DNA of 61,448 bases, the filler included, from Dirinaria sp. TL-2023a (taxonomy: Eukaryota): the NCBI GenBank assembly GCA_051941275.1. It is 18 parts of 18 records of this genome, joined end to end, with 100 filler letters (N's around TTAATTAATTAA, not from the genome) between each part and the next. Parts side by side here need not be neighbours in the genome. Positions count along the whole stretch, not along the records: positions 10,385 to 13,742 come from JAVEBF010002064.1; 17 more parts are not named here. One strand, written 5' to 3'. A program made the position numbers and the translations under genes. A model generated the notes under the pieces. That model searched no databases and was not told where the DNA came from. It saw nothing but the letters and a program-made list of their open reading frames with translations. Positions 1 through 61,448 of the stretch are shown here, piece after piece (within the stretch, counting starts at the first letter, position 1; each line of letters begins with the position of its first letter).

Positions 1-1
1 G

Positions 2-1903
2 AGCAAGATTGAAGTCAGAACAGCCTACGATACCCTAATACAAATGGGTGAGAGACCAACTCGTCCGATCCGATGCAATCCGCGCTGAAGGCAAGTCATA
101 GTCGATGAAGAGCTTTGTTACGAAGATTTTGAAAAAATCGAGATACTCTTCTACGATGGCTCTAAACCAGATGGGCTTCTTGAGCTGACGGAGACTGGTT
201 TTATTGCAATGCACTGGGCTAAGGAAGCCCGGCAGTTCGAAGCAGAGTTACGACGATGGCAGAAATTTCTCGATGCCCAGCAATGGAGACGTGAGCATCG
301 GCCGGAATTTGCAAGAGAAGAGGAGATGAAGCGGCAGCGATATCCGCACGATCCACACCTCACAGCAAGCCTGAAGAAGCTGAAGAACTGGAAGAAGTAT
401 CAAGTCTATTTTCAAAAGGGCATCGACCGATTTAAGAAGATAATCGAAGAGGCCCGACGAGCGGTGAAGACAATACAGCGGAAAGATCCCGAAGTGATCG
501 CGAACAAGGGAAAAGTCCGTGAGTATAACGACGAGAACTGACTACATTTTATAGAAACCAAGCGCGAACGGCTCGCCGCCGAAGAGAAACGATTGAAATG
601 AGCCAAGCAGCAGCTTCCAGCGGTTCTCTCCGAATGCGCTGCATCATTGACGGGACAGCCAACATCTCGTCGTGAGATGGAGAAGAGAAGCGAGCTCAAA
701 GCCAAAGAAGCCTTCAATGCTCTTGTAGACACAGACGAGAGACCGACTCGTCCGACCCGACCGATGTCTGACAATCAGGAGCGCGACCACACGGACGAAC
801 ATCTTCACGTCCTCTGCCACTGACAGAGTGAATGTAGTCAGTTCGAAGAAGAGTTGAGGGAATGAAAGAAGTTTCTAGACTACAGGCGAAAGAACGAAGC
901 GGACGAAAGAACGAAAGTGCAGCTGAAAGAACAACAGTCCGCAGAGACTACGACTCAGATGAATCTCTGAAAGAACCATCTGGTCTATCAACAACTAGAG
1001 ATCGAGAATGCTAAGCAGTGAGTGGAGTTCTGACAGCGACAAGTGCAAGAATGCCAGGAAACCGAGAATCATTGCGCACAAGAAGAGTGGGTAAATACAG
1101 CATACCGATATCATTCCATAGATGAGGACATGAAATCACATGTGAAGGAAACGCGAAAGCAAGTCCGACCTGCAGAGATGCAGTTGAAATGGGTAGAACA
1201 ACAGCTTTCAGTCCTTGCGGAGCGCGCCGACTTGACGACGAAGATATCAACATCCAATCATCTCAAGAATCAAGTCAAACTACCGAAAAGAACATCGAGA
1301 TCGAGTCAAGCAACACTCAAGAATCTTAGATCTCATCAATCTGACAAATCGGCCCGACGAGGTAATCAGGACAAAAAGAAAAATAGAGCTTCAGCAGATT
1401 CTACACTTGATCCAGTCTATCCATCAATAGTATTAAAAGCTGCTGTAAGAAAAGCACCGAGCCGTCAACGACAGTCCAAGACTCTCGCAGAGCATAGTGA
1501 CGGTCAAAACAAAGGCCCTAACGCAACGATATCACCACTGTTACCTGCCAATTTCGCCCTGCGCAGAAGCAGCCGATTGTCTAATAACGAAAAGAGGTCT
1601 AGTGCATTGAATGCCAGTTTGGCTGTGGATCTGAGTAACAGCACACGTTCTCTACCTATCGTTCTGCGTAGAAGCGATCGACTATCTAAACGGAAAGAAA
1701 GAATGAGAATGTCAATCGCTGATACAGCTGTGAACTCAGTCGTGTTCTCGCAAACAGATTCGTCGCGACGTCTTCCTCGACTCAAACCCAAGATTCACCG
1801 TGCAGACAGCAAATCAGATACGAGTTCAGTCGTAAAACCTCGGGGAATATCAAAGAGACAGAAAAGCAACTTTTCACGAAAAATGATTAGAATCCATAGT
1901 TAA
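2..1903 (+). pseudogene. 5'-truncated pseudogene of an uncharacterised fungal protein with an internal repeat and a basic Ser/Arg-rich tail
   Basis: One frame (that of ORFs 209..541 and 1043..1903) interrupted only by TGA stops at 86, 539, 599, 821, 863, 968, 1019 and 1031, mostly at Trp-like positions. Repeated unit AYDTLIQMGERPTRP...HWAKEARQFEAELRRWQKF versus AFNALVDTDERPTRP...H*QSECSQFEEELRE*KKF. Confidence 0.7.
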
Positions 1904-2400
1904 GGATGATGTTACCGAAAGTCGATTTTGGTTCAAGGCCTACAGTGAGGGGCCAATCTTTGCTAGATAGATAGACCGAGATCAATCAAGCAACGGAGGA
2001 TTCGAATCGAGTGTTCGAACGCCTGTCTCATTTGATCTTCAACCAAAGTAGACTAATTCGGCGAGCTGCTTGCGCTCCTCGTTCTGAGTCGGGTTCAATT
2101 TTGCTAACGAGCGCCTGATAGTGACGTATGAATACTGAATGCCACGAAGAGTTTGAAAGAGACGACTAAGATGTCTAGCGATGATTCGATGTCGACCTTG
2201 TGATGAGATTGTCGTTAAACTCCTCCACAGCTTACATTCACTCCCTTTAGCTTTAATCACAGATATTCAAACATTCGATCATTTTGAAGACAGCAGCTTA
2301 GGATTGTCCGTACTAGACTGAAACTAAATGATCCTGTCGTTATCGTCACCAATCGAGAGTTGAGACTCATAGTCGTCATCGAGAAAGAGTATCCTCAAAC

Positions 2401-3363
2401 CGAATGTTGCAACTGATTTGCGACTCCCAGAATAGTGGCATGTTAAAGCAAATACTTGTCTTGACCACGATCGTGTATCGATCTATCAAGCTTAGTGAAT
2501 TGACATCACTCATTGAAATGCCAAAAGGCGTTGCTGACAGCCCGATCTGACTAGAAGAACTTGTAAAGCATTGCAGCTCTTTCCTTACCATTCGTGAAAG
2601 CACAGTTTATTTTGTTCATCTGTCAGCCAAGGACTTTGTGCTGAAAATTTCGTCGAACAAAGTATTCCCTTCTAGAACGGCGATAACACATTACGACGTC
2701 TATTCGAAGTCAATTGAAGTAACGTCAAAGATACTACGTCGCGACTTGTACGAATTGTGTGCTCCAGGCGTCCACATCAAGCAAGTACAACAAACTAATC
2801 CGAATCCTTTGACCAAAGCAGAATATGCATGTCTTTACTGGGTAGACCATCTGGATGAATGCTCAAAGACTGTTAAGGTCGTTAGAAACGATCTTTTCCA
2901 TGACGGTGCGATTACCCAGTTTTTGAGCAAGCAGTATCTTTACTGGCTCGAGGCATTGAGTCTTCTTCAGAGTGTCTCAAGCAGAGTGCTTTCAATCATC
3001 AAGTTAGAGACAATAATTCAGGTTCGATCTAATTCTATATTTCCATTGACTCTTAATGGATAATCTAAAATAATATTAGAGGCAAGCAAATGCATCTCAA
3101 CTTATTGATCAGATTCCAGATGCTCGCCATTTGTTCTGTAATGCTTCAGCGCTTCTATTCAGCCCGATGAATAGCTTTGTAAAGAGCATTTAATTCAGAA
3201 AAGCCAAAATGGGTTGCGATGAAGATGGGCATGAAGAACGACTGATCGGGCTGCCTTCAAACGCTTCAAGGGCATTCGGGTGGGATTCGAACTGTAGCCT
3301 TCTCGCCGGACGACAGACAGCTGACGTCTGATTTCATCGACAGCACGGTCAGGCTTTGAGACG
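2401..3363 (+). pseudogene. NACHT-WD40 (HET-E/NWD-like fungal NLR) pseudogene fragment: post-NACHT helical region and first WD40 repeat
   Basis: Motifs CSSFLTIRESTVYFVHLSAKDF, YACLYWVDHL, YLYWLEALSLL and N*SGCLQTLQGHSGGIRTVAFSPDDRQLTSDFIDSTVRL*D. In-frame TGA stops. No P-loop found upstream. Confidence 0.85.
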
Positions 3364-3463
3364 NNNNNNNNNNNNNNNNNNNNNNNNNNNNNNNNNNNNN
3401 NNNNNNNTTAATTAATTAANNNNNNNNNNNNNNNNNNNNNNNNNNNNNNNNNNNNNNNNNNNN
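3364..3463. other. Artificial contig-joining spacer (N44-TTAATTAATTAA-N44). The same spacer recurs starting at 6827, 10285, 13743, 17199, 20652, 24084, 27506, 30916, 34325, 37732, 41139, 44545, 47929, 51312, 54693 and 58073
   Basis: Identical 100-bp N-padded linker with stops in all six frames. The flanking segments fall monotonically in length (3363 to 3276 bp), i.e. size-sorted contigs. Confidence 0.98.
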
Positions 3464-3835
3464 GAGATGAAGGTCGATGGCGAAGCGTTCATCATCACTA
3501 ACGATCACCCGTACTACTTCTGGGATTTTACGCACGCAGTCTGGGCTGCCGCGGGGAACAAAACGAAGCCTGAAGAAATATGGGTCCTTCCGCTTTGGGC
3601 AGGCTTGCTGGTCGCAGGCTTCGTCGAGTGGCTCTTTTGGATTGTGTCTTTTGGTTCGAAGGAACCTAGTTTGAATAGGTACAAAATAAGATACAGCACT
3701 ATGACCAGGACTTTTTGTATTGATAAGGCAAAGGCGCGGCTGGGATACAAACCGGTCGTGGGAATGAGTCAGGGGATCAAAGAGGGTGTCAAATGGTTCC
3801 AGGAAAACCAGCAAAACGCCAAGAAGGTCAGATAG
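3464..3835 (+). CDS. ERG26: C-3 sterol dehydrogenase/C-4 decarboxylase (3-beta-HSD family), C-terminal part
   Basis: VDGEAFIITNDHPYYFWDF...STMTRTFCIDKAKARLGYKPVV...GVKWF is typical of the Erg26/NSDHL C-terminus. 5' end cut by the contig edge. Confidence 0.85.
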   Translation, partial: EMKVDGEAFIITNDHPYYFWDFTHAVWAAAGNKTKPEEIWVLPLWAGLLVAGFVEWLFWIVSFGSKEPSLNRYKIRYSTMTRTFCIDKAKARLGYKPVVGMSQGIKEGVKWFQENQQNAKKVR

Positions 3836-4675
3836 AGTTGCTATATTTGCTCTGATGGACCGTGTGCTCGATTTTTCACCTTTTGCAATCGCAAAGGCTT
3901 AGTGCGGCGTTAAAGAAACTCTGAGCTGTCAACTCAATACAGATAATCGTTAGTAGTGCTACAGTCCAGATAAACGCCATCGTTATCTCGCGAGACTTGA
4001 AGCTGGTTTCTTTACGTCGCGAATCGAAACCAGCCTTAATCCAGATTGTAATACTGTAGCCACTCATTGGTTGGATTACCAGCTCCTAATCCGACCAAAG
4101 CAGTAGGAGGAATGCAAGTCCTTACCTTGTGGCCAAGCTCTTCGAATCCTATTCTGCAGATATCCGAAACCTTGTCAAGGGGCGCAGCATGCACACCTGT
4201 AACTGTAAAGCTTGTATGCTGTGCTTGTGCTCACCTGAACACATTACCCACAGGCCGCATGCTGCACTGCACCATGCTACGAGGAATCTCGACACATCCA
4301 GTCGGAACGAGAAAGGCTTTCAAGTTCTGCCTCGGGAATGCAACGGTATGCGCTATCGGGGCTGTATGTTCGCCTTGAAATACGCACGCGTGTCTCGATG
4401 AAGTAGGAGGGGAGTCGAGTCAGTTTTCATCGAGGACGGCTTAACAACGATTCTGCCCGGTATGCGGCAGAGCACACAGTCATAATAGACGACATGTATT
4501 CCCTTCTGTAAGATGTTCGAGAGCATACTTGTTCACGAGCTTCGAGACTTGGACAGAAGGACTTCGTAAACGTCAGAGGAGCAGCTTTGAATCGACGTAT
4601 CAGACCTTCTTCCCTGACCTCTACACTGCGGATTTCATCACACCACTATTATATCTTGCTAGTAGCTTCATTCCA

Positions 4676-6048
4676 ATGGACGTCTCCAACTTTCCAGCTG
4701 GAATCCCGCCGCCGGGGGTGACACCTAACTTCGTCAATCCACCATCTCTTCGCAAGCCTCATATCGTCGTCAACGCTATCCTCCTATCGTTAGCCACGCT
4801 TTTTGTTGCTGTGCGTATATATACGAGGTGGTTTCTCACCAAATTGTTTCTTCGGAATGACTGTATGCTTTCCAGACATGCTAAAATGCAATGTACTGAC
4901 ACATCCAAGATGTGTGCATCCTTGCACTGGTAGGTTGCGCTAGAGCACAGTTCTCGTAGTGCTGGTTGGGCTGACCTTTGTCGACAGCTAGGATCATCTA
5001 CTCATTCTGCTCTAATTATTCATGGTAGACGAATAACATCTTTTGGCGCTAGACTATCGCTGATATCGATGGCAGCTGTAACCCAAAACGCTTTTGGAAG
5101 ACATATGTGGGATATTCCACTCATCAGAATAACACCATCTGTTACCAGAGTAAAAGCACCTCGTTCTCACTTGTCCTGAATTAGTGTCAACAAAATTAAG
5201 ATTTAATAGGCATCTACTGGAATTGCTATCGCCTACGGACCAGTCATATTCCTGGTCAAGCTTTCCATTCTTCTACTTCTTCTCCAGCTTTTCGGTGTCA
5301 AAAAAATCATGAAGTACCTAATTTATTTCGGAATTATATTCCAGGCTCTCTTCTACACAGCCGTGACAGCGTTCGAATCGGCGACTGAAGCCAAATGCGC
5401 TAACAACACCAGTTTAACGGGATATATATGTACACATCAAAGACCTGTTGCTATAACTCAAGGGGTTATCAATGTAGTGACTGATCTATATGTGCTATTC
5501 TTACCACTCGTGCTAGTTTTGCGACTACAACTGTCGCCCCAACGAAAGATTGGCATAACAGCAGTCTTCTTGACAGGTCTACTGTAAGTGCACCAATTGA
5601 GCCCGAGACGAGGTCTAACGAATGGACAAGAGCGGTAGCAGCCAGCTTGGCTCGTATGATATTGGTTATCCGTACCAGCCTCAGTACCGACGTGCTCTGG
5701 AATGCGGCTCTCGACGCGATTCTCAGGTGAATAGGCTGTGCGCAGTCTATGCTCGTGGCCAAGCTGACGTCTTCTAGCTGCTGCGAAATGAACATTGGTA
5801 TCATTTGTGCTTGTATGCCTGTGATGCCGACATTTTTCAAGCACCACAAGATGGGAATACATAGCCTCAGATCACTCCGAAGCCGTCTGTTTGGTAGAAA
5901 ATCCACAGACGCGACGGACTCGACGGGCAAGAAGTATCCTAAGCTCAAGTCATTCCACGGCATTAGCCTGCATCTTACCAAACCCACTCTCAGCATGAAG
6001 GACGAAGAGTATTCAGAATTGACGGAGATGAAGAGGGAGGCGAGATAA
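4676..6048 (+). CDS. PTH11-like (fungal rhodopsin domain) integral membrane protein, CFEM-less, multi-exon
   Basis: PPPGVTPNFVNPPS, VAVRIYTR, FGRHMWDIP, NVVTDLYVLFLPL..V.RLQL...RKIGI..VF.TG and EMNIGIICACMP. Several GT-AG introns; stop TAA at 6048. Confidence 0.9.
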
Positions 6049-6746
6049 ATCTACCAAATCGTACGCACAGACTGGACCGGAAGATCTTTTCGCGATGCGG
6101 TGCAGTTATTGAACCGTGTGGTGGAGTCACTGCATGGATTGACTACCTTAGGAGAAATTCTACGGGGATAAAGTACTGTATGTAATCTTACAGTACAGTA
6201 CATCTTTACGTAGGATCGGGGTTTGCGGAGTCTATTCGTAATCGGGCCTAGCTCCTTGTTTCTCCCAGCATATGGCGGGGGAAAATGCCTCCCTACAGAA
6301 GTATATGGTGAGGTGGCATGCAGCATAGGTACCGCACTCATTTCTCAGCTGCGATTCGAATCATACTGTACTTATTATATTGATGGACAGCCACGAAAGC
6401 CCAAAACTTGTACCCTTATGTGATAAGCTAAGCCACTAGTGAAAAGCTCCTGATATAGAGATTCATACACAGTGGGCACCGACAGCAAAGCATTAACAAC
6501 GCCTTGGGATAAGTAGCATCCTGCAAGCGCTTGCTTTGCAGTTTACATATCGTTGCATGATCACATTCTTGCCGAGGTTCTGCCTTCCCGAGTTTTGAAG
6601 GCCTTCAAATACCTTGTGAGCCCCTGAGATATGCTTGCCCATAAGTGCAACCTGGCCCTTCGGAAGAAAGTTGGCCTCTACTAGAAGAACCCGACGCTCA
6701 TTCATTTTTCACTTCAGACCTACAGCTTCATACTCCCAGTCCCACA

Positions 6747-6800
6747 ATGGTATTGAATCTTCCGCAGCACAACGGTCTCTTACCCCTGTGGCTTATCGTC
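6747..6800 (+). CDS. ERG28: Probable first exon of ergosterol biosynthesis scaffold protein Erg28
   Basis: MVLNLPQHNGLLPLWLIV resembles the LPQH.GLLP.WL N-terminus of Pezizomycotina Erg28 and is followed by a GT donor. Only 18 codons are visible. Confidence 0.55.
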
Positions 6801-7309
6801 GTTAGACCCCCCCCCTTTCTTTGCGCNNNNNNNNNNNNNNNNNNNNNNNNNNNNNNNNNNNNNNNNNNNNTTAATTAATTAANNNNNNNNNNNNNNNNNN
6901 NNNNNNNNNNNNNNNNNNNNNNNNNNGGCACGGGGAGTTGTATGTATGGTGTTATGTATGTATTTATATGGAGTTTTTTGGAGCTTGTGCTTCATGTGTA
7001 GAAAAGAAGGGGGAAAAGGGATGTGAATATTTAAGAAAAAAATCTACTTTTGGGGTCACGGGAAGAAACATGCTGTGTCCACTGTGCCTCTAGTTTTAGC
7101 CTCAGGAGGCTCAATGCTTCTCGATCTCATTGATGTCACTCAGAAGTGGTACTGGCCCACGACAAATCAGGGTTGATAATCTAGGCTTCATGTATTCCTG
7201 GGTCAACAAGGTCATCACTCTTTTTCCTTGTCGATGAATGGGTTGGTAGATGATATCCCTCCACTGCAAGCTTCTTCTTCTCTAATGTCCCTTGATACTT
7301 AAAAGTGCC

Positions 7310-8323
7310 CTATGCCGTCTCTCCCGAGTGACTAGCGCTATCAGGGGTAGAGGGTCCTGAGCCCGATGAGAATGACTCGTCAGTCACTAGGAGATCGTTG
7401 TCGAAAGGGGGGATGTGGTTTGCAAATTTCATCGTGTCCAAGATCCCCTGGCCTATCTCTGCCAAGCGCTCAAGGCTGGCATTAATTTCCACCAGACAAC
7501 CTACCACGGTAGATGGGGTCTCATTGTCTCGGCGCCATTTCGTGATGGCCCGAAGGACCTTTTGGGACTTCTGGCGAAGCATACGGTGATTTGTCCCTAT
7601 TTCCCCTCGCCGAACCTTCTGAGCGAGGTCAAGAACAGCGTCGACCTTCTTGCGGTATTTTCGTGGAACCTTTTCACACTGTCCACATCGATGAGCCACT
7701 GATGATCACCCTGGATGAGTCGCTTACCTTGCGGCTCGCTGATACGCAATGAGAAAACCGTCCGTTTCGTGGTTTGGCGCACTATAACGCATGAGTACTG
7801 CTGTCAAAGTGGGTTCGCTACATACCGCAACAAAGGAACTCTGCTTGAGATGGTCCAGGCACCTCAGGCAAATTGAGTACTTAGCCATTCCGCTCGTAAT
7901 TGCGGGTGGTGCAGGACGCTACGAAATTAGTATACTCGTAGCATAAGAATAGTATCGACTTACGTCTGAAGAACTAGAATCAAGGATGATGGGCTCAAGC
8001 CGCTGCGAAAGTTAGTATCAGCTTAGCATACGAAAAGGATGGACGTACGTCCGACCGTGACCGGACAAAGGGACCACGCCGCTGCGAAATTCAGTATCCT
8101 CCTAGCATAAGAATAGTATCGACCTACATCTGGAGAATGACGATCGCTTTCTCCTGGGCTCACTTTAGTCAAAATCACCAAGTAGGTCGAAATAAGCCCC
8201 CAAGCCTAACGGTAAGTGGAATATGGAGACTCACCAGTAGTCCTCTTGCTATCATCCAGACGTTGTCAGCAGTACACATTCAAAGTAGGGCGTACAGGTG
8301 TCCTACCGTTTCGCCATGCTCAT
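7310..8323 (-). CDS. Multi-micro-exon gene for a small basic protein with a degenerate Zn(II)2Cys6-like cluster
   Basis: Manual splice model with 7 introns keeps one frame: MSMAKRKRTTVSPGESDRHSPD-RRGPFVRSRSD-RLEPIILDSSSSD-RPAPPAITSGMAKYSICLRCLDHLKQSSFVA-CAKPRNGRFSHCVSASRK-CEKVPRKY..., running into ORF 7310..7699. One acceptor is an uncommon AAG. Confidence 0.6.
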
Positions 8324-10384
8324 CTTGCAGAGGAAGAAGTGAGATGGAAGGTGAGGGTGATAAATATCACCAGTGCGCCTACGAGCACTAACCTAATTGG
8401 GTTCAACGCGACCGGGAAGGATAATATTCACTACTGCATGTGACTAGGGACTCAAAAAACGCTTCAGTAGCCGCGACAAGTAATAGTAGAAGGACAGTCG
8501 TTAGCTACTACCCACTCCCTAGTGCCTGCAATCGACCAATCCGCACGCGTTCAAATTTTCCGTGCCATAGTCTGACGACAACGAGCACTTTCGGAAGGCA
8601 AAACATAGAGATCGTGTGCCATGATGCTCAATTCCGCCTACAAATCAGGAGAAAGACCCACTGCTCGGGTACGCAACGCTAGATACTGGTCCATTGCGAT
8701 GGCTGACACTGTTTATCAGTGATCTGCAAATTCAGTCCGAGGTAACGACGTAGCAGCGACCGGTAAAACATGCTGATACGCCGGAGGAGACCTGGAGTAG
8801 GTTTGTGATGCTACTCAATCTTTATACAGCATGACGAAGCTGCAAGCGAGGGAGCCAGTTATGGCCCCTGCCAATCAGACAGTATCCTACGCGTGGCGGA
8901 CCTAAAGTAGCGCACACGAGGCAGTGCACCACCTTACCCCTTATCCCTTATGATGAGCTGCAAGGCATGGAGGATTCTGTTTCCTACTGTGAATTTCAGT
9001 TCCAGCATGAACATCCAAATAATCGGGCGCCCGGCCGAGGCGCCGTAAAATCCATCATGTCCAGCGAAAGCAGATCATCAGGTTTAGACGTGACTGGTGA
9101 CCTTCGAACACAAGCCTTGATAGTGCTTTCGGAAATTACCGCCTCACAGACCGTCGCGCGTGGCTTGCACTTCTAGCCAGCCTCTCTAAAGACCATAGCG
9201 GGAATGAAAGAGACCTTCGATTATCTGGCAATTAGGATGATATGCATCGTTGAAGGTTGTGGCGTTCAAGGATTTGATCTCTTATCTATTAGTATCGTCG
9301 AGGCTTGATAATTTCCTCGCTCGCCTTTCCTTGTTGAGATGCTGATGGAGACAACAGAAGCAGATGCGGCAACACAACAGCCTAAGATTTAAATCAGGAG
9401 ATGTATGAGCCGGCTTACTACCAAAATACATGTCTAGCAGAAGATTGCCAAATCAAACACTGCTTCGGAATTTAGGCGGTCAATAAGTGCCTCGAGCTCT
9501 AGAAAAGACATATCCGCGAACAGCAAACCTTGATCGACTACCCAAAAAAAAAAAAAAAAAAAGCCAAATACTATTGCAAACCCATAGCGAGAACACAAAA
9601 GCAATAGAGCAAAATGAAACAATAGACATACATACGAGAAAAGTTGTACTAGCGCTGCCACTTACTTTACCTCCTCCCACCGATCTACTCATTTTGCACC
9701 GGGACCTACCTTCCCCAAATGCTCTACTTTTTCCACTTTTTCATGCCGGCTAACTTACACATACGCCTCAAAGTCCCCGGCAAAAACACAACAACGTCGT
9801 TATCTGATGGCAGACAGCTGGCTTTTTCACACAGATTCTGTGTTCCGAGCGGGACGTCCATATAGAAGCCAAGGTAATGCCAGCGGCCTTTTCATGTCGT
9901 TAGTGAAGATGGTGTAGACTGTAATAGATATATTATGACAAATTTCCAAATGACGAAGTAGTCTCGGGCATTATGAGAAGATGAGAAGTTCGTAGGGAGG
10001 TATCTAGAGATTAAGATATCTAGGTACACCTATCCGGAATTATACCTGCGTTAGGATGCATTATTATTGCAAATACGCGAGGGACCAGCTTCCCATAGGC
10101 AGATCTCGGCACGAAGCTCCGAGTAGGTCTCGCCGGTCACTCCGGGAATCTAATCTTATCAGATCTGTCCCTCACCAATCGACGTCATTCAACATCAATA
10201 TCAATCCCACCTACATTCAAAATTGATCTCCTTCTCGGAATCCATTGCCACCTACATATCCCATCTTTTCCTCCATCTCAATCCNNNNNNNNNNNNNNNN
10301 NNNNNNNNNNNNNNNNNNNNNNNNNNNNTTAATTAATTAANNNNNNNNNNNNNNNNNNNNNNNNNNNNNNNNNNNNNNNNNNNN

Positions 10385-11077
10385 ATATCAAATACATTAA
10401 TACAAAAGATCGTTTACAAACGACGAAAACGAAAAATATAACAGACATCATGAAGAACGTATTGAATCTGATGAAAAAAAAAAACGCAGAGATCTCACAA
10501 ACGATCATGAAAAAACAAACGAATAAAAATAAAAAGAAAATATTTTATAACGTTAAGAACATGATATTTTTATCGAGTAAAAACATTGTCATCGATAAAT
10601 TTTTAAAAAAAATTGAAAATAAAATGCTAGAATCTTTCTCGATAATCAAAATCATAAAAATTTTTTATGAGCTTCAACTCTCTGATATTATGAGAATACA
10701 CAATGTATTTCACTCGAATCTGTTGCGCAAAGATTTCGAAAACTCTTTATCGAGTCAAATACAAAAATCTCTCGACAAAATCGTTATCAACGAAAACGAT
10801 GAATAAGAGCTGATCGATATAATCAGCTCGCGCTGACATTATGAGAGACTACAACATCGTTGTCGATGAATAAAAAAAAAGAGTAAAGATATAATATGAT
10901 ACGATATCGATAATGACGAGTTCATGCATGCGAAAAACATCACTCAGAATTATCATCATCGATATCTCGACAAAACGAAAAACGTCAACAATAATAAAGT
11001 TTCGCAAAGACGTCATCGACGTCATGATTAAAACATACACGCGATGAGAACATCGTTTTCTTAAGAGATAGAGATAA
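10385..11077 (+). mobile_element. Ty3/Gypsy chromovirus 3' end (integrase C-terminus, chromodomain, polypurine tract), heavily mutated
   Basis: LESF...YELQLSDIMRIHNVFHSNLL (degenerate GPF/GPY-type region), then DE*ELIDIISSR*HYERLQHRCR* (chromodomain). Purine tract aagagatagagataa lies directly before the LTR. Confidence 0.85.
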
Positions 11078-11326
11078 TGTTACGAGTCTAATTCTCACTG
11101 TTGTTACTCGAGTCATTTTTTACAAAATTTTTGTATGTGATGTTGAGTTTTGATCTGATCGAGATTAACGCATTCGAAATGATGATCGATTCGATCGATC
11201 AGGGTTCAACGCTTACACATTTATAATATGTCTGATTTCAGTTTATAAATTTCTTTTCTTCTTCATGTTTTGTGTATTTAGTTGATAACATCTGCATAGA
11301 TTATACTTTCTACATCGATTCTGACA
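11078..11326 (+). mobile_element. 3' LTR (249 bp) of the chromovirus
   Basis: Starts TGTTACG right after the purine tract and ends CTGACA. Its last ~60 bp recur inverted at 11754..11813. Confidence 0.7.
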
Positions 11327-11753
11327 ATAATCTCGATGTAATCGTAATAATATTTGATCGTCTGTTTTCAAAAACATGCTCTGATGTTTAAAATTATAAA
11401 TTCTAGCTGTCTGTGTTTGTGCGAAAACTATGATATTCGCAACGACTATTCGAGTGATCACGAAAATGAGTTTCACGTCAGATGATTTCGTAAATTCTAA
11501 TAAATCGATCGATTGCACGAGAGTGAATTCATAAACAACTTCATTAAAAATATGCTCAATCGTTGTAAATCGATCATTGTTTATATCTCGTTATATACGT
11601 GATAAAATCATAAATTATTACGTGTGATTTATCAAATCGATCAAATAAAATGTTAAAATTATTTCAATCGTTTAATTCGTACGCTCATTTTGATCGTCGA
11701 TCTGCGAGTGATAAATCGTGATATACATAAACTTGATGTCTAAACGATTGAAG
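11327..11753 (-). mobile_element. Integrase fragment of a second, older Gypsy-type element (host of the insertions)
   Basis: ANIIVFAQTQTARIYNFKHQSMFLKTDDQILLRLHRDY matches the A.AFAQ...K..YD.KH.P..L..GD.V.LRLH.GY integrase C-terminal pattern. It is cut exactly at the LTR end. Confidence 0.7.
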
Positions 11754-11813
11754 TGTCAGAACCGATGCAGAAGATATGATCTATGCAGATATTATCAACT
11801 AAATACACAAAGC
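11754..11813 (-). mobile_element. Truncated LTR end of the same family as 11078..11326, in opposite orientation
   Basis: TGTCAGAACCGATGCAGAAGATATGATCTATGCAGATATTATCAACTAAATACACAAAGC aligns with the reverse complement of 11267..11326, with mostly transition differences. Confidence 0.75.
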
Positions 11814-12223
11814 TGTTACGATCCGAGTTCGACACCCTAGGGTTAATAGAGGGTTAGGAAGCGTTCAGTAAACCTTGGCGGTCTTGGCGCCAAGGAACTA
11901 GTGCAAAATGCTCAGTGTGATCAGAATGCTCAGTGTACTCAGTATCACTGAGCACACTGAGCAACTGAGCAGAACTGAGCAAGAGAATTTTGACAGTTCT
12001 GACATCGTGTATATAAATCTTCAACACGACGCTTTTCTAGCATCGTGTTCAACATCTTTGCAATAGCTATCTACTGCTCAGAGTAATTTGTATCTTGTCG
12101 TGATATTGTCATATCATCTCGAAGACATTCGTTGTTTCTTGACAGATCTTTTCAACAGATCAAACTCTAGCATCTTTTCTGTTTAGAACCTAACCCTAGA
12201 TATTAGATCGATAGAACGCAACA
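11814..12223 (+). mobile_element. 5' LTR (about 410 bp) of a further LTR retrotransposon
   Basis: TGTTACG...CGCAACA inverted termini, TATA-like gtatataaat near 12010, and the gag ATG follows at 12242. Confidence 0.7.
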
Positions 12224-12241
12224 ACATTGAACACTTTTAGA

Positions 12242-13742
12242 ATGTCTATCTCAGAACAACGTAACTCTATTTCAAGCATCACTGACTCAGCAATCTCTCG
12301 CGACTCAATCAACAATAAACGTAACGATAATGACAAAATTAAAATCAACAAATTTGATATTTATAAAAGCGAGAGAGAAGAACTCGACGACTGACTTTTA
12401 CAGATGAAGTTGTATTTTGTATTTAATTCAGTATTTAGCGATCAAAGAACGATCTTCGTCTCAACGTTTCTTCGGGAAAAAACATAATACTAAATCAAAT
12501 TAAAGCTTCGAACAAGACTCGATGATGAAGAAAACATCGATGATAAAATTTTTGCGAACTTCAGCAATTTCAAAACAGCTATACGAAGAATCTTTGAAGT
12601 TTTCAACGAGAAAGTCATCGTCGAACGAGTTGTACAGCATCTTAAACAAATCAAATCAACTTCGAATTATGCAGCGCGATTTCAGAAATACGCGAAACTC
12701 ACGAAATGAGATCACGTGACACTGCAAATCATGTTCAAACGCGAACTCAAAAATACGATCAAGAACGAACTTATGCGCGATGAACGAGAATACGAATCTC
12801 TCGAAGAATTAATCGAGATCGTCATCGATCTTGACGACAAACTATACAAACGAGTCATAAAAAAACGTTTCGACGACGAATCACGAGAAAAAACTAGTGT
12901 TTTTATGTATCGGTTCGTTGAAAACGATCGAAAGAAAGACGATTCTGTGAGAAAACTTTACTACGAGACTATGTCTATGAAACTGAATTCGACCGAACGC
13001 AAGAAAAAGAATCTTAGAGTTAAACAAAATAAAACTAACAAAACATGTTATTTATGTGACAAGTCAAATCATTTCGCGAGAAATTGTCGAACTAGAAGCG
13101 CGATATCTAGAGAGCAATTGAATATGACATTAAAAAAAGACATATCTGACGATGAAGAAATCTGCAACGATGATGCAAGCTCGACAAAAAGTGCAGTATT
13201 CACGTCAGAGAAAGAATACTATTTTGTGAAGAATCTCACAGTATTTCAACAAGTTCTGAACGAGACAGCATCAGACAATACATCTGTCTCGACTCAGAAA
13301 ATTAATACGACTATCGAACAAAAGCAGAAAACAGAATTCGACGACGAATTCGAATGAAACAACGACGCATTTCGAGAACTGAAAAATGACACATTCGACA
13401 AACAAACACAGATTGACGTAATCGACGCGATCGAAAAAATGTTAAACAGCGATGCAACTCGAGAACAAAAAATTTCGAAATATACAAACACATCAGTGTT
13501 AAATCGAGAAAACGCAACGATAAAAAATTGATACGATTATCGACTCTGTTGTACTCATCACTATTAAATACATCGACAGCGAGAATGCGATGACGCAGTG
13601 AATGATATAATTTAAGAGACAATTGATGATATGAAGTTACTCACGAGACAGCGATATGAGAAAGTCAATTGTCGATTAACGTGTATTATATGCGTTTCGA
13701 ACGAGATACATCGTCAAAAGAGATAAGAAAACTGAGTTTTCA
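12242..13742 (+). mobile_element. Retrotransposon gag pseudogene with CCHC zinc knuckle
   Basis: KINKFDIYKSEREELDD*LLQMKLYF, FKRELKNTIKNELM...LEELIEIVIDLDDKLY and CYLCDKSNHFARNC (CX2CX4HX4C). Multiple stops. Confidence 0.88.
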
Positions 13743-13842
13743 NNNNNNNNNNNNNNNNNNNNNNNNNNNNNNNNNNNNNNNNNNNNTTAATTAATTAANN
13801 NNNNNNNNNNNNNNNNNNNNNNNNNNNNNNNNNNNNNNNNNN

Positions 13843-14398
13843 GGGCCAGGGCCCTTTGGAACCGGCACGGACGCGGCAAGGGCCAGGTTTCAGGGTGGAA
13901 CCCTGAGTCCCGTGGTCGGCGGTTTGAAGCAGACGACTGCTCGGAGTCGCCCAAGAGCGCTTCCTCGTCTTCCACGCGCTTGCGTTTGGGTTCCGAGAAC
14001 TCCCGATGGTAGGGAAACATGTGCGGGTATGGGTTGGACCAGTTCCGGGATCGCCGTCGACGCCGCTTGCGGGTCGCCTCCTCGTCTGCAAGCTGGTCTT
14101 TAGTGGGAGGTTTCCGTCGTGGGAGGTCTGTTGGGGGGGCGGGAGCAGGCTGTGCGGGCTGAGGTGGCGAGTGTGAGAGTGATGAGGAGGGCAGCGTAGG
14201 CGATTCTTGTGGAGTCGGGAGAAGGCGGGTGGTTGCTGAAGGAGGTCGAGATGGTAGGAGGAGAGGAGTAGATGTGCCCGTTGATCCTAGTACCTCCGAA
14301 TGTGGCCTGCTTGGTAGTGGAAGGAGAGGGAATGCCTCTGTAAGGGGCCAGTTTGCTGGCATCCGGATCTCTGGTGCAGGAATAGTAATTGTTTCCAT
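13843..14398 (-). CDS. Hypothetical proline-rich protein, 3'-truncated by the contig end
   Basis: ATG-initiated ORF of more than 180 codons with a Pro-rich region and a basic cluster (RKRRRRRSR). No recognisable domain. Confidence 0.45.
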
Positions 14399-16282
14399 TG
14401 CGGTTGAGAGTCGTGTGAGTGGGGTTGGGGGGGGAAAGACTTAAAAAATGGACTTTTGGCCGTAGAGACTGCAATGAGATATAATTCAAGCTTGAAGAGA
14501 TATCTGTATAGTATGATATAGCAGAGATGAAGAGTAGAGCTCGTAAGGTCGATGTTGTCGATAAGTCAAAGGCAGAAGAATCAAGGAGAAAAAGTGATTG
14601 ATAGAGATTGGGTCATGGGAGGGATTGATATATGGGGAATTGAGCTCGAAATCTGAGCGTTCGACGGTGGAAACCTACGGACGCCCATGTCTTACTTCCC
14701 ATAGCTTTATCAACGAAAGCTGCGCGCCTGTTCGTTGGATGCCACCAAATGCCGCTTGCTGAACCCCAAAGGAATGGCACGAAACAATACCTGCCAGTAT
14801 TTTATCCCAACAAAATAAGTCTGATATAAGGCTGAGGCGCCAGCCACGAATGTATGTTTAAGAGACTTATGGCTGGAGCGAGGAAAGAAGGCCAAAGAAA
14901 CGCTGAACAGAAAGGGGCAAATATTTGAAGAGGAAAGGAAATTAAGCAATGGAGTGAACGGAATATATCTAGCATAAGCGGCCATTGTAATAGAAAATCA
15001 TGAAGCACTTGAGTTGTAGACAACCGAGTCAGATACATTACGTCTGAGAAGCTTGAACAAGCTCGGTCAGGCCACTGTTCCATCAATACCGGTACAATAC
15101 AGGCTCAACGGTTCACGACGGCGGTCCGGTGCCATCCGCGAAGCAATTGACCGATGCTCGCAAGTGTCAACAAACAGATTGGAGCAATGGCTTCAAGCCA
15201 GAAGCAGTGCGACGGATTCGGCGGTTTGCTCCAGGGCACATGAAGTCGGGCACATAAAGTGCGGTGTTCGATTCTTGTGGTGTACCTGATGTTACTTGGA
15301 GCTCACCTAGACACAATATATACCACTCCCGATATAGTCCCGCTCAGCTCAGGGTAGCAGTCATAGCCCAGAGATACGCTTAGCGCAGGCCCATTTGCTT
15401 GCGCTCCTCGGCCTTATCAGTCTTGAGTCGCCTGAGCTCGGACTCGTAATTTTCATGATCCATATATGATTCCAGAAACCCTTCTCCGAACGAGGATTCA
15501 TTCGTGGGAGTGTTGATGGCTCAGAGCCCATCGTCGTACGACTATCAACCCATGATCAAGCTGAGCGAGTACGGAGCTGCAACCCAGGTATTTCTTTGCT
15601 TTTTAGGATGACCGATTTTCCATGGTAAGGTAATGCTCTTTTCTGGATGCAAAGCGCTGCTACATCTTTACTACTATGTTGGACAATTGATGTGGCCGTG
15701 CGCGTCGCAAACCCTCTCAACGTCGCTAGTGTATGATGTTATGTCATCAATTTCTATCTCTGTGATTCGTCAGCTCGTACATTGATTGGATATCTACTGA
15801 GATACTACTGTACTTTCGTTAAGCGACCTGGCGACTACAAGTAGCTTGAACCTCCTAGTTTGCTCCACATTTCTCGAATTTATTTCTCGAATTTACCTGA
15901 CTTCTTGATAAGGCCGGGCCAGAGTACTAAGACGTTAATTAATGGGACTGAACGTAGGAGTCAAAGATATTACTCCAGAAAATTTTCCAACTTATTGAGT
16001 TGAAGAAGGATTAGTAAATATTTCAATTGCATAGCAGATTTCATATTTGTTGCAGTTTTCCCCTATGTCAAACACGACGTCATTCGCAAATAATATTATC
16101 TAGTTGCATAGTACATAATTCCATTCCTCCACTCGAGACTGCTCTAAATTTCGCATTTCAACCTGCCAGAATCAGAACGATTACACCATTATTGTGCCAG
16201 CGCCATTGGGAATCGAACCTAATATTGATATCAAAAACCTGACTACAGAGACCACGGAGTGAACAACCTATATAATCACACA

Positions 16283-17198
16283 ATGACAATAATCCCAATC
16301 GCCGAAGGCGAAATCGACTTCCAAGTCTCAGGACTCGAAACGCCATGCAAAACCTTCTACAAAACCATCGGCCCCCTCTCCTCAACCCACTCCACCCCCT
16401 CAAAAACACCACTCATAATCCTCCACGGCGGACCAGGCGCAGCGCACGAGTACCTGCTACCCTTCACAGACCTCTACACGAAATTCTCCATCCCACTAAT
16501 CTTCTACGACCAAATCGGCAACGGACGATCCACGCACCTCCCCTCCAAAACCGGCGACCAAGAATTCTGGACCGAATCGCTCTTCCATCGCGAGCTCGAT
16601 AATCTGATCGACCATTTCCAGCTGCGCGACACGGGCTTCGACATCCTGGGCCAAAGCTGGGGCGGCATGATGGGGAGCAGCTATGCGGCTTTGAAGCCCC
16701 AGGGCTTGCGGAGATTGGTGCTCGCCAACGCACCGGCGGATATCGAGCTGTGGAAGCAAGGGCTCGAGAACCTGCGCGCGAAGCTGCCGGATGATGTGCA
16801 GGAGGCGCTGAGGGAGGCGGAGGAAACGGGCGATTTCGAGAGTAAGGAGTATGAGGACGCGATCACTTTTTTCTATAAGCGGCATTTATGCACTGTCAAA
16901 CCGTGGCCGGCGAAGGAGGTCGAGGTCGCGTTGAAGTGGTTGACCGAGTACCCGGATGTGTATGCGACGATGTAAGTTTTTTTTTTTAAAAAAATATATC
17001 CCATTTCCCCCTCCCAAAAAAAAAAAAAAGAAATCCCTAACCCCTCCCCCTAACACCCCCTAGGTACGGCCCCTCGGAACTGACCATAACCGGCACCCTC
17101 AAAACCTGGTCCATGCTCCCGCACCTCAAAGCCATCCAAATCCCAACTCTGGTCTACAACGGCGAGCACGACGAAGCGCAGGATATAAGCGTAGAGCC
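16283..17198 (+). CDS. Proline iminopeptidase / L-amino acid amidase (alpha/beta hydrolase, peptidase S33), 3'-truncated
   Basis: HGGPG, YDQIGNGRS and the nucleophile elbow GQSWGG. Intron 16972..17063, then MYGPSE...PTLVYNGEHDEA. Confidence 0.92.
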
Positions 17199-17983
17199 NN
17201 NNNNNNNNNNNNNNNNNNNNNNNNNNNNNNNNNNNNNNNNNNTTAATTAATTAANNNNNNNNNNNNNNNNNNNNNNNNNNNNNNNNNNNNNNNNNNNNGA
17301 AAAGGGAAGAGGGGGGGGGAGGGGGACGTACCTGATGTTGAGAATGAGATGGTTACCATGTATTCATATATTGATGATCATTGATGCATACTAATACTCG
17401 AGAGTTAGTTGCGAAGAGAGGGAGGAGAAAAGAAGTGTTGCTTGATTTATGACAAAGGACAAGGGAAGGGGATCTACTCTACTTACTCACTGGCTGTGCG
17501 AGTTCTAGCTACCATGCTCAGCAGCCGCACGCAAAATAGAACCTAATCCAGTAAGCCAATGCAAAGATGATTTCCTACACTGATCGTTAGCGGAAAACCA
17601 TGGCGCTGATGCACCGCCCCCCTCTTCCCCTGTTCTCAAATGTGGTGCAGAACAGACAGCCCGGAGATGCAGAAATCACAAAGGAAAAAAAAAAAGCAAA
17701 TTTTTTGGTGATTGTTTTATGGGTATTACAAGTTTTTTTTTGGTGCCGCCAGCTGTATCCCTCCCAAGTACCGCTGGGGCTTTTTAGAGAATTTTATGTA
17801 GAAAAGCAAAAAAGGCAATAAACAAAAGGCAGAAACAAAAGGCAAACATAAAACAATTCAGGGGCTGGGAAGGAGAACAGGGGAAAAGAGGTGAAAGGGG
17901 GGAAAACATACCGCAAGACCTACCGTTTTGCCGACTGCGTCCCATGGTGCAAACTCGGTGAAAACCTTCAATGGGCCCAGAAA

Positions 17984-18874
17984 TCAGCCGTCGCACATGT
18001 CGACGTCGCCGTCGGCATCCACGTCGTCGATCGCAGGCACATTGAAGATCCACTTCGTGAGCGGGAAGTTCAGCTGCAGGTGCCCCTCTGGCTCAAGATA
18101 CGTGCTCACGGAATACTCCGTGATTCCCTTGCCCGAAGCCCACATTACCCGCTTCTGGCCACGCTCGTACGGCGCCGGGAGCACCTGGGGAACCCAGGGG
18201 CCGTCCCGTTCGTCGGAGTTCCAGGGAGTGTACTCCTGGACGAGCTGGATGGCCGCGAAGCGGATGGAACGCTTCGGCTTGGCCGGGAGCTGCGACGAGC
18301 GCAAGCACGACTTGAGCCATGGTCCCCGGCCCAAGAGCGACTTCTTGACCTTTTTAGGGGCCGCGAGGAGGCTCTGGTTGAAAGGGCGGGGACGAGGGAT
18401 GGGAGTTCCAGGAAGGGTGGTGAGGAGTTGCGAAGCCGGGTCGAGAACCGGCTCGGCAGCGTCCTCGCTGAAGCGCACCTTGCGGTTTGCCACAGGGGAG
18501 AGGAAGCGGATCCGGTTCTCGGACTCCGCAACGACCACCTTCCGGCTGCCCAGCACAGCGCTGCGCAATCGTTGCGCGACCCCACCCTTGACCGGCGCGG
18601 AGATCAGACACCCCTTCCGCTGGCACGTCTTGCGACGCAACCAGGCCTGAAGCTGTTTCCAGGTACCGGGCCTGCGAACAGAACCCGGCACGGGCGATGC
18701 CTCCTTGCCTGCGCGGGAGACCGCAGTACGTCGCGCTGGCCACGCTCCCGTGAGGGAGGCGGACAGGTTCGATACTGCGGTGCAGAGGTCGGGAGTGGGA
18801 GGGAGGAGGGAGGAGGGAAGGAGGAGAGATCGCACCAGGAGCGAACTCGCTGGGGATGTGATGAGTGTGAACAT
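17984..18874 (-). CDS. Hypothetical basic, probably disordered protein with several RVxF-type motifs
   Basis: ORF of about 296 codons from the ATG at 18874, preceded by a pyrimidine-rich leader. Motifs RIRF, RKVRF, KSCLR, KRSIRF and KRVMW; acidic DGDVDM tail. Confidence 0.6.
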   Translation of the reverse strand: MFTLITSPASSLLVRSLLLPSSLLPPTPDLCTAVSNLSASLTGAWPARRTAVSRAGKEASPVPGSVRRPGTWKQLQAWLRRKTCQRKGCLISAPVKGGVAQRLRSAVLGSRKVVVAESENRIRFLSPVANRKVRFSEDAAEPVLDPASQLLTTLPGTPIPRPRPFNQSLLAAPKKVKKSLLGRGPWLKSCLRSSQLPAKPKRSIRFAAIQLVQEYTPWNSDERDGPWVPQVLPAPYERGQKRVMWASGKGITEYSVSTYLEPEGHLQLNFPLTKWIFNVPAIDDVDADGDVDMCDG

Positions 18875-20751
18875 TGTGCAAGAGCAGGTCGGTTTTTCAT
18901 ATAACAAGTGCGAGAGTGCAAGTGTAATCCAAACCGACGAAGAAGAAAAAGAAGAAGAGAAGAAGAAGAGGGAGAAAGGTTTGGGGGGGTTTATAATATT
19001 TCACTAGCGCGGATAAACAGCAACAACAATAACAATCGCGCTGCATGGCAACAACAATAGCATCAATGGCCTTTATGGCTGCCGTAGAGGACTGCATTTT
19101 TGACTGAGATGCTCTCCGGACGGTTAAACAGAAAGCACATGGATTCCATGATCCATACGGCCACGATATATGATGCCGAGACATCTATGAGATGGAGGAG
19201 AATGGAGCTCGTAAGTACTAACGGGCCTATGCTTCAACACTCGTTCATGCATTGCCGAAGCATCGAGGGTATAATAGAGCGCTGATCGACTTTGTCCAAG
19301 GCAGTCGAAGCAACATACGCCAGAAGCAACCATGAGTATTTCAAGGCCCACGCACATGAAGTCGTAGCCAGCCAAGGAGACATCCGCATACCTTGGTCTT
19401 GATGGCCCTGGAGCATGATCAAGCACGTATTCACAGATCTCCACAGAGGCAAATAATCCAAGAACGGATTAAAGCTCCGTGCCAGGAGCTCCAAGTGTCC
19501 GTAAGTATTTACCATTTCAATCTCCCAAGGTATCCCAATATCATCACTCCCATCCAGTGCTACTGACACTGGAGTAGCTTCCGCAGTTCTCGTTTGCAGC
19601 GTATCCAGATATATTCTCCTAGAGCGTCGAGAAGACTTTGGCAATGAAAACCAACAGATAAAGGCTCAAAAACATGCAATGGCGGTTTCTTTTCCCTCTA
19701 GAACAAAGATGGGACGAGATGGTAAAAGTAGGGATGAGTAAAAGAGGGCTATACAAAGCAGATATTCAAGCTACATGTTCGACATCTGAAAGAGACTCTA
19801 CCTACCAACAAATCTAATAGAAGCCTTCTTCACTGCTCTGCGTCTACCCATCTAGCAATGTCGTGGAGGACCTTGAAGCCCTAAGCTGATCTCTCTCCAG
19901 TGTCCTGCAGTCGTTTACACTATCTTAATCTAGACCGATGGCTCACACAAATCAGTAAAAAGGCAATTCGTAAGCCACCACACAAGGCATCGGCAAAAAG
20001 GACCTGACGTTTGAGGTGCCTCAGTATCCCAGATAAGAAAAACCCAAGGCAAGCAGATTAGCAGAACCATCCGACGTCGACGCCAAGATGCCTCATTCCC
20101 AATTCCATCCCACAAGGCTGAAACAATTCCCAAACAACCTTTGCCCCCCCTCCCCAATATGTACTCCCATAGCCTCGCCCTCCCACATCACCACTCACAA
20201 CCAGCCGATCTCCAACCTCGACTCCCAAACTCTCCGAATCGGTCCTACACCAACCATCCCCCCTCCCATCCCCCATCCTCTCCATCTACATACGCCCGAT
20301 CCTCCATCCCGCCTCGCCGCCCAAAAAAAATCCCAGATCCCCAAATCCAAGTGACGGAACCCCAAAAAAAACCATGCACATTACTCGCGCGCTTCTTCCC
20401 CCCCGTCCCGCAAACACAATCCAATAATCAACCGCCAATATTCAAATATTTCCCGGGTGAGGGAGGGGGGTTCTTATGTACAGTATGTACAACATGAAAA
20501 AGATCCAAGTAAAAAACGCAGGGATATCGGTATCATCAGCATTCGGGAACCCGCTTCCCCGAAAAACAAAAAAAGGCGCGCCTGCCCTCCTTGTTCCTTT
20601 TTCCCCCTTTTTGCCCGTAAACGGAAGGTTGCAGAATTTGGGAAGATGCACNNNNNNNNNNNNNNNNNNNNNNNNNNNNNNNNNNNNNNNNNNNNTTAAT
20701 TAATTAANNNNNNNNNNNNNNNNNNNNNNNNNNNNNNNNNNNNNNNNNNNN

Positions 20752-21210
20752 GTCAACTCATCAGCAGAGATCAAATTCTCGGCGTCCTTTCCTGGTGGTT
20801 TGTCCTTGTACTCATATGGTCTCACGAAGTTGTTCGCAAAGATATCCTTCCAGGCAGCTGGATCGGTGAAAGACAGCTCGTTCGGTGCGACGCGTACGAT
20901 ATCACCGTATTGTTCATGCATACTTTTCACGCGATGAGGCAAGCTACCCTCAACTAGTGATCGTACAAAGGGAAATCTGAAAGCGCTCCATAGAGATGGG
21001 CCCTTATATCTCGCTAAAGGGTGAAGGAGGAGATTGTAGACAGCACGGCTGACGGTGTACTATACTTCATCATCAGCAACTGTGAGCATTTAGGATCGCC
21101 TTGGAACTCACAACAAGCCAGAGCAGGGCTAAAGCAGAGAGAAATCCTGTGATACCTATGTCTTCCACGATCTCTTGAAGCTTTGGAATTCGAATTGGTG
21201 GCTAGACTAT
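20752..21210 (-). CDS. Cytochrome P450 N-terminal part (secondary-metabolism type); start codon not found, possibly a pseudogene
   Basis: TM segment GFLSALALLWLV, intron, then VYNLLLHPLARYKGP...HEQYGDIVRVAPNELSFTDPAAWKDI. The upstream frame reads ATA GTC TAG instead of a start. Confidence 0.85.
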
Positions 21211-21649
21211 TTGTGTTTTTCGATGTGAAATGTAGATTGTAGCGTGTTGAGACCTTAATAAAAGGTGCCAGGCCTTCAATCACGTGCTTTATGGTGATTG
21301 GAAGGTCTAGCGTCGGGACATATTTGTCCCTAAGGTACCTTACTCTACCAAAGCATAGGTTTCTATCTGCTTCGCACAAGCATTACACAATCAGGCCTGA
21401 AAATGCGAAGTACCATTGTTTGAAAGGCAGCCGAAAGTAGTGTTGCATTGTTGTGAAATGGTACAACGTGTTCAAATCTTCGGTAGTTCTGCCACCTTCC
21501 CATCAATCATGTTGGTTGGTCAACAAGGATACTGGCTCTGTGGTAATGCACGGCGTTCAAGTATATTTCAATACCCCGCCTCAAGCCACACGCTCCCTTC
21601 CAGTGTTCCAACTAATCACGGACTCCGGGGCTACTTCATAATCGAGCTC

Positions 21650-23310
21650 TGACGCTCGCGGACAAGAATTTCTGCGTCCGGGTGTGGGAAGATAAACTCG
21701 TGACAATGAAGGTTCGCCGGCCTACCACGATCACCAATAAGCTTTCAATCGTAATCCATAATCGATCTCACCTGTATTATCTTGGTTTCCCAACTTGCAA
21801 AACCGACCAAAGCAGGAATTTGCACCGGGTCCGAAGTTTAAATTGTTTTCCTGTATGGTCGAGAATTGATGCAAGTGACTCTCCCATCTTTCTGGCGAAG
21901 TTTATATTATCGAAGTTCGTCGAAGACTTCTGACTGAGGAGTCACATCGGGATGATCCTGAATAGCGTTTAAAGCTATACAGATGTGGGCTCCTCGGGGT
22001 AGCACCATCCCATCGGGCAGCTGATGGTTTTGTATCATTACTCTGTGCGTTGAAAGCAGAGTAGGCGGATTCCACGTTGGAAACTCTCTCATGAAAGAGT
22101 CTCGAATCCGTAATTTGATGAAGGAAGATTTCCTGCCATTACTCCCATCCGCGATCTTCCCCATTTACTCGAGCGATTTCGTCTCTGATAGGATCGATAT
22201 ACTCTAGACGGGCAACCAAATCGTATAGACAGTGGACTGCGTTCATCTACGACGTATGTATTCAAGTCAGAGACATGACTACTTCCACATGAGCGAGTGC
22301 TTCAGGGTCGCCCTCGTCGTCGTTTGCGATTTCCATCATCCAAGATAGAAGGTTCTTGTTGCCATAGGGAGACTGAGCCAGAGTGACTTTACGTCGACGA
22401 ATGATCTGGGGCACCAGCAGCTTCTTGGCTTTCCTGATATGACAAGGTCCTTTCCATATTGTGGGAAGTAGCCAGCTGAGGGCGTGGTGGGTACATGCAG
22501 GAAAAAGTTCCAGTATCACTAACCAGACGAAGACTAGATCAAGTTATTCTTAGTATTACACTTGCATATAGGGGGAACTGGATTCACCATTTCACCAAAC
22601 TCCGTGGAGATTTCGAGCTACTGCTCACTACGGCGGAGGGGAAGGCCAAGGAAGACTTTGGCACTGATCCTTGCAACAAGTCTGAGTATAGAATGATAAG
22701 ACTTGATTATGACCCGATCGTCTTCGAATGTTGGTCAACAGGTCAGTGACTATGTAGATAGCGAAATCAAAGTGCTAGCCTTCACGTGTAGAAACCTCTT
22801 TCAGAATAGTATAGTTCAGCTCATTCTTCATCGTATTTGCCGAATTACTAAAATGTGGTGTTAATTTGATCTAAAGAGCTTGAAAATGGAGGTTATTACG
22901 TAGCATAACATTCATGTTCGTGTGAGTGCCCATGAAATTCTGGGCATGAGCGACAGTTGCGCTTGCCATATTCGATGGCAGCATTCGCATGTCGTTTACA
23001 TATTGTGATGGTAATACCAGCATGTTAGCGTCGAGTCTCCTGAATTGAATCCCCTATTTTAAACTGTTTTTCTATCAGTCGCTTGGACGATCTACGTACA
23101 GATGGTGTTCACCTCTTGATGGCCTTTGATCGGGATAGTTTCTGCTTTTTATTGGAATAGAGGTTTGATATTAGTGTAGCCTCATACCTAGAAGCCACTC
23201 CAACTATGGGAGCTTTGAATTTAGACCGTCGACTCAATATCGCCATGTACTCATATGTGTATTAGAACGTATGTCCCAGTCATTAGCATATCATCTCGAA
23301 TAAGGGGCAT
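21650..23310 (-). pseudogene. Cytochrome P450 pseudogene (ent-kaurene-oxidase-like, terpenoid-modifying type)
   Basis: KAPIVG, NNLHFQAL*IKLTP, NLLSWMME, DSFMRE..WNPP, LPDGMVLPRG and a degenerate heme motif FGPGANSCFGRF. Several frameshifts and stops. Confidence 0.8.
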
Positions 23311-25545
23311 GTTGAAAGAAATGGCCTTGGGAATCTGAGTAACAAGGTGATTTTATACTCATCGAGGATGCCAAGTTTCTGTATCTAGATAGGTATCCTG
23401 TGCAAATATGCAAAGCAAGAGCCTCAGGCCGCTTGGCTTTCGAAAGTCAGAAAGTAAGTCCCAGGCAGAATTCGAGTGGCTCAGGCAGGGATGAAAAGAA
23501 TGCAGTAGCGCGCCAGCAACTAAAGCGATTATGCATAGCAATAGGGAAAAAAAAGTAGTAGTGATGGTCAGATTAGAAATTACCAGGTAGAGTGAGCACC
23601 AATGTATGCAATCCCGAACGGAGCCTGGATCACCATCACCAGAGCGTTGAAAGCTTTACCGAAGCAACTGCTCATTAGCATTTGCATCTCTTGTCAGGGA
23701 TGTATTGTGCATAAGACAGTGGGGTGCCTAAGAAATTCATGATGACAATTTTGTAGCATCTATGCATGCTGAGGCTATGCAATATCACGCCTACCATCCC
23801 ACGCACGACAATGGAGAATGTGGACGGAGCCTGAAGCATTCTCGATCGAAGCAAATGAAGTCAGTACATGAAAGCATCAAGTAGCGGAAACAGCCCATGA
23901 TACTGAGTCAGGGAGCCCATGTGACACCTACTTTGTTGGTTTCAGTGATAAACTTGCCCGTTCTAGTCTCAACCTTGCCCGCCATGCTCTACGCACTCTA
24001 TTACAGCTGCAGGAGAATCGCAAGGAGAGGAGGGGCGGAAAGTTGCCAGATGATGCACGCTCGAGAGTCTATGACTGAAACTTNNNNNNNNNNNNNNNNN
24101 NNNNNNNNNNNNNNNNNNNNNNNNNNNTTAATTAATTAANNNNNNNNNNNNNNNNNNNNNNNNNNNNNNNNNNNNNNNNNNNNTCTCTATTGACTTCGTG
24201 TCAACGCAAGCGTCAATCACGCGGAACAATCGACTTTGACGACGCGAATTTCGAGTTCAGACGCGTGTGAAAGACTCGACCACAGTTGTCATCACGAGGA
24301 CACACTGCTCCCACTATGCCCTCATCGTCAGGAGATCTCTTGGCTCTGCTTACTAGAAGCAGGTTCGTAGCCGGCACCACGTACAGATGGATCTCGTCGC
24401 CAGCCGATCACTCTACCTATCTTCTTACTGTCTGTTAATACGAGTAATGCTCGTACCTATGAGCCCTATCTACCTTATGTATACCTTACCTATAAAGTTA
24501 TCTACTTGAGACCCTCGACATACCCTAAAATAAAGTAAGGGCAAAGTGAAACCTCGGACCCTACTACAACCCTTCAATAATGTTTTGGTGCCTCGTACGT
24601 AATGAAGCTCTACAGTCGATCCTGGGCATCTCAGGCGTGGGCGCGTGGCCCAGGTGGCGTCGAACATCGACACCCATGCCTCAGATCGTTCAAACGGTGA
24701 GAAATAAACAGCTTCTTGACCGAACCCCCGCAATCCTTCATCACGTCTTTCTTAGACCAACATCATGCGCTTCAATCCCCCCAACTTGCCGTACACTCCC
24801 TTCATCCTCTACACTCGACAGTCTCCCGTTGAGCTTCCTGTAGATAAGAGACCGACTAACGCGATCTAATACATCTGACAACGTGCCGCACCGAGAGGCC
24901 TACCCGCTAGCCGCGCTTTCGCTCACATTCGAAGACGTCTTTACCGAGCCCAGCATGTGCTTCCTTCGCATCGACACCAAGCATCAGCCCCTAAAACCTC
25001 CTGGTGCAGGTCCAACGCTGACGACGATCTACGATCGCCCGTTTCTAGAAACCTCCGTGGATATTGCAGACACTGCAAATCCCACCACGAACGCAATCGT
25101 GACTAGTTTGAATGTTAACGAGAAGTTGCAGGAAGCAAATGACAGGGAAATGCAGCCGATCAGGAAAGTCAGCGTGGAAGCAGTTGTCGAGAAGAACCAA
25201 AAAACGAGGGAGGGTATGCCTGGAAATAGGGAACGAGCTAGGAGGAGCAGAGGTGGCGAGAAAACCCAAAGTGTAAGTAAAGCAGGCAATGCAGTGGAGG
25301 CACATCGACACAGGGGCTTGGGAATATCAGAAAATCTCCAGGCAGGGGGAAAAACTTGAATGTGTCCAGTTCAAATATTGCGACCCGTTATGACCACACT
25401 TCTATTGCTCACCACCGTGAATCCTCCATTCACTTCGTTCCTCGTCCTATTCAGCGCTACAGACCCCGATTTGCTAGTCATCTTGACTGGAATTTACATC
25501 GGCTACAATAAGTCCTGTTGCATCTTTGCTCGCAGACGAATCGTC

Positions 25546-26600
25546 ATGTACAAAGCGCTGCTACTTGCGACCACAGCAGAAGTGAAGAGGTGCATCAGCC
25601 CAACGGTTCCTCTGAGCATTCTCGCTCGCTAGGGTCTGTTCGATGTTCGAAACAGGCAGAGCAACTTTGATACAACCACTTTCAGCTAAATATTGACAAA
25701 TATCAGCGGCGACTTTACACACACCGCACTGAATGGCTACCAAACCAGGACTGCGAACTTCCGTATCAGCGCTGAATTCTGCCAACCAGACCAAGCGAAC
25801 AAGGAGCCCTTAAGTCAGCTGTTTACTCATGGCATTAGCTTTGACAAGAGGCGTGTCCGTCGAGTACTCCGGCCTTATTTAGAGAATCGAAATCAATATT
25901 CTTTACAATTATTGGAATTTGCCGTACGGAGACTGCAACTACAGTTACGTCAACATGGCTGTTGATTCCCATGTATATTCCACTCTCGCGATTTACCGCT
26001 TCGGCATTGGCAATTCCTCGACCCCGACTAATTGAGCGTATTCCAAGCGTTACCAGCAATGTCGGCCATGTACGAGATCCTCGAGAAACTGCGTGCTGAC
26101 ACCTTGCCCGGCGTTCTCCGACCCTTTCAGCAATTTATTTATGTTAGTCACTCTTCCGGATCCGTTCTAACTTACGAGCTTGTGTCGAAGCATCTGAACG
26201 GCAGCGATGATACCATCCTGACTGGCTACTCTTTGAAATGGCTTTGAGTGGCTCTGCCGCAACTGCGGCTCTGGACTCTCGCTGACGCGCCTCAACGATC
26301 CAACGCGTTTCAGCATGCTGCCCTCGGGCTATCTGAGTGGGCAGACATGGGGTGCAAACAGAGCGACTTCTTTTGGCACGCTCGCATGCTAGCCGCCGGG
26401 GGCCCCGGGCATTCAAAACGGCCGGTCATTATTATGACAGCGGTTACCGTTCCCGGCTATCTATGTACCTTGCCCTTCGAAGGCTGTTCATGTTTCCTAG
26501 ACGGTGGCTCATGGTTGTACGGCTTCGGCCGCCACACGACATTTTTACTTCCGGCACAACATTGGGCCTTCTCTAAACATGCATTTCCATGCGATGGCTG
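25546..26600 (+). pseudogene. Secreted alpha/beta-hydrolase pseudogene
   Basis: ISAEFCQP, QLFTHGISFDK, NYSYVNMAV...STLAIYRFGIGNSS and YVSHSSGS (degenerate GHSxG)...ILTGYS, spread over different frames. Confidence 0.7.
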
Positions 26601-27342
26601 AGGATCGCGCCGCCCTCGACTTCCTAGAGAAGCATGACTTGAGCGCACGCGTAGAAGGGGCGCAGGGAATTTGAAGTAGGAGACCGTCTCGAGAGACTTT
26701 ATACTCTCAGGTCTACTTGTAGAAGCTAGAAGTCCTTCGGCGGAATGTATATTAGGCTACTTAAGTCACGAAGAAGATACCCTCGTACGGTCATGACCAA
26801 CGACGGTGTGATTGCCTGTACAATGACAAATTACCTGCCAACAATCAATCCAATGTTCGGGCATTCAGTATGCAATTGGGGGGGCCATTCTTACTCCGCG
26901 CTGTGACTAACACCCTTCAATATCGAGATTGTCGGTAATGACGGGATGAAAGCACGGTACATACCTCTAAGGTAAGGTAGGTACTCGTACAGTACAATAG
27001 TACCTTACGCTCGATAATGTACGCTGCAGGTCAGCCAGGGGGAGCTAATGCAGCCTTCCCGCATGCATTCAATTCGAGCATGAGGGTACGAGTAGCTTAA
27101 TTCATAAGGTAGAGACCGTTCCTGAACTAATCCTCATACTGACATCATCTTTCAAGGGGTAGGATGTCCAGCTCTTCCAGCGCCATGGCGCTGGGGTTGC
27201 GATTACTGCATCTTCCTCACGTTTCCGATCGTGTACGTTCTTTCACATCCAATCGTCGACTCAAATAATAGCGTCCGGACGAGATATCACGGGTAACCTG
27301 CCTGAAAGTGACGTCCAACAAGGGAGGTCTATTTCTCGCATC

Positions 27343-27505
27343 ATGCCGGGTAAACCGAGAGTCCTCTACTGGTTCCGAACCGACCTCCGTCTACACGACT
27401 CACCTGCGCTCAAAGCTGCATTGGACCTGCAGCCCGAATGTCTGTATCCGATCTGGTGTTGGGACCCGCATTACGTGTACCGCGCGAGAGTGGGCCCCAA
27501 CAGAT
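27343..27505 (+). CDS. Cryptochrome/photolyase family protein, probably (6-4) photolyase-like; 5' end only
   Basis: MPGKPRVLYWFRTDLRLHDSPAL...WCWDPHYVYRARVGPNR: the WFRxDLRLHD signature and the VGxNR motif. Confidence 0.88.
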
Positions 27506-27605
27506 NNNNNNNNNNNNNNNNNNNNNNNNNNNNNNNNNNNNNNNNNNNNTTAATTAATTAANNNNNNNNNNNNNNNNNNNNNNNNNNNNNNNNNNNNNNN
27601 NNNNN

Positions 27606-27744
27606 GGAGAGGGGCGCGCGCGGGGACGGGTTTCGAGGCTGCTGCTGGTGGTGGTGGTGATGGGTGCGGGGGATTGGGCGTTGTGGTGGTTTCGTAGGAT
27701 GGAGGGGCTTCGGTGGATGCGAGTTCGTATTTCGAGTCGGACAT
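27606..27744 (-). CDS. N-terminus of a hypothetical protein with a PPSY motif (possibly Maf-like), truncated
   Basis: MSDSKYELASTEAPPSYETTTT...PVPARAPL runs off the contig. The family cannot be established. Confidence 0.35.
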
Positions 27745-28858
27745 TATTGTATTATTGGATGGAGAAAGAGCTTTCTCGTGCTTGAGGATCGGGATGGCAA
27801 TGCTGCACCTTATTAGTAAGGTCGAGGGGGTACGTATTTCGATCTGGAAGTACTGTAATGCTTTCGGTTTCAACGGGTATAATTGCCGAGTCGTAGCGTT
27901 TTCAGAACTCTTGGGGATGCTTGGCGTTTGGGTGGGATTTTTATTTCTTCCCTCAACCACCGCTTGGTGCCTTCATTCCTACCTTATTCTCATAATCTTA
28001 CGGCAGAGTATGCGCAAGATTTGAAAAGTATTTTGGGTATGAATGTTCTCATCCGCAGTTTTGGCTGAGAAATTAATTGCCGACATGAAACTGAAATCAT
28101 GATGAGCTCCCCTGCTCTGATGCAATTGAAATCATGAAAGCATCTTTCAAAACTCCGAGGCTTCTTCGATGATTTCAAAATATCTGACTACATAATTCGC
28201 TCTCATTCGACGATGAAAGAAGAAAAGCGCCAAGGATTCTGGAGAGTCTTGAAACTGTCAACAGAGCGGGATCTAGGGCCGCTATCTTAACGCTCCCAGG
28301 GGTGCCTACCATCTCTACCTTACCTTTACCCTACTGCCTTAGTAAGGTAGGGAGTCATGCCTGGATCTGCATCGTTCACATGTCGTCACTGATGTTAAGG
28401 AAAGGTTCCTATCAATGGCATCCAACCAGCAACCACGACTTTGCTGATAAGTGTGGTGAAATGGTCCGCGTTGATAATGTAAAGTAGATGATTTTCAACC
28501 GAGGTAGCCGCGACTTGGAGATTACTAGTCTCTGCGGTCGAGCTGCTATATGCGGCGCTTCTCCCGCTCTCCCCCGGAAGACTGCTGGCGAATGGCGGAC
28601 TGCTAGCTCTCCGAAAAATCTGAAACTATGACGTTGAGTGGCATCACGATGGAAATGTTTATATGTTATCTCATTATTAATTCACGCTGTTATGCAGCCA
28701 AAACGACAGCAGCTGATCAATGGCACCATAAGGCATTCTTCGGCTTTAAATTCAACCATATCCCTCTCATCTCCCATTTCGCATTTGTCGTTTGATCCTC
28801 TTGAGCAGGGTATATTTGGGAATATTAAATTCTTTCTTGCAATTCAATTCATTGCAAA

Positions 28859-30083
28859 ATGGTGCAGAACAAAGGTCTCATCTTCAAGTCGATCCCTTCG
28901 GGTTGGCCAAAGCCTGGGGAGAACCTTGCCATCGAGGCACGCGACTTCGACCTGGACGCCGCTCCCCCCAAAGGCGGCATTACGACCAAGAACTACCATG
29001 TCTCCTTTGACCCTTACCAGCGTGGGCGCATGCGAGCTCCTGACGTGGTATCATACGCGCCCCCGTTCGAGCTGGGCAAGGCTATCACGAACAGCGCTGT
29101 GGCCAAGGTACTGAAGTCCGACAACTCCAAGTTCAAGGATGGGGACCTTATCACAGGAATGCTGCCGACCGAGGAATACTCGGCCATATCTGAAGACGTG
29201 GCCGACGAATTTTGTCGAAAGCTGGAAAACCCGTGGAACCTGGACCCTAGACTATTCATTGGAGTTCTGGGTATGCCCGGCCTGACGGCATATTCCTCCT
29301 TCTATAAAATTGGACAACCAAAGAAGGGTGAAACCATATTCGTGTCCGCGGCCAGTGGAGCTGTGGGCCAGATCGTCGGTCAACTGGCGAAGCATGAAGG
29401 TCTCACTGTCATCGGGAGCGTCGGCAGCGACGAAAAGCTGGACTTCATCAAAAAGGAGCTCATGTTTGACGAAGGCTTCAACTACAAGAAGGAAAAATCT
29501 AGCGACGCCCTTGCAAGGCTAGCACCGAACGGCATTGATATATACTACGAGAATGTGGGCGGAGAGACGCTCGATGATGCTCTGGCTGCGATGAACAATT
29601 TTGGTCGAATTGGTATGGCTTCGATGACCTCTTCACTCTGCTGCCCCTAATCGACCGGTAGTTGCCTGCGGTATGATATCATATTACAATGCTGCTTCGA
29701 CGGATGAAATGTATGGAGTTAAAAATTTGCGTTTTATCGTCTCAAAGCGTCTTAAGATGCAGGGCTTCATCGTAGGCGACCCAGATACAGGACCTGTATA
29801 TGCGGCAGAGCACCAGAAGAATGTCCAAAAGTGGAGTATGTCTTCGTGATCCCCTTCATTCTAGATCGGATCGACTGCGCTCTGGGGAGCTGGCTTTGAG
29901 AACGACATTTTCCAAGTAGCGTTTGACCAAAAGACTGCTGACATTGTACCAGTACATGACGGCACCTTCATAGCCAAGCAGAGCATCACAAAGGGGATCG
30001 ACAATGCCATCGATGGTCTTCTCGGGATGCTGAAAGGGGAAAATTTCGGCAAGGCCATCTTGACTATTGCCGAGCTAGACTAA
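28859..30083 (+). CDS. NADP-dependent alkenal/prostaglandin reductase-like oxidoreductase (MDR superfamily)
   Basis: SFDPYQRGRMR, LGMPGLTAY, VSAASGAVGQIVGQLAK and DIYYENVGG. Two introns; ends GENFGKAILTIAELD*. Confidence 0.93.
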
Positions 30084-30270
30084 TAGGTAGGTTTTTCTCT
30101 TCGCATTCGCATGAAGGTTTCCGCGTCTGACGTTTGTAGTGAGACACCTACACGCTTTCCAAAGCACTGACGCCGCAGGTTCTGAGACTCGTGAGTATAT
30201 CTAGGATGAATTAGACTTCCATTAGGCACGTAGCTACCACATAGAGCTTGGCCAACTTAGAAGGGGCACT

Positions 30271-30915
30271 TCATAGATAACTGGTGCTCAAGAGCTCCAT
30301 TGCACGCTTCAGACCTTGTTGGGAAATGCTGTGTTTGTGCCGGCGATTGTGAACCTCCTGATCTGTACTTAGATGTTCTTTCTCGAGGTTTTCAAAGACG
30401 TTGTTGATTTCTGCTTGATGCGGTTGAGCTGTGATATCAACATCTATGTCCCCTGCTTTGACATTGTTGCGCCCCACAACGCAAATAAGATTATAATTCT
30501 TCGCTCTAGCGTTCACCACTTTCTTAGCTACAGTTTCGCTTCGGGTGTCGAGGTCAATCGGATAGCTCAAAGCGAACGCTGGGTAAGCCTTTCCTGGACT
30601 ACCCGCCCCAAGGAAATCAATCATGGGCATGGAGAGCATCCGCCTGATGTTTTCTGCGTATTCGACGACCTCCGGTTCATCGCCAACCGTAAGGATAATC
30701 ATCGGACGGGGACTCAGCCAAAACGGCCAGCGTCCACGATACTTCTCGATAAGTAACGCCATGAAGCGCTCAAGAGAGCCAAGAACTGCCCTGTGAATAA
30801 GGACAGGTGTGCCTTTTTCTTCTGTCGTTATATCATACTGTAACTCCAGCCTCTGCGGGAGCTGGAAGTCCAGCTGTATCGTTGCGGTTTGATGCTCCTT
30901 TCCATTACTATCCTG
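30271..30915 (-). CDS. MST1: Threonyl-tRNA synthetase, probably mitochondrial, C-terminal part
   Basis: HQTATIQLDFQLPQR, PVLIHRAVLGSLERF and GRWPFWLSPR, followed by a divergent anticodon-binding domain. Confidence 0.85.
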   Translation of the reverse strand, partial: QDSNGKEHQTATIQLDFQLPQRLELQYDITTEEKGTPVLIHRAVLGSLERFMALLIEKYRGRWPFWLSPRPMIILTVGDEPEVVEYAENIRRMLSMPMIDFLGAGSPGKAYPAFALSYPIDLDTRSETVAKKVVNARAKNYNLICVVGRNNVKAGDIDVDITAQPHQAEINNVFENLEKEHLSTDQEVHNRRHKHSISQQGLKRAMELLSTSYL

Positions 30916-31186
30916 NNNNNNNNNNNNNNNNNNNNNNNNNNNNNNNNNNNNNNNNNNNNTTAATTAATTAANNNNNNNNNNNNNNNNNNNNNNNNNNNNN
31001 NNNNNNNNNNNNNNNGGGTGGGGAATGCATGCTATTTTTGGATTGGATTGAAGCTACGCTATTTGAAGGGCTTTTCTAAGCTGGACTTCTCTGGACGTTC
31101 GAACGGCTTTTTTTTTTTTTCTCCATCTGATACATACATACAGCTCGTACTGGATCCTTGATACAGTCAGGTGAGTCGAGGAGGCA

Positions 31187-32884
31187 TCAGGTGCCTGGCT
31201 CAACTACTTCGCGGATGGAATTGAGACCGTTGCTGGACGTCTCGGCCACGCGGGACACCTCGCCGGTCAAGAGCTTCGTGGCAGAGGATTGACCGCCGTT
31301 GACAGAACCCTTTCCATTACTGACGGGTTTGGTGTTCCCTCCTACCATTTGCGCCACTGGTGCTGACGACGACGACGGTCCCACCTTATCCACAGTCTCG
31401 GCCTCAGCCTCAGCATCATCATCGTCATCCTCGACGAGAGTTATGATAAACTCCCATTCCTTCTTTGTCACCTTGGAAACGCTTAACCGGCTCTGGCGGA
31501 GCGTTTGCATGTGCTGCAGCGCGCCCCCCTCCTTGGCGTATTTCTGGAGTTCTTTGAGTTTGAGCAGGGTTGGGAATTTGCGTCGGAAGGTCACGTGCAC
31601 TTTGCACCACTTTGGGCTCTCGGCGGTGGATTTGGGGTCGTAGTACGGGTGAGAAGGGTCGAGGGCGGTTTCTACGCCCGTCTGTCATCAGTATGGCAAG
31701 CTAGAAAAGGTGGTTGGGAGATGATATTAAGAAGAGGAAGGGGAAAAAAGGTTAGAAAAAAAAATTCATAGAATCCAACGGGATGATGGCTGAGTGAGAA
31801 GAGATCTCTTACCGTCTGGGCTATGTTCATGTACAATCTCCATTATACCCGCGATACCGGGCACCTTGCAGTTCGAATGGTAGAAGAAAGCAAGGTCTCC
31901 TTTCATCATCATCCGCATATTGTTCCTCGCTTTATTTATCTCAAGTCAGCAAAAGCCCCTTAATTTTTTTTGCAAAGGCATGTGGTCAGGCATACCTGTA
32001 GGGTTTCGAACTCCATCCCAACCCTCCGGCTCGGCAGTAGCCTTCAGGTCATCGATCGAGAATTTCACATCTTTGCCTTTCTCGATGCGTGACTCTGGCT
32101 CTGCTTTCATAAGCCAGTAGCTAGGCCCATCATCCTCCGCTTCATCATCAGCTTTCTCATCTTCAGAGTCACCAGTCCCATTGGCCGGAACAGCGACCGG
32201 GACGCTGACACTGCGAGAGACAGCGTTGGAAAGCTCGATGTCCGCTTCGCCATTCAATTGAGCACCGTTGGCTTTACCTTTCGCAGCTTTGCGTCCCTTT
32301 GCGGATTTGGTGACTTTGGTGGCGGCGAGCGTGTCCGAAACGGGCGCTGCGGAAGCTTGAGCTTTTGCAGTCGCTTTCGCTTTGCCTTTGCCCTTGGCTT
32401 CTTTCACGGCGACGACACTACTGGTGGGTTTCCCGTTGGCGGTTTGACGGGTCTCACGTGCACCGGAAGGGGAAGCGGAGGCCTTTGCAGCTGCATCGCT
32501 TAAGCGCCTGGAAGAGCGTGTTGGCGTGGCCTCAACCTTACCCTTGGACTTGGGCTCTTTCGCCGAAGTCGGTGCCAGTAGTGGCTCTGTCGGGCCCTGG
32601 ACAGCTACTTCAGACGTGTTCTTCTTTGGTCGTCCGCGTTTTCGTGAAGCATTTGCCTCGACGGGCTCTGGAACAATCTCTTGCTCCTGCTCCTGCTCCT
32701 GAGCCTCCTTGGGAGGACGTCCGCGCTTTTTAGGTGGAGGCGCGTCAGCTGCAGGATCTTGAGCATTTTCTTGATCCTTGGCCGCTTTTGGTGGACGTCC
32801 CCGTTTAGCAGGCGGTGCAGCCTCTGCTGTAGCAGAGAGGCTAGGCTCTGGGGCTACTGCTTTACGCTTCCTCTGATTCGCCAT
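31187..32884 (-). CDS. AT-hook plus EVE domain protein (THYN1-like)
   Basis: Three KRGRP AT-hooks. EVE motifs [28 protein letters not shown] and KWCKVHV across two introns. Confidence 0.92.
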
Positions 32885-33704
32885 GATTGCAAAGATGAAG
32901 ATGGAAAGCGAAGGTGTTGAGTTGACTCGTGACCATGATTTGGGAAAAGAACAAAAAAAAAGGTGAAGTGAAGTTATTTGTAGTTTGAGGCGAGCTTTAT
33001 CGATAATCGCTTAGCGGCTAAATTACGGCTGCCCCTTGGAAGAGGTGGACACTTGCAGGGGATGAAGAAAGAGTTGTATGGTTAGTGTAGAATTGCTAAT
33101 CTATCTCCTGGCTTCATGCAACACCTTAGATCGATCTTGCGAATATTTTTTCGAGAAAAAGGCCTACTCTCTAGGTACAGGATCATGTCAACGAAAACTC
33201 AACCGTGCACGAGCTGATTCTCCTCGAACGTGCCTCCTGTCTGATCCGAGCAAAGAGTGATCTTGTACAGGTTTATGAACTCATGACTCTTATCACAGCC
33301 CTGAATCCTTCTACATCCTAACTCACGAGGTCAAATTCGATTGGCGCAGACCAGGGTATTTGAGATCTCGCTCATATAATAGTCATCCACACTTTTAACC
33401 ATTGATATAAACAGTTTGGTAGTAGTGTTGTAATAGACTCTGGCCTTCCATCATACCGCATCAAAGTCGTGCTCTCATTCCATTCGTGTGCACAAGGCTG
33501 AAGTCATGACAGCGCTGAAGAACGAGAATACCGCTAAGAATACGCTGCAAAGCAAAACCCCAACACCATGCTAGTTGCGCGCCTTCAGGCATCGCAGAAA
33601 TCAACTTTTGGTATGCCGCCATCCGATGAATGTGCAACGCCTCGATGCCTGCGGTTGTGGGAATCGTCATATGCCTCCAACGCCAACAATGCCGTTATCT
33701 GTGA

Positions 33705-34324
33705 TCACTGTACTCCCAGGACGTGCGCTTCGGCCTCCCCACCTCTGCCATCCATTTGCTCTTCGAAAGTCGCAGTGACGATCTCAGGTTGATAAGTGGA
33801 AAAATGATGCCAGCAGCTGCTCGCTTGTTAGCCCGAATCCTTCGACGCCGGTCATTGAGAGGGGAACATACTTTGGCGCCTGCAACACATACCGCCCCAT
33901 AGCCTCCCGGAATCGATTCTTGTAATCCCTTGGACTGGTCACTGTGGGCTTGTTCTTCCCACGGTCCTTGATCCAGGTCTCAAGCCTCTTATCCCATGTG
34001 TAAGTGCGAATACAATCAATTATCCCAACAACGAGCTCATGGCGATCTTCATCGATAGCCACCATGAGCGAATAGTCCATCACGTTCTGTTTCGCCAAGA
34101 AAAGGGTGTCGTTCCATACACTGGCTCTCAGAAGCTTTTTGCTGTGCTCTCGTGCAAACAAGGGGGACTCATAGATGAACTCGACCATATTTTCGTCGAG
34201 CAAGACTTCGTTCTTTTCACCCGTTGACTGGATGCGACGATTGCGCATTGATCCTTTCAGATCAAAGATGCGTGTAGGGGAACGGTCATAGAAGAGATTC
34301 TCCATTACTAATAGGAACCAATTG
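33705..34324 (-). CDS. FAB1: 1-phosphatidylinositol-3-phosphate 5-kinase, C-terminal kinase domain
   Basis: MENLFY, FDLKGS, NDTLFL...[22 protein letters not shown] and [15 protein letters not shown]. Intron before CWHHF; TGA at 33705. Confidence 0.95.
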
Positions 34325-37300
34325 NNNNNNNNNNNNNNNNNNNNNNNNNNNNNNNNNNNNNNNNNNNNTTAATTAATTAANNNNNNNNNNNNNNNNNNNN
34401 NNNNNNNNNNNNNNNNNNNNNNNNGTTATTTAAGAACGACGTTCTCCTTGAAGTTTGATTTACGAGTGTTCCCAAATCTCAAACTTTTATTTGAACCTTT
34501 TTTCGAGAGATAGAAAAGAAAGATAGAGTCCGAGTTAGATTGATCTCAATGATTTCGATGTTGTCAGTATGCTTTGATTGATATTATCAGCTCGTTCTTG
34601 TTTTTCAACTCCAAGCAACGATTCTTCGAATAAACTGTAGCAGCTTCGAATTTCTTCAGAATTTCTCTTGAGCATCAGACGAGCTCTGATCCTTTTCATA
34701 CTCTTTCCTAACTGCTTCTTCAAAATTGAGTTCTCGATAAAAAAAATCGATGATTTCACTTAAGAATAGCTTCGTTTGCTGTGCAAAAAGAGATCTCTTT
34801 CGAATTCGATTCAAGAGTATTCTCATATTTCATTTGATCTTTCTGTCGAGAAATCGAAAACAAAGATGAAGTTCGAGTTAGATCTGTCTCACTTTTCGAT
34901 GTTTTTAGTATAATTCTGTTGATAATTCTAGCGTTTTTGTTTTCCATTTTCAAGCGACGACTTTTCGAAGAGGAGCAATTTCAGCTTCATTGTCTTCAAG
35001 GAAGACGTTTCAGATGGGATTTGCGATCGATGAGATAAGACTGATTTGATCCTTGATAGAATTCTCCAATGTCAGTTTTAGGTTTTTTCTTAGGCCTCTT
35101 CGATTCCTTTGTCGAGGAATCAAAATTAGAGCGCCTGCCGTCCCAGCGGCCATTAACAGATCTCAACGAGATCCTTTGATCCAGACATTCAGACCTTGAA
35201 TACAACTCTTTGGTCATTCCTGCTGTGCATCTTGGACTTATGCTGAGAAAAGACAGTTAGTGTACCGAGACTTATCGAAGACGAAATGTGTTTCGGTCAA
35301 GTCAGAGCTTGGACGCAGGCATAAGACGATGTAAAGACTAACCGAAGAAAGAGACACTTCGTAAGCATATCTCTTGAACCGCATTCTGTGCTGGAATTTA
35401 TCGTTTCACATAATCGACAAACGAAGCGCGTGCTGCGATTTGAGTTTGATTTTCTTGCCAGCTTTGGTCGATCTCATTGATTGACTCGTTCAAAAAGCCC
35501 GGCCAAGCGATAGTCGTATCCACGCCAAAGGGTAAAGACCCCCAAGGCACGGTAAGATAGCTTTGTTTAATGATGGAGATATCCCAATTTCGACAGTGAT
35601 CTCGTAACGACTTTTCCAGGGAACGCGCAGATATTTGAGACCGCTTTTGGTATCACACAAGGTCCATGGCAAGGTTGAGCCAGCCACCTGGGGTATCAGA
35701 TGGTGAGACGGTGCTTCGATCATGATCTTATCATGCTACGCCCAGGTATCCCAATCGAATCCCAGCTTTTGTTAATTTTACAGCACACAGTATATCGCTG
35801 ATGCCTTTGAAGACGTGGCTAATGGAGAAGAGGAATGGTTTGGCGCACTTCCATCGTAGCGGCTGCCGAAGCTTTTGTATGAAGCATAGGGGCGGCACGA
35901 TAAAGAAATCGCTTTCCTGTGGCAGCGTTAACGACATTCAGAAGTCGTCGAACCAAGATACTCACTTCAATAGAAGCGCAGCCGCGTCCTATGAGGCTAT
36001 GGGTTGTTTGACGGCTCGGTCATGGCCCTCTGTGAAGACTCCGCGGTGATGACGGAGCATCAAGTGGCAGATAGAAAGGTCGGTGTCTGTTATTCATGCA
36101 AAGGGTGCAAGACTCAGTTCGTTCAAGTCGGGCAGTCCCAAGGTGGTTATGAGCTTGCTGTCCTCAGCTCCAGTTTCTAGGTTTTTCGTTTCTTTTCATT
36201 GTGTTTCTGATTATTCCCATCTCTTGAAGGTGCTTGCAAAGCTGTTGACGATTGGGTCTCAGAATGGTGTGGTCCGACAGGTGCACTCGAGCCTCAGGCT
36301 ACAGCTTGTATGGGATTCCTCGTACTCCAAGTCTTACTGAGCATCCAAGGCGATCTCATGAGGATCTCCGTTCCCGTTCGTCTCAAATGCCTTCGTATCT
36401 GGGACCTTTGTGCCGTTAGAGGACTTGAATATTGTTAAGGGAGGAGAGATCATACCACTTTCAAGAGCGGTCGATGCTCGAGCTTGAGCATCAAGTGAGC
36501 AGGCAGCTGCATTTGAGCTACAAGCTGCCATATATTCGAAGATTGCTCGTACCGCCATACTGGCTGGCTTCTGAGCGCTAGCTGGTTAGAAAGACTTCTC
36601 TTCTCCTTGTCCTCAAAGAGGCACCTACTCGAGATTCCAATGCTGGTAATGTAAATGGAATATGAAGTGCAGAAGATCATCTTGATCTCAGAAGACTTGA
36701 GGTATTAATTGGGCAGATGACAACAACAATGTGAGATATGTCAAGGATGAGCTATTGATGCAAAAGTGATCCTTCCAGTTGACAATCATCACCAGGATCA
36801 AGGCAGACTAAAGCCTGCACAGTCAAAGACAGTGAAAGCCAAGATTGAAAGCGATTTTGCCACCTAAAGTGATTCAAGGACCGCTTATCACCAACAACCT
36901 TGAAGAGTATGCAAAGTAGCAATAGCAGAAAGTGAGGAAGAATGCAAGAAGAAAGTGAGGGAGAAAGATGGTGTGTGGGAAGTGGGGGGATTCCAAATCA
37001 GCTTGTTGCACGAACTGTGCAATTATTGTGTCAGATTGTGTCGTTGCGGCTGCGCAGTTCTTTATTTCCAGAATTAGACCACATCCATCAGATGACCAAG
37101 CCACCTCTTAACTCAGCTAGAGTTTTCCATGGGCTTGGAAGGCAAGGTCAGGGATCTTAGTGGCCTTGTTCTCAGGCAGCAAGGGCTTCCCCATGTGCCA
37201 CTTTTTCATGTCTTTCCATACTCTGGAGCCCCTGCAAGCAGCCTTCATTCAGATATACAGAGCCCGGCAATGTCACTTTTCTCTTCCGAATCTAGGATAG

Positions 37301-37831
37301 GCAGTACAAGGACTTCTTGCTATGCCGCAAAATATTTCATGTCTTCTCGTCTCCGAGCCTTTCTTGTTTCTAGCAAGCCCATCAAAATTGTCAATTACTC
37401 AAAAACATATCGAACAAGAGCTGGGATAACTCAGCTCTTTGCACGAAGTGGGTGAAAATTGCCATTTGGGACTTGAAATGACAAATGAGACTGTACTTAG
37501 ATAGATTTATAGAATGCAGTAGCTGGTTCCTGAGAAACATGAAAATAATAATGATGGCTTGCAACATAGTTTCCAAATGCAAATATTTGACGATACCTGA
37601 GCATAGAACTAAGGCTACACGACGAGTTTGTTGACAAGCTTGGGAAAGTAATTCTCAAGAATGAATATGTGGTTGAATGATTTGAAATAGACTATATACT
37701 GTGGGAGAGCCAAAAAAATACTTCTTATGACNNNNNNNNNNNNNNNNNNNNNNNNNNNNNNNNNNNNNNNNNNNNTTAATTAATTAANNNNNNNNNNNNN
37801 NNNNNNNNNNNNNNNNNNNNNNNNNNNNNNN

Positions 37832-40297
37832 CGCAAACGCCAAACCCGCCTATCTTTCTCCCCACTTCCTTCCTCCTCTCCAGCAGCTGCCATCTATCCT
37901 GAGCAAATCAAAGAAAGAGCAGCCTCGGTTCGCTACGATGGTGACCCTCGCTCATCAGCACAGCCGATCAAAAAGCGTCGTCTGGACAGTAATGGCATGT
38001 CCAGTGGATCGCTTCTCAGCCCCGCAGCGAGTTCTTCACCAGCAGCCCCAAATAGAACCCGCGGAGTGGAAGTCAACGCGACTTCGGAAACGAACGCGCC
38101 GAAGATCGCCAACAAATCTTCTGTATTGAGTCGTGCAGCTTTACCTACCCCTGTAGCTTCTTCCCAGGTAGATGCTATGGAGCCGCAAAGTAAGCCACCC
38201 TAGTTCTACCATGGTTCGGCGACGATGGCCGAATTAGACTCATTCAATACATTAGGTATTCCTAGAGAGAATCAAGAGGCAGAATTAAGTTCTAGTTCTG
38301 AGGACAAGATTCGAACTTCGATCCCCCGGAAACTATTCGGAGGTCGAAAACAAAGTAATATTAACCTTGACGATGGTGTTTCGGATACTTCCTCTTCTGA
38401 AAAACCAGCTAAGCCAGATAATGAAGCTGGGAGAAATAGTCTCGATTCTAGTGCCAGTGACGACAACAAGCCAATCAAGCTAGATCTGAGCGATGAAGAC
38501 CGTCTGCGATCTATAGTTATCTCAAGCAGTGAGGATGAGTCCGATCATCTTCAGAGGGTCGCTCAAGTCATGTCAACTCAGTTCAGCCGAGCAACACCAA
38601 CCACGCCTCCTGTGAGCAGGCCCAGCTCCTCGCGTCGCGCTCGGCCACGCCGTGAAGCCTCTAGTCAGAAGAAGGGCTTACTTTCAGATGCAAGCCAGCC
38701 TGACCGCCAGACAGAGTCGCCTTCCAAAACTGACCAAAAGCCCAAACCAGCGCGTGGATTCACTGCGAGTCCCAGAGCAAGGACCAAAGTGCAGATGCCA
38801 AGGCGGTCAACTAGGTCTTCTACAATGCGCCAACGCCGAATGCAGCCACCTGCCCTTTTAGAAGATAATGGGAATGGCTGCCCTCATGAGGATGCCACCT
38901 CGACTCCTCCTAGCAAAGACAGTGTACCGCTAGTCGACTTTAGTAGTGACGAGGACACTGATATTACCAATCAAAAGACACGCGCTTTCCGAAAGTCCAA
39001 ACTTCAGAAGAGGCCCACTCCTGTAGCCAAAATCGACGAAGGCGACTCCTCAAGCGAAGACGTTGTGACACCGGCTCGGAGGAGACGACTGAGCAAATTA
39101 GCCAATACTTCGCCCAGCAAACCAGCTGAGGATTCCAGTAAAGAGTCTGCAGATGACATACAAGCTGATTTAGAAGACCTTAAAGACAGTGAGCTGCGTA
39201 GTAATCGTACCAGAGGCTTGCAGCGCACCCCCAAGAAAGCTAAGATCCAACAACAGTTGGAACTTCTTCGACAACGCCGCTCTGGTCAAAATGTGATCGA
39301 GGTATCCTCTGCATCAGAATCTATGGCACTATCACGACCAAGCAAACCCCATCCTCGCGATTCTTCATCCGAACAAGCTCCTAGCGAGGAGTCACAGGGA
39401 TCTGAGCAGCATTACGATGAACCCATAGCGTACGCAGACGAAGATCTCGACCAATACGACGATGACTTCGTGTCACAGGACGACGATGCGCCATTGGGGG
39501 CTCCTGAAGGCCCAGACCAATTACCTTTCGAGTTTACCCGACATGCCCATAAGAAGCCAATGGAGCATTTCAAAGACGTTGTGGAATGGATGGTCCACAA
39601 CAAACTGAACCCAGCTTTCCCACGAGGTGACCCTCTCTACGAAGTCGCTTTCTTCAAGGTGGACGATTATGTCAAAGGCGTCGCAGGCTCTAAATTCATG
39701 TCTTCTGCTTGGAGACCCGATTTCCTTGCGACGCTCAAGGAGCGACCGGACATATCTTATCTCGAGACGCGAGGCGTCCTGGAGTACTGTGCAGCCTGCA
39801 ATAGAACAAACCATCCTGCCAAGTTCCAGCTTGTCTTTAGTGGCAGAGCTTACGATCGGAAATCTCTCGAGGATATCTCGGAAGACGAGAACGAGGAGGA
39901 TGAGGGCGCTGGCCAAGATGATACATGGGGGTACAATCCGAAGACATTTTACGTTGGCAGGACCTGTTTTGCCAACGCCGAAACAGCCCACTCCTTACAT
40001 CACTGGCGCTACGCACTCAACCAGTGCGTCCTCGAGTGGTTGCAGCGTAGCGGGCACATGACATCCCAGAAGATCGTCGAACGAGACCGATGGAGCAGCA
40101 AGCGGCGTAGTGAGTATGCGAACGATATAGTGGACGGCATGCAGTCAAGTGGGGAAATGAAGACTCTGTACAAGGAGTTCAAAGAGAACCTGGAGGCCGC
40201 TAGGGAGGCGAAGGTAAGACGCATGTACCATCCCCGCTTGTAGATACTGTACTAAAGGAATTTTTAGAACGACAGGTACGATTACGGGCGGCGATAG
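37832..40297 (+). CDS. DUF4211 (CCDC82-like) domain protein, 5'-truncated
   Basis: Frame open from the contig start (RKRQTRLSFSPLPSSSP), intron near 38190, then a 672-aa ORF with HFKDVVEWMVHNKLNPAF, SSAWRPDF, CAACNR and FYVGRTC...HSLHHWR. Last exon 40268..40297. Confidence 0.85.
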
Positions 40298-40899
40298 TGC
40301 TCATATCCACCAACAGCATGTTTCCTGCTTCGATGGGTGGATGGGATAACATCTCGTGCTGGCTCTACCTCAGCCAAGCGATAATGGCAGGTTGGGCAAT
40401 CCGCCACCAAGTATCACTAGAACCATATCGGGAGGCGGTTCATAACCTGTGCATAATAGAATCAGGTTCAATGAGAGTGATCTCCAACATAAGCTGCTGT
40501 GGTGATGCCAATATGTGGCTGTGAAAACTTTTGCAATATCGCCTCCCATTACCAGATAAGCAACAAACGATTCAGAGATAGAATTTCCAGGGCTAAGAGG
40601 AACTGATAGTGGTCCTTAAAAGCAATCGACTTGTAGAATGCCAATGATGGAACAATGAGCAGATTAGGAGATTGGACCAGCAAAATAAAGTTTTCCCTCA
40701 GAGAAGCGCGCTAAGCGCCCCGGTCGTCTCTATCTTATGACGCTAAACCCTCTGCAAAATTTCATCAAGCTGAGGTATTCGAGCTACACTCGACTGCTTA
40801 AGCTCTCTCTCGCAACACCCCATCCCATCCATATCAAAACACCTTGAACCATCCCACCCATCCTCCATACCTACTACCTCCCAAATCCATTCCAACCCA

Positions 40900-40977
40900 T
40901 CTCTCTCTCTCTCTCTCTCCCAAAAAAAAGGCATCCGCATCACCAAAAACTTCCCCCCCCTCTCTCTCTCTCTCCCA
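40900..40977 (+). repeat. Two (CT)n microsatellite tracts upstream of TOM22
   Basis: ctctctctct...cccaaaaaa occurs twice. Confidence 0.8.
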
Positions 40978-41013
40978 AAAAACCAGAAAAGGAAGAAAAA
41001 AGAAAAAAGAAAA

Positions 41014-41119
41014 ATGGTCCAACTGGAAGAAGTAAAAGACCCCGAACTCAACGCACCGCAACCGGGTCCCCCGCTCCCCTCCGACCTCGAAGACGCCGAT
41101 GCCGATTTCACAGACACTG
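41014..41119 (+). CDS. TOM22: Mitochondrial import receptor Tom22, first exon
   Basis: MVQLEEVKDPELNAPQPGP...DADFTDT followed by a GTCAGT donor; matches the MVQL.EV.D...DFTDT N-terminus of fungal Tom22. Confidence 0.8.
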
Positions 41120-41238
41120 GTCAGTACTCCCTTCCTCCNNNNNNNNNNNNNNNNNNNNNNNNNNNNNNNNNNNNNNNNNNNNTTAATTAATTAANNNNNN
41201 NNNNNNNNNNNNNNNNNNNNNNNNNNNNNNNNNNNNNN

Positions 41239-41272
41239 AAAACCAGTTCCCCCTTAAGGGGGAACTGGTTTT
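41239..41272. repeat. Perfect 34-bp palindrome at the contig start
   Basis: aaaaccagttcccccttaagggggaactggtttt is its own reverse complement. Confidence 0.9.
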
Positions 41273-43935
41273 ATCGAGGGGGTTTTAAATACGCAGGCTT
41301 CGTTCGATGGATGGATAGCAAATGCATTTTTAACAGCTGACTGGACTGCACTGGACTGCGGTAGGTAAAGACATATTAATCCATTTATAATCTTCTTATA
41401 TTGTTAGAGATAGACTTAAGAACGGGGTATTTCTTACCTTTTAGGTCCCTATCTAAGCCTACCTTTGGAAATACTAACGTACTTGTATGTAAGGTATGTA
41501 CCGATATATAGTCTTACTGGTAAGGGAGTTCCGTGGCTCCTGGGTTTTTACTAAATTGAGGGGGGTTTGTGGTAGGTTTGTTAACTTTCTAAGGGAGGAA
41601 AAAAGGGATAAATGTGTTAGATCAATGGAGTGACATTGATGCTGAGAGGGTTTGTATATTTCATATATCATTTCGAGCCTTAAATTTTTCTTCTTCTTCT
41701 TCTTTATCGGTTCCCCACAAGCAAGGTATTGTTCCTATATTGCGGAATGCGAACTCGCGTTCTTCTCATCTGATGAAGAAGTCTATAAGAATCTATTTTG
41801 GAAAGGGTTGCTTGTAGGTTCTTGGATTACACTAAATTCTTAAAAAAGGGGGAAATAGGAAGGTATGTAACTTGACTTTACACATGCGCGCTGCGCTTGA
41901 TGAGGGAAGAGCGTACGTGTAAGGAATATATTGGGGATGAATGGATAAAATGGGAGAATGGGTATGGGATACGGTGTGAGGTGTGAATTTTTATACGGTG
42001 TTCTATTAGATTTAATGAAAAAGAAGAAAAAAAGATTAATGAGATTCCTGAGTATGATACTGACGGAAAAGAGATTTCAGCTGCCTTTTGATGATTTTGA
42101 GGTTTATCGCTTGATTTGAATTGTGATTGAGATGTAAATGGATTCCTACTTACTATATTGTGTTGGTTGCTTTGGAAGGGAATGCTAAGTATTGCCGGGG
42201 GTTTTTTGGACTGGTGATTTTGTTGCTTTTTCACGGGTTATGTGTTTCTGATATATTGGACCTCTTATATTCAAGTCAGGATGATGAATGGCGTATGCAG
42301 CATGTCACCCCTTATATCTACCTGTGGATTTTCCATCCCTTACTCAGATTCCGGGACCTACACTGCTGGCATCACACTTCTGGATCTAGTACTCAGACAT
42401 GCTGAAATCTGTTCCAAGAAACACGTTAGGTAGGAATGGAAGTTGACAAAAGTTTCAACAGGTCCGAGATGGGTTAGCGCAGGACTAGCTTTTCTGATTT
42501 CAACTATTATGGAGCTGGTTACAAGCCGACAAAGATATAAGTGAAACCTAAAAGAAGCTAGCGTTAGGGCTTGAAATCATATGAGACTAAGGTACCTTAT
42601 CTTACTCGGTAGAATTTCTACCTAAGCTGCTATGCATGCGTTTACTTCAGCAGGTGTCTGACTTTGACCTATGTGTTCAGTGGCTATCATGTCCATGGCT
42701 CTGGGACAAGCTGTCGAGTGTGCTGGTGTTAGCATTTTCACATAGTAGTCTTTGCCTCGCGAAGCAGCCGCCATTACGTATCTTCTCTGTCCAGCTGCGG
42801 TCTGTAATGCGACTTCTTATATCTGTACTGTGAAGAACGGTATCAGGATGAGCACTGTGCAAGGCATCAAAATGTAGGGATCATCTTTCGAGAAATTGCA
42901 GCGATGGTCTGTCATCCATAGTGCTAGCTTTGAGGTCTGTCCTTTCTGAAGAAGGCTATCACGATAAGAGCCGTACAGAAGATCAGAATATGCTTCTGCT
43001 GCGTGTCTTTCAAATGGTTAGCTAGTTGGTTAGAATTCATAAGCAAATGGTGCCTAAGTTGACTCTAAAACTTTGTCAATCGATGGCCTGCTTTTCAGCC
43101 TGGATTTGACGCCCAAAATTCAATATCGTCTTCTATGCCTTCTACCTGAATCCCTGTCCCATTGCTATTGAGTCTCTCTAAGGACCAGTTTCTCGGGTTC
43201 AACCTGGTGATATAGTCGGTCTCGTGCTCGCCGCTGGTTCTTCCATCATTTTGACGTTTTGACAAAGAGCAGCCAACTAAGAGGAGAGGAACCCTCGAAC
43301 AGAAGCTTGCTTGACCAGATTGACTCGTCAAAAATTAGTGAACCAGTTAGCTTATGGATGCCCACTACCATTTGACTCGGTAGGAGTTAAGAATAGCTTG
43401 ACAAGTGTTCATGGGTAACATTATGCGATATCTAGCATGAGCAAGGGTTTGATGGACATTGACCCTTCCAAAAACACTTCGGACCGTATACGGAGGGATT
43501 TTGCTTCACGAATCCAGAGGAGGCATCCAGTTTACTCAACTTCTTAGATTTTAGATATTCCCAAAAAAGAAAGTGGAGATCGAACAGGCTTCCCTTCTTC
43601 AAGTGTAATGTGATTCGGGTGGGGACAATACTTTTTCTTTGCATGGCCGATGGCTAGTTTTCGGAACTCTTATAGATAACAAGTGAATTTCATTTCTTTT
43701 GATACCGAGGAGTCATCACTAGGTTCCACTTGGAACTAATGAAAGTCTTCGGTGTGTAATGATTTGTCGGGCTTCGAAATTTCTAGTTGGAGTCATGAAG
43801 CTCCTATTTCCGAACGATACTTTTCGCAATGCAATGTTAACTATGGTACGTGAATGCGAAGCGGCGGCCAATGCATCGTGGTAAAATATACCATTTTCAA
43901 ATGATTGCTCGCGTCAAATCAGGTGATTGAAGTTT

Positions 43936-44505
43936 CTACTCCTTCTCTAATCCCTTCAGGACAGTTCTTGCATCCTCAATACTCGGGTAATCTGTTGAGA
44001 TTGCAGCGATCAGAGCATTGTCAACCTTTGGGAACTCCGCCTCTAATACTTCTTGCTGAGACCGATCTTCAGCTCTGTCGCTGTTCCCTACGGCCGCAGG
44101 CGGCTTTTTGGAACGTTTTTGCTTTTGCGGCTTGATGTAATCTGCTAGACTAGGCGACTCAGTCCTCGAATCAGGATCGTAGCCATCGTAGCGCATATCT
44201 TGGGCCATTCCCCAACGACTTCCTTCTCGCGGACTCGGCTGATAGCTGTTTTGACTTGACGTAGTTGAAGCCTCTTCCGAAAATCCAGCCGATGTGCCTG
44301 TTGTACTACCAGACAAAGGAGCAAGAGATTGCACTCGGCCTATTCGACCATCCGTGAGGCGGACTTTGATGCCCCGGGGATGATCACCTCGGGTCAGAAA
44401 ATTGGCAATGCGACCTTGAGTGAGCTTGCCAGTAGTTTGATCTGCTTTGAGGATGATGTTGACGAAGGCGCCGTTGTACAACTGGGTCATCCTCGGGACG
44501 CTCAT
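43936..44505 (-). CDS. YwbE/DUF2196 domain protein with a C-terminal CUE-like domain
   Basis: VNIILKADQTTGKLTQGRIANFLTRGDHPRGIKVRLTDGRIGRVQ (YwbE signature) and LEAEFPKVDNALIAAI (CUE-like). Confidence 0.85.
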   Translation of the reverse strand: MSVPRMTQLYNGAFVNIILKADQTTGKLTQGRIANFLTRGDHPRGIKVRLTDGRIGRVQSLAPLSGSTTGTSAGFSEEASTTSSQNSYQPSPREGSRWGMAQDMRYDGYDPDSRTESPSLADYIKPQKQKRSKKPPAAVGNSDRAEDRSQQEVLEAEFPKVDNALIAAISTDYPSIEDARTVLKGLEKE

Positions 44506-44644
44506 CCTCCGAATACCGAACTGGATAAGCCTAGTGGATACCTTNNNNNNNNNNNNNNNNNNNNNNNNNNNNNNNNNNNNNNNNNNNNTTAATTAATTAA
44601 NNNNNNNNNNNNNNNNNNNNNNNNNNNNNNNNNNNNNNNNNNNN

Positions 44645-46170
44645 TCTGATAACATCGGTTTGACAAGGTACTGCTGCAGCATCCTCAAGAAAGTATTCGG
44701 AGTTTGTCGTTGATGATCGTCGTCGACGCATTTGAATATTTATGATAACCAATCGAGAGCATTTGGGGCGATTACATAATTGTCACAGCCATGCCACATA
44801 ATATACAGTCCTTCTGGACAATTGAATTACTAACACATGGCGTTCAAGAACGTTCTCGAAATTTTGATCGTTGATGTCCCATTTGAAAGCCAGGACATAT
44901 GGAGATAAGTCATTTAATTCAACTGCTAGAGCTGATACGACGTCTGGCTCGCAACGCTTGCGTCCGAGAAATTGATGCCGGAAACAACTTCAGCGAAATC
45001 AGAGTCAATCATGGGGCGAGAGAAACGTCTTGTAATCATTTCTCTGTCGAAGATCGCGACTCTTCAATCTTCGGCATTGACATTTTGTTCAGAGACCTGT
45101 CGTTGAAGACTTTGCACCCAAGTTTACAACGATCTGGCTATTCGTAACGAAAGACAAAGCTACTTCATTCTCTTGTCGAAGGCTTGAGTCTCATTTGGAG
45201 TGATCGTGATATCATTTACGACTGGTTCTTGGTCGGTTCAAAGATTGAGCGGTAGCGCGGAGTCGTTCTCGGGTGAATCGTTACCGTGGCGACCGCTATA
45301 GAAGACGGCATCGACGTTCTTAGTAAAGAAATCAAGCATATCCGGTTTGGAGACCATTGTTTCGAAAAACGATGGGGCTAGCACAGGGACGTCGACATGC
45401 ACTCGCTCCATGATGTCAACTAGAAGCCCATCTGAAAAGGTAACCTCAGGTGGCGGCGTCATCATCGTAGTCTCGTTGAAAGGTGCATAGATTAATGACA
45501 CGAACAGGTTTCCAGCCTGTGTATTGTCAGCATGAACAAAACAGAAGCAAAAAGTTTCTTTCTAGGACAACTCCGCCAGACCATAATTGTTTGGCCCTAG
45601 GACAGTAGCTAAATACGTATAAAGACGTCCATGATCAGCGCCGCTCCACGGTCAATAAATCGACGAGGAAACTCCTCCTACGGCTCGCGAAGAGAGTGTT
45701 CGATATTCAGTCTGTCACGCTTTTTCAAGCAGCATTATGCTACTCATCTGCGTGATTATCTTCTGCTCGTAAAGCAGTCACCATCTTCAGCGAGAGACAT
45801 GGCCAGAGTCATGGAATGATTTCATAGATTTCTCTTGAACCGTCTGGTGACTCGTTACTATTTGTACCTACAAATACCGCTCTGGACCTATCCCACGAAA
45901 CCGAGGTTTCAGTTCCGTCGAAGAAAAGACGTTCGGAGGCAAGTACTAAAATAGTGACCATGTCTCTTTCACATCTCGCTATATCAACCCCTAAGGCAAA
46001 CGCGCTTTGAGAGCACAAGATTACGTGGAAATGTGATTGAAATATGAAGACCAAAATCCACGCTTCGACTGACCAGATTCACTCGTCTATCAATTGAAAC
46101 GTTAGAATAATGTGTTCGCAGAGCCATTGCGAGATGTGCAGCGATAGTGGCGCTGATTGAAGCCAAGATC
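44645..46170 (-). pseudogene. Degenerate NRPS-like adenylation-domain gene
   Basis: FVHA(intron)GNLFVSLIYAPF...PPP...DVPVLAPSFFETM...DAVFYSG resembles the A domain of fungal NRPS-like reductases. Frames are broken. Confidence 0.5.
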
Positions 46171-46329
46171 ATTGACAGACGATTACCTTGTATTTTCCTT
46201 CTTCTACAATAAATATCTCCAGCACCCAGAAGATGACATTAGTGAAAGGATCTCAATTTGTGCGCATGCTTAAAGAAGATGACAACTTAGCTGTCTCTAA
46301 TGAATCACAGCTTTCCCTAGATTTCCAAC

Positions 46330-46600
46330 CCTTACACGCGAATTACGAGACTCTCGATCGCCTTTCAAATGGAAAACTGCTAGCTGCTTCTTATTCACCA
46401 AGATGCATTGAGGACGCATATTCGTGTACCTCTCTGGAACGAATGCTGATCGCGAGCCATCTCAAAAACCGAAGACGATACGGGAATGTCTACGTAAATC
46501 GAGTCGGGACAAAAAAAAAATTATGATTGTCAGTTGATGCAGAGAGGCTGAAAGAAGCTTGCAAGGGCTTAGTACTCGCTACGAGAGTTGAATAAGAGTG
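46330..46600 (+). pseudogene. Fragment resembling the start of an NRPS condensation domain
   Basis: IEDAYSCTSLERMLIAS...Y..VY...VDAERLKEAC resembles IEDxYPCTPLQEGL...VDxxRLxxA, with Pro-to-Ser changes and a frameshift. Confidence 0.55.
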
Positions 46601-47136
46601 ATTAATCTATCGAATCAAGATATCTCAACAATCTATTCAGCGTCAAGGATGCAGACCAACGTACGCATCGCTCAGCAGGAAAAAAGAGCTATGCCTAACT
46701 ATTTTAGCTTATATGGAATTGGCTGGATATGAAATTACATCCAATTTGGCTATGTTATTTCACCTTGCTCCCTAGATTTTTTCTCAAAAGCCGACCGTGA
46801 ACGCACAGGTCAAAAGTCTCTGGAGCGGACCAACTCACTAGTCCAAAGCTCAACCACCAGCTCGTGCAGCAAGCTTACCGTAGAAAGACTTTTTGATGAC
46901 TTAGAATGGGTCGTGTCATGTCGCTTGATACTTTGCTTTGAAGTATTTCGTCTCTTCAGATCATTCAGAATGCCGAGATTCAGCTACTGATATTCTGCAT
47001 AAATCCATCCGCTACCACCCTATGTCAAAGTTTCAGACTTAGCAATGTTTCTTCGGGAGTCGATTGAATGTATAGAAAATCAAAGCTAGAGATAGCACAC
47101 TACTACAACGGATATTGCAAGAAGCTTCGAGAACCC

Positions 47137-47691
47137 TCAATTTGATTCGGAGATGCACTCAGAAAAAAAAAACACTAACTTTTGATCATACTCCACCGTA
47201 AAAGTTGCACTGAACAGTATGACCTCACTCGCGAACTGCCAGAGCGTCCACAAGACGTCGATCAGGATTTCTGATGTGAATTCATGCCCGGGCGCATGAT
47301 TGTTGCGCATTACGATTGCAATGCTGGTGGTCGAGCAACGATAGAAGTCGCCCAGTGGCCGACTTTCCCCGTCCCTCATCGCCAGCTTTGCAACGTTCCA
47401 GAGACACCGAACGAGGGCGTCAGACAGCGCAGGGACGGGGATACGGTGGCTGTAGCGGGTGAATTCGACGCGGGTACGAGGAGGTGTACCGGGTCCGTTG
47501 ACTAAAAAAGGGTCAGGCGGCCGAGGAAGAGCATTTGGTTGAGAGACATTATTGAGTGTGAGTGTAGGGAGATTGACGGAATTTGATATGTTTGGTAAGG
47601 TGGCCAATGCACTGGCAAAAGAGCCTGCTGTGCCCAGAATGGTGAGGATGAATGTGGCGTAGAGGGAGGAAATCAGAAGATTAGATAACAT
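47137..47691 (-). CDS. Small secreted protein of unknown function
   Basis: 184-aa ATG ORF with a hydrophobic N-terminal signal peptide and a PPDP motif; no introns. Confidence 0.7.
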   Translation of the reverse strand: MLSNLLISSLYATFILTILGTAGSFASALATLPNISNSVNLPTLTLNNVSQPNALPRPPDPFLVNGPGTPPRTRVEFTRYSHRIPVPALSDALVRCLWNVAKLAMRDGESRPLGDFYRCSTTSIAIVMRNNHAPGHEFTSEILIDVLWTLWQFASEVILFSATFTVEYDQKLVFFFSECISESN

Positions 47692-48028
47692 GACTCTCGC
47701 TGGGCTGGTTTATGGCATAGGGAATTCCAAAGATTGGTTGGAATAATTGCTACTGTCGAAACGTAGAACCTCGTCCAACTTGCAGCTGCTTGCGTTAGTT
47801 ATACGAGATGCATGAGTTGACGAGTGCGCGGCAATCGCCTGAGAGCGCTTTTACGCTCCAGAATGTTGCAACCGCCCTGTCTCGCTTCTGGGGAAGCGGT
47901 CCTATCAGCATCCTCGTATAACACATGTNNNNNNNNNNNNNNNNNNNNNNNNNNNNNNNNNNNNNNNNNNNNTTAATTAATTAANNNNNNNNNNNNNNNN
48001 NNNNNNNNNNNNNNNNNNNNNNNNNNNN

Positions 48029-48358
48029 GGTTTTAGGAGGGTGGGAAGGGGGAACGGTGGTCGAGATAACGTACTGCGTTACACCCTCTGGGAAACCACA
48101 GTTCCCCACGTCGGCATCGTCGAGATTGGAGGAATCGGACGTATCGTCTGATGGAGAGGAGGAGGACACAGAGGAGGGGGAGGATGTTACGGCGTTCGCG
48201 CAGTTGATGTGGTAGGTCGTGGCGGTGGAGTCGCTGCCTGCGATGGACGCGACAAGGGATTGTCCTGCATCCGCGTCTGGCAGGAAGAGTGAGACGGTGC
48301 TGGATTGCGCGGAGATGAGAGGGAGCACGGTCAGGAGAGTGAGAGAGAGCGAATGCAT
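48029..48358 (-). CDS. Secreted Ser/Thr-rich (probably GPI/cell wall) protein, 5' part
   Basis: Signal peptide MHSLSLTLLTVLPLISAQ, SLVASIAGSDSTATTYHINC...CGFP, and a GTACGT donor after GVTQ. Confidence 0.75.
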
Positions 48359-49281
48359 GGCTGTGAAGGAACTGATGGTTGCAGTGGGCTGGAAGGAGTG
48401 TACGATTGCGAGAGAATATAAGGGTGATGAGCTAGATACAGGAGAGAAAGGAGAAAAAAAGAAAGAACTGTAAAGACAGAAGAAGGAATAGATTTACTTC
48501 ATGTGCACTAGAGCGCAATAATGCAACAGTACTATCATTTAGCGGTGATCTCTCCTGAGGAGATCCTTGGACATGGGAAAAAAGGGGCTTCCCGGATCTA
48601 GTCATTCGAATCGTCTCCGCGCCAAGCACCTTTTATTGGATGATTGAATTTTGATGCTGCAGTAGTTCGACTAATTTGAAATTATTATCGAGGTAACAGT
48701 CACGTCATATGTGCTTGATATAGCAGCTTCTGAGTAAGGATTTTGTTCCATTGTGAGGCTGATGTGCAGCGATTCCCAAGGACGCAGTCTCGCAGTATCG
48801 CGGATGTGGATGTGATGTCGATGAAATGCGAGATGAACCCAAAGCGGTGGTGCCGGGATCGATGGCGCTAGGGAAACTTACCTTAGATTCGATCACCCCT
48901 GGATCTACTTTAGGGTTAGCGCCACCGCTTTCGTAATGCTATCAACTTCTCAAGAATAGAGAAGCCAGCAACAAGTCGAAACTGCTACCTACATGTGCCT
49001 TAAGGTCCCTATAGAAAATCCAATATTATCAGTACACTCAAGGCAAGATGAAAATTATCTCGGACTTCTTAAAGCATTGTACGACTTTATGATCACCATC
49101 TCTTGAAAATGGCCTCACTTTACTGTAGTCTTGGCATGATTCTGTCGGCCCGGTCTTACTATTAATCGCACTGATCAAGAATGCATGTGTAATATTCTGT
49201 CCGTCAATATTTCGTACTTCCACAATTCACTGCACAATGTGAGGTCTTCGTGAGACCAGTGCTATGAGGATCTTTCGGAGA

Positions 49282-50356
49282 ATGGCCTCTACTCTGTCAA
49301 TACAGATCGGTACTCAAGTGAATGGCACTCGTAGCCAGTATCTCATTTCGGAGCAGCTGCATCAAAGTGTATGGCGGGCAGTGTAAGGATTTCCCTCTAT
49401 TACATGATCCGGCTCGCTTCTTCTCATCTTCCACAGCGATCAGCAGACACAGCAGAATGTCGTTGTCAAAGCCGCTCCGGAATTTTTTCTTCGCAATGAG
49501 CGTGATCTTCTTAAGCGTTTCCATCATCTCCCCTCTCTTCGCCGCCTAGTCGACGAGGTCCAAGAGCCTCCCTTACTGGTTTTGGAGCATCTCGATAGCA
49601 ATCTCTTGATCGAATCTGGCATCAAAAAGCTCCAATCTTTAGATGTCAAGCGTGTTACGAAAGCTGTTCTGCAAGCCTTAGCAGCTTTGCACGAGGAGGG
49701 CATCGTCCATACAGGTGCGCAAAGAGGCATAACTACCACTACGCTCTGACTCCGGTAACAGATGTCAAACCTGATAACATACTCGTCAACCATGGTGACG
49801 GTGGAAGTCGCTTTGGCGATATCAAATTGGCAGACTGCGGAGATAGCACGCATATTGACTCGGTCGTTGAAGAACATATTATTGGAGCTACTATCTTTCG
49901 AAGCCCTGAAGCAATGCTTAATCTCGTTTGGGGTACACCTACAGATATCTGGTCTTTGGGAGCTACTGCAAGGTTCCCATTTGTGATCCTAAGTTATGCG
50001 TTCCATTTGCTGACTCTGTGAAGCTCATAAGCCTAATCTACGGAGAGGGTTGGCATATTTTCACGCCCCCGGGTATCGACCCGACAGACTCAGCACATGC
50101 CATACATGTAATGCGACGGCACGATCAATACTTTGGACCTTTCCCACTAAGCTATAAAACCCTTGCGGACGACGACAGACTTGAAACGCTCACACTTATC
50201 ATCAATTCAGTAGAGAAGCGGACGCCGTTCAGCATGGCTTCTTCTCAGGAAATCGTAAGAGAGGATCGGGAGTTCATCAGAAAGCTGATGCAGCTAGATC
50301 CAAGAGACAGACCATCCGCCAAGGTCTTGCTGCAGGAGCCGTGGCTTAAAGAGTGA
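49282..50356 (+). CDS. Fungal Ser/Thr protein kinase (CMGC/SRPK-like expanded family), 4 exons
   Basis: VVVK, IVHT-DVKPDNILV, LADCGD, FRSPEA, DIWSLG and LDPRDRPSA..LL..PW, joined by three GT-AG introns. Confidence 0.9.
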
Positions 50357-51757
50357 GCAGCAATTTCTAAAATGAGTCATGAGCTGCCAAAACTACCTAT
50401 AGCACGTACGTGGCGGCGATGAGGACCATTCTGCCCGCTGAACAAGACCAGAATTCTGGTGGAAGCCTGGAGAGATCGCTCGCACAAGGCTGTACAAAAT
50501 GCACAATAGTCTCCTAGACAGCAGTAAGAAAATCATCGTGAGATAAGCTTTTGCCTTCTGAGCCGAGTATCTTAGCAGCAACTCGCTAACAAATATTTCA
50601 GACCTAGACCTCAGCCTGCCATAGTCAGAAGAGAGTTCAATTCTCGGGCGCTCCTCTGTTGTAGCATCTAACGAGATCATATCGTGCACCCCTTTACCAG
50701 CAACCACCCCGACGAGCGACAAAACATGTACCTCAGTTGAAGGGATTCTTCACGATAGAATATCTTCTACAAAAGCTCCCTGTGCTCAAATTACTTTGAG
50801 CTGTCAAGTTATAAACAAATCTCTTCAAATACGACAAACCGTAAAAGAATCAAAAATTCAAATATTTTAATCCGTATTTTCCCACAACCGTAAATCTCGA
50901 TTGCAATAGACCTCTATTTCCTCTAGCCCCATAAATGGAATTTTGGAGCGCCACCGCTTCATTCCCTCTCCTCGTCCTTCTCAAAAAAATCAGTACGAGT
51001 ATCGTCTAACAACTTCCTGATTCGACACTGGGTTCATCCATGGAACCTGACAAATGACAAGGTCCATCAACTCATTTCCCTCGTTCAAAGCGCTCTAGCC
51101 GTACCCATATATAAGAAAAAAAAATAATAAATACTATGGGGTCCGCTCATTATCTTATCAATTTACATTAATTGTTTTTTTTTCCCTTTTTTTTTGTTTG
51201 TTTGTGGAGATATGCAGAACAGCACTAATATATGTAGCTGGTAGTGATTGATATTCGAGGTTTGAGTTTTGTATTAGGGATAGACTTTTTTGAAAATTAC
51301 AGATTCTTAACNNNNNNNNNNNNNNNNNNNNNNNNNNNNNNNNNNNNNNNNNNNNTTAATTAATTAANNNNNNNNNNNNNNNNNNNNNNNNNNNNNNNNN
51401 NNNNNNNNNNNGCTTGAGGCTTGAGGCTTGAAGCTTGAAGCTGCTCATTCACAACTTCGCTTCACATCATTAATATTTTCTGCGCATCATCCAGCTACCT
51501 TTTCAATTCAATCCCACGGTCTCAAGACTCATGCCCGGGTCAAGTCGAGTCCCCATGAGCTTCCTACAGTGGGCGTCAACTGCAGCACAGTCAGCATATT
51601 TGCAGCTCGCAAACGCACTGTCTCAATAACATTTGGCCTTCGGCGTACTATCCGCCAAGATTTATTAACAAGCAAATCGTACCAGCCATTATCCATTGTC
51701 TGAGATAACAGCTCAACTGCTAAGATCCTACCAATCGAACCGTAGTCTGCCGGCGTG

Positions 51758-53652
51758 ATGCCTACCCTTGCAGTAAATAATTTCAACATCGTGTGTGCTA
51801 CACTCGGAGGCTTCATTTCGGTCTTTGGACTGGTATCATTCCTGCTCAAGGAACATTGCTACCTCTCTGAACCTCGTATGCTCTCGCTTCCCATCGACCA
51901 CTGGCTGATCACAACGATCACTGATATTTGACAGTGATCTCGCTTTTGGCTGGCATCACTTTCACCCACGGGACTAGGTTCTTCAAACCTTTAGAGTATG
52001 CTCTTGGCTCCGAACAAAATTTGAGTACCATCACTTTGTATTTCACGCGCCTGGTCCTCGGTGTGCAATTGGTGCTTGCAGGGGTGCAATTACCGAGCAA
52101 ATATCTCCAATACGAATGGAAGAGTCTGTCGCTCTTGCTCGGCCCTGGTATGACTGCCATGTGGGTGTCTAGCGCTCTCCTGATCTGGGCTATGGTGCCA
52201 AACCTCAGCTTTTTGCACGCCTTGGCAGTTGGCGCCTGTGTGACACCGACTGATCCAGTACTGTCAAACTCGATCGTAAAAGGCAAGTTCGCAGATAAAC
52301 ACATTCCGAAGGACCTGCAGAAGATCATCATTGGTGAATCCGGTGCCAATGATGGTCTGGGATACCCTTTCCTGTTCCTTGCTCTGTATCTCATCAAGTA
52401 TGTTGGGAGCGATGGTGCCGGCCAGCCTGGCGGTGCCAGCAAAGCAATGGGCTACTGGTTTGGGGAAACATGGGGCTATACGATTCTCTTGAGCGTTGTT
52501 TACGGAGCAGCAGTGGGATGGATAGCAAAAGATCTGCTTCACTGGGCTGAGCAAAAGAAGTTCGTTGACCGTGAGAGCTTTTTGGTTTTCGCGATTACGC
52601 TAGCGGTAAGTTGATCCTATTAATTTGCTGAGGGCTCTGCTAAAAATGTTAAAGCTTTTCACTGTGGGCACATGTGGAATGATTGGTAGTGATGACATCC
52701 TAGCCTGCTTTATAGCCGGTAATGCGTTTACTTGGGAGTGGGTGAACTTTGCTCTCAGTAAATCAGCGATCGCTGATTTCTATATACAGTGACTGGTTTC
52801 GCCTAGAGACCCTTGACGATTCATTACAACCGACAATTGATATGCTGCTGAATGTGTCCATTTTCATTTGGTTCGGAGCTGTCTGTCCGTGGTATGCATT
52901 TGCTCACAATGACATTATCCCCATCTACCGACTTATTCTACTGGGCATTCTGGTCCTCCTCCTCCGTCGGATACCAATCGTGTACTTGCTCCACCACAAT
53001 ATCTGGCAGGTGGAGTCGAAGCGACAAGCGTTGTTTGCGGGCTTCTTCGGTCCCATAGGAGTGAGCTCCGTGTTCTATTTGTATGTTAGTCTGGAGTTTC
53101 TCAGGGAAGTCACGGTGGACGGCGTCGTTCGTGAAGATGCGGCGCGTTTGGAGGATATCATGATGGTTGTCATCTGGTTTCTGGCGATATGCAGCATCGT
53201 ACGAGCACACCGTTCTCGCTGGTTAGCTTGCTTATGCTGACAATCATATACAGGTCGTTCACGGTCTAAGCGTACCGCTAGGTAAGCTGGGATATAACCT
53301 ACCGAGATCGTTCAGTACGAGAGTATCGAATGCGGATGGTCAACCGGCGCCATTCCAAGTGCAGCAGCCTGCTCTACATGGCGATGAAGTGCATCTTCAG
53401 AGCTTATATCGAGAACTTGACGCTCGAAGACCAGATGGTCCTTTGCGTCCAATCTTCCGCATTGGAGGCTCCGCGATTCACGACAGAAACAACGATGATG
53501 CCCCCGAACAGATTGCGAATGAGGAGATAATGCCATCGGATTCGAGAGTAGATGCCGAAGATGTGACGACCAATCCACCGCCGGCTGCATCACTCAACAC
53601 CAGTACGGACCTGGAACGGGGGCAGCAAATGGCTGAGAAGGAAAGTAAATAA
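51758..53652 (+). CDS. Na+/H+ antiporter (CPA1, Nha1/Sod2 family)
   Basis: MPTLAVNNFNIVC, ACVTPTDPVLSNSIVKG, ESGANDGLGYPF, GSDDILACF, LLLRRIP and FFGPIGV. Four introns. Confidence 0.95.
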
Positions 53653-55213
53653 TTATGTACAGGCAGGTTGATTGATGAGTAGGGAAAAGCACATAGAATC
53701 TCCTCATTGATTCTGAACTCAGGTTTAACGTATCTTATGAAGAGAATGAGACTTACACAATGGGGAGGCTATCTAAAAGTCGTTTTTTTTTCCCGCTTGT
53801 TTATTAAGACATATTCGTGATCATGTAGCTTACCTCAGAACCTCGACTACCGACGCAACAGGCACTTATATATCGAAGACGTTTCTATATATGCTCGCGG
53901 TACTAGTACTCGCACTCTTACTCCATATTATCTCACCCAAAAGAAGAAGAAGAGAAAAAATAAAGATACAAGCATACATAGCTCCGATAAATACTCCCTC
54001 CTCCTTGCACATCGAACCATTCCCCTTATCCCCTTCCCCCGGTTTAGCAAGTCATCAAAGCTACCATCCCAAATAAAATACAGAACCAAATAATAATAAA
54101 ACTCAACAAATGGTTTCCCTATCCTTTACTCTCCTAGACCTAAAACCATCCCTGCTCAAATACCAGCTCGCTCGCTCGCTCGTTTATATATCAGTGATCA
54201 TGGAGAAGAAGTATACACCCCCCGCCTCTTTTTTTTTTTTAAAAAAAAAAAAAGTGATGATTTATCCCTACTTGTATTTTAAAGTAGGCATTTTCCTCTA
54301 AAGCGAACAATCTCGATATCTTCTACTCCTGATCCTTGTACCAGCGCAGCGCAGCTAGCTCTATTCCATCTCTCCCATCGTGACTCAGCAGTAAAAGACT
54401 TTGAAGAAAATTTGATGTTCTTCGTTCATGATCCACGACACAGTATTCAAGAAAACCCCGGTTTGATATCCTTGCTGTTAGGTGTTCCAACATTGCGCTT
54501 TTTTTATTTTTTAAATGTTTTTATTTGTTCTGGCGGAAATATTCGCTATATACTAGATGCAATAATAACAGACCCATTTACCAAAGTATCCCTCACTAAG
54601 AACGTATCACTCCATGCCATCCATATAACCCCAAAAAAAGCGTTTTTATACCATACCGTGTCGTCTCATTACACATCTCCACAGCCCTCCTCNNNNNNNN
54701 NNNNNNNNNNNNNNNNNNNNNNNNNNNNNNNNNNNNTTAATTAATTAANNNNNNNNNNNNNNNNNNNNNNNNNNNNNNNNNNNNNNNNNNNNGAGTAAGA
54801 CTTGACTTTGAGATTGATGATGCTTGAGTACGTCTATTCAAGAATCGAAGCAACTGATTTTCTTTTTCCTTCTTTGTGTATAAGAGTTTTTTGTGAATGT
54901 AGTTCTAATTTTTTTTGAAATAATTACTTTGAAATGGCACTCTTATAGAACGCTGATAGGTCAAATTCAACCCCCCATGATTGCCAATTTCTAAATCACT
55001 CTAGAGAATATTTTTGGCTACAAGCAAAGCCTCGCAAAACGATTCACTAAACATTCTGAAACTGTCCCCTCTTCGAGATCTGATTTTGAAGACTTGGGAG
55101 TCTTTCTTATCGACCATGACGAAACTTCATTCTGATTCTTGAGCACTGATTCTTGTTATGTAAAAGCAGGAAAAGAGAGAGAAGAGTAGGAGAAAGAATA
55201 GAAAGAAAGCGTC

Positions 55214-56187
55214 ATGAATCGGCTCAAACTACTGCCATTGCTTACGGCGTTGATCGCTGAAAGGTAAATGAACATTATAACTATCGAGAGTCAGCTAACA
55301 TTTGTATGAGTAGCTATGCAGATAATGCGATCGAGAGGATGTCCTTTGAGTTGAACGTAAAACTCACAGATTTCAATGTCAGCATGCAGACGATGATCTC
55401 AGAATCATATTCAGAAGCTATGACTTATAATTCATCTATTCATCGAGTCATCGTCGACGTCAACAAGAAGAATATATTCTCTTCGCAGCGATTGAAAGCA
55501 TCTGTTGACGACACTATCCTGTTTACCCCAGTCGAGGTTCAGGACCGTATAGCTCAAGTCTGTCAGAATCAACGTTGTCAAGCTGATGATTCTTTGAGTC
55601 TCTTGAATTTTTCAAGACTAATATTCTCTCATCTAGTGACAACAGAGAAATCGACATAATTTTGTCACACAGAATCACAGCGAGACTGTGTGTCTCTCGA
55701 CAGAGACATAACACTCTTTAGCTTGAACCCGCCAAATTATCACACAATCAACAGTAGCATCACAACGAGCGTCGTGCAGACAATGTTAACGACCTCTCCG
55801 CAAGTATTAAGCTCACTGCGCACTGAAGATGGCCTTATTCCTTCAATGCCTATCGTAGCTTCTTCTACGGGTATACAGTCAATAAAGAATGGTACATCTA
55901 CTGCAAATTGTCAAAGACCCAACCTTGGTTAGATAGGTTTCCCAATGGTAAAAGTCCCGGCAGCGCCAAAAGACTAACTAAACCAAGTCAAGGGACTTGG
56001 TGCCTATCTTACTACTTAGGTGTTCCAGGGTCGTAACACAAATAGCAGTACCCGGACGACCGATGCTCTAAAGTCTGGAACACGGGCTTCGAGAATCCCA
56101 TTTCTTGGGGGCGCTGCGACAAAGAAAGTATCTAAGAGCGTGTTCTCTTTACTTGTTATCTATCACTACGTGATGGGAGTACTGTAG
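55214..56187 (+). pseudogene. Extracellular cupredoxin-like Ser/Thr-rich GPI-type protein pseudogene, interrupted by a solo LTR
   Basis: Signal peptide, HRVIVD...NIFSSQRLKASVDDTILF, ST*F, LFSLNP and a Ser/Thr tail. Removing the LTR and one TSD copy restores the frame to a hydrophobic C-terminus (VFSLLVIYHYVMGVL*). Confidence 0.6.
55909..56038. mobile_element. Solo LTR (130 bp) with 5-bp target-site duplication
   Basis: TGTCAAAGACCC...GGGTCGTAACA inverted termini, flanked by CAAAT at 55904..55908 and 56039..56043. Confidence 0.85.
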
Positions 56188-56624
56188 CATGAGTAAATCA
56201 GACTGAGGCAGATTACCGTGTCAATTTTGATCTATATCAGACGTATACTATGTCACATAAAATATCATCACCCATCTTGCTTCATGAACTACGCTGTGCT
56301 CTTTCTGTCGCATTACTCTGTGACTAAAACATCGACGACTGTCTTGATTTTCATTGAGAGATTCTTCTCGAGTACTCATTTGAAAGAAAGCACAATGATT
56401 CGCTGCACGCCCGCACGCTTCTCCAACTACTGTCACATTTTATTACACATTCCAGAGCAGTTTTTGATAGCTCTTGACGGCCATAAATGGAGTTTCAGCA
56501 TCCTTGTATGCAACCCCTTCTAAAACGTCGTGATCAAATAAAGCTCCCCTTCCTTCATAAATCACTATTAGTTCCTTGCTAATTCATCATTTCAATTCTT
56601 TTCAAGTCCGAAAGCTTGCCAGCG

Positions 56625-58072
56625 ATGATCTCTTCACTTGACCCAATCGTCATCGAGCTCAATCTACCTTCCGAAGCAGCTCAACGTAGTCAAGAAACAT
56701 CACTGCATTCATTCCTAGCTTCTCTTACAGTCTCGGCTTCGGTATTCGATGCTGAGATTGCGCTTTTCATTCTACTGAAGAACAAACTCACGCTATTGTA
56801 GTAAGTCATCTACATGATAAGTTTTAAAATCAGCAGCTAACAAACATCAGTCAATCTCGAACGTACCTTATATCGAAGAGTCAGCGTACTGAAAATTCCT
56901 CTTCAGGACCATTTCACTGAATTTCTGCTCTATTCCAAACATCAGACCGAGTCATCATTCAGAATTCAGGTCTCGATGCATACTTTTTTCTTCGTTATCT
57001 TCGCGCACTTTTGAGAATATTCGTTTGCCTTAGTCTAATAATCATTTCTGTCCTGATCTCTTTGAATCTTGTGTATGAAAAGAATGCGCCAGATGATGTC
57101 CAAGATCTGAATAAGTTCAGTTGAGCTAATGTAGAGCTGACACACATCAGCTTCTACTGAACTCATCTCGCAATGGTCTTAATCGTCATTATCTTGATAT
57201 GCCACACAATATATGTAGAATTGATCGAATATGTTGGCATTCGACAAACGTATCTTGAATCTTCTCGACATCAGATTCAAGCCTTCGCAAACGCTATTCT
57301 TGTGACGGATATTCCTGAGAAATTCTTGAATACTCCCAGTCTAACCCGTCTATATGACGTATTCTCTGACGACGTACGCACCGTCTGAATCAATCGAGAC
57401 TTGTCAAAGTTATTCAAAAAGATTGTGAAGCGAAAGAATGTAGTCAGTCTATTGAAGATCGCGGAGATCAAGCTGATCAGAGCGACGATGAAATCTTCCG
57501 ATGACAAACTGAGCTATAAGCTCACAAAGATCGAAAAGAGTGATTTGAATTACGTTCATGATGAAGATGAAGAATCTCGCTGAAAACGATATCTTAGAGA
57601 AGACGACCGTGAATATATGCGTCTTTCAATTTTCAATCTTAACTGAATGCCATTCATCCCTTTCATAGAAAGAAAGATGAATATCATCGATCACTGTGAG
57701 CAAGAGCTATCTCGTCTGAATAACGAGATCGATCAAGATCAGCAACAGCCTGAGAGATATTCACTTCTGAACTCAGCGTTCATTCAATTCAATACTCAAG
57801 AAGCGACATATATGGCTTGCGAGACGCTTGTTCGATGCGCTCTCTGATGTTTCAAGTCTCACTATCTCGAAACTTTGTCAGAGAATGTCAAATGAGAGAA
57901 TTTGTTCGAGACATGAATGACTCGATACGCACGCACAGCATTGATGATTGTCTCCGCCACCACACTTATTCTAGTATGATCTATTCCGATCGCTGTTACA
58001 GAAATAATATCTCAGCTTGTTTATCTGACGACTTTATGATCTTGGCTGCGTTGAGTCGATACACTCTCGACG
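56625..58072 (+). pseudogene. CSC1/OSCA (DUF221, Phm7/Rsn1-like) channel pseudogene, 3'-truncated
   Basis: SFLASL, GLDAYFFLRYL, NAILVTDIP, V*INRDLS and LNSAFIQFNTQEA. About nine in-frame TGA stops, mostly at conserved Trp positions. Confidence 0.9.
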
Positions 58073-59290
58073 NNNNNNNNNNNNNNNNNNNNNNNNNNNN
58101 NNNNNNNNNNNNNNNNTTAATTAATTAANNNNNNNNNNNNNNNNNNNNNNNNNNNNNNNNNNNNNNNNNNNNCATATGTACCCTCATACATCACTTCTCA
58201 TTCCCTTCCCATTCCCTTTTTCTTCTCCCAAAAAAAAATTTTTTTTTTGAAAACGAATCGACAAGCGAATTACTTTATAAAAAGTAATAAAGCTATGATA
58301 GTATCACTTCTTATCTTACTCATGGCTTTTGCAGAAACGATCGCGATATGATGAAATGTGGATTTGAGGAAGAAGGTGAGGGTTGAAGGTAATTCGAACG
58401 ATTTATTGACTTGAGGGATTTCGCTTGATTTTCAGCTTGCTGCGAGATATTGGTCTAGAAGAGAAGTAATAAGAGCGGGTGGGCGCGGTACTGTGATTGT
58501 TTTTGGGGGTTGGTATTTCTTCACCAAAACCGTTCTTTAGGTAGGGAGTAAGTATCTGATACTCAAACAGCGAAGTTTTATCGAGCACGTTGGGATATGA
58601 ATCATATGATAATGATACAAAGATACGTATGAATCGTGATGCTGAAGAAAAGGGAATTTAATTAGGATTGATTTTGTTGCTCGATGATGATATTAATGGA
58701 TATCCAGCGGTGGAAAGTTATGGTAATGAGAGGCGCTTGCAAGCGAACTGCTTAGCCACTAACACTTTATCGATTTTGTGTAAACTAGAGCTCCGAGTTC
58801 TGAGGAGGCTCGAGAACGAGTTTAGGGTAGGTGGATTCAATGATTTTATTTTATTCAAGACGGGACTACTACGTGCTTTTTTTTCTGATCAGTAAACTCG
58901 CTTTTCTACCAAAACCGCTTGACTAAACCGGCTCCCAGCTGTAAAGAAGTCTCGTGACGATTTTGCGTTTCTTTTGCAGTTCAAATAATAGGTCGGTCTC
59001 TGGCTGCTGTCTGAGTTCGGAATTGTCATTGAACAACCTCAATCCTTGCCAAGTATGCAGGTTCCGTTCGATCACAGCGAGATAAGAAACCGTACTATTT
59101 CATGCCTGTCGTGTTAAGCTGAAAAATTGCTACAGGGAAGACAGAAAGGCTGTAGACTGTCTGTCTTGTTCGAGAAAGAGCTGATTAAGATAGGACGTCG
59201 CAAGAGATCATGTCTTGATCTGACCTGCGCTCTACAGTATTTTCCCATTTTCCAAGATATGTAACGTCCTCGGATTCCCCCCACTTGACT

Positions 59291-60209
59291 TCATTCAACC
59301 TTGGAAGGGGCGAAAATGCCCCAAGAGCCACTCTTCCCTCCCAGCTTCCCAATCACTTTAACACCCTCAATTTCCAGATATCGGTCCACGGCTTTACACA
59401 TATCGACCACAGTCAAGGCCGCACCAATGACGCCTGTGAGCGCCTCCATCTCCACCCCCGTTTTGGCCGTCGTCGAGACCGAAACCGCGATCCTGACTCC
59501 ACCGTGAGTGCCGATAGGTGTAGATAGCAGCTTGGCTGCTTCCTGGTCAGCCGCGGCCTGAAGGTCTGGCCGTTGAACGGGTTCCCGTGTTTCATCCTCG
59601 GGACCAACCACTTCGACGTCAACGTCACATCCCTCCACGCCCACCCCGCCGTGGGTAAGTGGAATGAGATTGCTCGTCTGTTTCACGGACATGATGGCTG
59701 CCACACGTGCAACAGCAAGAACGTCGCCCTTCTGAATTTTGTGCTTGCGAATGAGAGATAAAGGTTGAGGGTTCGCAAACACTACGTGGCCTATCGCTAC
59801 AGCGCGTCTATAGGTTGGTTCCTTGCTAGAGACAGAAATCTGATGGACTTTTGACTCTGTGGTGAGGTGGGGCAAGTTGCTGGAAACTGATGTGTTTTCT
59901 GTTCCGACCTCAGAGCGCACAGCTCGAGCTGTTGACAACAACCGCGATGGGGGGCAATTTGATAATGACTGATGAAGCACTAGAGGTGAGATCGAGGACC
60001 ATTTAGGTGACCAGCGGGAATAGCTGTGGTTGAGTCTCAAGCTTGGTGATTTCCAAGATGTGTAGCCACGATCCCACCCGGCTGCTGCAGATGAAGAAGG
60101 GCCAGATGCAGGAGAGTCATCTATCGAGATTGGATCAGTGATCGGCGCCTTAATTGGTAGCCTATGCCAGGCTGGCGACAGGCTCGAGATGACCTGTAGC
60201 GTCTCGTTG
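59291..60209 (-). CDS. cnxABC: MoaC domain (cyclic pyranopterin monophosphate synthase); probably the downstream exon of a MoaA-MoaC fusion
   Basis: LPHL..., KGDVLAVARVAAIMSVKQTSNLIPLTH, KTGVEMEAL, DMCKAVD and KLGGKSG. No in-frame ATG upstream of the domain. Confidence 0.92.
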
Positions 60210-60251
60210 CTACTCTCTCAATCCGAGTAGCAAAGTCAAGTGGAACAAGAC

Positions 60252-61448
60252 CTACCCACCAATCAAGATCATCGGCCGGTTCTTCATATTCTCCAACTCG
60301 CCCATACCCGCATGCTTCTCTTTCTTTCTTTTGACTGCCATCCCAATGACCTCGAGCAGTTCCCGCTCCCGCTCACTATACCCGAGAGTCCCTGTGCTTC
60401 CAGGCAAGGCTTGTCGCCTGTCCATCTCGACCCTCTTCAATGCCTCCATAGCCATTTCATCCAGCGGCTGCCCAGCGTGATCCTTCCTTAGCATGTCCCG
60501 AAGGCTGACCTCGCTGTTGCCAAAAAGACAGACTTTCAAATTACCGTCGCTCGTGATTCGTAATCGGTTGCAGCTCCCGCAGAAATTATGCGTCATGCTC
60601 GTTATAAACCCTATCCTACCCAGAAAGCCCGGGACCGCAAAGGTTTTGCTGGTGTCATTCTTATGATCTTGAATCTTGTAAAGTGCAGGATACTTCTCCC
60701 GTATCATGGCCAACATCTCTTGATAGCCGAGCATCTTCCTCTGGCTCCATTTGTTCCCGTCGAAGGGCATATATTCAATGAATCGGACTTCGACATCCTT
60801 GTCCCTTCCCATCTCCACGAAGGGTATGATCTCCCGCTCATTAATGCCTCGCATGACCACGCAGTTTATCTTTAGCTTGATGGCCGCACCAAGTCGATTC
60901 ATCTCCAGTATTCGGTCAATACTTCGCATAACGGCATCAAACCCCTTCCGCCGCGTCATAATCTGGAACTGGAAAGGGTCCAGGGTATCTAAACTCAGAT
61001 TGATGCCAGAAAGGCCCGCATCCACCATGGCGTCAAGTTTCCGGTGTAACGCAATGCCGTTCGTTGTGAGGCACAGCTCACGAAGTCCTTTCGACCGAAG
61101 CGCGCCTATCGAATGCATCAAGGGCAGAATGTCCCGCCGTATCGTTGGCTCACCACCTGTCAGGCGTATCTTCGTGACACCTTGGGAGACAAAGAGCGCG
61201 GACAGATAGGAGATCTCGGGCGTTGTAAGCAGGTGGGATGGCGGTGACAGCGGGACGCCTTCTTCCGGCATACAGTATGTGCAGCGAAGATTGCACCGCT
61301 CGGTAATGCTGATTCGAAGATAGTCATGTTGACGGGAGAAGTTGTCTGTCAAGAAAGCCGAGAAAGGTTTTGCAGTCTTCACCCTCGCCGCACGCGGCAC
61401 TGGCGGAGGGACGTTGTCTGTGCTATGCTGTACAGGAGTTGGAAGTGA
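60252..61448 (-). CDS. cnxABC: MoaA GTP 3',8-cyclase (radical SAM, molybdenum cofactor biosynthesis), 5'-truncated
   Basis: [17 protein letters not shown] (CX3CX2C), [26 protein letters not shown] and C-terminal RPMILIGG*. The frame is open to the window end. Confidence 0.97.

Follow-up and report, generated by a model that had tools for sequence, protein, structure and literature searches.

[quoted passage not shown] Its neighbour order in Neurospora is CpA > CpT > CpG > CpC, and the CpA preference is, to our knowledge, built into every RIP detection tool. Retroelements are also inactivated by APOBEC3G-type editing of CC, which acts on retroviral cDNA, at the 3' C and on one strand. The target of RIP is described as CpA (PMC2621366, PMC12543289), and the classical thresholds for calling it are a TpA/ApT ratio of at least 0.89 and a (CpA+TpG)/(ApC+GpT) ratio of at most 1.03 (PMC3897900, PMC2621366). 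Other contexts are on record: CpG and CpA for MATE in Aspergillus nidulans, TpCpG for Ty1 in Microbotryum violaceum, and CpT beside CpA in Magnaporthe. A CpC>TpC class and the index (CpC+GpG)/(TpC+GpA) already exist in RIPCAL (both PMC2621366). RIP has been reported in the lichen fungi Endocarpon pusillum, Cladonia rangiformis and Xanthoria spp. [quoted passage not shown] A recent kingdom-wide screen came to the conclusion that the CpA preference is common to RIP-like defences, and no Lecanoromycete appears among the 130 species that it lists with a strong signal (PMC12543289). A CpC-dominant RIP-like context was not found reported in our literature search.

The window, that is, the whole stretch of DNA analysed (61,448 nucleotides, filler included, from Dirinaria sp. 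TL-2023a, GCA_051941275.1), consists of 18 short contigs separated by the spacer N44-TTAATTAATTAA-N44. One entire unplaced contig (10385..13742, 3358 bp, GC 0.338, no strand assigned) is a hypermutated block. It contains 10 CC dinucleotides where 98.8 are expected (observed/expected, o/e, 0.10) and 14 GG where 93.4 are expected (o/e 0.15), whereas CG is found 196 times against an expectation of 96.0 (o/e 2.04). The other o/e values are 1.58 for TC, 1.49 for GA, 0.91 for CT, 0.81 for AG, 0.87 for GpC, 1.01 for CA, 1.13 for TG and 0.64 for TA. TCGA occurs 59 times, with 10.3 expected (o/e 5.75), and the o/e of TCG is 3.28. The sum of CC and GG is 24, compared with a mean of 191.8 (sd 11.8, minimum 155) over 2000 mononucleotide shuffles (z = -14.2). 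An earlier note on this DNA had claimed that both dinucleotides are missing from about 10385-11190 and rare in 12230-13742, while CpA, TpG and CpG remain plentiful. The counts bear this out: the run without CC or GG extends from 10385 to 11201 (817 bp), only four are found in the second stretch (GG at 12474, 12475 and 12912, CC at 12993), and CA, TG and CG have the o/e values given above. Of the 24 residual CC and GG, 13 belong to an island at 11823-11895 that looks normal, and three more lie at 12189-12196.

The contig is short and unplaced, which would suit an artefact of mis-assembly, chemical damage or an AT-rich compositional quirk. We consider such an origin extremely unlikely. AT-rich controls (20 windows of 300 bp with GC <= 0.40, taken from other contigs) are normal, with a pooled CC/GG o/e of 1.01 versus 0.13 within the contig, and the depletion exceeds the effect of AT content. 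Furthermore, the changes track the genetic code of recognisable proteins, and independent public assemblies carry the same scar. The CC/GG depletion of this contig is confirmed as real. Of the 18 contigs, 14 gene-like ones were treated as the unaffected background, and their CC/GG o/e is 0.97. The ratio (CpC+GpG)/(TpC+GpA) is 0.04 in the contig and 0.25-1.14 in the other 17. Both classical ratios lie on the non-RIP side of their thresholds (TpA/ApT 0.62, (CpA+TpG)/(ApC+GpT) 1.08), and TpA/ApT-type indices are blind to the contig, as the earlier note had predicted.

Both CC and GG are near zero in five of five mutated sub-blocks, which shows that both strands are affected. Exhaustive conversion of the 5' C, simulated on the 14 gene-like contigs, gives TC/GA of 1.68 and CpG of 1.54. 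This model accounts for the raised TC/GA and CpG of the contig and thus supports the 5'-C direction. The opposite model (CC to CT, at the 3' C) was rejected; it predicts CT/AG of about 1.6 and GpC of 1.78, compared with 0.91/0.81 and 0.87 in the contig. A mutation model was also fitted to the 16 dinucleotide frequencies, on the premise that the dinucleotide make-up of the ancestor was that of the gene-like contigs. The fitted losses are pCpC 1.00 (jackknife range 0.92-1.0), pCpT 0.19 (0.18-0.23), pCpA 0.11 (0.10-0.12) and pCpG 0.00 (0). A CpA-only model has a squared error of 1.6e-2 versus 3.3e-3, about five times worse and barely below that of no mutation (1.8e-2). The fit supports a process that saturates CpC, has CpT and CpA as minor targets and leaves CpG untouched; the target is not exclusive. 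Outside the island 10 CCN remain, and four of them are CCG. A protected CCG sub-context was considered and rejected, the CCG share being 0.28 on one partly mutated contig and 0.19 on the other, which is background.

The contig is best explained as an accumulation of dead pieces of Ty3/gypsy retrotransposons (pol C-terminus, 5' LTR and gag) from a lichen-forming Lecanoromycete. The features found in the substrate are those of a Ty3/gypsy LTR retrotransposon: a CCHC gag, an integrase C-terminus and a TG...CA LTR. The pol C-terminus relic (10387..11031, + strand) includes an integrase SH3-like domain. It has five stops (3 TGA, 2 TAA) and no Pro, Gly or Trp in 215 codons. Its match to SH3_Tf2-1 (E 7.9e-6, 26.3 bits) lies under the curated cut-off of 30, and the stretch after this domain is presumably chromodomain-like. 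A word-based protein search with the pol relic gave no match among longer proteins at E <= 0.001. The Pfam matches of the relics are all under the curated cut-offs, as is expected from the mutation.

Downstream of pol, we read a purine-rich, polypurine-tract-like stretch (11063..11077, +) that adjoins TGTTACGAG at 11078. The latter appears to resemble the LTR starts of L004, a metagenome element whose 3' LTR is preceded by a similar purine run. The hypermutated non-coding stretch that follows (11078..11811, +) is possibly a 3' LTR of the upstream element. Its similarity to the downstream LTR is not significant, and the proposal that 11032-11811 and 11790-12260 are copies of one LTR was rejected (local score 82; shuffles mean 73.8, maximum 98.5), with a second alignment in agreement. 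The stretch contains a 58-nt inverted repeat with arms at 11269-11326 and 11754-11811, which are 90% complementary; the arms have six differences, and only two of these are of the CpC type.

The 5' LTR of the gag-bearing element (11814..12226, +, 413 bp, TG...CA) was assigned by alignment to L004. The two LTRs are distantly homologous, with the start TGTTACGA, the LTR end and the leader in common, and their global score is 237 (shuffles 146 +/- 12, maximum 172.5). The first ~82 nt of this LTR (11814..11895, +) are an unmutated island that holds TAGGGTTA-like motifs; between 11812 and 11899 there are 5 CC (4.1 expected) and 9 GG (8.2 expected). The boundaries of mutation are sharp, since this normal 82-bp island sits inside a mutated LTR.

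The gag relic (12242..13741, +) has the CCHC knuckle CYLCDKSNHFARNC, ten stops (5 TGA, 5 TAA) and no Pro, Gly or Trp in 500 codons. The end of the contig falls within the gag-bearing element. A phmmer search with the gag relic returned 1143 relatives (best E 1.3e-74). A first scan of metagenomes, with the gag of this contig as query, gave 211 pattern matches, none of them confirmed. No further copies of the element were found within the window by blastn or tblastx; Rfam gave no matches over the whole window, and a tRNA scan of the contig (10385-13742) gave no genes.

Codons of the gag relic were compared with those of 17 unmutated homologs, mostly only 26-44% identical, across which 161 columns are conserved and from which the ancestral codons were inferred. 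Unchanged columns number 94, while 43 need C>T/G>A alone and 24 need other changes; among the 67 changed columns, simple events thus account for 43 and not for 24, as judged from homologs rather than sister copies. The 49 inferred events comprise 29 at CpC, 13 of the CpT type (8 ambiguous), 6 at CpA and 1 at CpG. GGN is kept in none of 12 conserved Gly columns (GAN 7, AGY 2, AAN 2, GTT 1), and CCN in none of six Pro columns (TCN 3, TTN 2, CTT 1). CGN is still present in 10 of 17 Arg columns, and TGN or CAN in none. Jointly, the two translated relics have no Pro, Gly or Trp in 715 codons.

The earlier note had pointed to particular motif changes. The change of CGKP to CDKS is seen in the knuckle CYLCDKSNHFARNC, for which the homolog consensus is CYxCGKxGHFARxC, and LESF is present in the contig translation. 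A change of HP to HS was not confirmed; the translation there reads IHNVFHSNLL. As to the change of Trp mostly to TGA, three of six conserved Trp columns are stops (2 TGA, 1 TAA), and the 15 in-frame stops of the two relics are 8 TGA and 7 TAA, with no TAG. The central claim is supported: dinucleotides, simulation, codon comparison and model fit agree on a C-to-T change that hits the 5' C of a CpC, whichever strand carries it.

The same scar, partly saturated, is present on another contig in a pseudogene of an RSN1_TM/PHM7_cyt channel paralog (56780..58072, +) with 13 stops (12 TGA and 1 TAA). Its 13 conserved Trp columns include 10 TGA, 1 TGG and no TAG. Among 23 Pro columns, TCN is found in 14, CTN in 2 and CCN in 4; GAN occupies 9 of the 16 Gly columns and AGN none. 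Only C>T/G>A is needed in 66 of 180 changed columns, and CpC is the site of 52 of the 67 inferred events. These counts bear on an AID/APOBEC-like single-strand DNA cytidine deaminase, which would edit retroelement cDNA or exposed single strands at CC. CC is a known APOBEC-type motif and retroelements are the main victims here, but editing of cDNA would leave plus-strand G-to-A only, whereas in each of the five sub-blocks one and the same strand has lost CC as well as GG. The base that decides lies 3' of the target, as in RIP, not 5', and the 3'-C (A3G-like) model was rejected. The channel pseudogene has Pro to Ser 14 times versus Pro to Leu twice, and Trp to TGA 10 times versus no TAG. The scar thus shares with APOBEC3G editing the CC dinucleotide and the inactivation of a retroelement, but it differs in the 5' C, in the involvement of both strands and in its presence on DNA other than retroelements, namely the pseudogene of a cellular gene and the non-coding inverted-repeat stretch. 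We regard a deaminase of this kind as very unlikely.

Weaker forms of the depletion occur elsewhere in the window. At 1..3363, on another contig and with no strand assigned, the frames are rich in stops and give a single weak WD40 match; we tentatively read them as NLR-like (CC/GG 0.75/0.56, TC/GA 1.41/1.39). A partly depleted block without a family match opens a further contig (34425..35100, likewise unstranded, CC/GG o/e 0.21-0.53). Within the window, the scar lies on the transposon relics and on two pseudogene-like contigs and is absent from the 14 gene-like contigs and the 82-bp island. The signature has a direction, affects both strands and is confined to dead elements and pseudogenes.

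Ten further gag homologs of lichen or metagenome origin, one of them from a Dirinaria MAG, are almost without Pro and Gly. Their conserved Pro cells hold Ser in 18 of 32 cases and Leu in 7, and their conserved Gly cells hold Glu/Asp in 30 of 68 and Ser/Arg in 9. At the metagenome loci L001-L010, CC/GG o/e is 0.00-0.44 in most 500-bp bins of the transposon blocks, with a few bins at ~1, and 0.80-1.26 in the flanks. Copy pairs within a subfamily of the related metagenome family differ by 641-893 transitions and 40-75 transversions (ratio 9 to 17) at a divergence of 14-19%. The CpC bias of this family is much weaker, about twofold, with C>T rates of 0.69 at CpC, 0.38 at CpA, 0.32 at CpG and 0.33 at CpT. 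Its 230 reconstructable CC sites give 616 TC, 357 CT and 484 TT cells. Differences between LTR pairs of the metagenome elements number 98 at CpT, 44 at CpA, 23 at CpC and 20 at CpG, in raw counts that are unnormalised and in which saturated CpC sites are invisible; we draw no conclusion from them. In metagenome blocks at GC 0.14-0.21 no context is spared, and the standard indices become positive (TpA/ApT 1.03-1.13). Given the weaker CpC bias of this family, the near-exclusive targeting of CpC may not hold in general, or two processes may overlie each other. In the second case, a CpC-specific mutator would be joined by a weaker RIP of the ordinary kind, or by background decay, in the other contexts, consistent with the minor CpT and CpA losses in the fit and with the blocks mutated in all contexts. 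However, one enzyme with a graded preference accounts for the same data, and CpA is not favoured in the copy alignment (0.38 vs 0.32 for CpG and 0.33 for CpT). We give such a superposition a small probability.

A somewhat better, though still unlikely, alternative involves no active repeat-sensing mutator. Instead, cytosine methylation with a CpC bias would extend across heterochromatin, and the 5-methylcytosine would deaminate spontaneously and slowly over long times. It likewise yields two-stranded C-to-T change restricted to silenced DNA, and the gradation among the contigs of the window, some of which have CC/GG o/e of 0.45-0.75, is in line with it. However, a saturated CpC, a fitted CpG loss of 0 and CGN in 10 of 17 Arg columns would need a very strict methylation context, and we know of none so strict for fungal DIM-2. 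The normal 82-bp island is flanked by saturated blocks, and the transition/transversion ratio of ~9-17 at 14-19% divergence in the related family looks like bursts and not like gradual decay.

As the probable maker of the scar we favour a mutator that resembles RIP, would be directed at repeats and has shifted its preference for the 3' neighbour. In this reading, the Ty3/gypsy pieces were inactivated by C:G-to-T:A hypermutation whose strongly preferred substrate is a C with a 3' C, so that CpC becomes TpC and, through the opposite strand, GpG becomes GpA. Both strands were attacked, at CpC to saturation and at CpT and CpA lightly, with CpG left alone. The outcome is CCGG to TCGA, Pro to Ser, Gly to Glu/Asp and Trp to TGA. 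The process would be homology-directed and probably premeiotic, the version of RIP of this lineage, and a RID/DIM-2-type cytosine-methyltransferase-like enzyme with the order CpC >> CpT > CpA > CpG may carry it out.

The scar resembles the RID- and DIM-2-dependent RIP of Pezizomycotina such as Neurospora crassa in that it is two-stranded, C:G-to-T:A and dense to saturating, the 3' neighbour decides and stops are made; relics and pseudogenes are mutated, and neighbouring genes are intact. It is unlike Neurospora-type RIP in that CpC is preferred and CpA is minor, TpA is not enriched (0.64) and there are no TAG stops. The variants of MATE, Ty1 and Magnaporthe show that the context preference of RIP-like processes differs by lineage. 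None of these is CpC-dominant as the source describes them (PMC2621366), whereas here CpC dominates and CpG and TCG are enriched (TCG o/e 3.28). The TpCpG hypermutation and CpG loss of the Basidiomycete type are not seen in the contig (o/e of CpG 2.04, TCG 3.28, TCGA 5.75). The RIP of Endocarpon, Cladonia and Xanthoria concerns the same class of organism, with AT-rich transposon compartments and sharp borders. In the available text of these reports it is called by GC content or classical indices, without neighbour context (PMC3897900, PMC12542154, PMC13486527), and the present contig would escape those indices.

If some lineage does have CpC as its main target, too little RIP would be called in lichen fungi, and perhaps in other groups as well, and hypermutated elements would enter databases as false proteins with TGA read as Trp. 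The mutator's choice of context would then be evolvable, and a comparison of orthologs would open up the deaminating enzyme of RIP and its choice of cytosine. A wider reading, which we put forward tentatively and hold to be possible at somewhat less than even chances, is that the lichen-forming Lecanoromycetes share, as a group, a RIP-type defence with inverted neighbour preference (CpC, then CpT and CpA, with CpG spared). Their 'ripped' compartments of 10-20% GC would be its late stage, early and intermediate stages, of which this contig would be one, would be missed systematically by RIP indices and AT-rich k-mer screens, and the altered preference would reside in the target-recognition region of a RID/DIM-2-type enzyme. 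If this is true, these fungi would provide a natural enzyme pair for learning how RIP picks its cytosines.

The window (1–61448) consists of 18 unplaced contigs of 3276–3363 bp, ordered by falling length and linked by N44-TTAATTAATTAA-N44, so genes that lie side by side across the linkers share no genomic neighborhood. The depleted region is exactly one contig, 10385–13742 (3358 bp, GC 0.338). On this contig CC was observed 10 times against 98.8 expected (observed/expected ratio, o/e, 0.10), GG 14 times against 93.4 (0.15), and CG 196 times against 96.0 (2.04). The ratios are 1.58 for TC, 1.49 for GA, 0.91 for CT, 0.81 for AG, 0.87 for GpC, 1.01 for CA, 1.13 for TG, and 0.64 for TA. The earlier note had described CC and GG as absent at the contig start and scarce at 12230–13742; indeed, there are none within the initial 817 bases and four in total in the latter segment. 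Mononucleotide shuffling (2000 replicates) gave a mean combined count of 191.8 (sd 11.8) and never fewer than 155; the observed 24 lies 14.2 sd below that mean. Pooled CC/GG o/e is 1.01 in AT-rich controls (20 windows of 300 bp each, GC ≤0.40, from other contigs) versus 0.13 inside the contig. AT content therefore does not explain the depletion, contrary to the refuting condition set by the earlier note. The ratio is 0.97 on the 14 contigs treated as unaffected background. The depletion is genuine and well outside anything that chance would give.

The contig opens with a relic of the C-terminal part of Ty3/gypsy pol (10387–11031, frame +3; five stops), which matches Pfam SH3_Tf2-1 at E 7.9e-6, under the curated cut-off. 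The stretch after SH3_Tf2-1 is presumably chromodomain-like. By reading of the sequence, the relic is followed by a purine run (11063–11077) and then TGTTACGAG. The non-coding DNA beyond contains a 58-nt inverted repeat, the arms of which (11269–11326 and 11754–11811) are 90% complementary and enclose 427 nt. The arms differ by five transitions and one transversion (n=6); manual reading placed the transitions in CpA (3), CpC (2), and CpT (1), one doublet being two events. A small foldback element or a MITE-like insertion after pol would be a possible origin of this repeat. The 413-bp 5′ LTR (11814–12226) begins with the second TGTTACGA and was aligned to the LTR and leader of L004, a related element from a metagenome (score 237; shuffles 146±12, maximum 172.5). 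We also tried this LTR as a likeness of 11032–11811 and rejected it, there being no significant similarity. L004 is a full-length Ty3 element with 409-bp LTRs (94–502 and 6063–6471; 94.4% identical), and the distance from LTR end to gag ATG is about 18 nt in L004 and 15 nt in the window element. Downstream of the 5′ LTR, from 12242 to the contig end, lies gag, in which 10 stops and a CCHC knuckle are recognizable. A phmmer search of 1.84 billion representatives gave 1143 gag relatives at E≤0.001 (best 1.3e-74).

Product dinucleotides, codons, event contexts, and a model fit are four agreeing lines of evidence on the C-to-T target. TC/GA and CpG are enriched, and CT/AG and GpC are not. When every C before C and every G after G was converted in the 14 gene-like contigs of the window, the simulation gave GC 0.369, TC/GA 1.68, CpG 1.54, and GpC 1.09. 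Conversion of the 3′ C was rejected as a model, since it predicts CT/AG of about 1.6, GpC 1.78, and CpG 0.97, unlike the studied contig. TCGA, the product of CCGG, occurs 59 times versus 10.3 expected.

The pol and gag relics contain no Pro, Gly, or Trp in 715 codons; most of 17 clean (unmutated) gag homologs have about 4–7% Pro and Gly and 1–3% Trp. The 15 stops are TGA (8) and TAA (7), with no TAG. We defined 161 conserved gag columns by ≥60% agreement among at least 8 of the 17 clean homologs; 94 are unchanged, 43 show C>T/G>A only, and 24 differ otherwise. Where Gly was conserved (12 columns), the contig has GAN (7), AGY (2), AAN (2), and GTT (1); where Pro was conserved (six columns), it has TCN (3), TTN (2), and CTT (1). 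At the six Trp columns there are two TGA, one TAA, and three non-transition changes. CGN is kept in 10/17 Arg columns, with no TGN or CAN, and CAR in 5/6 Gln columns. The codon comparison yielded 49 inferred events, which were sorted by hand into CpC (29), CpT-type (13, in 8 of which the 5′ A is possibly itself a mutated G), CpA (6), and CpG (1).

With the gene-like contigs in place of the ancestor, we fitted a single-pass model to all 16 dinucleotide frequencies and obtained conversion probabilities of 1.00 for CpC, 0.19 for CpT, 0.11 for CpA, and 0.00 for CpG. Leaving out one contig each time gave 0.92–1.0, 0.18–0.23, 0.10–0.12, and 0, respectively, and using a single contig as ancestor gave 0.77–1.0, 0.07–0.32, 0.06–0.23, and 0–0.07. 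With CpA as the sole target, the best squared error is 1.6e-2 versus 3.3e-3 for the full fit; assuming no mutation (1.8e-2) is barely worse. Both strands are affected in 5/5 mutated sub-blocks. The earlier note's proposal of C-to-T change at the 5′ C of CpC on either strand is thus borne out by dinucleotides, codons, events, fit, and strands alike.

More than half of the residual CC/GG (13/24) lies at 11823–11895, in the opening 82 nt or so of the 5′ LTR, and three more lie at 12189–12196. Counts at 11812–11899 are ordinary (CC 5, expected 4.1; GG 9, expected 8.2). This unmutated island (11814–11895) carries the telomere-repeat-like words TAGGGTTA and AGGGTTAGG, and toward the end of the LTR an inverted copy, CCTAACCCTA (12189–12199), is likewise unmutated. 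The position of the island amid saturated DNA speaks for a sharply bounded process (borders <100 bp). Homology-limited targeting would account for the island, provided that this U3 segment is unique; alternatively, the island may stem from an assembly join or from conversion at a later time. Context-biased methylation with slow decay is a possible but less likely source of the C-to-T changes, since it fits poorly with the island and with CpC saturation beside zero fitted CpG loss.

The same scar is present on another contig. Contig 54793–58072 (CC/GG o/e 0.60/0.45) carries a pseudogene of an RSN1_TM/PHM7_cyt (CSC1/OSCA-type channel) paralog at 56780–58072 (+ strand; Pfam RSN1_TM E 2.8e-25, PHM7_cyt E 8e-17). 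Its 13 stops are 12 TGA and one TAA. Against 40 homologs (324 conserved columns), the 13 Trp columns read TGA (10), TGG (1), and other (2), with no TAG; the 23 Pro columns TCN (14), CTN (2), CCN (4), and other (3); and the 16 Gly columns GAN (9), AAT (1), GGN (2), and other (4), with no AGN. The 22 Arg columns include CGN (13) and CAN (3), with no TGN. As this is a diverged paralog, 114/180 changed columns are not simple transitions; the 67 inferred transition events fall in CpC (52), CpG (7), CpT (4), and CpA (4). The 5′-C rule is clearer still here, before saturation. Mutation of a cellular-family pseudogene means that the process reaches beyond retroelements. Editing of retroelement cDNA is contradicted by this pseudogene, by the strand symmetry, and by the 5′-C rule.

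Contig 1–3363 is partly depleted (CC/GG 0.75/0.56, TC/GA 1.41/1.39), with many stops in its frames and one weak WD40 match at the 3′ end. Its frames are presumably NLR-like, and the contig probably holds one member of a multigene family, hypermutated in part. Another partly depleted block (34425–35100, CC/GG 0.21–0.53, GC 0.35) stands at a contig start; a search for protein families in all its frames found none. Ordinary-looking gene fragments with normal CC/GG encode DUF4211 (38204–40240, +), AT-hook/EVE (31949–33010, −), a zinc-type oxidoreductase (28829–29647, +), an alpha/beta hydrolase (16229–16972, +), a Na/H exchanger (51925–52611, +), and MoaC (59294–60217, −). The best named relatives of the MoaC-family ORF, on the last contig, are lichen-forming Lecanoromycetes only (Heterodermia aff. 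obscurata, 58%, then Pseudevernia, Wetmoreana, Calogaya, Pyrenodesmia, and others).

Ten further homologs in the gag alignment are likewise almost without Pro and Gly. Their conserved Pro cells (n=32) hold Ser (18), Leu (7), Phe (2), Pro (3), and other (2); their conserved Gly cells (n=68) hold Glu/Asp (30), Lys/Asn (18), Ser/Arg (9), Gly (7), and other (4). The closest, P0020 (75% identity over search-matched stretches, 73% in the alignment), is named as a Dirinaria sp. MAG protein; the other nine are from ENA, Logan, or JGI. The MoaC relatives agree with this Dirinaria match and independently support a lichen-fungus origin of the window.

Scanning metagenomes with another depleted relative, P0029, gave 10 loci in two contig sets (L001–L010). 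CC/GG o/e is 0.00–0.44 in most 500-bp bins of their transposon blocks, with a few near 1 (GC 0.11–0.37), and 0.80–1.26 in the flanks (GC 0.38–0.49), the shift falling inside one 500-bp step. In an alignment of seven full copies (5.2 kb), pairs within a subfamily differ by 641–893 transitions and 40–75 transversions. C>T per copy and site in the five-copy subfamily is 0.69 for CpC (750/1085), 0.38 for CpA, 0.32 for CpG, and 0.33 for CpT. The 230 isolated ancestral CC sites (1610 cells in seven copies) now read TC (616), TT (484), CT (357), and CC (153). The CpC excess and 5′-C bias recur in this family, but weaker; both are also blurred because sites mutated in every copy are invisible. In the most degraded blocks (GC 0.14–0.19; e.g., L002:1501–5500, L009:2501–5000), GpC is enriched 1.8 to 2.9-fold and C after G is least mutated (GCG 0.23, GCT 0.27), a secondary 5′-neighbor effect absent from the studied contig.

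We thus observe the signature, its direction, and its strand symmetry, with its distribution in the window and other lichen DNA. With repeat-induced point mutation (RIP) it shares transitions on both strands, near-saturation, sharp borders, and its victims, namely dead elements and pseudogenes with adjoining genes untouched. Specificity comes from the cytosine's 3′ neighbor, as RIP reads its targets; APOBEC-type deaminases read the 5′ neighbor instead. These features favor a RIP-type process, and we consider it likely that it is repeat-directed with the order CpC ≫ CpT > CpA > CpG. Two processes may also have acted together. The mutator of a RIP-type process would depend on homology, act premeiotically, and be an enzyme of RID/DIM-2 type.

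The Neurospora preference order is CpA > CpT > CpG > CpC. Searches of the main text of openly accessible papers found none in which CpC is named as the leading target of RIP-like mutation; supplementary k-mer tables could bear on this. The RIPCAL paper defines a CpC>TpC class and its index, and the available part of its text gives only CpA, CpG+CpA, TpCpG, and CpT cases (PMC2621366). A common CpA preference of RIP-like defenses is concluded in the accessible text of PMC12543289. In the corresponding portions of reports on Cladonia (PMC12542154), Xanthoria (PMC13486527), and Endocarpon (PMC3897900), and of PMC13535494, RIP is called via GC content or classical indices, without neighbor context.

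The phenomenon is best regarded as RIP-like hypermutation of a variant kind, with CpC as target, a putative RID/DIM-2-type enzyme, and presumed repeat dependence. As the earlier note anticipated, standard indices miss it here: the studied contig (TpA/ApT 0.62, (CpA+TpG)/(ApC+GpT) 1.08) would not be called RIP. The classical indices are positive in the most degraded metagenome blocks (1.03–1.13 and 0.78–1.04), so late stages would be callable as RIP and intermediate ones, such as the studied contig, would be missed. All three Trp residues of P0029 are TGA in the DNA (L001:2161–2844), and it exists as a database protein only because the gene caller took TGA as Trp. Hypermutated lichen transposons thus reach protein databases as false code-4-like ORFs.
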